Source: a bacterium (GTDB lineage: Bacteria; Patescibacteriota; Microgenomatia; JAUYPR01). Taken from it: a stretch of 45,654 nucleotides of DNA. The notes below the pieces were generated by a model that saw nothing but the letters and a program-made list of their open reading frames with translations, was not told the origin of the DNA and made no database searches. The translations under genes were made by a program, and so were the position numbers. Numbering within the stretch: the stretch's first letter is position 1; each line of letters starts with the position of its first letter. The stretch spans positions 1 through 45,654 of the forward strand of contig JAUYPR010000055.1 of the NCBI GenBank assembly GCA_030695785.1. Direction: 5' to 3'. This document shows, piece by piece, positions 1 to 45,654 of the stretch.

Positions 1-2887
1 TGAGGAAATAGAATGGATTGTCTGGGATCACAATGGTTGGCTGAGGCACGGACAGAAAGGACACCCCAGTTGGCACGTACGGTTTTGGTTCCGGTGCACA
101 TTTCCCAAGCTCCCATCGGAAGATTGTCCCATCCTCCGTACACGTTGGGCGCGCATCATCGGGGAGGGGTGAACCAGGCTCCGGGTTTGGTACACAGTCT
201 TTTTGGCCAAACGAGTAATACGTCCCTTTGGTACACCGATATTGGTCAGGGTCATACACTGGATTATCGGTGTCACTCCAGACACAACCCCTTGGCGGCT
301 GATACGTTGATCCAGAAGGACACGCTTTCGCCCGTTTTTCACGCTCCTTGTCGCTAGATGGCGTTGGTTCAGGTGGAGGCACGGGGAACGGATCACCGAC
401 TGATGGAATTTGACATGCCGCTGATGACCACACCCAAGTAATGCCAGCTGGGCATGCCGGACGAAAATCTTCACTGGGTGCGTTTGCAGTTACAGCGACG
501 CATGCTTTGGCTCCAAACGACCAATAGAGCCCAGGTTTCTCGCACCGATACTGCTCAAAATCGTCAACGCGACGGCCGTTATCCTCCCACACACAGCCGA
601 CTTCGGATTGAAACAACGCACCAATCGGACACTCGTTCAAGACCACATCTGCCGGAGAAATAACTGGTGGAGCCGGAGTCGCACCCGGTGTTGCTTCTGG
701 CCCAAACTGACCGCCGTTTAAGGGCCGCGCAGATGCGGTTGCGGCAATCGCCTCATACACACGCACCAAATCTTCTCGACCAGCGAGATCTTCCGGACGG
801 ATAATACTTGTGTCGACCGTCTGAGTTAATGTTTGCAGTTGCGTTTCATACCCTGCTTTGGTTGCACGCAAGGTTGCGGTTTGCGCAAATTTCGTCTGCA
901 CTTCACGGAGCCGGTTCAATTCTTCGACCTTGCGTACCTCAACGAGTTGGTTGTAATCCTGTGGCGCGAAGACTGCCTGACTTTCATCCATCTTCTTTGC
1001 ATCCCCAGGAGGGAAAGTGCCTAGCTCGACCAGTTCACGAATCTTTTCCCGCACCTCTTCGCGCGTCCCCGCTTGCGTGATCGCATCCACTTCCTCGGCT
1101 AACACCAACCCCTGCGCTTTCAAATCCTGCAAACGGTCAGTCAGCGCCGGAGGCAACGGGGCTCGCTCCAACGCATCCGCGCAAACATCCATCGCATCTT
1201 CGGTCGCCTGCACCGCTTCAGCAAAGATTTGCGTGTTTTCGGTCGGCACAGGGAGGAGTCCTTTTTCAAAGACAATATTATGGCGCGACGCTTCAACCTC
1301 AAAATCCCTCGCCAATTCTTTCTTATCTGCATGCTCATCGCCCAAACTTTTCATCGTATCGGCAGCATTGTGCATCATGTCGCTGTATCGCTCGAGCGTT
1401 TGCTGATACACCGCGGCCCGTGCTTCATCGCCGACCAATGCAGTTGCTTCGCGCAACCGTTCTTCAGCGTGTTGCATGTGCAGCTCCGCACGGCGCGCCG
1501 GATCAAATGCCGTTGCTGTCTGCACTTGTTCCCCCACCTGTTTGAAGAAATAGAACGGATCACCAGGGAGGACACCTTTGTATTCCGTGATATACGGTGT
1601 TACAGACGGCGGGGCAGGAGTGGGTGTTGGTTCAGGCGAAGGCACAGGGGATGGAGACGGCGCTTCGTCCAAAGGACGATCAGCCGCTGGCTGAGGAGTC
1701 GGCGCGGGCGTTCCAGCCAAAGGCTGGTCAGCCGCTGGCTGAGGTGAAGGTGATGGCTTCGGCGTTGGAAGGGGCGCTGTCGGGTTCTCGGCTGCTGCCT
1801 CTGGGAGAAACTCCACGACTTCACTCTGTTGTTCAGGCGTAAATGGTGTAAGATCAACAGTCTTTGCTAGTTCATCTGCGCGGAGACTATATATATATGG
1901 CCGAATTTCGGGTGGCGGAGGGAGGTCTTTGTTTTCCCGGTTCTGCCATTCTTCAATAGACTTCCGCGCCTCATCGGTTGGTGGAGGGAGCGTTTGATAC
2001 GTCCGCAGTTCAGCAAACTGCAACACATTCATCGTCTGATCGTGGAAGTCTGGGTAGCGGGTCGCCACTGCCGTATCGAGATTCGCAACCTCTGCAACTG
2101 GGAACCTTCCAGATGTTGCCAGTCGTTCGAGCTCATCTCGTACATCGGCGCGGCTTCCGAATCCATATATTTTTTCGCTCTCCTCCGTCGTCAGCAGTCC
2201 TTGATCTTTCAGCGCCTGGATACTCACCGACAGGTCATCCGGAACAGCCGGCTGTCCAGTTGCATCCGCGACCGCGTCGAGCGCTTTCTCCGTTCCACTC
2301 ACAATATCTGTCCATGTCTCTGCAACGGCAGGCGGGGAAGCCAAAACAATGCTTTCCGCCACAACCGCGTGGGCGACGGCGGCATTTTCAACAACAGTGG
2401 AAAGTGTCGCAGCAGCGTCGGGGTTCGTGGTCGCGAGTGTTTGAAGATTCTCTGAAACTGTTCTCATGGTCTGCCGGTAGGCGACCGCGGCTTCGGCGGC
2501 ATACTGATGTTGACCCTGGTCAGTGAGAGTCTTCGCTTCCGACAACCGTTCTTCCGCGATAGACAAGCGCAGTTCTTCTTTTGCAACCGGGTCAAAGGTG
2601 AACGTCAGCTGCGTGTTTTCAATGAAATGCTCAAATGGAGAAAGCGGGTTCCCTGGAAAAATACCTGTTGCTGGTGGAATAGAAACCTCGGCAGGTAGCG
2701 TTGGTGTGGGAAGGTGCTCTAATGATGAAAACGATAAACCCAATACCTGCTGACTTTGATAGTATGGTCCCCAGTCATAATACGATCCGTTCGTGACAAG
2801 AGCCCCAACAGGGGTTGCGGCAACCAGCAAAGAAATGCTGGCGAGAATGGCACCAAAACGATAATGGGCTGGGCAAAACCCGGGCAT
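1..2887 (-). CDS. Large secreted protein whose C-terminus lies beyond the window edge (at least 962 aa). It has an N-terminal signal/anchor, repeated DUF5667-like helical modules, Pro-rich linkers and Cys-rich C-terminal modules.
   Basis: Hand translation of the minus strand from the ATG at 2887-2885 stays open to position 1. It is missing from the ORF track because there is no stop in the window. N-terminus: MPGFCPAHYRFGAILASISLLVAATPVGA. Module starts: PGNPLSPFEHF, PGDPFYFFKQVGE, PDNPFYFL. Linker: PQPAADQPLAGTPAPTPQPAADRPL. The short + and - strand ORFs listed between 13 and 2753 are shadows of this frame. Confidence 0.75.
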   Translation of the reverse strand, partial: MPGFCPAHYRFGAILASISLLVAATPVGALVTNGSYYDWGPYYQSQQVLGLSFSSLEHLPTPTLPAEVSIPPATGIFPGNPLSPFEHFIENTQLTFTFDPVAKEELRLSIAEERLSEAKTLTDQGQHQYAAEAAVAYRQTMRTVSENLQTLATTNPDAAATLSTVVENAAVAHAVVAESIVLASPPAVAETWTDIVSGTEKALDAVADATGQPAVPDDLSVSIQALKDQGLLTTEESEKIYGFGSRADVRDELERLATSGRFPVAEVANLDTAVATRYPDFHDQTMNVLQFAELRTYQTLPPPTDEARKSIEEWQNRENKDLPPPPEIRPYIYSLRADELAKTVDLTPFTPEQQSEVVEFLPEAAAENPTAPLPTPKPSPSPQPAADQPLAGTPAPTPQPAADRPLDEAPSPSPVPSPEPTPTPAPPSVTPYITEYKGVLPGDPFYFFKQVGEQVQTATAFDPARRAELHMQHAEERLREATALVGDEARAAVYQQTLERYSDMMHNAADTMKSLGDEHADKKELARDFEVEASRHNIVFEKGLLPVPTENTQIFAEAVQATEDAMDVCADALERAPLPPALTDRLQDLKAQGLVLAEEVDAITQAGTREEVREKIRELVELGTFPPGDAKKMDESQAVFAPQDYNQLVEVRKVEELNRLREVQTKFAQTATLRATKAGYETQLQTLTQTVDTSIIRPEDLAGREDLVRVYEAIAATASARPLNGGQFGPEATPGATPAPPVISPADVVLNECPIGALFQSEVGCVWEDNGRRVDDFEQYRCEKPGLYWSFGAKACVAVTANAPSEDFRPACPAGITWVWSSAACQIPSVGDPFPVPPPEPTPSSDKEREKRAKACPSGSTYQPPRGCVWSDTDNPVYDPDQYRCTKGTYYSFGQKDCVPNPEPGSPLPDDARPTCTEDGTIFRWELGKCAPEPKPYVPTGVSFLSVPQPTIVIPDNPFYFL

Positions 2888-2893
2888 TTACTT

Positions 2894-2944
2894 AGTAAAG
2901 ACTATTTTATGGCCGTTGTCAAGTATCAACCTGGCGGGTACAAT
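2894..2944. promoter_or_regulatory. Back-to-back divergent sigma70-type promoters with overlapping -35 boxes; both appear to give leaderless mRNAs
   Basis: Plus strand: TTGTCA (2916-2921), 17-nt spacer, TACAAT (2939-2944), 6 nt, ATG at 2951. Minus strand: TTGACA (2922-2917), 17-nt spacer, TTTACT (2899-2894), 6 nt, ATG at 2887. Confidence 0.5.
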
Positions 2945-2950
2945 GTCGGT

Positions 2951-4393
2951 ATGCGCATGTTCACATTTCTCATATTTCTTCTCGTGTTTTTATTTGTTGC
3001 GCCTGCTGCGTTCGCACACACAACAACCGTAACCGTCCGCATGACGCCGGACGGATTTTCCCCTGATGAAATTTCAGTTGACCAAGGCAGTACCTTGGTC
3101 TTTGTGAATACAGACACAACCGATCGCTGGCCAGCAAGTAACCCACACCCAGTGCACACGAATTACCTACAGTTTGACCCGAAACGCGCGGTCGCCCCAG
3201 GCGACTCGTGGTCGTTCACCACAGAAAGGGCAGGCGTCTTTCGCTTCCATGATCACCTATCTCCTCACAAACAGGGATTGTTAACTGTTGTTACTGAAGA
3301 AGGCACCGCGCCACCGCAAAAGCCATCCTTTATATATAATGTTATGTCCTTCGGCCATAATAGTATAGGGGCGTTCTTTGATTCAGTCAGAAAAAATATC
3401 GCGGCATTCTTTGCAACGTTTCAAAAACAATCTCCCCTTTCTCCAACCCCTCCTCCGACGATCGATACGACTGCATTCAGAAATCTTTCGGAAAGCGAAC
3501 AACAAGCATATATCCGCTCGCTCATAGACACGGTCGGAGGAAAAAAAGCGTGGATGTATCTAGTTGCGGCATTTACGGAAAAAGGCGCGGTGGTTCCGGC
3601 AGGCGGACGGGCGCATGATTTGGCGCATTTCATCGGTGAACAAGTCTATACAAAACAAGGCATGACCGGAATTTCGGTGTGCGAACCAAGCTTTGCCTAT
3701 GGGTGTTTCCATGGATTCACCGAAGGAGCGTTTGCAACCAGTTTGGAGAAACTGCCCGACGTTGCTGCCGCGTGTACGACCGTGGGGAAGGTAAACTCCG
3801 GCCCGTGGGCAAGCTGTATCCATGGAATCGGACACGGGATTGCAACGTTCGTGCGCGCGACTGATTTGCAAAAAGCGCTCGACGCGTGCACGAAACTGAC
3901 AGATGGAGCGTCATACTGTTACGACGGGGTATTTATGGAGTTTTCACTCAACGCGCCGCAAACATTCTATACTGCTCAAGACCCGTTGTATCCATGCAAT
4001 ACGCTTGAAGAAACGGTTCGGTCAGCCTGCGGCAGAAACCAGCCGGCCGTGATGCGGAACCGATTCAACCTGCCCTTTTTGAGTATGGTCGAGGCGTGTG
4101 CAAATAGTACAGACAACGACATTCGCTCCTCGTGCTTGGACGCAATAGGACTTCTTGTTGGACAAGAAGCTGCGGGGAATCTTTCCACCATCACATCCCG
4201 GTGCGGGCAGATTCCATCATTGGACATCCGCGCGATCTGTGTCACCGGAGCTTCGGTTGAAACGGTCTTCCAAAATTATTCAGGCTGGCGACAAGCCGCC
4301 CCTGCCGCCTGTGCCACGCTGCCCGATCCGTATACAAAGGATTGCACCACCCGCATACAGCAAACCATAAAGGATTACGGAGGAATAAAATGA
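2951..4393 (+). CDS. Secreted two-domain protein: N-terminal cupredoxin-like domain plus C-terminal Cys/His-rich domain (paralog of 12621-13772)
   Basis: Signal peptide MRMFTFLIFLLVFLFVAPAAFA. Cupredoxin-like stretch TVRMTPDGFSPDEISVDQGSTLVFVNTD...FHDHLSPHKQGLLTVV. C-terminal motifs: CEPSFAYGCFHGF, CIHGIGHG, YCYDGVFME, DPLYPCN. The track start at 2756 (TTG) would overlap the divergent gene, so I chose the ATG at 2951, which sits 6 nt after a -10 box. Confidence 0.8.
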   Translation: MRMFTFLIFLLVFLFVAPAAFAHTTTVTVRMTPDGFSPDEISVDQGSTLVFVNTDTTDRWPASNPHPVHTNYLQFDPKRAVAPGDSWSFTTERAGVFRFHDHLSPHKQGLLTVVTEEGTAPPQKPSFIYNVMSFGHNSIGAFFDSVRKNIAAFFATFQKQSPLSPTPPPTIDTTAFRNLSESEQQAYIRSLIDTVGGKKAWMYLVAAFTEKGAVVPAGGRAHDLAHFIGEQVYTKQGMTGISVCEPSFAYGCFHGFTEGAFATSLEKLPDVAAACTTVGKVNSGPWASCIHGIGHGIATFVRATDLQKALDACTKLTDGASYCYDGVFMEFSLNAPQTFYTAQDPLYPCNTLEETVRSACGRNQPAVMRNRFNLPFLSMVEACANSTDNDIRSSCLDAIGLLVGQEAAGNLSTITSRCGQIPSLDIRAICVTGASVETVFQNYSGWRQAAPAACATLPDPYTKDCTTRIQQTIKDYGGIK

Positions 4394-4830
4394 AAGGAAA
4401 CAATAAGTTGTTGATTTTTGTCTTGGTGATCCTTTTAGTAATCGCTAGTTGGCAATTAATCAGAAGTTTTTCAAACTCGAGAAACAAACTTGATATGAAC
4501 ACCACAACAAGTCTCCCGAAAGAATTAGGTACTCGAAAAACTACACTATCACCTATAAGCGAAACTACAACTTCATCTGCACGTTTTATTACTCAGGAAG
4601 AAGCAGTTGAAAAAGTATCTCAACTCCCTGAAGTGAAAGAAAAAACTGCTGAATGGTTTCGACTAGGAGCAACGAAAGTAGGATTTATGGCTTTTGAGGA
4701 TATGGACGAAAACGGTGAATGGACATCATGGCGAGTCCAGTTTTATGAAGACAAACCGACGCATATCACGACAATTGACTGGTACAGGGTAGATGCAGTA
4801 ACTGGTGAGGTAAAAAAGGAATCAACTTAA
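4390..4830 (+). CDS. Small membrane-anchored exported protein, possibly PepSY-like
   Basis: GGAGG lies 8 nt upstream of the ATG at 4390, which overlaps the upstream TGA (ATGA). N-terminal TM segment LLIFVLVILLVIASWQLI. The C-terminus WYRVDAVTGEV resembles a PepSY-type ending. First gene of a visibly A+T-rich stretch. Confidence 0.55.
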   Translation: MKGNNKLLIFVLVILLVIASWQLIRSFSNSRNKLDMNTTTSLPKELGTRKTTLSPISETTTSSARFITQEEAVEKVSQLPEVKEKTAEWFRLGATKVGFMAFEDMDENGEWTSWRVQFYEDKPTHITTIDWYRVDAVTGEVKKEST

Positions 4831-4849
4831 ATTATAGTACTTCCCCAAT

Positions 4850-5428
4850 TCACTGTTTGTATCTCTGCCGAAATAAATCAACCGACTCAAAACCATCCCC
4901 CATCTCCCTGAAAAATACATCTGTTTGCCCGTCAAAACGAACCTGAGATACATATTTCCTGGGAATATTAATGCGCATCTCTGTCTTAGCTGCCCCGCCA
5001 TCAAGAACAACCACAACCTCTTCTTGACTCCATTCTTTTACAGTAAATTCATTTTTGTATGTAACTAACCCTATAAAACCACTAGGAAACTTTTTTGAAT
5101 CTTCTGTTAAAAACCTCGCTCCAACTTCCTCACATAACATTTTTGTTCTATCGCATCGTATCTCAATGGTATGCATTGGGTTTTTATATGCATAATTAAA
5201 ATCAGTATTCTTGTCCAACCAGCTTCCTTCTATATAAATAGAATCAGCACCGCTTTGAAATGACATTGGTGGGAGAAAAATGGAGTTTAGCTTAATCAGA
5301 GTAAATTCTCGGAACAATAAGGTCGCGAGTAAGGCGTTGACAAGCAAACTTGCCAATAAAACTTTCTTTATGGTGAGCCTGCTAACAATATTTTTTGCAA
5401 CATTTTTGAACATCCGACCCTCAATCAT
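4850..5428 (-). CDS. Hypothetical membrane-anchored protein
   Basis: 192-aa ORF with one N-terminal hydrophobic helix (VLLASLLVNALLATLLF). It overlaps the stop of the upstream gene by 8 nt. No recognisable family. An alternative start lies at 5413. Confidence 0.5.
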   Translation of the reverse strand: MIEGRMFKNVAKNIVSRLTIKKVLLASLLVNALLATLLFREFTLIKLNSIFLPPMSFQSGADSIYIEGSWLDKNTDFNYAYKNPMHTIEIRCDRTKMLCEEVGARFLTEDSKKFPSGFIGLVTYKNEFTVKEWSQEEVVVVLDGGAAKTEMRINIPRKYVSQVRFDGQTDVFFREMGDGFESVDLFRQRYKQ

Positions 5429-5933
5429 TTTTCGATCCTTCCATAATCACTGAATGGACAAAAATAAAACATATTCCGATTGCCACTATCGTTAAAACGG
5501 TGATTATCGTTAAGGAAAACAAAATAGTTTCAACTTGATTGAAAACTACAATTTTGTTTGCTAAGAGCAACAGTATCAATGCTAAAACCGAAAGGACAAA
5601 GTAGAGGAGAAAAAATAAATTTTGAATCATACGGTTCCCCAATCTAAGTACTCTTTCTTTCTTATACTGACCAAACACTTTTTCTAAAAAATACTCAGCG
5701 GTTGCCTTTATACTAACAACGTCTTCGTTGTGAGACTTTATGGTTTTTTCCACTGTAGAACCATCACTTGTTGTTGTTTTTTCAAGAGAAGAATCTCTCT
5801 CGTGGATTATTCTAGACTCTCCCAGCGCTTCATGGATCATTTTCCCTATGGCTATATACTCATTAGAAACAGAAATAGATTCTTCTGTTGTGTGTAAGTC
5901 TTTATCTTCTTTTGCAAGTCCAATCTTAATCAT
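5421..5933 (-). CDS. Hypothetical protein with a C-terminal pair of TM helices
   Basis: 170-aa ORF with a soluble N-terminal half followed by LFFLLYFVLSVLALILLLLA and ILFSLTIITVLTIVAIGICFIFV. No recognisable family. Confidence 0.5.
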   Translation of the reverse strand: MIKIGLAKEDKDLHTTEESISVSNEYIAIGKMIHEALGESRIIHERDSSLEKTTTSDGSTVEKTIKSHNEDVVSIKATAEYFLEKVFGQYKKERVLRLGNRMIQNLFFLLYFVLSVLALILLLLANKIVVFNQVETILFSLTIITVLTIVAIGICFIFVHSVIMEGSKND

Positions 5934-6188
5934 ATTTTTTGACGTATGTTTTCATTAAACATTTACCCATCCCTATTCTATCAGAAAACTATTGCCGAAT
6001 CTCAAGAAGAAAGTAGTCGCATTACGAGGAGAATACGCCCTTATGGATATACTCCCCCATGAGTGATTAACAGAGAATGTTGAGCGCGTGTTACCGATGC
6101 ATCTTAAGCCTACTCAGTTTTTAAGTCATTAATCACAAAAGCTCCAAAGAAATAACATCTAGTAGAAATATGGTATGATTTTGTTGAT

Positions 6189-6374
6189 ATGTCTAATTTT
6201 CCTCATGTCCCACGACCTCATATTTCGAAAGATGACACCTTGCCAATGCGCCCAAGGAAAATAGATCTCGCGAAAATCATTGCCACGAGTACGAGGTTAA
6301 TAAAACAGAATAAGAAGTTAGAGGAAAAGTTTCGATCTACAATTGAGAGGCCTATCTACAATACCGGCGCATGA
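6189..6374 (+). CDS. Putative antitoxin partner of the downstream PIN-like protein
   Basis: 61-aa ORF whose stop overlaps the ATG of the next gene (ATGA at 6371). The call rests only on size and arrangement. TGGTATGAT (-10) lies 9 nt upstream of the ATG. Confidence 0.4.
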   Translation: MSNFPHVPRPHISKDDTLPMRPRKIDLAKIIATSTRLIKQNKKLEEKFRSTIERPIYNTGA

Positions 6375-6931
6375 ATTTTTTCTATGCACTCACTCCCCCA
6401 GATTGTTTACATGGACAACACGTATATCTCGATGGAGACTTTCTTGGGATGCTATTTAGCGATGGCCAAATATTTCAAAAGTGCATCTCTATTCTTTCAA
6501 AGAGCCCTCTGCTCATCGATCCGCTCGTCGAAATTGAATTTCTTCGAGACATTTTCCTCCCTGAGCAGTTCAAAATAAAAAATGCCTTTATCTCACAACC
6601 AATCTTTCTCCCTTTAGCGCGCAGTCAAGAAATCTTTCTTAAAATTCTTGAAAACGTTCTTGTCCTGTCAAAAATTTACGCCCACCAAAATAAAAGTAAG
6701 GGTGTAAGCTTCGTTGATCTGTTTTTGGCGGCGACACTCATGAAACAACCACAATCTTTATTGATCACTGGGAATAAGAAACATTTTCCTTCTACCCTTT
6801 TTGATACGTTAGGCGTTATTAACATTCAGCAAGGTGACGATTTGTTTAAGGCTTTCTTTATTGTAAAATTTAACGAAACTGCCTTTCAACAGGCTTCTTT
6901 AAAGTTAAAGCGCGTGAGCAATCCGATATAA
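6371..6931 (+). CDS. PIN-like domain protein (putative VapC-type toxin)
   Basis: The acidic residues follow PIN order: VYLDGDF, VEIEFLR, FVDLFLAATL, and the C-terminal LLITGNKKHFP (PIN T-x-N-x-x-F type ending). Confidence 0.55.
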   Translation: MNFFYALTPPDCLHGQHVYLDGDFLGMLFSDGQIFQKCISILSKSPLLIDPLVEIEFLRDIFLPEQFKIKNAFISQPIFLPLARSQEIFLKILENVLVLSKIYAHQNKSKGVSFVDLFLAATLMKQPQSLLITGNKKHFPSTLFDTLGVINIQQGDDLFKAFFIVKFNETAFQQASLKLKRVSNPI

Positions 6932-6939
6932 TCTCCTTC

Positions 6940-6986
6940 TTGACAAACGTGGATGTTTGCGGTAACATATTCGAAATATCGAATAT
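6940..6986 (+). promoter_or_regulatory. Promoter plus palindromic operator of the ArsR-family gene
   Basis: TTGACA (6940-6945), 17-nt spacer, TAACAT (6963-6968). A perfect 8-bp inverted repeat, ATATTCGA-AATA-TCGAATAT (6967-6986), runs from the -10 box into the ATG at 6985. Confidence 0.5.
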
Positions 6987-7479
6987 GTATGAAAAAGTGT
7001 TCCGACTCCACGCACAGCTTCTCCAGGCGCTTGCCCACCCAAAGCGATTGGAAATTCTCCAGCTCCTCCGCAATAAGGAGTTATCGGTGAGTGATATCCA
7101 AACCATGCTCTCGCTCCCCCAGGCGAATTTAAGCCAACACCTCCAGATTCTCCGTGCAGCGGGCGTTGTGGAAACGCGTAAAAACGGGAAGCAAATCTAC
7201 TATCATCTCTCTCACCTAAATTTCGCAGAGGCCAGTGACCGCATCCGGGAAATCCTTATTGAGCGACACAAAGATAGCCCGCTGGCAGACGAATTCACCA
7301 CATCCATGACCGATCTCGTCCCACTCGCGCTTGACCCGGTGTGCGGCATGCGGCTCTCACCGAAAACCGCCTCATTCGCCGCCAAATACAATGGCCGGGC
7401 GTCCTATTTTTGTGCATCGCGCTGTCACGACCGTTTCCTCAAACATCCGGAAAAATACAGTCAAAAGGACAACCAATGA
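6985..7479 (+). CDS. ArsR/SmtB-family metalloregulator fused to a C-terminal YHS/TRASH metal-binding domain
   Basis: wHTH region LLQALAHPKRLEILQLLRNKELSVSDIQTMLSLPQANLSQHLQILRAAGVVETRKNGKQIYYHL. C-terminal DPVCGMRLSPKTASFAAKYNGRASYFCASRCHDRFLKHPEKY matches the YHS pattern. The track start at 6940 is the TTG of the -35 box. Confidence 0.85.
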   Translation: MYEKVFRLHAQLLQALAHPKRLEILQLLRNKELSVSDIQTMLSLPQANLSQHLQILRAAGVVETRKNGKQIYYHLSHLNFAEASDRIREILIERHKDSPLADEFTTSMTDLVPLALDPVCGMRLSPKTASFAAKYNGRASYFCASRCHDRFLKHPEKYSQKDNQ

Positions 7480-7970
7480 AAGGAGTACACGTCCTGATCG
7501 CTATTGTGGGCGGGTCGGTTCTTCTTCTCGTTCTTGGAATCTTTCTGACGATGGACCGATCCAAACCGCAAGTTTTGTCTGCAAACGCTGAAGCAAAAGT
7601 GGTCACGCCAACGACAAACTATGACTGGGGGGAGATTCGTATGGACAATGGCAAGGTTGAAGCACGCTTCCCCATCAAAAATGAGGGCACGCAACCGCTT
7701 GTGCTTTCCGAAGCTCAAACCTCGTGCATGTGCACGACCGCGACATTGAGTTTTCAAGGGAAAACCTCTCCACCATTTGGCATGCACGCCAAGTCTGCCT
7801 ACACCCTTCAAGTTCCTCCTGGACAGGAGGCGGAACTCTCCGTTATCTTTGACCCTGCGTTCCACGGCCCGAACGGAGTCGGACAGATCGACCGGCAAGT
7901 CACCATGGCTACGAACGATCCCCTAAAACCCGAGCTCACATTTTTTCTCAAAGCGCTCGTCACGAGGTAA
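7476..7970 (+). CDS. DUF1573-domain membrane-anchored protein
   Basis: The ATG at 7476 overlaps the arsR-like stop (ATGA). TM segment VLIAIVGGSVLLLVLGIFL. DWGEIRMDNGKVEARFPIKNEGTQPLVLSEAQTSCMCTTA matches the DUF1573 pattern. Confidence 0.75.
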   Translation: MKGVHVLIAIVGGSVLLLVLGIFLTMDRSKPQVLSANAEAKVVTPTTNYDWGEIRMDNGKVEARFPIKNEGTQPLVLSEAQTSCMCTTATLSFQGKTSPPFGMHAKSAYTLQVPPGQEAELSVIFDPAFHGPNGVGQIDRQVTMATNDPLKPELTFFLKALVTR

Positions 7971-7973
7971 TAT

Positions 7974-8912
7974 ATGCGGCGGCAACAATTATTCTTCGTA
8001 TTGATTCCGCTCTTTCTTCTCGGAGGAGCGCTGACCCTATTCGCATTGTTTGATGTCAGAATCCAGCCGCGAAAGCAATCTGTCTTCGCATTTCTTCGGC
8101 CTCAGCCAGCAGCTGACCAGCCTTTGGCTGAAACACCGCAAAACCCGACCTCGCAAGTTCTGAGTGCATCAGTTGCTCCACAGGAAGGCTTCACTGTTCC
8201 GCTCCGCTTTGGAACGGTTGGGAAACAACTCGTCAAGACCGGAGCGATCGATTTGGAGAAGTTCCGTTCCATCTATAAAGGTCAGACCGGGGAAAAATTG
8301 CTCACGTACCTCACGGAAGAAAAAAACGACGATATCACCATTAATGCTGAAACAGCATACTTTTGGGTGAACACGCTCTGGGCGCTTGGGCTGACACAAC
8401 GGTCTGATGTTCTCGATAAAGGAGTTATGGGAACGACCTATAAAGAAACCCGGGGCAACTTTGCTTCCACCGCTGGATGGACATTGGGCAAGAAAGACGC
8501 GCTCGCGCTGTATAGTTCAACGGCAATTATCCCGCTGACTCCAGAGGAAAACAGCCGCGTGGCAACACTTGCCGAAACTATCTTTCGCCCCTGTTGCGGA
8601 AACTCAACTGCGTTTCCAGACTGCAATCACGGTATGGCCATGCTGGGACTTTTGGAACTCATGGTGAGTCAAGAATTCACAGACGAGGATATCTACAAAG
8701 CCGCCCTTGCGTTCAACACGTTCTGGTTCCCTCAAACTTATGTGGACCTTGCGTATTACTTTGAGACACGCGAGAAAACAACATGGCCGAACGTAGATCC
8801 AAAACGCGTGCTTTCAGCACAATTCAGCTCGAGTACTGGATATCAAACCATCAAACAACAAATCGGGACCATTCCCGGCTCTGTCCAGCAAGGAGGAAGC
8901 TGTGGCACATAG
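7974..8912 (+). CDS. Membrane-anchored exported protein with a CCG...DCNHG cysteine cluster; function unknown
   Basis: N-terminal TM segment FFVLIPLFLLGGALTLFALF, Pro-rich linker RPQPAADQPLAETPQNP, and cluster FRPCCGNSTAFPDCNHGMAMLG. It lies inside the metal operon. Confidence 0.65.
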   Translation: MRRQQLFFVLIPLFLLGGALTLFALFDVRIQPRKQSVFAFLRPQPAADQPLAETPQNPTSQVLSASVAPQEGFTVPLRFGTVGKQLVKTGAIDLEKFRSIYKGQTGEKLLTYLTEEKNDDITINAETAYFWVNTLWALGLTQRSDVLDKGVMGTTYKETRGNFASTAGWTLGKKDALALYSSTAIIPLTPEENSRVATLAETIFRPCCGNSTAFPDCNHGMAMLGLLELMVSQEFTDEDIYKAALAFNTFWFPQTYVDLAYYFETREKTTWPNVDPKRVLSAQFSSSTGYQTIKQQIGTIPGSVQQGGSCGT

Positions 8913-9723
8913 AAGTCTGGTCGGATTTTTCCTCGCCATCAGTCTATCGTTCATCATGGCAACACCGATTCTCGCCACCGTTGCCTCGGAGAGTGCGCGA
9001 GAACACCAATCGATTGATGCGATTCTTCCTATGCTCTTAGAGAAATATAACGTGACGACCATCCAGGCACTCCCTTGCGACAGCCTTTCCGAGGATGATT
9101 TGGAGAGGCTGGGGGATGCGTGGATGGAAACCATTCATCCTGGACAGGCGCATGAGGGAATGGATCGCATGATGGGCGGCGAAGGGTCGGAAAACCTGCG
9201 GGCCGCACACATTCAAATGGGCAGAAATTACCTGGGGTGTGACAGGTCGAGTTGGGGTGGGATGGGTGCTGGCATGATGGGCGGAGGATTCATGTCCATG
9301 ATGAACAATAGCCGATGGGCATGGCACAGCAATCGTTTCATTCCTTCTTGGTATCCAACCCCGTGGTTTTTGACAACACTTCTTTTTCTCACTATCGCGG
9401 CGGTCAGTCTCTTTCTTCTCCATCGACGTATGAGAGGGGGTGAGGAACACAACATGAAACTCGATAAAATTGTTCTTGCCAATGCGCTTGGCTTGACTGG
9501 CGCAATCTTGTGGGTCATCTGTCTTCTTTTGATCACATTATTCCCGGGATTGGTCGGTCTTGGCACACGGATGTGGTTCCACGCAATTGGGATGAGTGCG
9601 GCTCCGGCAGGAAATCTGACTATCACCGACGCTATTTTCGGCGGAATCACATTTATTGCCGCTTCGTGGCTCATCGGTTTTCTCTTCGCATGGATTTGGG
9701 AAGCGTTAAGTAAACGGGCGTAG
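8902..9723 (+). CDS. Met/Gly/His-rich exported protein with a C-terminal multi-TM module
   Basis: GTG start with a signal-like N-terminus (VAHRSLVGFFLAISLSFIMATPILA). Met-rich tracts: HPGQAHEGMDRMMGGEG and GGMGAGMMGGGFMSMM. The C-terminal hydrophobic module begins at MKLDKIVLANALGLTGAILWVICLLLITLF. The start codon is uncertain; an ATG lies at 8956. Confidence 0.6.
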   Translation: MAHRSLVGFFLAISLSFIMATPILATVASESAREHQSIDAILPMLLEKYNVTTIQALPCDSLSEDDLERLGDAWMETIHPGQAHEGMDRMMGGEGSENLRAAHIQMGRNYLGCDRSSWGGMGAGMMGGGFMSMMNNSRWAWHSNRFIPSWYPTPWFLTTLLFLTIAAVSLFLLHRRMRGGEEHNMKLDKIVLANALGLTGAILWVICLLLITLFPGLVGLGTRMWFHAIGMSAAPAGNLTITDAIFGGITFIAASWLIGFLFAWIWEALSKRA

Positions 9724-9735
9724 GCGGAACGAACA

Positions 9736-10569
9736 ATGATACAAATTTCTCTTATTGCTGCATTTCTTGCCGGCATGGTGGCGCTTTTTGCGCCGTGTTG
9801 CATTTCGTATCTTTTGCCCGCCTATTTCGGCACCATTTTTAAAGAACGCTCGCGCGTGCTTTTGATGACGGTCGTCTATTCCCTTGGCATTTTCCTCGTC
9901 ATGCTCCCTATTGTCCTCGGAGCGCGAGCGCTTGCTCTCTTTTTCTTCCGCATCCACGACTCAACGTATCTCATTGGAAGTCTTGTGATGCTCGGGGTTG
10001 GCATCCTGTCATTGCTTGGCCTTAAACTTCCAATGCCAGCCATCGGGTTTCAACAAAAACGACCCGGAGATATTCCTTCTGTCTTCATGCTGGGCGTCTT
10101 CTCCGGCATCACGTCCGTCTGCTGTGCGCCGGTGCTCATTGGCGTGTTGACCTTGAGTAGCCTGACTCCAACGACGCTGCAGGCGTTGGGCGTGGGTGGA
10201 GCGTACGTGCTTGGCATGGTTGCGCCGCTCTATATAACGTCTCTCCTCATCTCCCGCGGGAATCTTTTGGAGCGTCCATTCTTCAAACGCCGCCTCGGCA
10301 CCATTCATTTGGCCGGACAAGCGTTTCCCCTTTTTGTTTCCAACCTCATCGCCGCAGCCATCTTCCTCATCACGGGTTCACTCATGCTATTTTTGACCCT
10401 GACAGGAAATGTCGGTATGCCAACCGACGACCGATTCACAGGCATGATCAACGCCACCGCCTTTCGGGCCACGGAGATGACGCAATCAATCCCGGGGGTC
10501 AACGTGGTGGCCGCTGTTTTGCTCGTCTTTTTCTTGGTTCGACTGCTAACGTATGTCATAAAGGAATAA
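9736..10569 (+). CDS. CcdA/DsbD-like polytopic membrane protein (thiol-disulfide transfer family) with two CC pairs
   Basis: [27 protein letters not shown] resembles the CcdA N-terminal motif. A second pair occurs in [15 protein letters not shown]. At least 6 predicted TM helices. Confidence 0.7.
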
Positions 10570-10570
10570 T

Positions 10571-12619
10571 ATGAATGCAATGAAAACACTCTATACGTGT
10601 CCGATGGACCCAGATGTTCTGTCTGACAAACCAGGAATATGCCCAAAGTGCGGCATGGCGCTGACACCCATAGGCGGGAAACACGCCGACCATCATGGCC
10701 ACCATTCATCGATGGAGGAGGATTTCCGCAAACGGTTTTTCCTGACCCTTCCCCTGGTCATTGCGACGCTGCTTCTTTCCCCGACCATTCAACAATGGCT
10801 CCCATTTCCCTTCACCATTCCTTGGCAAGATTGGCTCGTGTTTGTGTTTGGATCTGTGGTTGTGCTGTTTGGCGGCAAGCCGTTTTTCGTGGCCGCAAAA
10901 GGAGAGCTTTCCGCCCGCAATTTTGGGATGATGACCCTGGTTGCGTTTGCCCTTACCGTCGGCTATGTCTTCTCGGTCGCGGCAACGTTGTTCTTTCCTC
11001 TAGAATCATTCTACTGGGAGCTTGCAACATTGGTGTCGGTTTTTCTCCTCGGGCATTGGCTGGAGATGCGGGCAGTGCGCGGAACCACGGGCGCGCTGGC
11101 CGAGCTGACGAAACTCCTTCCGCCGATCGCACATCTTCTCCATGATAAAGAAATCCGCGATGTCGACCTTTCAACGATCAAAAAAGGCGATCGCGTGCTT
11201 ATCCGCCCTGGAGAAAAAATCCCGATTGATGGCAATGTGGTCGAGGGAGAAAGTAGCGTGAATGAATCCATGATCACCGGCGAATCGAAACCGGTGCAGA
11301 AACGTGTTGGCGACGCCGTCATTGGCGGCTCGCTCAATGCTGACGGGTCGTTGACAATTGTGGTCACAAAAACAGGAGAGGAAACAACCATCGCGCAGAT
11401 TATACAGCTCATTGCTGATGCGCAGTCGTCCAAACCCAAGGCGCAAGAACTTGCCGATCGCGCAGCCAACATCCTGACCATTGTTGCCATCGTGGTTGGA
11501 ACAGGGACATTTGTGTATTGGATGTTTCTCTCCCCTGCTGGTGCGGTGGTTGCAGCAACATTTGCGGTCTCGGTCGTGGTCATTGCCTGTCCGCACGCGT
11601 TGGGCCTTGCGATTCCAACTGTCACCACGATTACCACCACACTCGCGGCAAAACACGGCATCCTGATCAAGAACATGAAGGGGCTCGAGGCTGCACGCAA
11701 GGTCAATGCAGTGGTGTTTGACAAAACCGGGACATTAACAACGGGGAATTTTGGCGTGGAAGGGTCGGTCGATGACAACATCCTTCGGCTGGCTGCTGCC
11801 GTCGAACAACATTCTCAGCATAGTTTAGCTCGCGGCATTGTGGAGGAAGCAAACCGACGCAACCTGACTATTCCTCCCGCGCAGCAATTTCAATCCTTTC
11901 CTGGAAAAGGAGCGCTTGCAGTTGTGGAAGGAAAACGCGTCCTTGTGGGAAACGCCGAGCTCCTCAAAGATCACCGTATCAATCCTCCATCGGATACCGA
12001 GAGAAAAGGAGCCACACCCGTCTTTGTTGTTGTTGATTCCACACCCACTGTTCTCTTTCTTTCGGACACGGTCCGGGAAGAATCCAAACAGGCCATAACA
12101 GCGCTCAAGCGCATGGGTATCCAAACCGTGATGCTCACCGGAGACACAGATGACGTGGCAAATGTCGTCGGTTCATCTCTCGACATTGACACGGTCTTTA
12201 GCCGCGTCCTCCCAGATCAAAAAGTAGACCGGGTGAAGGAACTCCAGCGCCAAGGGAAAATCGTTGCGATGGTCGGAGATGGAGTAAATGACGCGCCCAG
12301 TCTCACGCAAGCCCATGTCGGTATCGCTATCGGAAGTGGGACGGATGTGGCGGTGGAATCGGCTGACATTGTGCTGATGAAAAGCAATCCGCTGGATATC
12401 GTCACGGTCTTTACCCTTTCGCGCGCGACGAACAGAAAAATGATGCAGAATCTCTTCTGGGCAGCCGGCTACAATCTTCTTGCTATCCCAGTTGCCGCGG
12501 GACTACTGACGCCATACGGAATCATGATGCGGCCGGAATGGGCAGCGCTGTTGATGAGCATGTCCTCTGTCATTGTGGTCGCGAATGCATTGCTGTTGCG
12601 CCGCACAAAGCTCGCGTGA
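10571..12619 (+). CDS. copB: Heavy-metal (copper) translocating P1B-type ATPase, CPH-motif subtype (CopB-like)
   Basis: P-type motifs: TGES (ITGESKP), DKTGTLT ([11 protein letters not shown]), [10 protein letters not shown]6 motif is [11 protein letters not shown] (CPH). N-terminal Cys-rich metal-binding domain [24 protein letters not shown], followed by His-rich HADHHGHH. Confidence 0.92.
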
Positions 12620-12620
12620 T

Positions 12621-13772
12621 TTATGACCCTATACACCGACTTTTCCAGGATACATCTTTCATCTTCCCACACAATGCATTCCGCTGTGCTCCGGCGTGCG
12701 GGTAATAGGCACGAATAATCCCAACCAGATCTTGCCAACACCGATCTTGACCGCCGCTGATCATCCGCCCGCAGATTTTAAATGGTAACTCGCGGTCGCC
12801 GACAGAAAAAGAGGCTTTCGCGTTGGATGCAATACATGCTTCATCCCACGGCTTGGGCAAAAGCCCGCACATTCGGAACGTCTCATCCATGCTTCCTTTG
12901 GTCAATGGGTGAATCTGGCGGCTAAGGCCGTCAAAACAGGTTTCTTGGTGCTCTTTATCTTGGATGGTTTGACAAATCGATGCAACGTTGGAAAGGTCGC
13001 CGTGAAATCGTTGGTATAAAAGGCTTGGCTGGTTTGACCAGCATCCCTTGATGTATTTTGAGGCGATGCGGGAATCGTTGCAGGGGTAATACGGATCGTC
13101 ATCTTTGACCCACCGATCCGGTGCCGGCTTTCCGCCACCATGGACCGCCCAAACATTTTCCATAAACGCGCCATCATAACAATTATAGACGGGAAAATTT
13201 TTCGATTTTGTCGTCAGCTCATCACACATGGAAAGCGATGTCGTGAGATTCACATACCCGACCCACGCTAAGAATCCGTGTCCGATCGCATGCGAACACT
13301 GAATAGCAACATGTTCACCGCTCTTCCAACATTGCTCCATGACTCCTACAAGCGCATCCATTCCCCCATCGCCCACGGCGTCGATCACAAACCCGTGATA
13401 GCAAGAAGAAAGAAAATAATCCTTGCACTTTCCTAGCCCCGATGTTCCTTCATGAACATAAAGCCACTCTCCAACTGTGTGGTTCAAAAGGTGCGTCTGC
13501 CCGTCGAACGGCAGCCCTGAATTTTGCAGCGCTTCTTGCGCCTCCTCCACTCCCACGCGCTCGATAAGGGCTTTGTAGCGTGCAACTTGCACCTCGAGAC
13601 TATTCGTGTTTTGGATGATCGCAAGAATTTCTGGTGGAGAACCGGCAGATTCCAGTGTTGGCGGCGGAAAAGGACGCTCCATCGGTTTACCCCCAAGCCC
13701 GAATCGTACACTGACGAGACCAGCCAAGAGAAGAATAATTGCTCCAAAAAGAAGGATGAGCTTTGCTCGCAT
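12621..13772 (-). CDS. Secreted Cys/His-rich protein, paralog of the C-terminal domain of 2951-4393
   Basis: Signal/anchor KLILLFGAIILLLAGLVSV. Same motif order as the paralog: HLLNH, CKDYFLSSCYHGF, CSHAIGHG, NCYDGAFME, DPYYPCN, CWSNQP. It converges on copB with only 1 nt between the two stops. Confidence 0.8.
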   Translation of the reverse strand: MRAKLILLFGAIILLLAGLVSVRFGLGGKPMERPFPPPTLESAGSPPEILAIIQNTNSLEVQVARYKALIERVGVEEAQEALQNSGLPFDGQTHLLNHTVGEWLYVHEGTSGLGKCKDYFLSSCYHGFVIDAVGDGGMDALVGVMEQCWKSGEHVAIQCSHAIGHGFLAWVGYVNLTTSLSMCDELTTKSKNFPVYNCYDGAFMENVWAVHGGGKPAPDRWVKDDDPYYPCNDSRIASKYIKGCWSNQPSLLYQRFHGDLSNVASICQTIQDKEHQETCFDGLSRQIHPLTKGSMDETFRMCGLLPKPWDEACIASNAKASFSVGDRELPFKICGRMISGGQDRCWQDLVGIIRAYYPHAGAQRNALCGKMKDVSWKSRCIGS

Positions 13773-13805
13773 CGTTTGTTAGTGTATCATTTTCAGCGGG
13801 TTATG

Positions 13806-13844
13806 CCCGCGCGGGAAAAGTGCGGGAATTATGCGGGAATTAAG
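13806..13844. repeat. 10-bp palindrome plus three 11-bp-phased direct repeats (GCGGGAAWWRT) in a divergent intergenic region
   Basis: CCCGCGCGGG (13806-13815), then GCGGGAAAAGT (13811-13821), GCGGGAATTAT (13822-13832) and GCGGGAATTAAG (13833-13844). The 12-mer TGCGGGAATTAA recurs at 15541-15552. Confidence 0.6.
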
Positions 13845-13894
13845 TTTGTGGAAAGGTTCTTCTAGACACAGGTCTGTTACCATAAGAATCTCAC

Positions 13895-14095
13895 ATGGTG
13901 CCGTATTTAAACAACCGGCAGATTGATCGTCTATCTGAATTTGTCGCAAACTTGGGTCTCGTGTTCATTGCTGGAGTTGTAACGCCGCTATTTTCCGAGA
14001 AAGAGTCCATCAATCTTTTCTCTCTGATGTTAGGAGTTGTTCTTATGGGATCTGCTCTCTGCATGAGTATGATATTATTGAGGGGGAAGAGATGA
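13895..14095 (+). CDS. Small hydrophobic membrane protein
   Basis: 66-aa ORF with two hydrophobic helices (LGLVFIAGVVTPLF and LMLGVVLMGSALCMSMILL). Confidence 0.45.
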   Translation: MVPYLNNRQIDRLSEFVANLGLVFIAGVVTPLFSEKESINLFSLMLGVVLMGSALCMSMILLRGKR

Positions 14096-14214
14096 ATATT
14101 GTCATCGGACCACTCGAAGCATTTTACATTGCTGGTGCCATTGCACTTCTCGCCGTTGCGATTATTGTTTATCCAACCCTACGCCAAAACCTCAAACAGT
14201 CATCGAGGCGGTAA
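14092..14214 (+). CDS. Unlisted 40-aa single-TM micro-protein
   Basis: The ATG at 14092 overlaps the upstream TGA (ATGA). GAGGGGGA lies just upstream. Translation: MNIVIGPLEAFYIAGAIALLAVAIIVYPTLRQNLKQSSRR. It falls below the ORF-track length cutoff. Confidence 0.35.
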   Translation: MNIVIGPLEAFYIAGAIALLAVAIIVYPTLRQNLKQSSRR

Positions 14215-14252
14215 CATCGAAATCATCTATCTTCTATGCTAGGATAGTTTTT

Positions 14253-14924
14253 ATGTTCGTTTACCTTACCCTGGTTGGATTGTTTTTCCTTTGCTGGCTC
14301 TTCTTTTTTCTCTCAAGAAAAGATCTCCGAACTGAAATGCTTGTATCAAGCATCGTTGTGTGGCTCTTTGCTTTTTTCGACTATCTCGCACAACCACAAT
14401 ATTGGCATCCTCCAACATTTTTCTCCATTCCTATAGGAATTGAAGGTTTTCTTTTTGCATTCTGCTTCAGCGGAATCGCTGCGGTCATCTATGAAGAAAT
14501 TGCCGGGAAGCGACTTCGAAAAATTCGTGAGCAGAATGCCACGAAAATTATTCATTGGCTCATTGCAGTCTTTATCCTTTTTGCATCACTGATAGGATCC
14601 TTTCTGTTTCACATCAATATCATGCTCACACTGGTTCCGTTATTAGCGGTCGGCGCTGTACTCATCGGTCTTACACGACCCGACCTCCGACTTCCAATGA
14701 TATATTCAGGCCTTACGTTCGGACTTCTTTATGGTCTCCTTTTCTTTCTTTGGATGACAATTTTCCCAACATCTCAACAGTGGTGGAATCTTGAAATTTT
14801 TTGGTGGCTGACGATTGGCGGAGTTCCCTTGGGCGAAGTGCTGTTTGGATTCGCGTTTGGCGCATTTTGGGGTCCGTTGTATGAGTTTTTATTCGGATAC
14901 AGGCTCGTTCGGAACAGAACTTAA
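14253..14924 (+). CDS. Polytopic integral membrane protein, family not recognised
   Basis: 223-aa ORF with about 6-7 hydrophobic helices. TGcTAGGAT (-10) lies 7 nt upstream of the ATG. Confidence 0.65.
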   Translation: MFVYLTLVGLFFLCWLFFFLSRKDLRTEMLVSSIVVWLFAFFDYLAQPQYWHPPTFFSIPIGIEGFLFAFCFSGIAAVIYEEIAGKRLRKIREQNATKIIHWLIAVFILFASLIGSFLFHINIMLTLVPLLAVGAVLIGLTRPDLRLPMIYSGLTFGLLYGLLFFLWMTIFPTSQQWWNLEIFWWLTIGGVPLGEVLFGFAFGAFWGPLYEFLFGYRLVRNRT

Positions 14925-14941
14925 AAATCCACGCCTTGCAC

Positions 14942-14977
14942 TTGACATATAAAATTTTATATAGTACTCTATGTAGT
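14942..14977 (+). promoter_or_regulatory. Promoter with a perfect 16-bp palindrome (probable autoregulatory operator of the TA pair)
   Basis: TTGACA (14942-14947), 17-nt spacer, TACTCT (14965-14970), 7 nt, ATG at 14978. The palindrome ATATAAAATTTTATAT (14947-14962) fills the spacer. Confidence 0.45.
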
Positions 14978-15253
14978 ATGAATACACTTATGCCTTATAC
15001 AGTTCCTGTATCTGACATCCAAAAAAACTATCGGAAGGTTTTTGACTGGGCAAAAAGGACGAAAAAACCTGTGATTGTTTTGACTCATAATAAGCCTGAT
15101 GTGGCAATTATTGATTATGATGAGTTGGAAATGTTAAGAAAAGTCGCGTATGAAGTAGAAATACAAGATACACTCAGTGCAGTAGAAGAAGGGAGAAGGG
15201 AATACAAACAAGGCAGGACGATGAAGGCAAACTCTCTTGCTGATCTCATTTGA
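14978..15253 (+). CDS. Phd/YefM-family antitoxin
   Basis: MNTLMPYTVPVSDIQKNYRKVFDWAKRTKKPVIVLTHNKPDVAIIDYDELEMLRK is a typical Phd/YefM N-terminal fold. The track start at 14936 lies inside the promoter. Confidence 0.8.
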   Translation: MNTLMPYTVPVSDIQKNYRKVFDWAKRTKKPVIVLTHNKPDVAIIDYDELEMLRKVAYEVEIQDTLSAVEEGRREYKQGRTMKANSLADLI

Positions 15254-15522
15254 TGACACACCTTCAAGTAGAGTACTCCAGTCGCTTTGTTAAACAGTTG
15301 AAGAAACTGACGCCCCAAAAACAAAAACAGGCGATTCAGGCAGAGAAATTATTTAAAAAAGACCCATTTTCTCAAACATTGAAAGCCCATAAACTTCGTG
15401 GTCGGTTAGAGGGTCTCTGGGCATTTTCCATCAACGAGAAGGAGAGGATCATATTTGAATTTTTAGGGAAAGAGAAGGTTCTATTCTACAAAATTGGTAG
15501 CCACGATATCTACAAGGTATAG
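15253..15522 (+). CDS. RelE/ParE-superfamily toxin
   Basis: The ATG overlaps the antitoxin TGA by 1 nt. KAHKLRGRLEGLWAFSINEKERIIFEF is a typical RelE/StbE-type core. Confidence 0.8.
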   Translation: MTHLQVEYSSRFVKQLKKLTPQKQKQAIQAEKLFKKDPFSQTLKAHKLRGRLEGLWAFSINEKERIIFEFLGKEKVLFYKIGSHDIYKV

Positions 15523-15548
15523 AAAGTCTGTTTACACTCCTGCGGGAA

Positions 15549-16082
15549 TTAAAAATCGATCCCCTTGGTTGCTTGGCGGCCGGTTGAAAATGGGTGTTTG
15601 ATTTCTTTCATTTCCGTGACAAGATCGGCGCGGGCAACAAGCCATTTCGGCGCATGCCGGCCGGTCAAAACCAGGTGCGTCGGTTCTGGCTTCTGACGCA
15701 GGATTGACTCAACATCTTTCCGCATCACCAAACGGCCTCGGAGCGCTCCTAACAGTTCGTCCAGGATGACGAGTTGGTATGTTTCGTCTCCAAGAACATC
15801 TCCCACTTTCTTCAGGGCATATTGGGCCTTTTTTCGATGGACGTCGCGGGGTTTTTTGTCGCCCATGATACCGACAAATCCACTGCCCAATGCTTCTATA
15901 TGAATATTCTTGAGATTCTTTCGAATGACGGCTCGCTCGCCTGACGGCCAGGCTTCCTCTTTCACGAATTGCAAAACAGCAACCTTCCACCCATAGCCAG
16001 ATGCCCGCAGCGCCATACCGAGGGCGGCCGTGGTTTTCCCTTTCCCGTTTCCTGTATAGACAATGAGGAGGCCGTGGTCCAT
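15549..16082 (-). CDS. cobO: Cob(I)yrinic acid a,c-diamide / cob(I)alamin adenosyltransferase (CobA/CobO/BtuR family)
   Basis: LLIVYTGNGKGKTTAALGMALRASGYGWKVAVLQFVK, LVILDE and IKHPF are family hallmarks. Confidence 0.85.
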   Translation of the reverse strand: MDHGLLIVYTGNGKGKTTAALGMALRASGYGWKVAVLQFVKEEAWPSGERAVIRKNLKNIHIEALGSGFVGIMGDKKPRDVHRKKAQYALKKVGDVLGDETYQLVILDELLGALRGRLVMRKDVESILRQKPEPTHLVLTGRHAPKWLVARADLVTEMKEIKHPFSTGRQATKGIDF

Positions 16083-16087
16083 GCGGA

Positions 16088-17206
16088 TTACGTGGCAAGC
16101 TCGAGGTAATCTTTGAGTTTTTTACTCCGGGTTGGATGCCGCAGTTTGCGAATGGCTTTTGCTTCAATTTGGCGAATCCGCTCGCGCGTTACCCCAAATT
16201 CTCTCCCGACTTCTTCCAATGTCCGCGCCTTCCCGTCCTGCAAACCGAAACGCAGCTGCAGAACCTTTCGCTCCCGATCTGACAGCGTCCCCAAAACTTC
16301 TTCCACTTGATTCTTTAAAAGCTCTTGCGCGGCTTTTTCATCCGGCGACAAATCTGACGTCGGCACAAAATCTGAAAGGTGGCTGTCCTCTTCTTCCCCC
16401 ACCGGCGTTTCCAGTGAAGCCGGTTCTTGCGACACTTTGATAATCTCCCGAATTTTCGACACATCCACCTCCATGGCTTTGGCGACTTCCTCTGGGAGCG
16501 GTTCGCGCCCCAACTCCTGCATGAGCCGGCGGGAGATACGGACAAACCGATTAATCGTCTCCACCATGTGAACCGGGATGCGGATGGTCCGGGCCTGGTC
16601 GGCAATCGCGCGTGTAATGGCTTGGCGAATCCACCAGGTTGCATACGTCGAAAACTTATACCCCCGCTTGTAATCAAACTTTTCAACCGCTCGGATTAAT
16701 CCCTGATTGCCTTCTTGAATCAGGTCCAAAAGTGTGAGCCCACGGCCGACATATTTTTTTGCAATCGAGACGACTAAGCGTAAATTCGCTTCAATCAGCG
16801 CGCGTTTTGCCTGAAGACTCCCAGCTTCAATGCGTTTGGCTAAATCAACTTCCTGCTCATAGGTTAAAAGCGAAATGCGGCCAATTTCCCGGAGATATTG
16901 GCGAACCGGGTCGGTGACAAATTTGTCTCCCACTGTTACCAAGAGCTCGAGTTCTTTCGCAAGGTCGGAAGAAATCTCTAAATCCTGCTCCGCCTCCTCG
17001 GCATTCACGTCAAACACGTCCACGCCGAGTACTAAAAGCCTTTCGTACATCTCATCCAGTTCCTGCAAATGCAGTTCCGCGCGGGGGAATGCCTGGAGTA
17101 CGTCGTCTTGCGTCAAAAACCCTCCCCGTTTCCCCTTTTCGATCAGGGAGCGGATCTTCTCTTTCTGGGTTTTCGGCAATGATGGTTTTGTTTTTTTGGT
17201 GGCCAT
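16088..17206 (-). CDS. rpoD: RNA polymerase primary sigma factor (sigma70)
   Basis: Region 2 ([41 protein letters not shown]), region 3, and region 4 ([15 protein letters not shown]...[20 protein letters not shown]). Confidence 0.95.
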
Positions 17207-17211
17207 GGGAT

Positions 17212-18963
17212 TTATGGATAAAGCTCTTGCAGATCTTGGGTTAAATGTGAAAGCTCCGTTTCATACGATTCAATCTGGTCCATTTCCTTCCTCGCTTGGG
17301 CAATTTTTAAAAGGCGGGACGTTTCCCGCAATTGCCTGCGGATGCGGGCGTGCCGCAGCGATCGTTTGATCAGTCTAAGTTCCCGCTCGCGATCCAAATC
17401 CTCTGAGATTTCTGCAAACACCAACGGCTGTACAACTTTCCGCATGGTTAGCGGAAGATGCTTCAGCACGTCTTCAGCATCTCGTTCATTATACTCCTGG
17501 AGTTGGGAAAAAAGCAACGCAAAAACAGCCTTCCCGGTTGTGGTGACAAAATCCATTTCGGCGATACCCTCAAGATCGCTTTTCTTCACACTCTTCCCCA
17601 AGAAGAGAACGGTAAAAAAATACTGCTCGCGCTTCGGGAGCGAAAAGGCTCGGCCGGGAGGCACTGGAGGGGCCGCAATGTCGACACGCCTGGGTTGGCG
17701 GAGACGTGCAAGCTCTTGTTTGACGACGCCAAGGTCGACACCGACAAGGGTGGCGAATCGCTCCACAATCAATGTCTGTTCAATTCTATTCTCAATGCCC
17801 GCGAGAACTGGGAGAAACGCTTCAACCGCGCGCCGTTTTTGGGTTGGATTCTCCAGTTGAAACTGACTGACTATTGTTTCCATCCAAAAGTCATAAATGC
17901 CTTGCGCGTGGCCAAGGCAGACTGTCAACGTCCCTGGCCGGGCACGAATATAGTCAGCCGGATCCAACCCATCCGGAAGCGATACAACAGAGATCCCAAG
18001 CCCCAACGCATGCGCCCGCTCAATGCCCCGCAGGGTCGCACTTGTGCCGGCCACATCCGGATCAAAACAAACAATCGCTTCATGCGTATATCGCTTCAAA
18101 AGCTGAATTTGGTCATCGGTCAGCGCCGTCCCTTTTACCGCAACTGTCCACTTCACGCCATCCTGATACGCCATCAGCATATCCATTTCCCCCTCCACTA
18201 ATACTGCGTTTTTTGCCGTCCGGATGTCCTGTTTTGTTTGGTCGAGCCCAAACAGGGTTCGACCCTTGGTAAACACCGGTGTTTCAGGGGAATTGACGTA
18301 TTTCGCGCTTTCTTCCGTCAGCGTCCGGCCGGCAAATCCAACCACGTTGCCGTGGATATCACGCAAAGGAAACATTACGCGCCCCCGGAACCGGTCGTAC
18401 GGCCTGCCTCGATCACTCGGTACCAACAGCCCTGCTTGCAGCAGTTCGTCCGAAGAAAACCCCTTTGTTTGTAAAAACTTGCTGGTTGCATCCCATGAAT
18501 TTGGCGCATAGCCAAGCTGGAATGTCTGGATGGTCTCATCCAAAAGCCCCCGTTCCGATAGGTACGCGCGGCCGCGTCTTCCGGTTTCGTGCTGGGTCAG
18601 CAGGTAGTGGAAGTAGGATTGCGCAAGGCTGTTGGCCGCTAGAATCCGTTCTTTGATGCTCGTGCTTTCAAATTGAATGTTCCTGCTCTGAATCTCGATA
18701 CCAACCCGCGCGCCCAGGGTACGCATGGCTTCAGGGAAATCCATCCCTTCTATCTCCATAAGAAATGAAAACGAGTCGCCGCCTTTCGAACACCCAAAAC
18801 AGTGCCAACTTTGCCGGTCGGGTGAGACCATAAACGAGGGGGTTTTTTCGGTGTGGAAAGGACAGAGTCCTTTAAAGTTTTTGCCCGCTTTCTTCAGCTT
18901 CACATATTCGCCGACCAGCTCGACGATATCAACTTTTGCCTTAATTTCGTCTTTTGGATCCAT
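17212..18963 (-). CDS. dnaG: DNA primase
   Basis: Zinc finger [25 protein letters not shown] and TOPRIM region [14 protein letters not shown]. It is followed by rpoD (the classic dnaG-rpoD arrangement). TGCTACAAT lies 6 nt upstream of the ATG. Confidence 0.95.
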
Positions 18964-18982
18964 GCCGCCATTGTAGCACGCG

Positions 18983-19408
18983 CTACCTGATATGTTTCAG
19001 CAGGGCCTTCAGTGTGTCCGCCGCATCATACGACGGGGATTGAAATGCTTCTGCGGTTACCCAGTGGTGTTCGGTGATGTTTTCCTTTGCCGGATTTTTT
19101 GTAAGGTCAACCTCGGTGTTTGTTGATTGGCACTGAAACGCCAGCGCGACAATCTGCATGCCATCGCCTTCGCGGATGAACCAGTAGTACCCGATACATC
19201 TTTCAACGTCGACGTCTAACCCCACTTCTTCTTTCACCTCGCGGAGTACTGTTTCTTCCGCCGACTCGCCGTATTCAATTTTTCCACCCGGAAGATCCCA
19301 AATATCTTTTCCATCAATGACTTCTTTGATCACTAAAAATCGACCGTCCTTCAAAATCAAGGCCTTTGCAGCCGGCCGGATGCGCGGTTCTGGTGTGCTC
19401 ATCCCCAT
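18983..19408 (-). CDS. NUDIX hydrolase
   Basis: Nudix box GGKIEYGESAEETVLREVKEEVGLDV. Confidence 0.85.
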   Translation of the reverse strand: MGMSTPEPRIRPAAKALILKDGRFLVIKEVIDGKDIWDLPGGKIEYGESAEETVLREVKEEVGLDVDVERCIGYYWFIREGDGMQIVALAFQCQSTNTEVDLTKNPAKENITEHHWVTAEAFQSPSYDAADTLKALLKHIR

Positions 19409-19410
19409 GG

Positions 19411-19686
19411 TTATCGCTGTAACTCCTGCTGTACACGCTCGGCTAAAAATATCTTCATAAGCGACTGATACGGAACATCACGACCATTCGCTAACTGCTT
19501 CAGCCGTACAAGAAGATGGCTGGGAAGACGGATCGAGATGGTCTCGGTCGATGGTCGTAGGTTTGGAAATGTGACCGGTTCGGCCTTATCCCAATCAAAA
19601 TATTCCGACGTGTCTGCGGTCGCCCAAAACGTCCGTTCCTCGTCTTCAGTGTTGAATTTTGGAATTTTCTTGAATTTCTTTTTCAT
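19411..19686 (-). CDS. brnA: BrnA-type antitoxin (RHH/CopG-like C-terminus)
   Basis: EERTFWATADTSEYFDWDKA...ISIRLPSHLLVRLKQLANGRDVPYQSLMKIFLAERV. It overlaps the upstream BrnT-like gene by 41 nt. Confidence 0.75.
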   Translation of the reverse strand: MKKKFKKIPKFNTEDEERTFWATADTSEYFDWDKAEPVTFPNLRPSTETISIRLPSHLLVRLKQLANGRDVPYQSLMKIFLAERVQQELQR

Positions 19687-19966
19687 ATCGCCTCCTTTCT
19701 TTCTTATGCATGTCTCGAGCAGAAATAATTCTGATATTTTTTCCTCGAATCGTAAAAATAATAGTCAAGGATCTCCCTAAATCTGTCATCCCCCATAGCA
19801 TAAATCGCGGCTCGGTCAACGAATGCTTGACATCTTCAACAATAAAATTGGGCTCATGAAGAAAAACCTCTTCTGCTTCTCGGCTTGTGACTCCATGGGC
19901 AATAACATTCTTCTCAACATTCCCCTTATCCCATTCAAATTGCAAAACATTGGGCAATGCCGCCAT
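19646..19966 (-). CDS. brnT: BrnT-type toxin (DUF497 ribonuclease family)
   Basis: FEWDKGNVEKNVIAHGVTSREAEEVF...IRIISARDMHKKERRRY is a typical BrnT/DUF497 pattern. Confidence 0.8.
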   Translation of the reverse strand: MAALPNVLQFEWDKGNVEKNVIAHGVTSREAEEVFLHEPNFIVEDVKHSLTEPRFMLWGMTDLGRSLTIIFTIRGKNIRIISARDMHKKERRRYEKEIQENSKIQH

Positions 19967-19972
19967 ATTTAA

Positions 19973-20001
19973 AGTATATAACCATCATATACAATTGTCA
20001 A
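19973..20001 (-). promoter_or_regulatory. Promoter of brnTA, leaderless geometry
   Basis: Minus strand: TTGACA (20001-19996), 17-nt spacer, TATACT (19978-19973), 6 nt, ATG at 19966. Confidence 0.5.
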
Positions 20002-20035
20002 GGGCGGTTGTTCATGATAAACTCAAGAAAATCAG

Positions 20036-20572
20036 ATGGACCTGAAGGCTATACTGACTATTCTCCATCTTCTCGGTGTCGTGATCGGTGTGGGGAGCGC
20101 GTATGGAAGTGACCTGACATTCCTGCAAAGTGTCCGCAGTGGAATCATTGATCAATGCGCATTCGTAAGGTTAAAAAGGCTCAGCCGGTTTGTATGGATT
20201 GGACTTGCCATCATCGCGGTTTCTGGCATTGGATTATTTCTTCTTGACCCACATCGCTATCTTGCCTCCTCAAAATTCCTGGCAAAAATGACGGTTGTTG
20301 CCATGCTCGTAGCGAACGGGCTTGTCTTTCACTGGGTCCATCTGCCGCGTCTTGCTGGTAAGACCTGGAGAAATCATCGATCCGCACTTCTTTTGAGCGG
20401 TGTCGTTTCATTCGTTTCCTGGACAAGTGCGATTATTCTTGGATTTTTGCGCGCGGTTCCGCTTGCGTATGGAGAAATCATGGGTATCTACATCGGCGTT
20501 ATTGTAGGTGGAATCTGCATCGGACTTCTCCTCCAACCATTCATCTTCCCGAAGAAAAATGGTGGCTCGTGA
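20036..20572 (+). CDS. Integral membrane protein (4-5 TM), family not recognised
   Basis: 178-aa ORF with hydrophobic helices throughout (ILTILHLLGVVIGVG, FVWIGLAIIAVSGIGLFLL and others). Confidence 0.6.
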   Translation: MDLKAILTILHLLGVVIGVGSAYGSDLTFLQSVRSGIIDQCAFVRLKRLSRFVWIGLAIIAVSGIGLFLLDPHRYLASSKFLAKMTVVAMLVANGLVFHWVHLPRLAGKTWRNHRSALLLSGVVSFVSWTSAIILGFLRAVPLAYGEIMGIYIGVIVGGICIGLLLQPFIFPKKNGGS

Positions 20573-20584
20573 CTTCGGTTGAGA

Positions 20585-20630
20585 ACTCGTGTATTGACAC
20601 ATTCGACTATGCTCAGTGTCAATACTGAGT
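20585..20630. repeat. Inverted repeat / stem-loop built from GTATTGACA units
   Basis: GTATTGACAC (20591-20600) and GTGTCAATAC (20616-20625) form a perfect 10-bp inverted repeat with a 15-nt spacer. The flanks extend it to about 15 bp with one indel. No T-run follows. Confidence 0.55.
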
Positions 20631-20642
20631 GAAATCGAAGTA

Positions 20643-20673
20643 TTGACAAAAAAACGTCTGTTTATGCTATAAT
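20643..20673 (+). promoter_or_regulatory. Promoter of the RRM-protein gene (extended -10)
   Basis: TTGACA (20643-20648), 19-nt spacer, TGcTATAAT (20665-20673). This predicts a leader of about 110 nt before the ATG at 20792. The -35 box is the third copy of GTATTGACA. Confidence 0.55.
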
Positions 20674-20791
20674 ATCTTCTAGTCCACGAACAGTCTCGTG
20701 TCGACAAACCCCTGAGGACAACCCAGGAGAAGTTTCGATCGACCGTCAAGTAGGTGTTTCGTGAGTAAGGTTGTTGAAGGGGGTGAGTGAA

Positions 20792-21070
20792 ATGGCAAAA
20801 AAATTATTCGTTGGTAGTCTTTCTTGGAATACGACTGATCAAACCCTGCGCGATTTCTTCGCACAAGCTGGTACTGTCGCCTCGGCGACGGTTATTACCG
20901 ACCGCATGAGTGGCAAATCTCGCGGATTCGGTTTTGTCGAAATGTCAAATGACGAGGAAGCAGAGAAAGCAAAAGAACTCAACGGCAAACCATTGGATGG
21001 ACGCAACATTTTTGTAAATGAGGCGCGCCCAATGCAACCCCGCGATGATCGCGGCGGTGACATGCGATAA
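20792..21070 (+). CDS. RRM-type (RNP-1/RNP-2) RNA-binding protein
   Basis: RNP-2 is LFVGSL and RNP-1 is RGFGFVEM. GGGGGTGAG Shine-Dalgarno sequence lies 4 nt upstream of the ATG. Confidence 0.9.
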   Translation: MAKKLFVGSLSWNTTDQTLRDFFAQAGTVASATVITDRMSGKSRGFGFVEMSNDEEAEKAKELNGKPLDGRNIFVNEARPMQPRDDRGGDMR

Positions 21071-21374
21071 AACGCATTTATCCGAAGGTTGAGAGAAAAA
21101 CTCCGTTCGCTTTTTGAATGAAATCATGGCAATCGTGGAGATGGTTTTTTGTGGCCTTGAAGGTTTCACAAAGGAGGGGCGGAGTATAGGGCGGCAAATT
21201 CATAATCTAAACTCATCTGAATTCAGGCAGGGTTTCCGGCGGAGACTTTAATGTTATATCAACATCTCTTGTACTTATCTCTATATAAATGCTTTTATAT
21301 CTAATATCATTATTGCATGGATCTGCGGCGGTAGTAGATTTAGCTATAGGGGAATTCTATCACAAAATGAGCAT

Positions 21375-21410
21375 AAAAAACCTCAGCGGACCTTGCGGTA
21401 CGAGCTGAGG
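21375..21410 (-). terminator. Rho-independent terminator on the minus strand
   Basis: Minus strand reads CCTCAGC-(16 nt with an inner 3-bp stem)-GCTGAGG followed by TTTTTT. This is the only canonical hairpin-plus-U-tract seen in the window. Confidence 0.6.
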
Positions 21411-21643
21411 CGTTTATGGTGTAAATATACTCTATTTACCCTTATGTGTCAAGCCATGCCACAATCCCAAAAAAAACTAACCTCAAAATCCATATCTACG
21501 TTTCATTCATCAAAACATTCTCATTCAAGTTTTTCTTTGCTTGCCCTGAGTTTATTTACCCTGAGTTGAATCGAATGGGTCGAAGGGGCGGCAAATCTTC
21601 GCTGTATGCCATAATTTTTTAGAACTGTTTTTTGCGTATGTTT

Positions 21644-21829
21644 TTAGGCAGCTTCAAACCTTGCCTTATTTTCAACCATCCACTTCTCCATATCCTCTTT
21701 AGTCTTACTAGAGTCATCCATTACTTCAGGATGAGCTTTAACGTAATGAGGCTTAAGTGCATTCATCCATTCCTCGAATGTTTCACCTTGAGCTTCAAGT
21801 TCGCATAGGTCGCATTTAAGAGTTTTCAT
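21644..21829 (-). CDS. Small DUF1059-like protein
   Basis: Strong Shine-Dalgarno sequence (AAGGAGGTG) 9 nt upstream of the ATG. MKTLKCDLCELEAQGETFEEWMNALKPHYVKAHPEVM resembles the DUF1059 pattern. The family call comes from memory of the motif only. Confidence 0.55.
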   Translation of the reverse strand: MKTLKCDLCELEAQGETFEEWMNALKPHYVKAHPEVMDDSSKTKEDMEKWMVENKARFEAA

Positions 21830-21925
21830 AAATATTTTTCACCTCCTTTAAAGCTTAATTATATTATCGACCTTTTATATAATATTATCTAACCAAATCT
21901 TCCATTGGAACACTCGCTGCTCCTG

Positions 21926-21960
21926 CAACGTAAGAAATTTCTTCGAAATTTCTTACGTTG
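21926..21960. repeat. Perfect 15-bp hairpin abutting the 3' end of tRNA-Ser(GGA)
   Basis: CAACGTAAGAAATTT (21926-21940), loop CTTCG, AAATTTCTTACGTTG (21946-21960). No U-tract follows on either strand. Confidence 0.7.
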
Positions 21961-22047
21961 CGGAGGAGGTGGGATTCGAACCCACGATACCCTTGCGGGC
22001 ATACACACTTTCCAGGCGTGCGCTCTAGGCCACTAAGCGACTCCTCC
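21961..22047 (-). tRNA. tRNA-Ser (anticodon GGA)
   Basis: Hand-folded cloverleaf: GGAGGAG/CTCCTCC acceptor stem, 3-bp D stem, CACGC-CTGGAAA-GTGTG anticodon arm, long variable arm TATGCCCGCAAGGGTATC, GTGGG-TTCGAAT-CCCAC T arm, discriminator G. CCA is not encoded. Confidence 0.9.
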
Positions 22048-22061
22048 TGGATTACATTGTA

Positions 22062-22475
22062 TCAAATGACAGGAATTCGATGTTTGACTGAGCGCCAGAG
22101 GTCTTTTTCGGTCTCGAAGGTTAATTTCTCCTCGACTTCCTCCAACAGTACCCACGCGGCGTCTTGCATCTCCCAGGAAAGCTTGAATTCGGTCGTTCGT
22201 GCGCCCATGAGGAAAAAGGTGACCGTTTTGAAATGCTTTTCTCCGTCTTGCGTGTACACGTATCGGACCGACCCCGCCTTGTCAGTAATGCGCGCATCAA
22301 TGCCGGTTTCTTCTCTCACCTCACGGACAGCCGTCTCTTCTGGCTTTTCACCCTTCTCAATATGCCCTTTCGGAAACCCCCATCCTTTGTGGCCGGAGTG
22401 TTGAGAAATAAGAATGGTAGGCGGAGTATCGTCTACGTTCATAACAATCCCGCCAGCGGAAATATGTTGTTGCAT
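22062..22475 (-). CDS. NUDIX hydrolase
   Basis: Nudix box GFPKGHIEKGEKPEETAVREVREETGIDA. Confidence 0.85.
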   Translation of the reverse strand: MQQHISAGGIVMNVDDTPPTILISQHSGHKGWGFPKGHIEKGEKPEETAVREVREETGIDARITDKAGSVRYVYTQDGEKHFKTVTFFLMGARTTEFKLSWEMQDAAWVLLEEVEEKLTFETEKDLWRSVKHRIPVI

Positions 22476-22897
22476 TAGTGTTTGGTCTCTAATAACTCAA
22501 TCGACCCAACCTGCTTTGCCTTTTGAAAATATGCCCGATCGCACGTCAGGAGCGTTGCGCTTCTGGATTGGGCGAGAACATGATACACCGTATCGTACAC
22601 CGTGGTGTTAAACTGAAACGCCTGGGAAATAGCTTGTCCGCATACTTCCGTTGTCATCTCCTGATAGCTCAGAGGGAGGCGGGAAAAAACTCGATATGCT
22701 GCAAGCGCTTGATCTTGAGTATCCACCGAAAATCGCAGGCCATTTCCAACCTCAACCAAAAGCAAACGAGGAGCAAGTAACTCAACCATACCGGCCTTTT
22801 GTTCTTTGAAAAGACGAGCGATTTTTTGTCCGATCTTTTCATCTTCTTCTTGGATATAACAAATCACCACCGATGCATCAAGCACATACGCTTTCAT
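22475..22897 (-). CDS. vapC: PIN-domain toxin, VapC-like
   Basis: MKAYVLDASVVICYI (first acidic residue), LLLVEVGN, and YDTVYHVLAQSRSATLLTCDRAYF. TAATG overlaps occur with both neighbouring genes. Confidence 0.85.
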   Translation of the reverse strand: MKAYVLDASVVICYIQEEDEKIGQKIARLFKEQKAGMVELLAPRLLLVEVGNGLRFSVDTQDQALAAYRVFSRLPLSYQEMTTEVCGQAISQAFQFNTTVYDTVYHVLAQSRSATLLTCDRAYFQKAKQVGSIELLETKH

Positions 22898-23124
22898 TAT
22901 TGTCGTCCTCGGTGAATTGCCTCAAGAATTTCCTTTCGGTTGCGGAAAGGAAACTTCCCACGTAAGGCAAGAAATGCATCGACGGGGTCTTCTGTTTTTT
23001 CTTCAAGAAGTTGTCGTTCCACCGCCTGCGCGATAAAACGGCTCACCCCTCGTCGCCGAACCGACCGTTGAAGACCAGTATAAATATGCGCAGGGAGACT
23101 CACGGTAATACGATATGAATTCAT
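22897..23124 (-). CDS. vapB: RHH/CopG-type antitoxin, VapB-like
   Basis: MNSYRITVSLPAHIYTGLQRSVRRRGVSRFIAQAVERQL is a ribbon-helix-helix pattern. The longer track ORF (to 23268) runs into tRNA-Arg and was trimmed to the ATG at 23124. Confidence 0.7.
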   Translation of the reverse strand: MNSYRITVSLPAHIYTGLQRSVRRRGVSRFIAQAVERQLLEEKTEDPVDAFLALRGKFPFRNRKEILEAIHRGRQ

Positions 23125-23160
23125 ACTTATTATCATACTACAAGTATGAATTTCTGTCAA
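23118..23160 (-). promoter_or_regulatory. vapBC promoter with an 11-bp inverted-repeat operator
   Basis: Minus strand: TTGACA (23160-23155), 17-nt spacer, TATGAT (23137-23132), 7 nt, ATG at 23124. The inverted repeat AATTCATACTT (23118-23128) / AAGTATGAATT (23142-23152) spans the start codon and the spacer. Confidence 0.5.
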
Positions 23161-23208
23161 TGTTTTTTCCAAAGCAGACTCCTCCCAGTTTGGTATAATG
23201 GTGTTATT

Positions 23209-23283
23209 GCGCCCGTAGTTCAGCCTGGATAGAACGCAAGATTGCGGATCTTGAGGCCGCAGGTTCAAATCCTGCCGGGCGCA
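23209..23283 (+). tRNA. tRNA-Arg (anticodon GCG)
   Basis: GCGCCCG/CGGGCGC acceptor stem, GTTC-AGCCTGGATA-GAAC D arm, CAAGA-TTGCGGA-TCTTG anticodon arm, GCAGG-TTCAAAT-CCTGC T arm, discriminator A. TGGTATAAT lies 10 nt upstream. Confidence 0.9.
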
Positions 23284-23329
23284 CCGTACACATTCCAGAA
23301 AAGCGCTGCGCGCATTCTGGAATTGTTAC

Positions 23330-23419
23330 GGTGGGATGCGAGAGCGGTTGAATCGGCTGGTTTCGAAAACCATGCGAGGCGAAAGCCTCACGGGGGTTCA
23401 AATCCCTCTCCCACCGCCA
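23330..23419 (+). tRNA. tRNA-Ser (anticodon CGA), CCA encoded
   Basis: GGTGGGA/TCCCACC acceptor stem, 3-bp D stem, anticodon loop TTCGAAA, long variable arm GCGAGGCGAAAGCCTCAC, GGGGG-TTCAAAT-CCCTC T arm, then G-CCA. Confidence 0.88.
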
Positions 23420-23501
23420 GGTATAATTCTGTACCTGGCTGGCAGGCGCAGACTTGTGCCTGCCGCCGAGTCAAGTTAAATTTGATTCGGGGTAAATAAG
23501 T

Positions 23502-23576
23502 GCGTCTGTAGTTCAGCCTGGATAGAACGTCAGGTTCCGGACCTGAAGGTCGGGGGTTCAAATCCCTCCAGACGCA
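23502..23576 (+). tRNA. tRNA-Arg (anticodon CCG)
   Basis: GCGTCTG/CAGACGC acceptor stem, D arm identical to that of tRNA-Arg(GCG), TCAGG-TTCCGGA-CCTGA anticodon arm, GGGGG-TTCAAAT-CCCTC T arm. Confidence 0.9.
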
Positions 23577-23603
23577 CAGTTCATAAGTTTTTGAGGGAGA
23601 TGT

Positions 23604-24134
23604 TTAGCGCTTTTGCGGAGAGGGAGTCTCTAGCGGCAGGAGGGTAGAAATCCAGGTGGCGAATTTATCGAAAAAGGGCTGCTCGGCAATTTCGCGAAAC
23701 GGCAAAAACTTCACCAATGTTTTTTTGACCTCTTCCTCGGATTGCTCGCCCAGGAGTAACACCAGTTCCCGCGGAAAACGCAGCCGCGTTTGGATATACG
23801 CAATCCGAGATCCGTATTTCTCTCCAAACCAAAATGAATGCAGTTCGTTCCAGATATACGCGTGCTGGCCGGAAGAAATGCCTTGCGTGGTCATCTTGTG
23901 CTCGATGGATTCGGGCTGGAAGGTGGCCAACACTGCATAGACAAACACAATCGACAACACCACCGCCATTGGGAGAAAGTCTTGAATCACCATTAACACC
24001 AGGAGGATGAGGAGAACCAGTGCAGCTAAAGAAACAATAAATCGTTTGTTCCATTTCGCGTACGGCCGCGAGGAAGACGACCATGTGAGGAGTGTTTTAA
24101 CCTCGTGGGTCTCTGGATTTTTTTGCTCCCGCAT
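23604..24134 (-). CDS. Conserved-looking hypothetical membrane protein (2 TM)
   Basis: Start chosen at MREQKNPETHEV (24134) to avoid overlapping the upstream gene. TM segments FIVSLAALVLLILLVLMVI and MAVVLSIVFVYAVLATF. Confidence 0.6.
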   Translation of the reverse strand: MREQKNPETHEVKTLLTWSSSSRPYAKWNKRFIVSLAALVLLILLVLMVIQDFLPMAVVLSIVFVYAVLATFQPESIEHKMTTQGISSGQHAYIWNELHSFWFGEKYGSRIAYIQTRLRFPRELVLLLGEQSEEEVKKTLVKFLPFREIAEQPFFDKFATWISTLLPLETPSPQKR

Positions 24135-24141
24135 GGGTACA

Positions 24142-24378
24142 TCATACCAGCCGTTTGTTCCGAAACGCAAATCCTGAGCTGGCTTTTAAGTATTTTTCGA
24201 AAGCGATTGCTTTTCTTTTAGAAGCAAATGCTGCATAAAAAACGAGGGCTGCAGGAAGAAATTTCTTTGTTTGGCTGACCGCTCCATGCTGATGATAATG
24301 TATCCTCTGCCTTAAATTATCAGAGAAACCATGATAGTAACTTCCATCAGAGAGCCTAAGAATGTATACGTAATGCAT
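24142..24378 (-). CDS. GIY-YIG nuclease-family small protein
   Basis: MHYVYILRLSDGSYYHGFSDNLRQRIHYHQHG...AIAFEKYLK shows GIY-YIG hallmarks. The track start at 24417 was trimmed to the ATG at 24378. Confidence 0.8.
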   Translation of the reverse strand: MHYVYILRLSDGSYYHGFSDNLRQRIHYHQHGAVSQTKKFLPAALVFYAAFASKRKAIAFEKYLKASSGFAFRNKRLV

Positions 24379-24500
24379 GGGATTTGTCCCACTTCGCTGA
24401 AGCTTCGCGGGACACACTTCGCATCAATATACCAAAGATTTACAGTTTACAAACTGTGGCCTGCCACGCGAAGCTCCGAGTGTATACGAGGAGCGAAGTG

Positions 24501-24892
24501 TGGAGATGCCGGTTTTGAACCGGGTCCGAGTCTATCCAGAAACAACGTCTACGCACATAGTCGATCATTTGTGTTTTCCTTCTTTTTGATCCGATCGACA
24601 AGAGAAAAGAAGGTGAGATTGAACATGTTCGGCATGCTAAAGCCAATCGTCTTTAGATACCTACATCCGGTTTTGGTTCCACCGACAGAAAATCACCGAA
24701 TACATCCTCTGTCAATGCCTCGACGTTTACGCAAACGCGTATTCGCGAGGAGCAAAAAGTGCAGCGAGTGCGCCTTTTGCTGTGTCAACGAATGTGTTGA
24801 CTGTTTTGGTTTGACCGATTGTTTTACGAGAGAACGATCATGCTCGGTGCGCGGTTGTTAATGAACGAATCTCGTCGAATCTGTACATCCCC
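24501..24892 (-). ncRNA. ssrA: tmRNA (SsrA)
   Basis: The minus-strand 5' end GGGGATGTACAGATTCGACGAG matches the tmRNA 5' consensus (GGGG...GAUUCGACG). The 3' end GGACCCGGTTCAAAACCGGCATCTCCA gives a T-arm plus an acceptor stem pairing with the 5' GGGGATG, including a G3-U pair. The internal tag frame ends ...GCTCCTCGCGAATACGCGTTTGCGTAA (APREYAFA-stop). A promoter (TTGACA, 17-nt spacer, TATACT) lies at 24972-24944. smpB is 2 kb away. Confidence 0.8.
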
Positions 24893-24975
24893 GAGATAAA
24901 AAAGAATCCTCTGGACTGTACGTCCAGCTGCATCCTAAGATATAGTATACAAAAGAACGCGGTTTTTGTCAACCG

Positions 24976-25689
24976 ATGGACCAACTCAAAACGTTCATTT
25001 TCGACCTTCTCTTCCCCCGCCGCTGTGTAGGATGTTCTTCCTGGGGAATGGTGCTGTGTGCACATTGCCGCGAGTCGTTTCGAGAAACGACTCGCATCTG
25101 CCCAGCGTGTGAACGTCCGTCGATTGACGGTATGACACATCCGGGGTGCCGCAAGAGCACGGGCATCGACGGCTTGGTTGCGGCAGTTGTTTATCAGGAT
25201 GCAGTGCGCGCCGTGGTGCATGCGATGAAATACAAGTGGGTGACGATGCTCGCCCCAATAGTCAGCCAAGAAATGCTCCGAAGGATGCATGCCCACCCGC
25301 TCGAGAAACTTCTTGTATCAAAAAAAGGCGTCTTGATCCCCATTCCCTTGCACAAGAGCCGAGAACGGGCTCGCGGGTTTAACCAAAGCGAAATCATCGC
25401 ACGCCACCTTGGGCAGCTCCTTGCACTTCAGGTAGAGTCGGATATGCTGACACGCGTCCAAGCAACCCCACCTCAAGTTGCACGCAGTGGAAAGGAACGG
25501 CGGGCTGCGATGCACGGAGCATTTGCTGTTCCGCATCCGGATCGTTGCAAAGGAAAAACGGTTCTTCTCGTGGATGACGTGTGGACCACTGGTTCAACCA
25601 TGCGGGAAGCAGGCCGTGTACTCAAACGATCAGGCGCGTTGGAGGTCATTGGCCTTGTGTTTGCACGGTCAGAAGGCCGACTGGTATAA
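24976..25689 (+). CDS. comFC: ComF-family protein (ComFC-like phosphoribosyltransferase-fold competence protein)
   Basis: N-terminal Cys-rich LLFPRRCVGCSSWGMVLCAHCRESF...CPACE, RGFNQSE, and PRT motif VLLVDDVWTTGSTMREA. Confidence 0.85.
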   Translation: MDQLKTFIFDLLFPRRCVGCSSWGMVLCAHCRESFRETTRICPACERPSIDGMTHPGCRKSTGIDGLVAAVVYQDAVRAVVHAMKYKWVTMLAPIVSQEMLRRMHAHPLEKLLVSKKGVLIPIPLHKSRERARGFNQSEIIARHLGQLLALQVESDMLTRVQATPPQVARSGKERRAAMHGAFAVPHPDRCKGKTVLLVDDVWTTGSTMREAGRVLKRSGALEVIGLVFARSEGRLV

Positions 25690-25698
25690 TATAAATCG

Positions 25699-25791
25699 GG
25701 TGGGTTGGCTGAGTGGTTTAAAGCGGAGGTTTGCTAAACCTCTGGCGCTCTAAAAGGTGCCGCACAGGTTCGAATCCTGTACCCACCGCCA
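25699..25791 (+). tRNA. tRNA-Ser (anticodon GCU), CCA encoded
   Basis: GGTGGGT/ACCCACC acceptor stem, GAGGT-TTGCTAA-ACCTC anticodon arm, 21-nt variable arm, ACAGG-TTCGAAT-CCTGT T arm, then G-CCA. Its TGGTATAAT promoter overlaps the comFC stop codon. Confidence 0.9.
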
Positions 25792-25849
25792 CGTAATAAT
25801 TTTGCAAGACAAAATTAAACGTGGCTGGGAAGTCAGACTCCCCGCAAAA

Positions 25850-25935
25850 GGAGGGTTGGCCGAGTGGTTTATGGCGCTGGTCCTGAAAACCAGTGGGTCT
25901 TAAAGCCCTCAGAGGTTCGAATCCTCTACCCTCCG
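25850..25935 (+). tRNA. tRNA-Ser (anticodon UGA), apparent C at position 33
   Basis: GGAGGGT/ACCCTCC acceptor stem, CTGGT-CCTGAAA-ACCAG anticodon arm, variable arm TGGGTCTTAAAGCCCTC, AGAGG-TTCGAAT-CCTCT T arm, discriminator G. Confidence 0.85.
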
Positions 25936-25937
25936 CC

Positions 25938-25953
25938 TTCGCTTCGCCGTAGC
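25938..25953 (+). repeat. Left copy of the 16-nt direct repeat flanking the racemase cassette
   Basis: TTCGCTTCGCCGTAGC starts 3 nt after the tRNA-Ser(UGA) 3' end. An identical copy lies at 26782-26797. Confidence 0.7.
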
Positions 25954-26018
25954 TTTAGTGACGGCACACGGACGCAGTCCGCTAAGTAGCTTGCATATGA
26001 ATTTGATAAACTAAAATT

Positions 26019-26711
26019 ATGAAAACAGTTGGTATTATTGGCGGACTAGGACCAGAAACAACTTCCGAGTTTTACCTCGATCTTGTTTTTTCGTGCGCCA
26101 AAAAAGACAAAACCGCCAGGCCAGCCATCATTATTTCAAGCGTTCCTCTACCATACCAAATTGAAGAGGACGCAATTTTAACAGGCAAGGGTATAGAACG
26201 ACTCATCCCTTATCTGACACAAGAAGCTCAACGATTAGAAAAAGCGGGGGCGGATTTTATCGTTATGCCTTGTAATTCTCTTCATGTTTTCATTAAAGAA
26301 ATTCGTGCTGCGGTGAGCAATCCTGTTTTAAGTATTGTCGAAGAAGCAGTTAAATTCCTCAAGCGAGAAAAAATGAATAAAGTCGGGATTGTTTCGACTT
26401 CAGCAACGATCAAAAACAAACTATACGAAAATGCATTTGCCGAGAATGATATTGAGTACGTTGCCCCCAATGAACTTCAACAAGCTAAAATGGGCAAGTT
26501 TATCCTCAACCTTGTCGTAGGCCAGCAAAAAAATAGAGACCGTGAAGAACTTATCAGTATTATCAACGACTTCGAAAACAAGGGGTTAGACTGCGTTATT
26601 TTGGCCTGTACAGATTTACAGTTGCTTATTCCGCATCATCCCACGCTAAAAATATTCGATACAATGAAAATATTGTCAGATGCGACTGTTCAAGAAATAA
26701 TTAAGGGTTAA
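26019..26711 (+). CDS. Aspartate/glutamate racemase-family protein
   Basis: VGIIGGLGPETTSEFY, MPCNSLH and VILACTDL (two catalytic Cys motifs). The gene is visibly A+T-rich compared with its flanks. TGaTAAACT lies 6 nt upstream of the ATG. Confidence 0.85.
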   Translation: MKTVGIIGGLGPETTSEFYLDLVFSCAKKDKTARPAIIISSVPLPYQIEEDAILTGKGIERLIPYLTQEAQRLEKAGADFIVMPCNSLHVFIKEIRAAVSNPVLSIVEEAVKFLKREKMNKVGIVSTSATIKNKLYENAFAENDIEYVAPNELQQAKMGKFILNLVVGQQKNRDREELISIINDFENKGLDCVILACTDLQLLIPHHPTLKIFDTMKILSDATVQEIIKG

Positions 26712-26781
26712 AAGAATTTGCCGCCCCTGAAAAACTTACTTGCCCGTCCGAAGCTGAAAGCGTAGGCGGGAAATCGTACTT

Positions 26782-26797
26782 TTCGCTTCGCCGTAGC
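26782..26797 (+). repeat. Right copy of the 16-nt direct repeat; part of an 8-bp-stem hairpin
   Basis: TTCGCTTCGCCGTAGC. GCTTCGCC-GTAGCCTT-GGCGAAGC forms a hairpin between the racemase gene and the convergent smpB. Confidence 0.7.
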
Positions 26798-26816
26798 CTT
26801 GGCGAAGCCAAGCTTC

Positions 26817-27257
26817 TCAACTTTTCCCCCGCAGTTCTTGCTCGATGTCGCGGGCAATGGCCTTTTTACGGAGTTCCTCCCGCTTCTCGTATTGCTTCTT
26901 CCCCCGCCCCAATCCAAGCTCAACTTTCACCAGGTTGTTCCGGAAATAACACGACAACGGAATAATCACCCGGCGCCGCTCCATCTGTTTTCCAAGCAGA
27001 CTCAGTATTTGTTGTCGGTGGAGAAGAAGTGTCCGGCTGCGGTGGGGGTCATACCCAACTCCTTTTGCGAATGCGTAGGCCGGAATATACGCATTCACCA
27101 AAAGCGCTTTGTCAGGCCGAATCATCACATGGCTTTCCGATAAATCAGCCCGCCCCGCTCTGATCATCTTCACTTCCGCTCCTGTCAGCACAATACCTGC
27201 CTCAAAGGTCTCCTCAATAATGTAGTCGTACCGCGCACGGCGGTTCACAATATTCAT
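26817..27257 (-). CDS. smpB: SsrA-binding protein
   Basis: RRARYDYIIEETFEAGIVLTGAEVK and TLLLHRQQI are typical SmpB motifs. Confidence 0.93.
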   Translation of the reverse strand: MNIVNRRARYDYIIEETFEAGIVLTGAEVKMIRAGRADLSESHVMIRPDKALLVNAYIPAYAFAKGVGYDPHRSRTLLLHRQQILSLLGKQMERRRVIIPLSCYFRNNLVKVELGLGRGKKQYEKREELRKKAIARDIEQELRGKS

Positions 27258-29119
27258 TGCAGGTCAAACCGATAGATCTGCTCAACTGTCAGGGCATACA
27301 AAGCGCTGTTTGCTTCGTCTGCCACTACAGCTTTCGCTTCTGCAAACACGGGCGAGGAATATTCTGCCTGATACACACCCTGTTTGTCGACAACGACGAC
27401 TCTTTGTGCCTTACTATCAAGAATATAGAGATTCTTTTGATCCTCGTCAGTAAATAGCCCGCGCACTTCCACAAACGCGTTCGGGACGTTTGAAAGCGCA
27501 AAATCTTGTTGAAATCCCTGGACGTAGGTCCGCACCTCGCCGGTTTTTGAACCCACCCACACCGACCCATCAATCGCCATGGCCACTGCATCCTTGGGCA
27601 GTTCAGAATTCCCCCGAAGGTAATACCGCGGATCGCCTAACCCGCCGCTATACGGTTCATACTTCCAAATCACCTGCTCTTTTGTGTCCAAAAGATACAC
27701 ATTGCCGCCATAACCCGCGGCGTCTTGAATGGTTCCCCACGTTTCTCCTTCCAGCATCGTCTCGATGCTCTCCCTACCCTCTTGGAACCGACTGATCGTT
27801 CCAGCCGTATTGATGGAATAAAAACGGCCATTGGTCAGCACAACCCACGCCGCGTCTTTTGGCCCCTTCTCGCCGCCAAGAACCGCGGTGGATTGCTTTT
27901 GAAGAAGACCAATGGTATAGACCGATGACGTCTTCCGGTTAAAAATGATTGCTTTCCCTGCATCGCTCTTGATACTGTCAGCACGCACACCATCACCAAT
28001 GAGAGAATAGGAGAAATACACGTCAGGTTTTTCCACAGCAAACGGGGCTTGGAGTTTCTCGTTTAATTCGTCGAGTTTTTTTGACGTCTCTTGAACCTGT
28101 TTATCAGCCGCAAGATTCTTGGGAAGAGCGGCCTGTGCCGCTTTTGCCACGTCGAGCAGCTCACGGCTGCGCGACGGGTGCAGTTCGAGGAGCTCACGAG
28201 CTTCCTCTACGATCCGGCTAAACGACTGCATCTGCGCCTGATCCCTTGCGCGCTGTGGGCCAATCTTGGTCGTATAGAAAATACCTCCGACAAGAAGAAG
28301 GGCAAAAAATATCCCCCCGCCAATGAAAAGAGGCGCCCTTTTTGAGGGCTGCCCGATCGTCGGCTGCAACGTTGGCATCGCTGGCTCTTCTTCTGTGGTT
28401 TTCTCGATCATCGTCGCGTGACTGTCGCTCGGGACAGAGGAAGGTGTTTCCTCTTGTTCTTCTGAGATCGCTGACGCTGCCGCTTCGATATCAACGACAA
28501 TTGCAGCTGCCCCACTTCCCTCTTCGTCTTTGTGCACATGCGGCGTGATAGCATCAATCGCATCATCCAATTTTCCTTCATGGAAAGCGGCGTTCAGAAT
28601 ATCCGTGCTCACGACAGAAAAAAACGTCGGGGTGCCAAGCACCACTCGGTCTCCGGGTCGGACATTGCCTGACGCCATTTCCACCGATGCGGGCTCTTGC
28701 CCATCTGCCAACAGCGTCGCGACATCTTGCCCGCGGCGCATCATCACCCGGCCGTGCCCGATCACGCCAAGGGTTAACACGTTGCCGGTGAGCACTCCCG
28801 CGACAATCGACATCGTGGGGTTTTCGGCATCAGAAGATTCAGAGGCCGGAATGTGTTCGGGGATTGTCGTGAGCGTCTGCTCAAGCACTTGATACACTGA
28901 CTCCACTGATCCAGTGAGTGAGGTTTCGAGGTGGGTGAGGATTGCTTTTCCGACTGTTGCCGGCCGGTCTTCTTCTGCCTTTGCAACGCTGACTTCCACA
29001 ACTGCCATCACCAAACCCGCGGGAGAAACTTTTTCATCCAACACCAGGGTTTGCGCCCATCTGTTTTGGGTGGGCGTGCCGACAATGCGGCGCAAAAGGG
29101 CAGTTCGGTGCAGTTCCAT
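27254..29119 (-). CDS. Bitopic membrane protein: cytoplasmic PP2C/SpoIIE-like domain, one TM helix, extracytoplasmic beta-propeller-like repeats
   Basis: N-terminal half GVLTGNVLTLGVIGHGRVMMRRG...GDRVVLGTPTFF...GAAAIVVDI resembles the PP2C fold. TM segment PLFIGGGIFFALLLVGGIFY. C-terminal repeated strands VYLLDTKEQVIWKY, GSVWVGSKTGEVRTY, NLYILDSKAQRVVVVD. The domain calls are inference. Confidence 0.55.
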   Translation of the reverse strand: MELHRTALLRRIVGTPTQNRWAQTLVLDEKVSPAGLVMAVVEVSVAKAEEDRPATVGKAILTHLETSLTGSVESVYQVLEQTLTTIPEHIPASESSDAENPTMSIVAGVLTGNVLTLGVIGHGRVMMRRGQDVATLLADGQEPASVEMASGNVRPGDRVVLGTPTFFSVVSTDILNAAFHEGKLDDAIDAITPHVHKDEEGSGAAAIVVDIEAAASAISEEQEETPSSVPSDSHATMIEKTTEEEPAMPTLQPTIGQPSKRAPLFIGGGIFFALLLVGGIFYTTKIGPQRARDQAQMQSFSRIVEEARELLELHPSRSRELLDVAKAAQAALPKNLAADKQVQETSKKLDELNEKLQAPFAVEKPDVYFSYSLIGDGVRADSIKSDAGKAIIFNRKTSSVYTIGLLQKQSTAVLGGEKGPKDAAWVVLTNGRFYSINTAGTISRFQEGRESIETMLEGETWGTIQDAAGYGGNVYLLDTKEQVIWKYEPYSGGLGDPRYYLRGNSELPKDAVAMAIDGSVWVGSKTGEVRTYVQGFQQDFALSNVPNAFVEVRGLFTDEDQKNLYILDSKAQRVVVVDKQGVYQAEYSSPVFAEAKAVVADEANSALYALTVEQIYRFDLQ

Positions 29120-29123
29120 ACGG

Positions 29124-29306
29124 TTACAGTATCACAAGCGCAACCACGAACAACACGAGGACAAGGATAAAGTGAAGAACCGCAAGGCTGTTCCAGATTG
29201 ACCCGAGCGGCGTTTTAAGCGTATTGCGCATCATGGCAACTTGCCGGATCACGATAAATGCAAACACAATGTAGACACCAATCGTTGAAAGGATTAATAC
29301 CTTCAT
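29124..29306 (-). CDS. Small two-TM membrane protein
   Basis: MKVLILSTIGVYIVFAFIVIRQVAMMRNTLKTPLGSIWNSLAVLHFILVLVLFVVALVIL. The track start at 29420 would overlap the upstream gene. An upstream TTG start is also possible. Confidence 0.5.
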   Translation of the reverse strand: MKVLILSTIGVYIVFAFIVIRQVAMMRNTLKTPLGSIWNSLAVLHFILVLVLFVVALVIL

Positions 29307-29334
29307 CACCAAACTCAACGCACTCAAAAAAAGA

Positions 29335-29853
29335 CTATCCAAGGCGTCCTCCACCCTTGCGAAGAAGTTCACTGATCTTCCGCACCACTTCTTCCGGGTT
29401 GCCAAGGAACGGAAATTCAAACTCTGGGGTAGTACCAGCAGTTTGAATATGGACGTCCCCTAACCCAAACAGAACCTGGAAAAAGCCGTGCGTTTTACTC
29501 GTCACGTCTTGGACATTGCGGATTGCGGTTTCCGAAACACTGCGGTGTGTGAGGCCGACAAAGTCAATGTCGACCACCCGCTCGTTGGTCAAAAGGTAAA
29601 AGTTGTAGTACCAGGAGAGAAAAATTTCGAAAAAGAACAGCGCGACACATTGCAGCCACAGCCATGTGAGGACAAATAAAAATGGAACGATCTTGATGCC
29701 TGGAAACACGCTTGCGAACGGAAAGAATGGAAGGAACAAGGGAACAACGAGGAGAAGGAACCCGAATGCAAGTTTCGGCATCATGACAATTGGGTGTTGG
29801 CGAAGGGCAAGGAGCACCTCTTCCCCGTCATGCTGCGATTGGAAATGAATCAT
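29335..29853 (-). CDS. Bacterial PH-domain (DUF304/bPH_2-like) membrane protein
   Basis: MIHFQSQHDGEEVLLALRQHPIVM, two TM helices, then YLLTNERVVDIDFVGL...VHIQTAG. Trimmed from the track start at 30168, which lies inside the upstream gene. Confidence 0.7.
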   Translation of the reverse strand: MIHFQSQHDGEEVLLALRQHPIVMMPKLAFGFLLLVVPLFLPFFPFASVFPGIKIVPFLFVLTWLWLQCVALFFFEIFLSWYYNFYLLTNERVVDIDFVGLTHRSVSETAIRNVQDVTSKTHGFFQVLFGLGDVHIQTAGTTPEFEFPFLGNPEEVVRKISELLRKGGGRLG

Positions 29854-29869
29854 TCTAGCTTTGATTGTA

Positions 29870-31606
29870 TCACTTCTGTTCGATGTTAAAAAGTTTACTC
29901 CGAATCGCAATATATCCCGGCGCACGGAGATTGAATGTGTCTTTGAACTCTGACCCCGGAATGTCAACAGCGCCGCGATTTGTCTGGAGGCGGACATTCG
30001 CGGTACGGCCATCGCCGGAATACGAGATACTGACGGACGACACCGAGGTATACGCACCGCCCAACTCATCTGCCTTTTGACGCAATGCATCCATCGAGTA
30101 CGGATTCCCGCCTGACCCACCCAGCGCACAGGATCCGATGGTCGTGGGCAGAATCCGGGCAACGTCATCCGACGATCCTGCCTTACGCACCAACCAGCCG
30201 TTCAAAATATCTGCAAACTCCTCTTGCGTCAGCCATGGGTGAGATCGGCCGCAATTCGCCGAGGTCTTCGGGTATGACTGTGTGTACCACCCCTTGTAAA
30301 ACCAGGGCGAATTCGCGATTTTTTCATACGCCTCGCCTGTCCAACAGTCTTTCCCTCCACACGTGGTGTCCCATCCCATGGTATCAATATACCCGCCAGT
30401 CGTGGAAGAATAAAATGCAGTCACGCCTTCCACAATCTGGCCGCGGGTTTCTTCCACTGCCTGTTTCCATTCAGCCGGAGGGTTTGCCGCTTTCGAGTTC
30501 GAGAAGACTTGGCACGATTCCGTGACACAAATGGTTGTTCCATTGGTTTTGTACCGCATTGCATACGACCGCGCAGCCACGGCTTGCGCTTTCAGCGCTT
30601 CTTTTGGAAACGTGGATGGCATTTCCGCAATGCCGAGAAGGTAATACCCTTCAAAATCCACTGTGCCAAACCCTTCGACCGAAATCGTACCGCCAGTATC
30701 TTTTGTCTCTGGATCCTTTCCATAGTAGGCGCGGAGAATCGCTTTATAGTCGTGCCCCCGCTCGGCGCGGCCCTTTGCGCCATACTGGCTCATACCTTTC
30801 CAGTGAGAAAACGCGCCGAAGGAAAAGCCCGCGAATGCGGGGGAGAAGCCGGGGTTAAACGTCGGAGACGCATTGGAATCGTCCGTGAGCGGCACATCGC
30901 CAATGCTGGTGGTAAACGTCCCGGAGCGGGCCGACAAAATTTCCTGCTGGCGGGAGGTGAGCGACGCGATCTGCTGGGACAGCTTGGTTTGATAGGCACG
31001 GGCTTTCCCCACCTCGCCTTTCAAAAATGCGGCGCGCTCATCGGCTTGCGCTTTTAATCCGAAGAAGCGTTTTTGGTCTTGCTCTAGTTTGAATTTTAAC
31101 GACTCTGCCTCAACCTTTTTGGTGTGCAGGCCCCGCAGTTCATCGGACAGTTCGACAATAACATCTTTATCCTGGCCTGCCGCAGATTCGCGGTAAGAAA
31201 TGGCACGGAAAAAGCTGCCGACACTACCGCTTGAGAGAAAAAGGTAAAATGGAATATCCTTGCGTTTGTACATGTAGTATGAACGGACCCGGTCGGTAAA
31301 CACTTGCTGCTGCAAATCTAAAAGTTTTTGCTCTTCCTGAATCTGACGTTGAAGATCTTTGAGCTGTTTTTCTTCCCGATCAATGGCGGCTTGCGCCTGT
31401 TCGATTTTTTTGAACAAATCATCGAGTTTGGCCTGGAGGTTTCCCAACTCCCCTTCCAAGGGTTTGGTTGCGTCCTGCGACATCTGCAACGCGCGGGCCA
31501 GGTCATCAATCTGCTTTTGCAGATCATCCAGCTCATCCGCGGCAATGGGGCGGATGGGAAGAAGCACCAGGGCGACGGCAAGGAGAAGGAGAAGCAGTTT
31601 TCTCAT
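29870..31606 (-). CDS. SpoIID/LytB-domain protein with an N-terminal coiled coil (peptidoglycan remodelling)
   Basis: Signal peptide MRKLLLLLLAVALVLLPIRPIAA, long heptad-like region, and SpoIID signature EALKAQAVAARSYA...FYSSTTGGY. TGTTACAAT lies 6 nt upstream of the ATG at 31606. Confidence 0.85.
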   Translation of the reverse strand: MRKLLLLLLAVALVLLPIRPIAADELDDLQKQIDDLARALQMSQDATKPLEGELGNLQAKLDDLFKKIEQAQAAIDREEKQLKDLQRQIQEEQKLLDLQQQVFTDRVRSYYMYKRKDIPFYLFLSSGSVGSFFRAISYRESAAGQDKDVIVELSDELRGLHTKKVEAESLKFKLEQDQKRFFGLKAQADERAAFLKGEVGKARAYQTKLSQQIASLTSRQQEILSARSGTFTTSIGDVPLTDDSNASPTFNPGFSPAFAGFSFGAFSHWKGMSQYGAKGRAERGHDYKAILRAYYGKDPETKDTGGTISVEGFGTVDFEGYYLLGIAEMPSTFPKEALKAQAVAARSYAMRYKTNGTTICVTESCQVFSNSKAANPPAEWKQAVEETRGQIVEGVTAFYSSTTGGYIDTMGWDTTCGGKDCWTGEAYEKIANSPWFYKGWYTQSYPKTSANCGRSHPWLTQEEFADILNGWLVRKAGSSDDVARILPTTIGSCALGGSGGNPYSMDALRQKADELGGAYTSVSSVSISYSGDGRTANVRLQTNRGAVDIPGSEFKDTFNLRAPGYIAIRSKLFNIEQK

Positions 31607-31659
31607 GGTTTGATTGTAACACTGGAACATACCCGCATAACGTACTACGGTTGACCCAC

Positions 31660-31688
31660 TTGACAAATCCCATTTAATGTGCTAATAT
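31660..31688 (+). promoter_or_regulatory. Promoter of the AAA ATPase gene, leaderless geometry
   Basis: TTGACA (31660-31665), 17-nt spacer, TAATAT (31683-31688), 7 nt, ATG at 31696. It shares CCACTTGACAAAT with the promoter at 35908. Confidence 0.55.
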
Positions 31689-31695
31689 TGGGAAT

Positions 31696-32829
31696 ATGAT
31701 CCCAAGATTAGTTGAAGATTTGGTATTCTCAAAAATCACAACCTCCAAGAAAATCGTCCTCTTGTTCGGAGCGCGGCAGGTTGGAAAAACGACGCTCGTG
31801 CGACGGATGGAAGAACGGCTCAAGGCCAAGGGGAAACGAGTCCAATATTTCAACTGCGACTTCCAAGAAGAGAAGGATGCGATCAATACAACCTCAAAGG
31901 CAGTCCTTGGGCAGCTTGTTTCGGAGGTCGACGCATTACTCATTGACGAAGCACAGCGGCTTGACAATCCCGGGTTGACGCTGAAAAACATCCACACGCT
32001 CTCACCGGATCTTTATCTTCTTGCAACAGGATCATCGAGTTTTGAGCTTAAAAACACACTCAGCGATTCACTCACAGGACGGTACGTGGACTTCACGTTA
32101 TATCCCTTCTCCTTTACAGAAGTCATCCCCAACGAGAAGCCTGATGCGTTGTTGCCGTCGGCATTTGTCTACGGTTTGTACCCGGAAGTTTATCTTGAGA
32201 AAAACCCGTCTGAAAAACAGGCGCTGCTCAATCGGCTCGTTGACAGCTACCTGTTTCGAGATGTCCTCACGTTTCAGCGTGTGCAAAACTCCCAGGCCAT
32301 CAAAGATTTAACACGGGCGCTCGCGTATCAAATTGGATCGGAGGTCAACCCGAACGAATTGGCAAATCGCCTGAAGATTGACCGAAAAACCGTCATCAAT
32401 TACCTTGAGGTTTTAGAGAAATCATTTGTCATTGTCACGTTAACGCCATTTTCAAAAAATCCTCGTCGAGAAATCGGAAAAAATTCTAAGGTTTATTTTG
32501 TCGATCTCGGCGTCAGAAATGCGTTGATCGGAGATTTCAATCCCATGCATCTGCGTGCGGATGCTGGAGCTGTGTGGGAGAACTTTCTTGTTCTTGAGCG
32601 CCTGAAGTCATTTGCCAACCGCAATGAACAGGTCTCCCATTACTTTTGGCGTCATTATTCAGGGGCGGAAGTAGACTACCTTGAAAAAAGGTCGTCCAGA
32701 GAACTTCAGGCGTTCGAATTGAAGGTTGGAAGCGGATCATTACGGAAGGGTGCTCGTTCTTTTACCGACGACTATGGCGTCAAAGTTCAATTAATTAATG
32801 GTGAAAATTATTTGGACTTCATCCGCTGA
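31696..32829 (+). CDS. AAA+ ATPase with a C-terminal DUF4143-like domain
   Basis: Walker A is GARQVGKTTL and Walker B is ALLIDEAQ. The length and C-terminal pattern (YFWRHYSGAEVDYL) are typical of the AAA_14/DUF4143 family. Confidence 0.85.
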   Translation: MIPRLVEDLVFSKITTSKKIVLLFGARQVGKTTLVRRMEERLKAKGKRVQYFNCDFQEEKDAINTTSKAVLGQLVSEVDALLIDEAQRLDNPGLTLKNIHTLSPDLYLLATGSSSFELKNTLSDSLTGRYVDFTLYPFSFTEVIPNEKPDALLPSAFVYGLYPEVYLEKNPSEKQALLNRLVDSYLFRDVLTFQRVQNSQAIKDLTRALAYQIGSEVNPNELANRLKIDRKTVINYLEVLEKSFVIVTLTPFSKNPRREIGKNSKVYFVDLGVRNALIGDFNPMHLRADAGAVWENFLVLERLKSFANRNEQVSHYFWRHYSGAEVDYLEKRSSRELQAFELKVGSGSLRKGARSFTDDYGVKVQLINGENYLDFIR

Positions 32830-32882
32830 TCTTGCATTCTTTTCCAGAATCCAGTAGACTGAACGTCAAGCTGCCCACGCGC

Positions 32883-34160
32883 ATGTCACGTTTTATCATC
32901 TGGTTTTCCCGCGCAAGCGGTGTTCTCTTTGTAACCCTTTTGGGGCTGAGTGTTGCGCAACCAGTCTATGCAGATTTCAAAGTCATCGGAACTTCTCCTG
33001 ATTTAATTGCATGTCCATATGTCGTTATCCCGAACGCTCACTGGCGATGTATGGATAAGGATGAAAATGTTCAGACAAAGATGTCGTTTCGCGTCAGTTC
33101 TTCAGAACCATTGCTTGATAACGTCACATACCTACTACGAATCTCTAAAAATAGCGACCCGAACAACTTTGGTTTTGCGCCTGCTAAAAAGATACCCGAC
33201 AACGAACTCATCTTCGAATGGGATTTCAATGGCATTGGAACAATAAGAACCGATCCTCATTTTATAGCCCAACCAGGAGTCTGGACGCTTGAGCTTTATG
33301 CTCCAGGCAAGCTTGAATATGATTATGGCCGTAGTTTTCCACGCTTTCTTCCAGACCAGAAGAAAAAATTAGAAAATACAACGTTCATTATCTACGAAGG
33401 ACCAAAAAAGCAACCTACCTTTCGCGCAAAAAGGATACGTTATCCGGCCAATACAAAAGAAGTTGAATTTGAAATTCTCAACACCACAAAAAGCGTTCGG
33501 TATGAAGTATGGTGGGATGGAGAGACACCTGGTTTTGGTAAAAGTGGAACGTCTGAGCAGTCAGGTTCTACTCTCAATCTCAAATTGAAATGGAGTGGTC
33601 AGGCGAGAGAACGAGGACAACTAGCCTGTATGGCAATACCAACCTCTGGATTTCTCGTTGGATTAAAATGTGAAGATTTTTCGACCGTCGTTTACTTTCT
33701 CTCAACAGACCCTGGCGATGGAGGAGGACCCTCGGAACCCCTCGGAGACAGAAATGGAGATCCGTTTACTCACGAATTAAAAACCGTCTCTGGAGGCGGT
33801 GTCACTAGACTTATTCGCGAACCGCGTAAATACGAAAGAGTAATCTTCTGTCAAGAAAAGCAAAACGAAGAAAGTGGTGTAGTAATTCACACCGGAATAG
33901 GATGTATTCCTACAACACCTTCTGCATTGCTTGGTTTTCTGCTCCGCTTTGCCATTGGCATTGGGGGCGGGGCGGCTTTGCTTATCATGGCATTTGGGAG
34001 TATTCAAATGATGACGGCGCAAGGCGATCCGGAGAAATTGAATGAAGGCCGGGAGAAGTTTGTGGGCGCGCTTGCTGGACTTTTGTTTATTGTTTTCAGT
34101 ATATTCTTGTTGAATGTGATCGGCGTCCAGATTTTTGCCATTCCGGGGTTCCCAAAATGA
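32883..34160 (+). CDS. Pilin-module fusion 1: large exported beta-rich N-terminal domain plus C-terminal VirB2/TrbC-type T4SS pilin module
   Basis: Signal peptide MSRFIIWFSRASGVLFVTLLGLSVAQPVYA. C-terminus LLRFAIGIGGGAALLIMAFGSIQMMTAQGDPEKLNEGREKFVGALAGLLFIVFSIFLLNVIG is a two-helix pilin hairpin. Confidence 0.7.
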   Translation: MSRFIIWFSRASGVLFVTLLGLSVAQPVYADFKVIGTSPDLIACPYVVIPNAHWRCMDKDENVQTKMSFRVSSSEPLLDNVTYLLRISKNSDPNNFGFAPAKKIPDNELIFEWDFNGIGTIRTDPHFIAQPGVWTLELYAPGKLEYDYGRSFPRFLPDQKKKLENTTFIIYEGPKKQPTFRAKRIRYPANTKEVEFEILNTTKSVRYEVWWDGETPGFGKSGTSEQSGSTLNLKLKWSGQARERGQLACMAIPTSGFLVGLKCEDFSTVVYFLSTDPGDGGGPSEPLGDRNGDPFTHELKTVSGGGVTRLIREPRKYERVIFCQEKQNEESGVVIHTGIGCIPTTPSALLGFLLRFAIGIGGGAALLIMAFGSIQMMTAQGDPEKLNEGREKFVGALAGLLFIVFSIFLLNVIGVQIFAIPGFPK

Positions 34161-34903
34161 AGATCCAACTCTCTTTTTTCCTTACCTCAATACTCTGCTT
34201 TCTTTTCATTGCAACACCGGCTCGAGCAATTGAGATTGAGATAGAGGTGAAAAAGGGTAACCCCAATACTGCCGTTATCTCTGTCTGGGATTTTCGTGGT
34301 TTCTCGCCACGCGTTGGCATGTTTGACAGCTCTAGCCTTGTCAAATGTGTCTATCTTCCAACAACCGAAGCAACAGAAACTTCAAAGGCAACCGTTGAGT
34401 TTACCCTCCCCCAAAGGACATCGACGCAAACATTTGTTAATTTTGCCATTCTCAAAACAAAACAATCACTCTCTGGTGCTTCAAAAACACCCTGTTCAGG
34501 AGATGATGCGCTCATTGAATACCTCGGCGAGACAAAAATGATTGATCTCCCAGAGGGGCAAACCTCTACGCTTGCGCCCTCTTCTTCGTTAAAACCGTCA
34601 TTCTCTTTCTCCCTCCCCAAAGACCCGACCCGATTTGCGGGGATGAAGATTTTGGACCTGTTTAACCCAATCGGAACTGGGGCGGGGTTGCTGCAGATTA
34701 TCTTGGGGCTCGCCTTGGCTGTTTCCTTCCTCTTTTTTGCCTTAGGTGCGGTGCGCTATATGCTCTCGGCCGGAGATGCGAAAAAGGCGGAAGAAGCACG
34801 GAACCATATCACCATGGCAGTCGTGGGACTGGTTATTGTTGTGGTTGCGTTTTTCTTAGTCCAGATTTTGGGGCGAATGTTTGGAACAGGGGTCACGAGA
34901 TGA
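34157..34903 (+). CDS. Pilin-module fusion 2
   Basis: ATGA overlap with the upstream gene. Signal peptide, about 170-aa N-terminal domain, then LAVSFLFFALGAVRYMLSAGDAKKAEEARNHITMAVVGLVIVVVAFFLVQIL. Confidence 0.75.
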   Translation: MKIQLSFFLTSILCFLFIATPARAIEIEIEVKKGNPNTAVISVWDFRGFSPRVGMFDSSSLVKCVYLPTTEATETSKATVEFTLPQRTSTQTFVNFAILKTKQSLSGASKTPCSGDDALIEYLGETKMIDLPEGQTSTLAPSSSLKPSFSFSLPKDPTRFAGMKILDLFNPIGTGAGLLQIILGLALAVSFLFFALGAVRYMLSAGDAKKAEEARNHITMAVVGLVIVVVAFFLVQILGRMFGTGVTR

Positions 34904-35391
34904 GGTTCAAAGTTTTCACTTTTGCGCTGTCGCTTTGCGTCTTGAGTCTTGCGCTTTTCGCTTTCCCATCGGGGGTCTCTGCACAATCCGGACAAAATTG
35001 CAACGAGATTCCTCGTGGAGAAGACCAAGATACGTGTTGGGAGAAACAACGAGCAGAATTCCAACAAAAAACGACCGATCAGTCGACGCCAGGTTTCTCT
35101 TTCAATCTTGGATCGTTTTACCAACCCGTTGCGGGAAAGGTCGCGTTTCAATCGTTTGGTGGTGCGGTTGGGTTTGCGTATCGAGTGATTCTGCTCTTTG
35201 CCGGCATCATCGCGTTTTTCCTGTTGATTCTTGGGGGCGTTCGGTATATCATCAGTGGTGGTGACGCAAAGAAAACTGAAGAAGCGCGCAATATGCTAAC
35301 CATGGCAATCATTGGCTTTGCGTTGGTGGTACTGGCGGCGATGATCTATCCTTTGTTGCAGCGATTTTTGGGGCTGCCGAAACTTTTCTAG
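34900..35391 (+). CDS. Pilin-module protein 3
   Basis: ATGA overlap. Signal peptide, Cys pair CNEIPRGEDQDTC, then IIAFFLLILGGVRYIISGGDAKKTEEARNMLTMAIIGFALVVLAAMI. Confidence 0.8.
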   Translation: MRFKVFTFALSLCVLSLALFAFPSGVSAQSGQNCNEIPRGEDQDTCWEKQRAEFQQKTTDQSTPGFSFNLGSFYQPVAGKVAFQSFGGAVGFAYRVILLFAGIIAFFLLILGGVRYIISGGDAKKTEEARNMLTMAIIGFALVVLAAMIYPLLQRFLGLPKLF

Positions 35392-35408
35392 AAAATTCCA
35401 AGGACCAA

Positions 35409-35903
35409 ATGACAAATTCCAAACAAATTTCAAGATTCAAAATTCAAATCTTGATCCTCCTTGTCTGTTCATGGTTTTTGGTCCTTGGTCCTTCACAGGT
35501 TTCTGCTCAACAACAATGTAGTCAATTTAAACAATTCTCAGAAGAGTGGTACGAGTGCACTGGAGTCAAACTTGATACTCGTGCACCGATATCAGAATTG
35601 GGAACCATCGATAATCCCCTCGTCGGCAAGTACCGCGGGCCAGGAGGAATCAGCAATCTTCTCAACAATGTCGTTTCACTCATTTTCATTATTGCCGGCA
35701 TTTTGGTCTTTTTCTTCCTGCTCTTTGGCGGGATCAAGTGGATTGTCTCTGGCGGAGATGCGAAGAAAACTGAAGAAGCACGGAATATGATTACTGCGGC
35801 GATTGTCGGACTTGCCATTGTGGCATTGGCATGGGCTATCGTAAAAGTTTTGGAACAATTCTTTGGATTGCCCCTGACAGGTGGGGCAATTCCGACGCCC
35901 TAA
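35409..35903 (+). CDS. Pilin-module protein 4
   Basis: Signal peptide, Cys pair CSQFKQFSEEWYEC, then ILVFFFLLFGGIKWIVSGGDAKKTEEARNMITAAIVGLAIVALAWAIVKVLE. Confidence 0.8.
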   Translation: MTNSKQISRFKIQILILLVCSWFLVLGPSQVSAQQQCSQFKQFSEEWYECTGVKLDTRAPISELGTIDNPLVGKYRGPGGISNLLNNVVSLIFIIAGILVFFFLLFGGIKWIVSGGDAKKTEEARNMITAAIVGLAIVALAWAIVKVLEQFFGLPLTGGAIPTP

Positions 35904-35911
35904 TTTGCCAC

Positions 35912-35941
35912 TTGACAAATGTGCTTCAGTCTATCTATAAT
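35912..35941 (+). promoter_or_regulatory. Internal consensus promoter inside the pilin array, leaderless geometry
   Basis: TTGACA (35912-35917), 18-nt spacer, TATAAT (35936-35941), 6 nt, ATG at 35948. Confidence 0.6.
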
Positions 35942-35947
35942 CTTAAT

Positions 35948-36352
35948 ATGATGAAGAAGCTCCTCGCAGGTGCTACGGGTGCAGCCGCATATCTTTTGTG
36001 GGCCGGGCAACATGCAGTTGTGTTTGCACAAACAACAAGTTTAGGGATTAATCGTCCAGCAATCGGCAATAGCCCCATTGGTCCAACTGATCTCAATAGT
36101 GTCATCAACGCACTGGTACAACTCGCATTCATTGTCGCAGTCATCCTTGTCTTCTTCTTCCTTGTCTTCGGAGGCATCAAATGGATCATTTCGGGTGGAG
36201 ATCAAAAGAAAACTGAAGAGGCGCGAAATATGATCACAGCCGCCATTGTTGGTTTAGCGATTGTCGCGCTTGCATATGCTATCGTAAAAGTTCTTGAAGC
36301 ATTCTTCAAAATCCCAATCTTTGGACAGGTTGCTCTCCCAACAACTCAATAA
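35948..36352 (+). CDS. Pilin-module protein 5 (close paralog of protein 4)
   Basis: Signal peptide MMKKLLAGATGAAAYLLWAGQHAVVFA, then ILVFFFLVFGGIKWIISGGDQKKTEEARNMITAAIVGLAIVALAYAIVKVLE. The track start at 35831 lies inside the previous gene. Confidence 0.8.
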   Translation: MMKKLLAGATGAAAYLLWAGQHAVVFAQTTSLGINRPAIGNSPIGPTDLNSVINALVQLAFIVAVILVFFFLVFGGIKWIISGGDQKKTEEARNMITAAIVGLAIVALAYAIVKVLEAFFKIPIFGQVALPTTQ

Positions 36353-36392
36353 TATAATTGACTTCTCGTTTTCTCTCCTGTAGACTTTGACT

Positions 36393-36719
36393 ATGCTTCT
36401 TGCGCAACTTTTTCCTTGGGGCAGTTGTGTCCAAGGCGATGTGGCCACGCTTGCCTGTGGAGGTGTTGTGGTCATTCGCATCCTTCAGCTCGTCGGGTCG
36501 CTGGCGCTTCTTGTCTTTTTCATCATGGCGCTTTTTGCCGGGTTTCAGTTGATGACCTCTGGAGGCGACGCAAAGGCCGTAGAAAAGGCCAGGGGCACGC
36601 TCACGCATGCTGTGATTGGTCTGGTCGCATTAGTTGTCGCGTTCTTGATTCTCCAGCTCATTGATACAGTCGCCTTCAAAGGAACGGGGATTTCCATCCT
36701 CAACTTTAGCCTTCCATGA
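36393..36719 (+). CDS. Pilin-module protein 6 (shortest; closest to a plain VirB2/TrbC-like pilin)
   Basis: MLLAQLFPWGSCVQGDVATLACGG..., then LLVFFIMALFAGFQLMTSGGDAKAVEKARGTLTHAVIGLVALVVAFLILQL. Confidence 0.75.
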   Translation: MLLAQLFPWGSCVQGDVATLACGGVVVIRILQLVGSLALLVFFIMALFAGFQLMTSGGDAKAVEKARGTLTHAVIGLVALVVAFLILQLIDTVAFKGTGISILNFSLP

Positions 36720-37381
36720 ACAAGTGGATCGTCGCTTTTCTTCTCCTTACAGCTTCTGGCTTACTGCTTATAGCTCCCTCAATACTCCTCGCCCAATCCG
36801 ACCCAACTCTTCATGCCTGCACAAAGGATCAGGCGGATGGGAAAGTCTATGACGATGCAGGGTGGAACCAAGATCTGAAATGCAGAATGGGCAAATTTTA
36901 CCGATATCAAAGTTATGATGCTGTTAATGATAAGTATTACTGTATTCTCTCAGAACCTATTCCAGTTGATTGCAGCTCCGCACCCGTGCCGACAGCGGCC
37001 ACTCCCTCTCCTTCCCCATCGTCAACCTCATCTGCAACGCCATCTGCGCTCCCAATAAGCGGCTTGTCGTTCCAAGAAGAAGGGCGATTAAACCTTGCGG
37101 TCAGAAGGCTTACCCCTTCAGGGTTTTCTCTGCCAACCAGCGGGTGTCAGCTTCCAATGTTGAACGCGTATATTGGTGCGGCCGAAAGCGTTGAATGCCC
37201 TGGGGGAAATGCGGTGCAGAACGCAATGTCCAATGCGTCCTTAAAGTTTGCCCAAGCAGTGTTGCCCCCCAACCAATTCCTTGCCTCAAAGCCTCCAGAG
37301 AACCAAAACCTTCTTGAAAGATTCCGTCACTGGCTGTTTCGTACCCTTGTAAGCAAGGCCTTTGGGATCGGTGGCTCTTGA
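36716..37381 (+). CDS. Exported Cys-containing protein with a Pro/Ser-rich linker; last gene of the pilin operon
   Basis: ATGA overlap. Signal peptide MNKWIVAFLLLTASGLLLIAPSILLA. Linker APVPTAATPSPSPSSTSSATPSA. No pilin module. Its last 19 nt are duplicated at 38097. Confidence 0.7.
   Translation: MNKWIVAFLLLTASGLLLIAPSILLAQSDPTLHACTKDQADGKVYDDAGWNQDLKCRMGKFYRYQSYDAVNDKYYCILSEPIPVDCSSAPVPTAATPSPSPSSTSSATPSALPISGLSFQEEGRLNLAVRRLTPSGFSLPTSGCQLPMLNAYIGAAESVECPGGNAVQNAMSNASLKFAQAVLPPNQFLASKPPENQNLLERFRHWLFRTLVSKAFGIGGS
37358..37376 (+). repeat. Left copy of the 19-nt direct repeat flanking the RHH-PIN cassette
   Basis: GCCTTTGGGATCGGTGGCT encodes AFGIGG at the 3' end of 36716-37381. It matches 18 of 19 nt with 38097-38115. 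Confidence 0.75.
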
Positions 37382-37414
37382 TAAACAACAAGCGCTATGC
37401 TATTATTACAGTGT

Positions 37415-37654
37415 ATGAAAATTACACGCAGTACTGAAGTTGTTTCCGTATCTCTCCCCGCCCCGCTTTTACGCAAGCTTGACCAAGAAAGCAAGGAGGA
37501 GGGTCGGTCACGAAGTAATTTCATAAAAAATCTCCTCGTGCAATATCTGGAAAACAAACGATGGGAACACATCTATCGACGAGGCACAGAAACAGCACAA
37601 AAATTTAACCTCACTTCTGAGGACGATCTAGATCGTATCCTCCACAATGCGTAA
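37415..37654 (+). CDS. RHH/CopG-family antitoxin
   Basis: MKITRSTEVVSVSLPAPLLRKLDQESKEEGRSRSNFIKNLLVQYL is a ribbon-helix-helix pattern. TGcTATTAT lies 8 nt upstream of the ATG. Confidence 0.75.
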   Translation: MKITRSTEVVSVSLPAPLLRKLDQESKEEGRSRSNFIKNLLVQYLENKRWEHIYRRGTETAQKFNLTSEDDLDRILHNA

Positions 37655-38066
37655 ATCTCTTCCTTGCCGCGTTGTACTTGATACAAACGTTTTATTATCT
37701 GCGATTCTCTTCGGTGGTTACCCACGAACAATTCTTGAGTCTGCAAAGAAGCGTGATCTTCACCTGGTGACAAGCAAAGCATTACTTCTTGAGGCCGCAA
37801 ACGTCTTGTCAAAAAAATTCGCATGGAGTTCGTCTGATATCCAAGATGTCGTGCAAGGAGTTGATGTCTTTGCTGAAGTTATCGCTACGCATTCAAAACT
37901 CCGAGTGATCAAAAACGACCCGAGCGACAATATGGTACTGGAGTGTGCGCTGGATGGTAGAGCTGAAGTAATTATTTCCGGAGATAAACGCCACGTGCTC
38001 CCACTCAAAAGGTTTCGGAATATTCCCATTCTTTCTCCTGCAACATTTGTCAGAAAATATCTATAA
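37647..38066 (+). CDS. PIN-family toxin
   Basis: VVLDTNVLLSAILFGG, LLLEAANV and VIISGDKRHVLPL. It overlaps the antitoxin gene by 8 nt. Confidence 0.8.
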   Translation: MRKSLPCRVVLDTNVLLSAILFGGYPRTILESAKKRDLHLVTSKALLLEAANVLSKKFAWSSSDIQDVVQGVDVFAEVIATHSKLRVIKNDPSDNMVLECALDGRAEVIISGDKRHVLPLKRFRNIPILSPATFVRKYL

Positions 38067-38096
38067 AATGTTTCCTTTCTCGCCTTTATTGACAGA

Positions 38097-38115
38097 GCCT
38101 TTGGGATTGGTGGCT
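38097..38115 (+). repeat. Right copy of the 19-nt direct repeat
   Basis: GCCTTTGGGATTGGTGGCT is followed directly by TAA, so it reads AFGIGG-stop. Confidence 0.75.
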
Positions 38116-38146
38116 AAACCCCAGCAGATTCTGTTATAATTCACGT

Positions 38147-41100
38147 ATGGCAGTTCCAGAAGGTCTACCAAACGGCAATGGCCCTGAGAATGAACCAATC
38201 TCTCCTCCCAAACCCGAGGCGGGTGGCGAACAGCAGTCATCATCTAAACGAAAAGCTCTTCAAGCAGAAACGTCCGATCAGAATCAAAAAACTAAATCGA
38301 CTAGCCCTGAAATAACTCCCCGACCAACGAAACAATCGAAAGAGAAAAAACCGCATGAAGAAGAATTAAAAAAAGGATTACTCGAAAAACTCCTTCAGCT
38401 CTTCAATATTAAATTGCCTGCTAGTAAAACTGGAATGGCGATTGGTGATTTTCAAGAGGCTCTCACATCAAAATTTGAAGCCAAGGGCATTAAACCTGGA
38501 ACAAAAACCTACGCCGAAGCCTTCATTGATGCGGGGAGGAAAATTCGTTCTCTTGAGAGAAACTCTGAGATTTCACAACAAGAAGCAAATTCAATAAATC
38601 ATGCGCTTGCAAGAGAAGCGTATGAGACTTTTCTTACATTAAGAGAAAGCGGAGGTGTTTCGGTATCAGAAATCGATGATTTAGAAGCTCAACTTGGATT
38701 AATCGAGAAGCCATTGGCGGGTGCTAGTCAACCGCCAACTGACCGTCTCAAACAACCCACGCCTGTAGATTTTGCGACTGATTATATACCTACAAATCTT
38801 GCAGGAAACAGTGACCTTATAGTATTAGCGGATAAGCTTCGTAATATACCTGCAACGGATCTCAGCCCGGGTAGAGTAGTTCTCCTCTATCAGGAGCTAA
38901 AAAATATTATAGACCAGTTGCCAACAAAGTTCAATCCTTCCACGCAATCGAAGGAATATTACGAAAATACCAAAGCAGCCTTTGACTTTCTTGCTAGTCT
39001 CAAGCTACTTACTGAAACACAGGCGGTCAGATATCTTCATTTATCACCCAACCACAAACTCGCATCATACGATAAGGAACTTATTCACAACCTTATCCCC
39101 GAGCTCACCCGCATGGTGGATCAAATTGAAGCCGGTATCCAGGGGCGACAATCACCTTACGGATTATCTGAATTTGAACAGAGAATTATTATTAATGGTC
39201 AAGGTCGTCTTGATGGAGAGCAGATGACAAGGGCAGAGCTATTCGCAAGGTTTTTCGGGGTTGCTAATGTGCTACCCGGTATGGATTTTCGATCTACTCT
39301 TTCCTATGAAGATACGGTTCGTATAAACTCATTTATTGCAACTTTACGATTCGCCACCAAAGATAGTTTTGCTATTGAGGGTCTCTCGAATTCAAATTAC
39401 AAAATGCTCATGGAATACTACGCGACAGAGTATCAGATCCGCGAACTCTTCCACAATGCAAACTATTTAACAAGAGCAAACGGAAAGCCCGAGGATCTTG
39501 CGAAATATCTTAATCCATTCCGTGGTGAATTCCTTGATTTCATTTTGAATAAGAAGCGAGAACAGTTTGTTGGAGTGAGCGATGTGATCAAAATGTTTGA
39601 AACCTCAATGCAAGAGATTTTACATCAAAATGCAGGGAGTTCACCAATGTACACAGAAATGGTGACTGATTACGACGAAGGGAGAGAATCCATCCTCGAA
39701 CATCGTGTCCGAAAAAAACTAGATCAACATCTAAAAATGCGCCTCATTCATGATGCTGACGGACGACCCGTACTTGAACTACCAGATTGGCAAAAAGAAC
39801 AAATTATTGGATTTGCACGCGGTTTTCATATTGTTACACTCCGTTTCGTCGAAATTGTCGCTGAAAACAGACTTCCTGCGGGACGGTTGAGACTCTTAGG
39901 AAGTCTTTATGGACATGAAATTGCACGTATCCTAGACCCGCTTGAACAGTTTATTGAGAAATACCAGGTTGCGAAAAAAGGTCCAGCGGCGATTCTTTCC
40001 TATGACATAAAGCAAAAACATGATAGCTTCTTTGGTTTTTTCCCAACATGGAATCCAAATAAGTTACTCGCAGATTTGGATAAAGTTGCGCCGGGAGATT
40101 CCCAACGAATCATGGATCTCTTGAACTTTATGCGTATCGGCGGTCCGTTTATGTCTGCCTGGAGAGCACATAATATCTCCGAACATATTCCAGATCACCT
40201 CCGAGGTGTTGGCCTGCGCCTCGGACTTTTGAGTCATGATGTATGGAATGAGATGGAAAAAAGCCATCAGAAGAACGAACAGCAACAAAAGATGTCGGAC
40301 AACGAGTGGCACAACGAGTGGGAGAGATTGAAAAAAGATAAAGGACTTGAACACATTCACGATGAGCGTGTCGCACAGCGGAAACGTGATATCTGGAGAG
40401 ATGCAAGTCGCTACCTTCCAAGAAGGGTTGCTTGGACTGATACAGACCCGAATTTTCGTCTCGAGACAATTGCGAAAACGCTCGGACTTTGGCAAGAAGT
40501 TAAAAACAATCGAAATCTATGGCAAGGAAATGACCAGCTAAGACAACACGAAGTTGAAGAATTCCTTCGACAACAAAGTATTATCAACTCGAGTCTGGGG
40601 GGAATAGAGGATAATAATTTACTTCAACAGTTAGAGAATGATCTAGAGATTGTTCAAGAGAAACTTATTCAAGGCTGGGATCACACCGGAAACCGCAAAA
40701 ATGATCAATATAAAGATATTTTTGATCTCCTCGCAAAGGAACCAAATTTTCTTGATGGTGATAAGGCGCGCTGTCAACGAGTACTGGAATTTGCACTAAG
40801 AGTTCGGACACGGTTTGATATTAATACCATCGATAAAAAACTCCAAAAGCTCAATCCCATCCTTATTGGTGCAGATATCTCTCAATCGTTTCTAGAGCAG
40901 GTTCGTGAAGAAATCAAGCAGGATCAGAATGCCGCGAGAAACAAGTATGGAAATAATCCGTTTTTTCAAGAAATTGCTAACATGGACGATGAAGCCGCAA
41001 AAAAGTGTCTTGAAGATGCGACGAAGCATCTGATTGACTTTGCAAAGCAAGAGCGTTCTTCCATCCTTGGTTTTGAAGACATGCCGTTTGATCAATTCCG

Positions 41101-41662
41101 ATTTATTGAAGCCGGAGGGAGTGGATTTATTGCCCGACGTATGAATGATTTCATGCATGCAGCACAAGCTGTCGTGGAATTAGTTAACCTCTTAAATGAT
41201 TTGCCCACATATCATGACGAAAGGCAAATCCTCGGCCAGCTCTATAAAATTAAATCGGGTGTTGAGGGTTACGACTCGACACATGCAGAGAAAGTTATGA
41301 AACAACTTATTACAGGTATCTCCAAGTATTATGCACGAGGAGGATGGTCAGCCGCCCCAGAACCAATTGGTTTTGTTGTCCGACTGTTCGGACGCTCGTC
41401 TGCGGCGCAAAGAAGACAAGGTCCAGAGGCGTTCAATTGGGATGAAACGGGAACTCGAAATTTCCTTACCGCCGCATGGAATATGCATCTTTTAGATAAA
41501 AAAGGGTTCCAGGAACTTTCTCGAGATCTTCATGCTGATAAACGAGCATTATTTGAAAAATACTTTCGAATTTTTGGACCATTAGCTTTTGTCATCCTTC
41601 TTCCTCTGTTTTTTGAGGAGTACCAAAAATATAATCAAAAAGCAGAGGCTTCAGTAAGGTAG
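38147..41662 (+). CDS. Orphan 1171-aa protein: disordered Lys/Glu/Pro-rich N-terminus, long largely helical body, single C-terminal TM (tail-anchor topology)
   Basis: TGtTATAAT lies 6 nt upstream of the ATG. No signal peptide, Walker motif or other catalytic motif was recognised. C-terminal FRIFGPLAFVILLPLFFEEY. Visibly more A+T-rich than the pilin genes. Confidence 0.75.
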   Translation: MAVPEGLPNGNGPENEPISPPKPEAGGEQQSSSKRKALQAETSDQNQKTKSTSPEITPRPTKQSKEKKPHEEELKKGLLEKLLQLFNIKLPASKTGMAIGDFQEALTSKFEAKGIKPGTKTYAEAFIDAGRKIRSLERNSEISQQEANSINHALAREAYETFLTLRESGGVSVSEIDDLEAQLGLIEKPLAGASQPPTDRLKQPTPVDFATDYIPTNLAGNSDLIVLADKLRNIPATDLSPGRVVLLYQELKNIIDQLPTKFNPSTQSKEYYENTKAAFDFLASLKLLTETQAVRYLHLSPNHKLASYDKELIHNLIPELTRMVDQIEAGIQGRQSPYGLSEFEQRIIINGQGRLDGEQMTRAELFARFFGVANVLPGMDFRSTLSYEDTVRINSFIATLRFATKDSFAIEGLSNSNYKMLMEYYATEYQIRELFHNANYLTRANGKPEDLAKYLNPFRGEFLDFILNKKREQFVGVSDVIKMFETSMQEILHQNAGSSPMYTEMVTDYDEGRESILEHRVRKKLDQHLKMRLIHDADGRPVLELPDWQKEQIIGFARGFHIVTLRFVEIVAENRLPAGRLRLLGSLYGHEIARILDPLEQFIEKYQVAKKGPAAILSYDIKQKHDSFFGFFPTWNPNKLLADLDKVAPGDSQRIMDLLNFMRIGGPFMSAWRAHNISEHIPDHLRGVGLRLGLLSHDVWNEMEKSHQKNEQQQKMSDNEWHNEWERLKKDKGLEHIHDERVAQRKRDIWRDASRYLPRRVAWTDTDPNFRLETIAKTLGLWQEVKNNRNLWQGNDQLRQHEVEEFLRQQSIINSSLGGIEDNNLLQQLENDLEIVQEKLIQGWDHTGNRKNDQYKDIFDLLAKEPNFLDGDKARCQRVLEFALRVRTRFDINTIDKKLQKLNPILIGADISQSFLEQVREEIKQDQNAARNKYGNNPFFQEIANMDDEAAKKCLEDATKHLIDFAKQERSSILGFEDMPFDQFRFIEAGGSGFIARRMNDFMHAAQAVVELVNLLNDLPTYHDERQILGQLYKIKSGVEGYDSTHAEKVMKQLITGISKYYARGGWSAAPEPIGFVVRLFGRSSAAQRRQGPEAFNWDETGTRNFLTAAWNMHLLDKKGFQELSRDLHADKRALFEKYFRIFGPLAFVILLPLFFEEYQKYNQKAEASVR

Positions 41663-41680
41663 ATTGAGCTTTTATGTCAA

Positions 41681-43093
41681 TTAGGACTTTTGTTCCGGCG
41701 GTTGAGCTGTTGGAGCTGGTTGCGGTTTATTTCCACTGAAACGGTCCCTCAAATATCCAATTGGTCCTCGCTGTGCCATACCAAGGGCAACGCTCTGCGT
41801 CCATATTGAGAACGGGAATCTGACAGCGGTCGCCATTGGAGCAACGCCAGCCCCGACGCCTGCGCTAATCACCCCGCCATACTTAAACTCTGGGCTCTTG
41901 AAGGCGTCTTTCGTCATCTTCACCACTGCGGGGGTGAGGAACACAAAACCTAATCCAATCAAAGCCGCGACTTCATTTTGCCCATAGCCAGCGCCAATCA
42001 TAGGCGCCACCCACCCTTGTCCGGCATTCGTACCACCAGCCGAGAAGACGGCTTGATTCATAAATGCAGAACTCAAAATAAACATCCCCGCCGCAGTGGG
42101 AAATGCCGCCAGATTCCCGATCATATGCCGAAGCCACCCCCCAAACCCAAGGTTCCCGAGGTTTAAGGGCAACCCACCGAGCATAATCCAAAACGGCGCG
42201 AACACCACCCCAAGGATAATTTGGATGTACGCCATAAGCAACGTGAAGAACAACCTGAACATGACAAACACAAGACCAATGGCAATAACGAGCCACGCAA
42301 TAATGGAAAGCACGCTTCCCCCAAATCCTGCAAGGAATGGTGCCCCACCAAAAATTCCTGTTGCAATCGTATAAATTGCCTGTGCAGGCGCAGACGGCCC
42401 AATGCCGCTTCCCGCCCATAATGTAAACGGCGTTTCAGATTGAAAATCATTCCGGATATGCCCCGCAAAAGTCTCCATTCCAGGAATGCTCTGGAAGATA
42501 TTGAAGAAAAGGAACGACACCACATACATCACGTCAATCAAAAATCCAGCGATGGCAAACGAGAACGTGACCAGCAAAAGCGCAAGAATGATGCGTGGTA
42601 ATGAGTTTTGTATAGTTACCACGGTCCGCGGATCAATCCGGAACCGGAACATCACTAAAAATCCAACCGCGAGAAAGATCATCACGAAGAAAATGTAGGC
42701 AATATTCCGAAAGACCTTCCAAATATGGATGATCTGTTGCAATCCCTGAAAACCTGTGCCTTGCGCGTATGCGCTTGGCACCCCCATTCCATTCAACACA
42801 TCCGCCAAATAGGTTTGCGTTGAGGCGGCTGGATTTGTATACATGGCCGTCATTGCACCACCTAAACCCTGCACAGCCCCAAGTTCCCGCCCATCGGTTG
42901 TCCCAATTGCCATGGTTCCAGCTTTCAACATTAAATACTCTACGCTTGTTGATGACCAGTTCGCGAAATTCACACCATCTTTCGCGCGTTGGCTCTCATA
43001 ATCTTTAATCGGGTCAAAAACCTGCTGCGCACCTACCGGAAACGCGAGGGCGGAGAGGAGGAAGATGGTGATGAGGATGAAAAGTCGGCGCAT
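41681..43093 (-). CDS. VirB6/TrbL-like polytopic membrane protein
   Basis: Signal peptide MRRLFILITIFLLSALAFPVGA, an exported N-terminal segment, then at least 7 hydrophobic helices and a Pro/Gln-rich tail. The call rests on its size, topology and position next to the VirB3/VirB4-like genes. Confidence 0.65.
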   Translation of the reverse strand: MRRLFILITIFLLSALAFPVGAQQVFDPIKDYESQRAKDGVNFANWSSTSVEYLMLKAGTMAIGTTDGRELGAVQGLGGAMTAMYTNPAASTQTYLADVLNGMGVPSAYAQGTGFQGLQQIIHIWKVFRNIAYIFFVMIFLAVGFLVMFRFRIDPRTVVTIQNSLPRIILALLLVTFSFAIAGFLIDVMYVVSFLFFNIFQSIPGMETFAGHIRNDFQSETPFTLWAGSGIGPSAPAQAIYTIATGIFGGAPFLAGFGGSVLSIIAWLVIAIGLVFVMFRLFFTLLMAYIQIILGVVFAPFWIMLGGLPLNLGNLGFGGWLRHMIGNLAAFPTAAGMFILSSAFMNQAVFSAGGTNAGQGWVAPMIGAGYGQNEVAALIGLGFVFLTPAVVKMTKDAFKSPEFKYGGVISAGVGAGVAPMATAVRFPFSIWTQSVALGMAQRGPIGYLRDRFSGNKPQPAPTAQPPEQKS

Positions 43094-43099
43094 AATTTG

Positions 43100-43160
43100 A
43101 TGATAGTGAAACCTGGGAGGAATGTCAAATGTTCACATTGGGGTTAGTAACTGGTAACAT
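43100..43160. promoter_or_regulatory. Compact divergent promoter pair for the VirB6-like gene and the PrgI/VirB4 operon; both have leaderless geometry
   Basis: Minus strand: TTGACA (43128-43123), 17-nt spacer, TATCAT (43105-43100), 6 nt, ATG at 43093. Plus strand: TTCACA (43132-43137), 17-nt spacer, TGgTAACAT (43152-43160), 6 nt, ATG at 43167. Confidence 0.55.
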
Positions 43161-43166
43161 GGATCT

Positions 43167-44411
43167 ATGACCCAACATCCCATTCCGCGCGATATCGCAT
43201 CATTCAAGTTCAAACTCGTCGGCAATATGACAGTCAGCCAATTTGCCATGCTTTCTGGCTGGATCATTGTGGCCTATGCCCTCTATCTCACCCCGCTCCC
43301 CAACCCCATCAAGCTCCCCTTTGTGCTGCTCGCAACTTTTCTTGCATTCGCGTTCCCATTTCTCCCGATTGAAGAACGGCCGCTGCATCATTGGATCCTT
43401 GCATTTCTGAAAGCCGCGTTTTTTACTGAATTGCGCCGCGTGTGGAAAAAGGCGGCCGCTGCCGACGATTTGTTTGCACTGCCTCTAAACCGGCTTGCGC
43501 CGGTCATCGCAAAACAGACAATATCTCCACCTGTATCAACAGAAACACCTCCACCATCAACAGTCACAATGCAGGGAGTTCAAACAACGGTTCAAACCGC
43601 ACCCACGATACCGCCTTCTTTGACACCAACACCTTCTATGACGATTCCTCCGATTCCTCCGCAGCCACAACCGATATTCATACCGAGACCACAGACATCT
43701 CCTCCACCTATCCCAACTGATCGAACCCAAAAAACCGCGCAGGAAATTATCCAAGAGGCGTCACTCACCCACATGGTCAAGACCGGTGACGATCGAAGCG
43801 ATATACTCCACACACAAAACGCGCACCTTGAAAAAATCATCCAAAAACTCGAAACTGACCTCGGAGATGTACGCAATCAGCAACAGCAATCGTTTCAGCA
43901 AAAAACAGCGCTCACGGACACGGTCACGCTTCTCCAGCAGCAATTGGCTGGCGCGATTGGTCAGCGGGAACATTTGAATCGCCAGCTCTATAGTTTGCAG
44001 GAATCCCCCCGGCCTTTGGCTGGAACCGCCGCAACTTCGACTCCACAGCGCGTGGTCATTATGCAGCCGCAACCGTCCATGTCAATGCCAAAACCTGCAG
44101 TGCCATCCACAATGCCCGCCCAACCATCGGGTGTGCTCCCACAACTCACCACCATTCCGAACGCCATCAACGGCATTGTCCGCGGAAAACAAAGCGAGTT
44201 TTTATCCGACGTCATTGTCGTGATTAAAGATCAAGCAGGACTGCCGGCTCGTGCGTTAAAAACCAATCGCCTTGGGCAATTTGTTGTCTCGACGCCGCTC
44301 CCGAACGGCACCTACTTCGTCGAGCTTGAAAAAGAAGGCTATACCTTTGATACAATTGAAGTGCAAGTGACCGGAAGAGTCTTAGGGCCAATCACCATTC
44401 AAGTGCGGTGA
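43167..44411 (+). CDS. PrgI/VirB3-like N-terminal membrane module fused to a Pro-rich linker, a coiled coil and a C-terminal carboxypeptidase-regulatory-like beta-sandwich
   Basis: PIPRDIASFKFKLVGNMTVSQFAMLSGWIIVAYALYL matches the PrgI-family start. Pro-rich PTIPPSLTPTPSMTIPPIPPQPQPIFIPRPQTSPPPIP. C-terminus INGIVRGKQSEFLSDVIVVIKDQAGLPARALKTNRLGQFVVSTPLPNGTYFVELEKEGY. Confidence 0.65.
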   Translation: MTQHPIPRDIASFKFKLVGNMTVSQFAMLSGWIIVAYALYLTPLPNPIKLPFVLLATFLAFAFPFLPIEERPLHHWILAFLKAAFFTELRRVWKKAAAADDLFALPLNRLAPVIAKQTISPPVSTETPPPSTVTMQGVQTTVQTAPTIPPSLTPTPSMTIPPIPPQPQPIFIPRPQTSPPPIPTDRTQKTAQEIIQEASLTHMVKTGDDRSDILHTQNAHLEKIIQKLETDLGDVRNQQQQSFQQKTALTDTVTLLQQQLAGAIGQREHLNRQLYSLQESPRPLAGTAATSTPQRVVIMQPQPSMSMPKPAVPSTMPAQPSGVLPQLTTIPNAINGIVRGKQSEFLSDVIVVIKDQAGLPARALKTNRLGQFVVSTPLPNGTYFVELEKEGYTFDTIEVQVTGRVLGPITIQVR

Positions 44412-44423
44412 GGATATTCCCTT

Positions 44424-45251
44424 ATGAGCACGCCTATTCGCGCCAGCACGCAAGAACATTTGGATATTGATGATGTCCGGGATCATCTCGTCCTCTTAAA
44501 AGACGGAGGTGCGGCCCTCGTTTTACAAACCACGGCCGTCAATTTTGGCTTGCTCTCGGAAACCGAGCAAGATGCCATGATGGTTGCCTTTGCAGCCACG
44601 TTAAATTCCCTCTCATTCCCGATCCAAATCGTCATCCGAAGTAAAAAATATGACATCACCACTTATATTGAGCGCCTGCGGCAAGCGGAACTCCGACAGC
44701 AAAACCCAAAATTCCGGAATCAAATGACACACTACCGCGCGTTTGTGGAATCCACCATCCAAGAAAACAATGTGCTGGACAAGCGATTTTATATCGTCAT
44801 TCCATTTTCGCCCATTGAGCTTGGCCTTGGATCAACCTTTGGGATCTTTAGCAGCCGCAAAATTCCGTATTCAAAAACATACATTCTGGAAAAAGCGAAG
44901 ACCGCACTATTCCCACGCCGCGATCATCTCCTGCGTCAACTCGGTCGCGTTGGGCTCAAAGGAACACAGTTGTCGACTGAACAACTCATTTCCTTGTATC
45001 ATGACATTTACAACCCAGACACGCCGCGCGGGCAACACGTGGGAACGCAAATTGATTCATTCACCGCACCGCTCGTCCAACGATCTGGTGCAGAACCACC
45101 TCCGCCGGTAAAAGAAGAGGTGCCGGTCGGTCAACCAATCATACAGCCGCAACCAACAAAACCCGCCATGCCGCCAACCCCAGACGCAATCCGCCATACC
45201 TTGACCCAGCTTGACTCTGCCATTCAGCGCCTGCGGGGAGGAAACATATGA
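44424..45251 (+). CDS. T4SS-associated protein resembling a free-standing VirB4 N-terminal domain
   Basis: GAGGA Shine-Dalgarno sequence. STQEHLDIDDVRDHLVLLKDGGAALVLQTTAVNFGLLSETEQDAMMVAFAATLNSLSFPIQIVIRSKKYDIT follows the pattern seen at the N-terminus of Gram-positive-type VirB4/TraE ATPases. The C-terminal tail is Pro-rich. Confidence 0.5.
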   Translation: MSTPIRASTQEHLDIDDVRDHLVLLKDGGAALVLQTTAVNFGLLSETEQDAMMVAFAATLNSLSFPIQIVIRSKKYDITTYIERLRQAELRQQNPKFRNQMTHYRAFVESTIQENNVLDKRFYIVIPFSPIELGLGSTFGIFSSRKIPYSKTYILEKAKTALFPRRDHLLRQLGRVGLKGTQLSTEQLISLYHDIYNPDTPRGQHVGTQIDSFTAPLVQRSGAEPPPPVKEEVPVGQPIIQPQPTKPAMPPTPDAIRHTLTQLDSAIQRLRGGNI

Positions 45252-45654
45252 CGCAAACAACAATACTCACTCGCGGCATGTTTGCCGTGCAAGACATCAT
45301 CGCGCCACCGTCCATGGAGGTGGATTATGACCATGTCCAAATTGGCGAGACGTACTTCCGCACCTTGTTTGTGGCCGGCTACCCGCGGTTTGTGAATGCA
45401 AACTGGCTTGCTCCACTCATTAATTTCGACCACACGTTGGAAATTGCCATGTATATCTACCCCACAGAAGCAAGCGGGGTTTTGTCTGATCTTCGGCGCA
45501 AAATCGCGGAAATGGAAGCAACATTGTCAACCGACCTCCAGCGCGGGAAGGTGATTGACCCAACGGTGCAGACCACACTCGGTGATGCGCAAGCGCTGCA
45601 AGAACAACTCGCCAAAGGCGCGGAGCGCTTTTTCCAGTTCGCGCTATACGTGAC
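45248..45654 (+). CDS. virB4: VirB4/TrbE-family T4SS ATPase, N-terminal 135 aa only (runs off the window)
   Basis: The ATG at 45248 overlaps the upstream TGA (ATGA). The frame is open to the window end and is not in the ORF track. IGETYFRTLFVAGYPRFVNANWLAPLINFDHTLEIAMYIYP is a typical VirB4 N-domain pattern. Confidence 0.7.
   Translation, partial: MTQTTILTRGMFAVQDIIAPPSMEVDYDHVQIGETYFRTLFVAGYPRFVNANWLAPLINFDHTLEIAMYIYPTEASGVLSDLRRKIAEMEATLSTDLQRGKVIDPTVQTTLGDAQALQEQLAKGAERFFQFALYV

Follow-up and report, generated by a model that had tools for sequence, protein, structure and literature searches.

A pilin array and type IV secretion genes of the Patescibacteria type on a Microgenomatia contig

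The pilin array

The window, a whole contig of 45.6 kb from a Microgenomatia bacterium (Patescibacteria/CPR), has its 3′ end inside virB4. Its named homologues belong to Gottesman-, Shapiro-, Curtiss- and Beckwithbacteria. The gene map confirms a block of seven packed plus-strand genes (g1 to g7, 32883-37381) with three ATGA overlaps, at g1/g2, g2/g3 and g6/g7. Six of them encode pilin-module proteins that match PF18895 (T4SS_pilin) with scores over the gathering threshold of 26.6 and E-values of 3e-6 to 3e-13: g1 (32883-34160, 425 aa, 27.7 bits), g2 (34157-34903, 248 aa, 38.4 bits), g3 (34900-35391, 163 aa, 35.3 bits), g4 (35409-35903, 164 aa, 50.0 bits), g5 (35948-36352, 134 aa, 42.8 bits) and g6 (36393-36719, about 108 aa, 32.6 bits). 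Scanned with the HMM in every one of its six frames, the window yields exactly six such modules. The open reading frame of g6 begins at a TTG (36387), and the ATG at 36393, which is preceded at 6 nt by a −10-like TAGACT, is the likelier start. A consensus promoter of its own (TTGACA-18-TATAAT, 35912-35941) precedes g5. Since promoters lie directly before g5 and g6, more than one transcription unit is argued for, and of the single operon proposed in the initial annotation the packing and the overlaps stand.

In the alignment of g1-g6, the module consists of a helix, G-G-[IV]-[KR]-[WY]-I-x-S-G-G-D-A-K-K-x-E-E-A-R-N and a second helix. The module is thus common to all six, as first described, but only g3-g5 keep the complete motif, the copies of g1, g2 and g6 being degenerate. 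Likewise, export of all seven products had been assumed; signal-peptide-like N-terminal segments are present on g1-g5 and g7, whereas g6 has no classical signal peptide.

The description of the array as six fusions was overstated, since domain-sized N-terminal extensions are found only in two of the six, g1 and g2. In g1, the N-terminal part is an orphan ectodomain of about 330 aa with six Cys residues; the protein is named "pilin" at NCBI, homologues cover only its C-terminal ~20%, and its identity to the other array pilins is 20-25%. The extension of g2 is about 150 aa long, and this protein reaches 32.9 bits against the NCBIfam Mbov_0395 pilin-like family, under the cut-off of 40. The g3-g6 products (110-164 aa) are close in length to the typical family member (56 relatives have a median of 126 aa), and most PF18895 members have 95-145 aa and no ectodomain. 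The g4 and g5 proteins are 60% identical, and g3 shares 65% identity with the second pilin in the related locus L001.

In the AF2 model of g4 (pLDDT 70-82), helices 81-113 and 118-152 meet at the SGGD turn, and this helical hairpin, together with the six PF18895 matches, bears out the assignment of T4SS-type pilin modules. No sequence link to classical VirB2 is demonstrable (hhalign E 0.021, probability 2%), the pilins have no sequence match in the PDB, and the fold search was non-specific, with no significant structural match to solved pilins. The last gene of the block, g7 (36716-37381), encodes a 221-aa exported six-Cys protein that lacks the pilin module and has no Pfam, NCBIfam or PDB match. 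Its positional counterpart in L001 is a 226-aa protein of like architecture, with a similarity of only E = 0.086.

Genes flanking the array

Both genes initially named upstream of the array are present by Pfam. A SpoIID-domain peptidoglycan enzyme (29870-31666, minus strand; SpoIID 66.6 bits) comprises a signal anchor, a coiled coil and the SpoIID domain. L003, L009 and L011 also have a SpoIID gene next to their pilin array and divergent from it, and the protein of the window is 45% identical to the L003 copy. As a putative partner of the T4SS, this enzyme may remodel the cell wall. Between it and the array lies an AAA_14/DUF4143 ATPase (31696-32829, plus strand; DUF4143 130 bits, AAA_14 97 bits), which is present in just 4 of the 84 related loci, where its position varies, and is probably an unrelated insertion.

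Downstream, the initial annotation had the array followed by a VirB6-like gene. This gene is present, but on the minus strand (41681-43093) and behind three other genes, a toxin-antitoxin pair and a conserved gene, which had been overlooked. The first two encode an RHH (CopG) antitoxin (37397-37654, plus strand; RHH_5 34.9 bits) and a PIN_3 toxin (37647-38066, plus strand; 74.2 bits). This pair is absent from all 84 related loci and is an insertion in the locus, no part of the T4SS. The third encodes a 1171-aa protein (38147-41662, plus strand) that lacks a signal peptide and has one transmembrane helix, at its C-terminus (1138-1157). Neither the sequence of this tail-anchored protein nor a profile built on it matches anything in Pfam, NCBIfam or the PDB, and its family forms 153 representative clusters. 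In L001, L017, L059, L086 and L088, genes for such proteins (~900-1200 aa in relatives) likewise converge on the VirB6-like gene, and this pairing is a conserved one.

The VirB6-like protein itself is a divergent polytopic membrane protein of 470 aa with no Pfam match of its own and no sequence match to classical VirB6 or in the PDB; 3 of the 46 members of its family weakly match TrbL/VirB6 (best E 5e-4). In a Foldseek search with its AF2 model (pLDDT 76), the top match was TrwI/VirB6 of R388 (7o3v_G, probability 0.97; 8rt9_F, probability 0.96), a weak structural match with E-values of 0.06-0.1 and TM scores of 0.36-0.44.

The remaining genes form a PrgI-TrsD-VirB4 triad on the plus strand, as had been recognised from the start. 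The PrgI/VirB3 fusion (43167-44411; PrgI 32.5 bits, cut-off 27) joins a two-TM domain to a linker rich in P, T and Q, to a coiled coil and, at the C-terminus, to a CarboxypepD_reg-like beta-sandwich (25.3 bits, below cut-off), an architecture repeated in L001, L086 and L088. A TrsD/TraC-like protein of 275 aa (44424-45251) corresponds to a free-standing VirB4 N-terminal domain; nearly all of its 3905 homologues carry PF26593 (TraC-like), and it matches the NCBIfam models VirB4_plasma (positions 132-279, E 2e-8) and TrsD (E 4e-4) below cut-off. An ATGA overlap at 45248, the fourth in the locus, joins it to virB4 (45248-45654), of which the contig end leaves the first 135 codons. This fragment is 78% identical to the N-terminus of the 596-aa VirB4 of L001 (AAA_10, P-loop_TraG, DUF87) and matches the NCBIfam CD1110 VirB4-like family with E 1.5e-11. 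Since the TrsD-like protein covers positions 132-279 of the VirB4 model and the next ORF covers 295-412, the two together represent a split VirB4.

Related loci and known systems

Across the 84 related loci, which come from species-level genomes, the triad recurs in at least 80. The PrgI gene adjoins TrsD in 80 of the 84, the VirB6-like gene lies near the triad in 35, and dnaN/dnaA are convergent with virB4, 0 to ~7 kb downstream of it, in 52-53. In 9 distinct genomes, pilin arrays of 4-8 genes lie close to the triad, and two more loci have further arrays of 7 and 4 genes. Gene order in the two closest relatives, L001 and L086, agrees with that of the window. In both, virB4 is followed by a ~900-aa M23 peptidase, a small ORF and then dciA-dnaN-dnaA, and no T4CP or relaxase is present in either locus. 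Profile searches across the whole window also found no T4CP, relaxase or VirB7-11, in agreement with the initial reading. On the other hand, a "minimal" system of VirB2/3/4/6 only does not fit the relatives, which add the M23 peptidase, the SpoIID enzyme and the tail-anchored protein. This T4SS is vertically inherited, origin-proximal and chromosomal; it is no ICE.

The closest described system is that of the cultivated Saccharibacterium Candidatus Southlakia epibionticum, whose T4SS genes, like its pilin series, proved essential (PMC10633639). The cluster of strain ML1 (SEML1_0006-0019) is likewise chromosomal and of the monoderm type; it encodes VirB3/PrgI, VirB4, a TrsD-like protein, VirB6, six divergent VirB2-like pilins and cell-wall hydrolases adjoining virB4, and it has no relaxase or coupling protein. 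It belongs to another class, Saccharimonadia; in the present Microgenomatia locus, VirB6 has diverged beyond recognition by HMMs, the conserved 1171-aa tail-anchored protein is added and two pilins have large ectodomains. A survey of the "Patescibacteria clade" T4SS counted 441 VirB2 arrays, which have 2-11 genes and are enriched in Microgenomatia, and also recorded TrsD, PrgI and a location close to dnaA (PMC12102498). Its VirB4, TrsD, PrgI/VirB3, VirB6 and VirB2-like arrays, without relaxase and near dnaA/dnaN, match the present locus, and paralogue identity is low in both (mean 25%, maximum 54% in the survey; here 20-25% for g1 and 60% for g4/g5). The survey found VirB6 "scarce" in Microgenomatia and VirB3 poorly linked to virB4, whereas we observe the divergent VirB6-like family and an adjacent PrgI fusion at the frequencies given above; it does not mention SpoIID or the tail-anchored family. 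Novelty had been overrated, since the system and its pilin arrays are already described (PMC10633639, PMC12102498, PMC12857230), with multi-pilin arrays and a missing relaxase published by Wang (2023, PMC10633639) and Quinonero-Coronel (2025, PMC12102498).

With MPF-FATA systems (pCF10 Prg/Pcf, pGO1 Trs) and Mycoplasma ICEs, the locus shares PrgI (VirB3), TrsD, a CD1110/Mbov_0397-type VirB4, the lack of an outer-membrane core and, as seen in relatives, a large wall hydrolase after virB4; its pilins give sub-threshold NCBIfam matches to the Mycoplasma ICE "Mbov_0395 pilin-like" family. It differs from them in being chromosomal, vertically inherited and not mobile, in having multiple pilins, which pCF10/pGO1-type systems lack, and in having no recognisable relaxase, T4CP, VirB8-like protein or PrgB-type adhesin. 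The MPF-T systems (Agrobacterium VirB, R388 Trw) share the VirB2-type hairpin pilin, the VirB3-VirB4 membrane ATPase module and the VirB6 platform, which the 470-aa protein matches best in structure. Unlike them, the present locus belongs to a monoderm envelope, splits VirB4 over two genes and has no VirB5 or VirB7-11, and its sequences do not significantly resemble VirB2 or VirB6.

Function of the secretion system

We consider the locus, with a probability of about 0.85, a chromosomal, origin-proximal "Patescibacteria-clade" T4SS that likely serves host contact or macromolecule exchange. A non-conjugative contact or uptake role had been suggested initially; it is the reading favoured in the literature, and the conjugation parts are absent from the window.

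One tentative version of this role is an import device for DNA or other macromolecules, resembling the Helicobacter ComB T4SS, that would feed nucleotides from host or environment to a bacterium unable to make them. ComB systems are not known to have multi-pilin arrays, which counts against such a device, and the direction of transport is not readable from sequence. Import has already been proposed in the field (PMC12102498; PMC11665869), relaxase and T4CP were not found in the window, L001 or L086, and the window has a comFC-like gene (24976-25689). However, since comEC competence is dispensable in S. epibionticum while the T4SS is essential (PMC10633639, PMC12857230), the essential role does not run via the known uptake channel. 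Import is a sub-case of the host-contact and exchange role, not a true alternative to it.

It is unlikely that the PF18895 proteins form no pilus and are stationary two-helix membrane components, either part of a channel or anchors of ectodomains. Monoderm T4SSs are generally without pili (PMC12857230), g1 and g2 resemble ectodomains on a hairpin anchor, solved pilins give no significant structural or sequence match, and a VirB5-like tip protein is not recognisable. However, all six proteins score above the Pfam cut-off, a hairpin with a short charged loop is the VirB2/TraA architecture, and the usual family member has no ectodomain to display. The pilin genes of Bartonella and Anaplasma are likewise tandem small divergent paralogues beside VirB4/VirB6 (PMC12102498).

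That the locus is the transfer module of an ICE or plasmid, with relaxase and coupling protein just past the contig end, is highly improbable and close to refuted: the VirB4, TrsD, PrgI and VirB6 families stem from Gram-positive conjugation systems (PMC12102498), the contig stops within virB4 and a toxin-antitoxin pair lies within the locus, but the two closest relatives continue from virB4 to dnaA as described, dnaN/dnaA adjoin the triad in most of the 84 genomes, housekeeping genes (rpoD, dnaG, tRNAs in the remainder of the window) flank the locus, its GC content is unremarkable compared with its neighbours, and it has no match among 72,556 plasmids.

In the favoured host-contact and exchange role, from family knowledge, the six sequence-divergent VirB2-like pilins would be exported and sit in the membrane as helical hairpins, with the charged SGGDAKKxEEARN loop facing the cytoplasm. 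The VirB4 ATPase, split into the TrsD-like N-domain protein and a ~600-aa ATPase, would be tethered by the PrgI/VirB3 fusion, pull the pilins out and, with the VirB6-like protein as a platform, polymerise them into a short filament or conduit that crosses the wall. The peptidoglycan may be opened by SpoIID and, in relatives, also by the M23 peptidase whose gene directly follows virB4. With their large, non-conserved, Cys-rich ectodomains, g1 and g2 may be minor subunits that decorate the surface. No pilus is known so far from any Patescibacterium. The sequences establish what the parts are, how far they and their order are conserved, and that they lie on a chromosome; pilus formation, like the direction and substrate of transport, is inferred from what is known of the family.

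The locus is a real and typical example of the T4SS cluster that is standard in the ultra-small CPR bacteria, rather than a new kind of system. The machine very probably descended from a monoderm (MPF-FATA) conjugation apparatus and lost the relaxase and coupling protein, and its filament or channel would most likely serve contact and macromolecule exchange with the host cell that bears the bacterium, not conjugation.

The pilin array and its transcription

As mapped from the ORF listing and Pfam, seven tightly packed genes on the plus strand (32883–37381) encode six pilin-module proteins (g1–g6, 32883–36719) and a 221-aa exported protein (g7, 36716–37381). The C-terminal ~95 residues of g1–g6 align as a hydrophobic helix, the motif G-G-[IV]-[KR]-[WY]-I-x-S-G-G-D-A-K-K-x-E-E-A-R-N, and a second hydrophobic helix. 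All six modules exceed the curated gathering threshold of the Pfam T4SS pilin family PF18895 (26.6 bits), g1 by a small margin (27.7 bits) and g2–g6 at 38.4, 35.3, 50.0, 42.8, and 32.6 bits, and a six-frame HMM scan found exactly six modules in the window. Hydropathy segments show two hydrophobic helices joined by a short polar loop and preceded by an export signal, with g6 lacking a classical signal peptide. The AF2 model of g4 is a hairpin of long helices (residues 81–113 and 118–152) with a four-residue turn at SGGD (pLDDT 70–82). By the six PF18895 matches, the aligned module, the count in the scan, and the g4 hairpin model, the six-module array proposed in the initial annotation is real and far beyond chance.

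Sequence and profile searches did not link these modules to the classical VirB2/TrbC pilins. None of g1–g6 matched PF04956 (VirB2/TrbC) at E ≤ 0.01 in Pfam. The alignment of the pilin-module profile with A. fabrum VirB2 by hhalign was not significant (E 0.021, probability 2%), the same profile found no pilin and nothing significant in the PDB, and tblastn of the module against 72,556 plasmids gave no matches. A fold search with the g4 model retrieved only non-specific helical hairpins, with the Aeropyrum conjugation pilus 8dfu as the highest-ranking pilin (E = 4). As a separate observation, g2 (34157–34903) and g4 (35409–35903) show sub-threshold NCBIfam matches to the 'Mbov_0395 pilin-like' family of Mycoplasma ICE (32.9 bits for g2, cut-off 40), and the TrsD-like protein and VirB4 of the locus also match the VirB4 of Mycoplasma ICE in NCBIfam. 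These matches hint that MPF-FATA-type systems may already possess VirB2-like pilins of their own instead of having borrowed them from diderm systems.

All six pilin genes had been described as fusions, but real fusions are limited to g1 (425 aa, with a ~330-aa extension containing six Cys residues) and g2 (248 aa), while g3–g6 (110–164 aa) are near the normal pilin size. The 56 complete pilin-module ORFs of related loci have a median length of 126 aa; nine are 180 aa or longer, and the longest has 266 aa. The ectodomain of g1 is an orphan: a search across 5.8 billion protein clusters found relatives for no more than the last ~20% of the protein, and these are 249–508 aa long with unrelated N-terminal parts. 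As no homologues of the ectodomain were found, alignment-based structure prediction was not possible, and sequence comparison with solved structures gave nothing significant for either this ectodomain or g7. A Cys-X9-17-Cys loop directly precedes the first pilin helix in g1 (residues 323–341, window 33849–33905) and likewise in the N-terminal parts of g3, g4, and g6. Despite their unrelated N-terminal domains, members of the g1 subfamily share a junction motif, G-C-[IV]-P-T, and a C-terminal IPGF; a disulfide loop or a processing site may be what the motif indicates.

The three ATGA overlaps noted earlier were confirmed at g1/g2, g2/g3, and g6/g7, and a fourth is found between the TrsD-like gene and virB4. 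The genes had been read as one operon. Upstream of g5, a perfect TTGACA-18-TATAAT promoter extends to 6 nt from the start codon, and −10 boxes of a similar kind lie 6–7 nt before the starts of g6, the 1171-aa ORF (hereafter BIG), the VirB6-like gene, and the PrgI fusion. Since these predicted boxes lie just before start codons, the 'operon' is probably several transcription units, partly leaderless. Throughout the window, 14 of the 36 genes carry a TANNNT −10-like box starting 11–14 nt before the start codon, which leaves ~6 nt; the box regions include 35912–35947, 36372–36392, 38129–38146, 43094–43128 (minus strand), 43132–43166, and 31660–31695. Operon-internal genes instead carry Shine-Dalgarno-like GGAG/AGGA. 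This pattern suggests that leaderless transcripts are widespread in the organism.

A split VirB4 and its neighbors

The 414-aa PrgI fusion (43167–44411, plus strand), recognized by Pfam, matches PrgI/VirB3 (PF12666) over residues 5–92 with 32.5 bits against a cut-off of 27. It contains two transmembrane helices (26–44 and 47–70), and the PrgI part is followed by a P/T/Q-rich linker, a coiled coil, and a CarboxypepD_reg-like beta-sandwich. The 275-aa TrsD/TraC-like protein (44424–45251, plus strand) is similar to the N-terminal part of VirB4 and is encoded immediately upstream of virB4. Nearly all of its 3905 homologues bear PF26593 'TraC-like', and those bearing it are 45–92% identical, while PF26593 is not among the Pfam hits of the window protein itself in our local Pfam copy. 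Below curated cut-offs, the protein aligns to positions 132–279 of NCBIfam VirB4_plasma (E 2.3e-8) and to NCBIfam TrsD (NF041427, E 4e-4). Its profile gave nothing significant against solved structures. Proteins of the TrsD type also occur in pGO1 (PMC12102498). Look-ups of the exact 275-aa and 414-aa proteins found nothing, and related loci were used to follow the gene order past the contig end.

The window is an entire contig, and the virB4 gene, which begins at 45248 (plus strand), is cut after 135 codons by the contig end at 45654. The fragment shares 78% identity with the N-terminal part of 596-aa VirB4 proteins, orthologues that carry AAA_10, P-loop_TraG, and DUF87. It aligns to positions 295–412 of the same NCBIfam VirB4 model that the TrsD-like protein matches at 132–279. 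Since the two proteins cover adjoining stretches of one model, we read the two genes as a split VirB4. In a comparison set of 84 related loci, the TrsD-like gene adjoins virB4 in 82–84, the PrgI gene lies directly upstream of TrsD-VirB4 in 80, and PrgI, TrsD, and VirB4 form an adjacent triad in at least 80.

The VirB6-like gene, a 470-aa polytopic membrane protein (41681–43093, minus strand), does not directly follow the pilin array as had been described; 4.3 kb containing a toxin–antitoxin pair and BIG lie between them, and the strand is opposite. The protein matches neither Pfam (PF04610 VirB6/TrbL included) nor NCBIfam, finds nothing in the PDB as a single sequence or as a profile, and its profile shows no match to A. 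fabrum VirB6 by hhalign. Three of 46 family members match TrbL/VirB6 weakly (best E 5.4e-4). In the AF2 model (pLDDT 76, pTM 0.67), the top Foldseek matches in the PDB are the R388 TrwI/VirB6 chains (probability 0.97 and 0.96), which are weak by E value (0.06–0.1) and TM score (0.36–0.44). On account of these weak family and fold matches, the protein is likely, but not proven, to be VirB6-like. Of the 84 related loci, 35 have a member of its family within 10 kb of the triad.

BIG (38147–41662, plus strand) has no signal peptide, no Walker A motif, and one C-terminal transmembrane helix. Its family comprises 153 representative clusters of similar length that have two conserved blocks in common, with invariant residues R432, H436, E485, W672, R673, D978, R997, and D1001. 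No domain is recognizable in BIG, no relative was found in Pfam or the PDB with the single sequence or the profile, and a Pfam scan of 35 family members gave scattered chance hits only. In six genomes, BIG is always convergent with the VirB6-like gene, and it could be an unrecognized T4SS component or an enzyme.

Upstream of the array lie a SpoIID enzyme (29870–31666, minus strand) and an AAA_14/DUF4143 ATPase (31696–32829, plus strand), both recognized by Pfam. SpoIID is located beside the pilin array, divergently, in every related locus with a visible upstream flank, namely L003 (1–979), L009, and L011. The published survey (PMC12102498) does not mention SpoIID at the pilin array, in contrast to its occurrence in the window and these three loci. 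Judged by this position, SpoIID may substitute for the VirB1 hydrolase that the locus lacks. The AAA_14 ATPase occurs sporadically among related loci and looks like an insertion. Between the pilin genes and BIG, Pfam identifies an RHH (CopG-type) antitoxin (37397–37654, plus strand) and a PIN_3 toxin (37647–38066, plus strand), whose ORFs share 8 bp. Since none of the 84 related loci contains this pair, it looks like a recent insertion into the T4SS locus.

An origin-proximal chromosomal locus

Named homologues belong to Gottesman-, Shapiro-, Curtiss-, Beckwith-, and Woesebacteria of the Patescibacteria class Microgenomatia. In nine distinct genomes, a pilin array of four to eight genes is located no more than 10 kb from the triad, and arrays of seven and four genes occur in two more loci. 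L001 and L086, the two closest relatives, share the gene order of the window and continue past virB4; in L001 the whole order is visible from the pilins onward, and L086 begins at a truncated BIG homologue. The pilins are followed by a ~225-aa exported protein, BIG, the VirB6-like gene on the opposite strand, the PrgI fusion, TrsD, VirB4 (596–607 aa), an M23 peptidase, a ~145-aa ORF, dciA, dnaN, a Holliday-junction-type nuclease (Pfam Endonuc_Holl), and dnaA. The Peptidase_M23 protein (887–918 aa) comes directly after virB4 (L001 12496–15252, L086 3309–5972). By analogy with these relatives, the window probably ends ~5–7 kb short of the replication origin. Convergent dnaN and dnaA lie 0–7 kb downstream of virB4 in 52–53 of the 84 loci.

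The proposed lack of a conjugative module stood up to this comparison. No relaxase or type IV coupling protein (T4CP, VirD4 type) is present in the 45.6-kb window, which therefore does not qualify as a conjugative T4SS, and neither was found in the annotated neighborhoods of five related loci (L001, L003, L086, L087, and L088). A conjugative module downstream of virB4 would have made the locus an ICE. In L001 and L086, that position is occupied by the M23 peptidase, the ~145-aa ORF, and dciA-dnaN-dnaA, and we rejected the ICE reading on the synteny with dnaA/dnaN in related loci. Comparative gene order thus indicates that the locus is a vertically inherited, origin-proximal chromosomal system.

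The remainder of the window is housekeeping, with rpoD, dnaG, six tRNAs, a copper ATPase, comFC, and a racemase. The ComFC-like competence protein (double zinc ribbon and phosphoribosyltransferase, 24976–25689) is encoded ~7 kb upstream of the locus, within a stretch (21960–25937) that contains four tRNA genes for serine and two for arginine. A low-GC stretch at 4000–7000 (0.36–0.40 vs ~0.5 elsewhere), containing small ORFs without a Pfam match, adjoins an ArsR/YHS regulator and a copper P-type ATPase cluster; it may have arrived by horizontal transfer.

A Microgenomatia example of a known system

Southlakia epibionticum possesses a T4SS akin to Gram-positive conjugation systems that is essential for epibiotic growth, has a series of predicted pilins that are likewise essential, and is without relaxase and coupling protein (PMC10633639). 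A survey of Patescibacteria described a distinct VirB4 clade related to MPF-FATA, widespread TrsD, PrgI/VirB3, VirB6, and VirB2-like proteins, 441 arrays of 2–11 pilin genes, most notably in Microgenomatia and Saccharimonadia and with paralogues on average 25% identical, a near absence of relaxases, and proximity to dnaA/dnaN (PMC12102498). The window locus matches these published features (Wang 2023; Quinonero-Coronel 2025) feature for feature (PMC10633639, PMC12102498) and is therefore an instance of the known system. The T4SS-like identification in the initial annotation was thus correct, as the PF18895, PrgI, TrsD-like, and VirB4 matches attest. Its non-conjugative reading is reasonable and is held in the literature as well; the novelty attached to it was overrated, since the system had already been described. 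For the same reason, the window adds no new principle and is a further, clean Microgenomatia example of the published pattern.

The identities of the parts, the split VirB4, the conservation, and the chromosomal context are observed here, and the roles of the families are known in general: VirB3 anchors VirB4, VirB4 energizes pilin extraction and assembly, and VirB6 is the assembly platform (PMC9259494, PMC12857230). In the mechanism we propose, the six pilins would assemble into a short filament or a conduit that crosses the wall, helped by SpoIID and the M23 peptidase, which would open the peptidoglycan, and g1 and g2 would supply surface ectodomains. The machine would serve host contact and macromolecule exchange, not conjugation. 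A pilus-like conduit that would serve uptake or signaling is a matter of speculation in the literature as well, and an extracellular pilus of polymerized pilins has not yet been shown for any Patescibacterium (PMC12857230).

The added value of the locus is modest. It points to a divergent VirB6, which HMM surveys found scarce in Microgenomatia, and to large non-homologous ectodomains on some pilin paralogues; the tail-anchored BIG, SpoIID, and the M23 peptidase are conserved accessory genes worth adding to future machine models. A further-reaching proposal, which we regard as rather unlikely, is that the Microgenomatia T4SS has lineage-specific parts unrecognized by surveys: a strongly divergent VirB6, the tail-anchored, cytoplasmic BIG (~900–1200 aa), an array-paired SpoIID lytic enzyme, and g1/g2-type hairpins whose large, rapidly replaced, disulfide-rich ectodomains could make these pilins host-specific adhesive subunits decorating the filament. 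If this were true, exchanging one pilin ectodomain for another would help to determine which hosts these epibionts can use. In the single cultivated species in which it has been tested, the Patescibacterial T4SS is essential, and it is near-universal in a huge uncultivated radiation.

Follow-up and report, generated by a model that had tools for sequence, protein, structure and literature searches.

A putative array of six VirB2-like pilin genes in a patescibacterial type IV secretion locus, with a dedicated promoter at the candidate major-subunit gene

In the 45,654-nucleotide stretch of DNA analysed here (the window), six genes on the forward strand, designated P1 to P6, encode proteins that share a pilin module. 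The reading that we favor, with a probability of roughly 0.6, is that P1-P6 constitute a VirB2-like pilin array of a chromosomal monoderm-type type IV secretion system (T4SS) in a Microgenomatia-type patescibacterium, with P5 as the major subunit and the others as low-copy components. The array belongs to a type that has already been published.

The array and its shared module

The products of P1 to P6 have 425, 248, 163, 164, 134 and 108 aa, respectively, and the same six sizes were obtained when genes were called independently on an identical Logan contig. In P1 (32883-34160, + strand, like all six), a predicted signal peptide is followed by an N-domain of about 315 aa, which contains three Cys pairs, and the protein ends in a T4SS_pilin hairpin. 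P2 (34157-34903), whose ATG overlaps the P1 stop codon (ATGA), has a predicted signal peptide and one Cys pair, and P3 (34900-35391), whose ATG overlaps the P2 stop codon, has a Cys pair (C34/C46) after its predicted signal peptide. P4 (35409-35903) carries the pair C37/C50 and is preceded by a weak Shine-Dalgarno-like AAGGA. P5 (35948-36352) encodes a short pilin with a predicted signal peptide and no Cys, and P6 (36393-36719) encodes a protein without a signal peptide, with C12/C22 and DVATLAC in its N-terminal tail. The signal-peptide calls were made by sequence reading and a crude script and are predictions.

All six proteins matched PF18895 (T4SS_pilin) above the Pfam gathering cut-off, and the module was C-terminal in every case; thus, the variation is confined to the N-terminal part, as the initial annotation had proposed. 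The module alignment has invariant GD, R, A and G columns and a common loop, SGGDAKKTEEARN, which rules out generic transmembrane low complexity. An AF2 model of P5 made with an alignment showed a hairpin (H49-81/H86-120) with a pLDDT of about 90, and the model of P1 was confident only over its hairpin (H346-378/H383-418). The stepwise decrease in size that was also claimed holds for the window, but it is not a conserved gradient: in none of 69 related arrays do the sizes change monotonically. The first gene is the largest in 51 of them and the last gene the smallest in 47, so that the only general size rule across arrays is "largest first, smallest last".

The surrounding secretion locus

The locus is syntenic with L005, a more distantly related locus, and PrgI/VirB3-, TrsD- and VirB4-like genes are present. 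Those of the 73 related loci with informative names come from Woesebacteria, Shapirobacteria, Levybacteria and other Microgenomates. Downstream of the array, the PrgI/VirB3-like gene (43167-44411, +, 414 aa) matched PF12666 above the cut-off. It is followed by a TrsD/TraC-N-like gene (44424-45251, +, 275 aa) with weak matches to PF11130, NF045975 and NF041427, which resembles the N-terminal part of VirB4 and whose L005 counterpart is marked as TraC-like (PF26593). The window end cuts a gene starting at 45248 (45248-45654, +); its 135-aa fragment had no Pfam match, and it is probably the start of a VirB4-like ATPase gene, since the gene that follows in the syntenic L005 has P-loop_TraG, DUF87 and AAA_10 matches.

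P7 (36716-37381, +), the start of which overlaps the P6 stop codon, encodes a secreted protein of 221 aa that has six Cys and lacks the pilin module. A homolog lies 3' of the P6 ortholog in L002, a close relative; in L005 a 226-aa gene of similar size occupies this place, although the P7 search did not match it. Further downstream, a 1171-aa protein (38147-41662, +) matches no family and carries one hydrophobic helix at its C-terminal end, and L005 has a 941-aa homolog in the same place. A 470-aa protein (41681-43093, -) appears from its hydrophobicity profile to be a polytopic membrane protein, with a predicted signal peptide. Pfam and NCBIfam searches gave no match for it; homologs are found in 57 of the 73 related loci, and it is a candidate VirB6-like channel component. 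On the other side, divergent from the array, lies a gene for a SpoIID-domain protein (29870-31606, -; PF08486 match) with an N-terminal coiled coil. It adjoins the array in 53 of the 73 loci and is a candidate cell-wall-opening partner. The AAA_14/DUF4143 ATPase gene between the SpoIID gene and P1 (31696-32829, +) is missing at this place in L005 and occurs in only three of the 73 loci; by this distribution it appears to be an insertion and not a part of the secretion system. A pair of RHH antitoxin and PIN toxin genes (37415-38066, +), also missing from L005, is inserted within the locus.

N-terminal parts and Cys pairs

Four of the six proteins are extended at the N-terminus, by as much as about 315 aa, whereas related arrays usually have one such protein. 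A search of 1.84 billion representative proteins gave no relatives for the N-domain of P1, and a word-index search was likewise empty. Between the window and L002, the N-terminal parts of P2-P5 are 44-63% identical (dN 0.3-0.56), and the short tail of P6 is 88% identical. For the modules the identity is 89-94% in P2-P4 and P6 (dN about 0.05) and 79% in P5 (dN 0.16).

Cys pairs just after the signal cleavage site had been noticed in P3, P4 and P6. The pairs exist and are conserved in orthologs, but P6 has no signal peptide: its open reading frame cannot be extended upstream of 36387, and its pair lies within a 24-residue tail immediately ahead of the first hydrophobic helix. The pair of P3 sits in CNEIPRGEDQDTC and is retained in its orthologs (P0021 and gene 2 of L002); the P4 orthologs P0009 and P0010 (206-207 aa) retain the pair and have a second one. 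A GVATLxC motif recurs in the pilins encoded by the last gene of related arrays. Three pairs in P1 (44/56, 249/263 and 323/341) and one in P2 (64/113), for which an ortholog was found only in L002, had been overlooked. Among 529 array pilins only seven have an odd number of Cys, and Cys pairing thus appears to be a family-wide rule.

Promoters within the array

A TTGACA (35912-35917), an 18-nt spacer and a TATAAT (35936-35941) lie 6 nt before the ATG of P5 at 35948 (promoter 35912-35941, +), which confirms the internal promoter of the initial annotation. By its placement transcription should begin at the A of the ATG, giving a leaderless mRNA. The promoter is conserved in the close relatives L002, L003 and L004, lineages among which synonymous divergence is about 0.6-2.7, near saturation. 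In 60 of 76 arrays the penultimate pilin gene is preceded by a perfect TTGACA between -48 and -30; at other array positions the count is 0 to 3, and the chance expectation is 0.65%. No close promoter precedes the P5 ortholog in the more distant L005, where a GGGAGGTGA stretch lies upstream of the gene.

The same annotation suggested that this promoter could allow P5 and P6 to be expressed independently of the large fusions, and probably at a higher level. The P5 promoter is supported, but P6 has a putative promoter of its own (36358-36386, +; TTGACT 36358-36363, 17-nt spacer, TAGACT 36381-36386, 6 nt to the ATG), which is nearly identical in L002-L004. In the last gene of related arrays a TANNNT hexamer ends 6 or 9 nt 5' of the ATG in 46 of 77 cases. 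The geometry seen at P5 recurs at at least 12 gene starts in the window, including those of dnaG, the SpoIID gene, the PrgI gene and the 1171-aa gene (TATAAT, 6 nt, ATG). A -10-like hexamer exactly 6 nt before the ATG was found at nine of 87 first ATGs of long open reading frames and at 1.4% of other ATGs (Fisher p = 1.7e-5), and a 6-nt gap between the -10 hexamer and the ATG is the usual arrangement at first genes of the window.

One could suppose that these promoter-like sites are chance or relic sequences and that the six genes form a single operon whose transcription begins ahead of P1 or ahead of the ATPase gene. The scan found no terminator-like site between P4 and P5 or between P5 and P6, so that read-through from upstream is possible, and the consensus scan as a whole returned 11 promoter-like sites against a shuffled mean of 8.1. 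However, the P5 site alone matches the consensus at 12/12 positions in the scanned 8 kb, where we estimate that about 0.003 such matches would be expected by chance; it is kept where synonymous sites are near saturation, its -35 box recurs at one array position, and true gene starts show an enrichment of the 6-nt geometry. We therefore regard a single operon with meaningless internal sites as very improbable.

Duplication of P4 and P5 and position specificity of the paralogs

The modules of P4 and P5 share 56 of 71 residues (79%), with about 91% identity over a 55-residue core by our count, and the local identity of the two proteins is 64%. The earlier description of the modules as nearly identical was thus slightly overstated, although they are strongly similar. 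The DNA identity is 71%, and third codon positions hold 37 of the 62 differences. The alignment gave a dN of 0.18 and a dS of about 1.9 (saturated), and the ratio of about 0.1 bears out an old duplication under purifying selection. Furthermore, module DNA identity between the paralogs is the same within and between genomes (0.75-0.78) and lower than between orthologs (0.80-0.83), which indicates that the duplication predates the split of the lineages and that no concerted evolution followed.

Another explanation, proposed for Patescibacteria in PMC12102498 and also for the VirB2 arrays of Bartonella and Anaplasma, is that the paralogs represent one subunit in interchangeable versions, used for host-range switching or antigenic variation. 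The internal promoters would in that case merely permit alternative expression. The fast divergence of the N-terminal parts and the unique N-domain of P1 would suit such variants, as would P0011, which resembles a P5/P4 recombinant. We consider this explanation improbable, because P4 and P5 lack concerted evolution, promoter strength is bound to one fixed position, and proteins at the same position are 46-64% identical (mean, full-length, 44 eight-gene arrays), whereas paralogs within an array are reported to be about 25% identical (PMC12102498). In addition, the pilin series of Southlakia, which has six pilins, was reported as essential (PMC10633639).

Possible roles of the subunits

Of the paralogs, the penultimate gene is conserved best, with a mean pairwise module identity of 75% against 51-69% at other positions in the 44 eight-gene arrays, which makes the suggested division of labour between major and minor pilins plausible. 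In the reading that we favor, the module, two hydrophobic helices with a short positively charged loop between them, would be embedded in the membrane and polymerise, and the fast-evolving N-terminal parts would face outward, stapled by disulfides between the paired Cys. The array may be transcribed as at least three units: the N-extended paralogs P1-P4, presumably translated via overlapping stop and start codons or a weak Shine-Dalgarno sequence; P5, from its own consensus promoter as a leaderless mRNA; and P6 with P7, from the second promoter of similar geometry. P5 would then be the abundant major subunit, and P1-P4 and P6 might be low-copy, position-specific components that display surface domains or start or cap the assembly.

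Alternatively, the two-helix module may be a membrane anchor and not a filament subunit, P1-P4 being adhesins or channel accessories and P5-P6 small channel components. Pilin-like two-helix proteins are known from conjugation systems of mycoplasmas and Gram-positive bacteria, monoderm T4SSs are generally without pili, and in patescibacteria a T4SS pilus has been raised only as a possibility (PMC12102498, PMC10633639, PMC12857230). The best NCBIfam matches also point this way: all five shorter proteins matched the mycoplasma ICE family NF045849 weakly (18.7-32.9 bits), although membership is ruled out, since all scores fall below the family cut-off of 40. A sequence or fold link to solved VirB2/TraA pilus subunits was likewise not obtained: a PDB profile search gave nothing relevant, Foldseek had no match at E <= 0.001, and hhalign comparisons with VirB2 and TraA sequences did not reach significance. 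On the other hand, a consensus promoter dedicated to the most conserved paralog suggests a high-copy structural subunit, whereas an accessory need not be of that kind, six to eight position-specific paralogs exceed the need of a simple anchor, and the Southlakia proteins were called pilins by structure-based annotation (PMC10633639). The anchor is thus, in our view, unlikely.

Comparison with known systems

VirB2, TrbC and TraA of diderm bacteria are also small proteins with a signal peptide, two hydrophobic helices and a short basic loop; their genes neighbor those of VirB3 and VirB4, and one major subunit acts with minor components. The present array differs in its monoderm host, its N-terminal fusions and one paralog class without a signal peptide, and the minor components here would be pilin paralogs, whereas the minor tip protein of diderm T4SSs is VirB5. 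The VirB2 arrays of Bartonella and Anaplasma likewise arose by tandem amplification and divergence inside a T4SS locus (PMC12102498); their members are thought to be interchangeable antigenic variants, whereas the genes here have position-specific orthologs class-wide and one is strongly promoted. The pilin-like NF045849 proteins (Mbov_0395 family) share the two-helix form and a wall-less or monoderm conjugation system, but they form no array and have no N-terminal domains. Type IV pili offer an analogy of function only, with an abundant short subunit, low-copy paralogs and disulfide-bonded exposed loops; they belong to an unrelated family and machinery, with the conserved module at the N-terminus and a requirement for prepilin peptidase.

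The closest counterparts are the published patescibacterial arrays (PMC12102498, PMC10633639, PMC12857230), of which 441 with 2-11 genes each have been tallied; PMC12102498 is a survey of 3,035 genomes. These are also chromosomal tandem arrays of divergent PF18895/VirB2-like genes in monoderm-type T4SS loci with PrgI/VirB3, TrsD and VirB4, and they are particularly frequent in Microgenomatia; Southlakia epibionticum ML1 (T4SS locus SEML1_0006-0019; PMC10633639) likewise has six pilins. The passages of the three papers that were consulted do not mention a promoter at a fixed position, a leaderless geometry, paired Cys or pilins that lack a signal peptide, and the words "promoter", "signal peptide" and "disulfide" do not occur in PMC12102498. 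P4 and P5, by both local and module identity, are closer to each other than the maximum of 54% reported for paralogs of patescibacterial arrays.

The pilin array and its relatives

The six genes lie contiguously on the forward strand at 32883-34160 (P1, 425 aa), 34157-34903 (P2, 248 aa), 34900-35391 (P3, 163 aa), 35409-35903 (P4, 164 aa), 35948-36352 (P5, 134 aa) and 36393-36719 (P6, 108 aa), and the same six products were obtained from an independent gene call on the identical public contig; P1 and P4 carry the NCBI name "pilin". All six match T4SS_pilin (PF18895) above the curated gathering cut-off of 26.6 bits, with scores of 27.6 (P1, only marginally above it), 38.4, 35.3, 50.0, 41.9 and 32.6 bits in gene order. 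With NCBIfam NF045849 (Mbov_0395 family pilin-like conjugal transfer protein, curated cut-off 40 bits), the proteins remained below the cut-off, the best score being 32.9 bits (P2) and the others 18.7-23.5. Since the PF18895 match is C-terminal in all six proteins, their length differences are entirely N-terminal, in agreement with the initial annotation, which had claimed that only this part varies. The module is not generic transmembrane low complexity, as the G, D, R, A and G columns do not vary in the alignment of P1 to P6 and the six proteins share a loop, SGGDAKKTEEARN; in the AF2 models of P1 and P5 it is a confident helical hairpin.

Taking at least two VirB2-like genes in tandem, or with one non-pilin gene between them, as an array, the six genes on one strand are a further instance of the patescibacterial array type already published, of which 441 arrays of 2-11 VirB2-like pilin genes were reported from 383 patescibacterial assemblies, most commonly in Microgenomatia and Saccharimonadia (PMC12102498). 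In Southlakia, the sole patescibacterium tested genetically, the T4SS is reported to be essential for epibiotic life, and so is the pilin series of its cluster (PMC10633639); its six VirB2-like pilins are described as conserved in structure and divergent in sequence (PMC12857230). With a narrow alignment (A3) as the query and each species represented by one genome, 73 related loci were retrieved, the informative titles of which name Woesebacteria, Shapirobacteria, Levybacteria, Chisholmbacteria, Amesbacteria and other Microgenomates, and the titles of the closest ones place the host in Patescibacteria. Among the related MAG records (L006-L078), about half bear the title "uncultured Gammaproteobacteria bacterium"; their loci are of the Microgenomatia type (SpoIID, pilin array, PrgI, TrsD), and these titles seem to be placeholders or mistaken taxon labels.

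The surrounding T4SS locus

The array stands in a monoderm-type T4SS context. Downstream on the forward strand are a PrgI/VirB3-like gene (43167-44411, PrgI match above the cut-off), a TrsD/TraC-N-like gene (44424-45251, weak family matches) and a VirB4-type gene of which the window contains only the start (45248-45654), recognized by synteny with the more distant relative L005; the order PrgI-TrsD-VirB4 also occurs in many related loci. The locus is chromosomal, since the window also contains dnaG and rpoD. Between the array and the PrgI gene are P7 (36716-37381, forward), a secreted Cys-rich protein according to the gene call and the hydrophobicity profile, and a 1171-aa protein without a family match (38147-41662, forward). 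An RHH antitoxin/PIN toxin pair (37415-38066, forward) lies between these two genes, inside the T4SS locus; the syntenic locus L005 lacks it. A 470-aa protein on the reverse strand (41681-43093) is polytopic by its hydrophobicity and matches no Pfam or NCBIfam family. Of the 73 related T4SS loci, 57 encode a homolog, and the protein is a candidate for a divergent VirB6, a component described as scarce in Microgenomatia (PMC12102498).

Upstream, a gene on the reverse strand (29870-31606) is divergent from the adjoining array; its product combines a SpoIID domain with a coiled coil at the N-terminus. A SpoIID gene adjoins the array in 53 of the 73 related loci. The protein could take the wall-opening role of VirB1, which according to the literature is mostly missing from genomes with these pilins. 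Inserted between the SpoIID gene and P1 is an AAA_14/DUF4143 ATPase gene (31696-32829, forward) with its own leaderless-type promoter, TTGACA-17-TAATAT. A role as the leading gene of the pilin operon was rejected, since the ATPase gene is missing from this position in L005 and nearly all related loci; it may still be co-transcribed with the pilins in this particular genome. Elsewhere in the window, a stretch of low GC content (4850-6931, 34-38% vs about 50% elsewhere) with three ORFs without a Pfam match may be foreign DNA, and six tRNA genes, four for Ser and two for Arg, are clustered at 21960-25937.

Size order, duplication and divergence

The initial annotation described the six genes as shrinking stepwise along the operon, and its sizes hold exactly in this genome. 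When the pilin genes of all the retrieved loci were identified with an HMM of the module, none of 69 related arrays was monotone, and thus the size staircase as a conserved design is ruled out. The close relative L002 is already out of order (264/282, 187, 206, 134 and 109 aa). Among the same 69 arrays, the first gene was the largest in 51 and the last gene the smallest in 47, and proteins of at least 160 aa occupied position 1 in 40 arrays and were rare at other positions. Arrays of eight genes are the commonest (44 of 75 tallied).

An old duplication had also been proposed for P4 and P5, and the substitution data bear it out. Their modules are identical at 56 of 71 residues with a DNA identity of 71%, and dN is 0.18 and dS about 1.9 (saturated). 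Furthermore, the module DNA identity of the P4/P5 paralogs was 0.75-0.78 both within and between three genomes, lower than that of the orthologs (0.80-0.83), showing that the duplication predates these lineages and that the copies were not homogenised; the equal identity within and between genomes, together with the saturated dS, rules out concerted evolution or recent gene conversion. One protein from an ENA contig (P0011, 131 aa) has a P5-type N-terminus fused to a P4-type C-terminal tail, and is either a natural P4/P5-type recombinant or a chimera that arose in assembly at the repeated module. In comparison with L002, the N-terminal parts of P2 to P5 were 44-63% identical (dN 0.3-0.56) and the short tail of P6 was 88% identical; the modules of P2 to P4 and P6 were 89-94% identical (dN about 0.05), and that of P5 79% (dN 0.16).

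Topology, cysteine pairs and structural comparison

Signal peptides and topology were predicted by a hydrophobicity scan and by reading the sequence. The scan marked one N-terminal and two C-terminal hydrophobic stretches in P1 to P4 and only the two C-terminal ones in P5, for which reading of the sequence predicts a putative signal peptide, MMKKLL...VVFA, with cleavage before QTT. P6 has the two helices and lacks a signal peptide, and, apart from this absence, the proteins have the VirB2/TrbC-type layout of a signal peptide, two hydrophobic helices and the short charged loop SGGDAKKTEEARN. Like P6, many of the short pilins encoded by last or penultimate genes of L007-L078 are without a classical signal peptide. 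The penultimate type often starts with MxLLA, and last-gene pilins start straight with the short tail and have GVATL/DLExVF-like motifs.

Cys pairs just after the predicted cleavage site had been noticed in P3, P4 and P6. The pairs are present (C34/C46, C37/C50 and C12/C22, respectively) and kept in orthologs, although that of P6 follows no signal peptide. P1 has three pairs, P2 one, and P5 has no Cys. Two P4-type orthologs (P0009 and P0010) carry a second pair, the CYNIDPGDRREAC of which resembles CNEIPRGEDQDTC of P3. In 529 array pilins, the number of Cys residues N-terminal to the module was zero in 418, two in 56, a higher even number in 48 and odd in only 7, and the two-Cys pairs were spaced by 7-17 residues. 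The even counts are a putative disulfide signature, which would place the N-terminal part outside the cytoplasm. The P6 pair lies within its short N-terminal tail, which also has the motif DVATLAC, with the counterpart GVATLxC in last-gene pilins of many arrays; a lipobox at this N-terminus was rejected on reading the sequence, as neither Cys is in the canonical L-[AS]-[GA]-C context. Directly before the first module helix of P1, residues 323-341 (33849-33905) contain C...HTGIGCIP, the same Cys-loop motif as C...DTAIGCIP, which eight-gene arrays have in their first-gene or first-type pilins (in L015, L025 and L031, in the first gene), and thus P1 may belong to the first-gene type, considerably extended at the N-terminus.

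The initial annotation had also suggested looking for Ig-like or adhesin folds in the N-terminal domains; for that of P1, none could be assigned. HMMER against 1.84 billion representative proteins and a word-index search gave only marginal short-stretch matches (E at least 3e-5) and hence no detectable relative of this domain, and the AF2 model of P1 alone had a mean pLDDT of 42.7, at which its beta-rich N-domain prediction is untrustworthy. For the pilin module, a PDB profile search gave only irrelevant weak matches, Foldseek with the P5 model found no match in PDB at E of 0.001 or below, and the hhalign comparisons with approximate VirB2 and TraA sequences were not significant (E = 0.24 and 0.46, respectively). 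These comparisons gave no demonstrable link to the solved VirB2/TraA structures, but a bare helical hairpin holds little signal, and the result weighs neither for nor against homology. In the main rival to a filament, the module would be no more than a membrane anchor within or beside the secretion channel. In the accessible parts of the literature, a T4SS-dependent filament in Patescibacteria is an open possibility, a pilus in a monoderm being discussed as speculative (PMC12857230).

Internal promoters and predicted leaderless starts

The promoter of P5 consists of TTGACA (35912-35917), an 18-nt spacer and TATAAT (35936-35941), followed by 6 nt and the ATG, and no other site within the 8 kb scanned reaches a 12/12 match to the consensus. 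The two hexamers and the 6-nt distance to the ATG are retained in three related contigs (L002-L004), with which the synonymous divergence is about 0.6-2.7. Furthermore, in 60 of 76 arrays the penultimate pilin gene is preceded by a perfect TTGACA at -48 to -30, in comparison with 0-3 at other positions and a chance expectation of 0.65%; the predicted promoter of the P5 type is thus general across the bacterial class. The accessible parts of the published accounts of these arrays do not mention a fixed-position promoter of the penultimate gene. The initial annotation, which had proposed an internal leaderless promoter for P5, described a known type of system correctly and with care and was right on this point, the size staircase being incidental.

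P6 has its own promoter, TTGACT-17-TAGACT, ending 6 nt before the ATG and almost identical in L002-L004, and in 46 of 77 related arrays a TANNNT hexamer lies upstream of the last gene, its end 6 or 9 nt from the ATG. In eight-gene arrays (L007-L077), the third gene (sixth from the end) has TANNNT ending 6 nt before the ATG in 18 of 61, which suggests a further internal promoter. The junctions P1/P2, P2/P3 and P6/P7 are overlapping ATGA, a weak AAGGA precedes P4, and no terminator was predicted inside the array. The array is probably read as at least three units: P1-P4, P5 and P6-P7.

By established promoter geometry, a -10 hexamer followed by 6 nt is expected to start transcription at the A of the ATG. 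Both P5 (TATAAT) and P6 (TAGACT) have this distance and no Shine-Dalgarno-like motif, as leaderless units would. Of the 87 first ATGs of long ORFs in the window, 9 had a -10-like hexamer ending exactly 6 nt upstream, vs 1.4% of other ATGs (Fisher p = 1.7e-5); besides P5 and P6, the geometry occurs at 2951, 26019, 31696, 38147 and 43167 (PrgI gene) on the forward strand, and at 18963 (dnaG), 19966, 24134, 31606 (SpoIID gene) and 43093 on the reverse strand. A Shine-Dalgarno motif was found at few genes. The lineage seems to use leaderless mRNAs routinely, which would matter for gene calling and expression design in Patescibacteria; our literature search found no paper specific to leaderless mRNAs in this group.

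A possible division of labour

Because P5 has the strongest predicted promoter and occupies the penultimate position, at which conservation among the paralogs of the 44 eight-gene arrays is highest (mean module identity of 75% vs 51-69% elsewhere), P5 is likely the major subunit. The N-extended proteins would be minor subunits displaying fast-evolving surface domains. A reading from the literature takes the paralogs as interchangeable variants; the position-specific orthology of the pilin paralogs argues against it.

One tentative explanation, to which we give a probability of roughly 0.35, is that Microgenomatia build a heteropolymeric T4SS filament from a fixed parts list, with a penultimate major pilin and position-specific minor pilins including the first- and last-gene types. 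The major pilin would always be the penultimate gene, the most conserved paralog, with its own consensus and often leaderless promoter. The surface domain carried by the first-gene minor pilin would evolve fast, be stapled by disulfides and perhaps serve in host recognition, and the last-gene minor pilin, without a signal peptide, could start or cap assembly, with the conserved neighbouring SpoIID-type cell-wall enzyme possibly replacing the missing VirB1. Such a parts list, with its predicted transcription start sites, would single out P1 to P4 as the genes whose exposed, rapidly evolving domains might determine host specificity. The logic of major and minor pilins is that of type IV pili, and the Microgenomatia array would be its VirB2-based counterpart in a monoderm.
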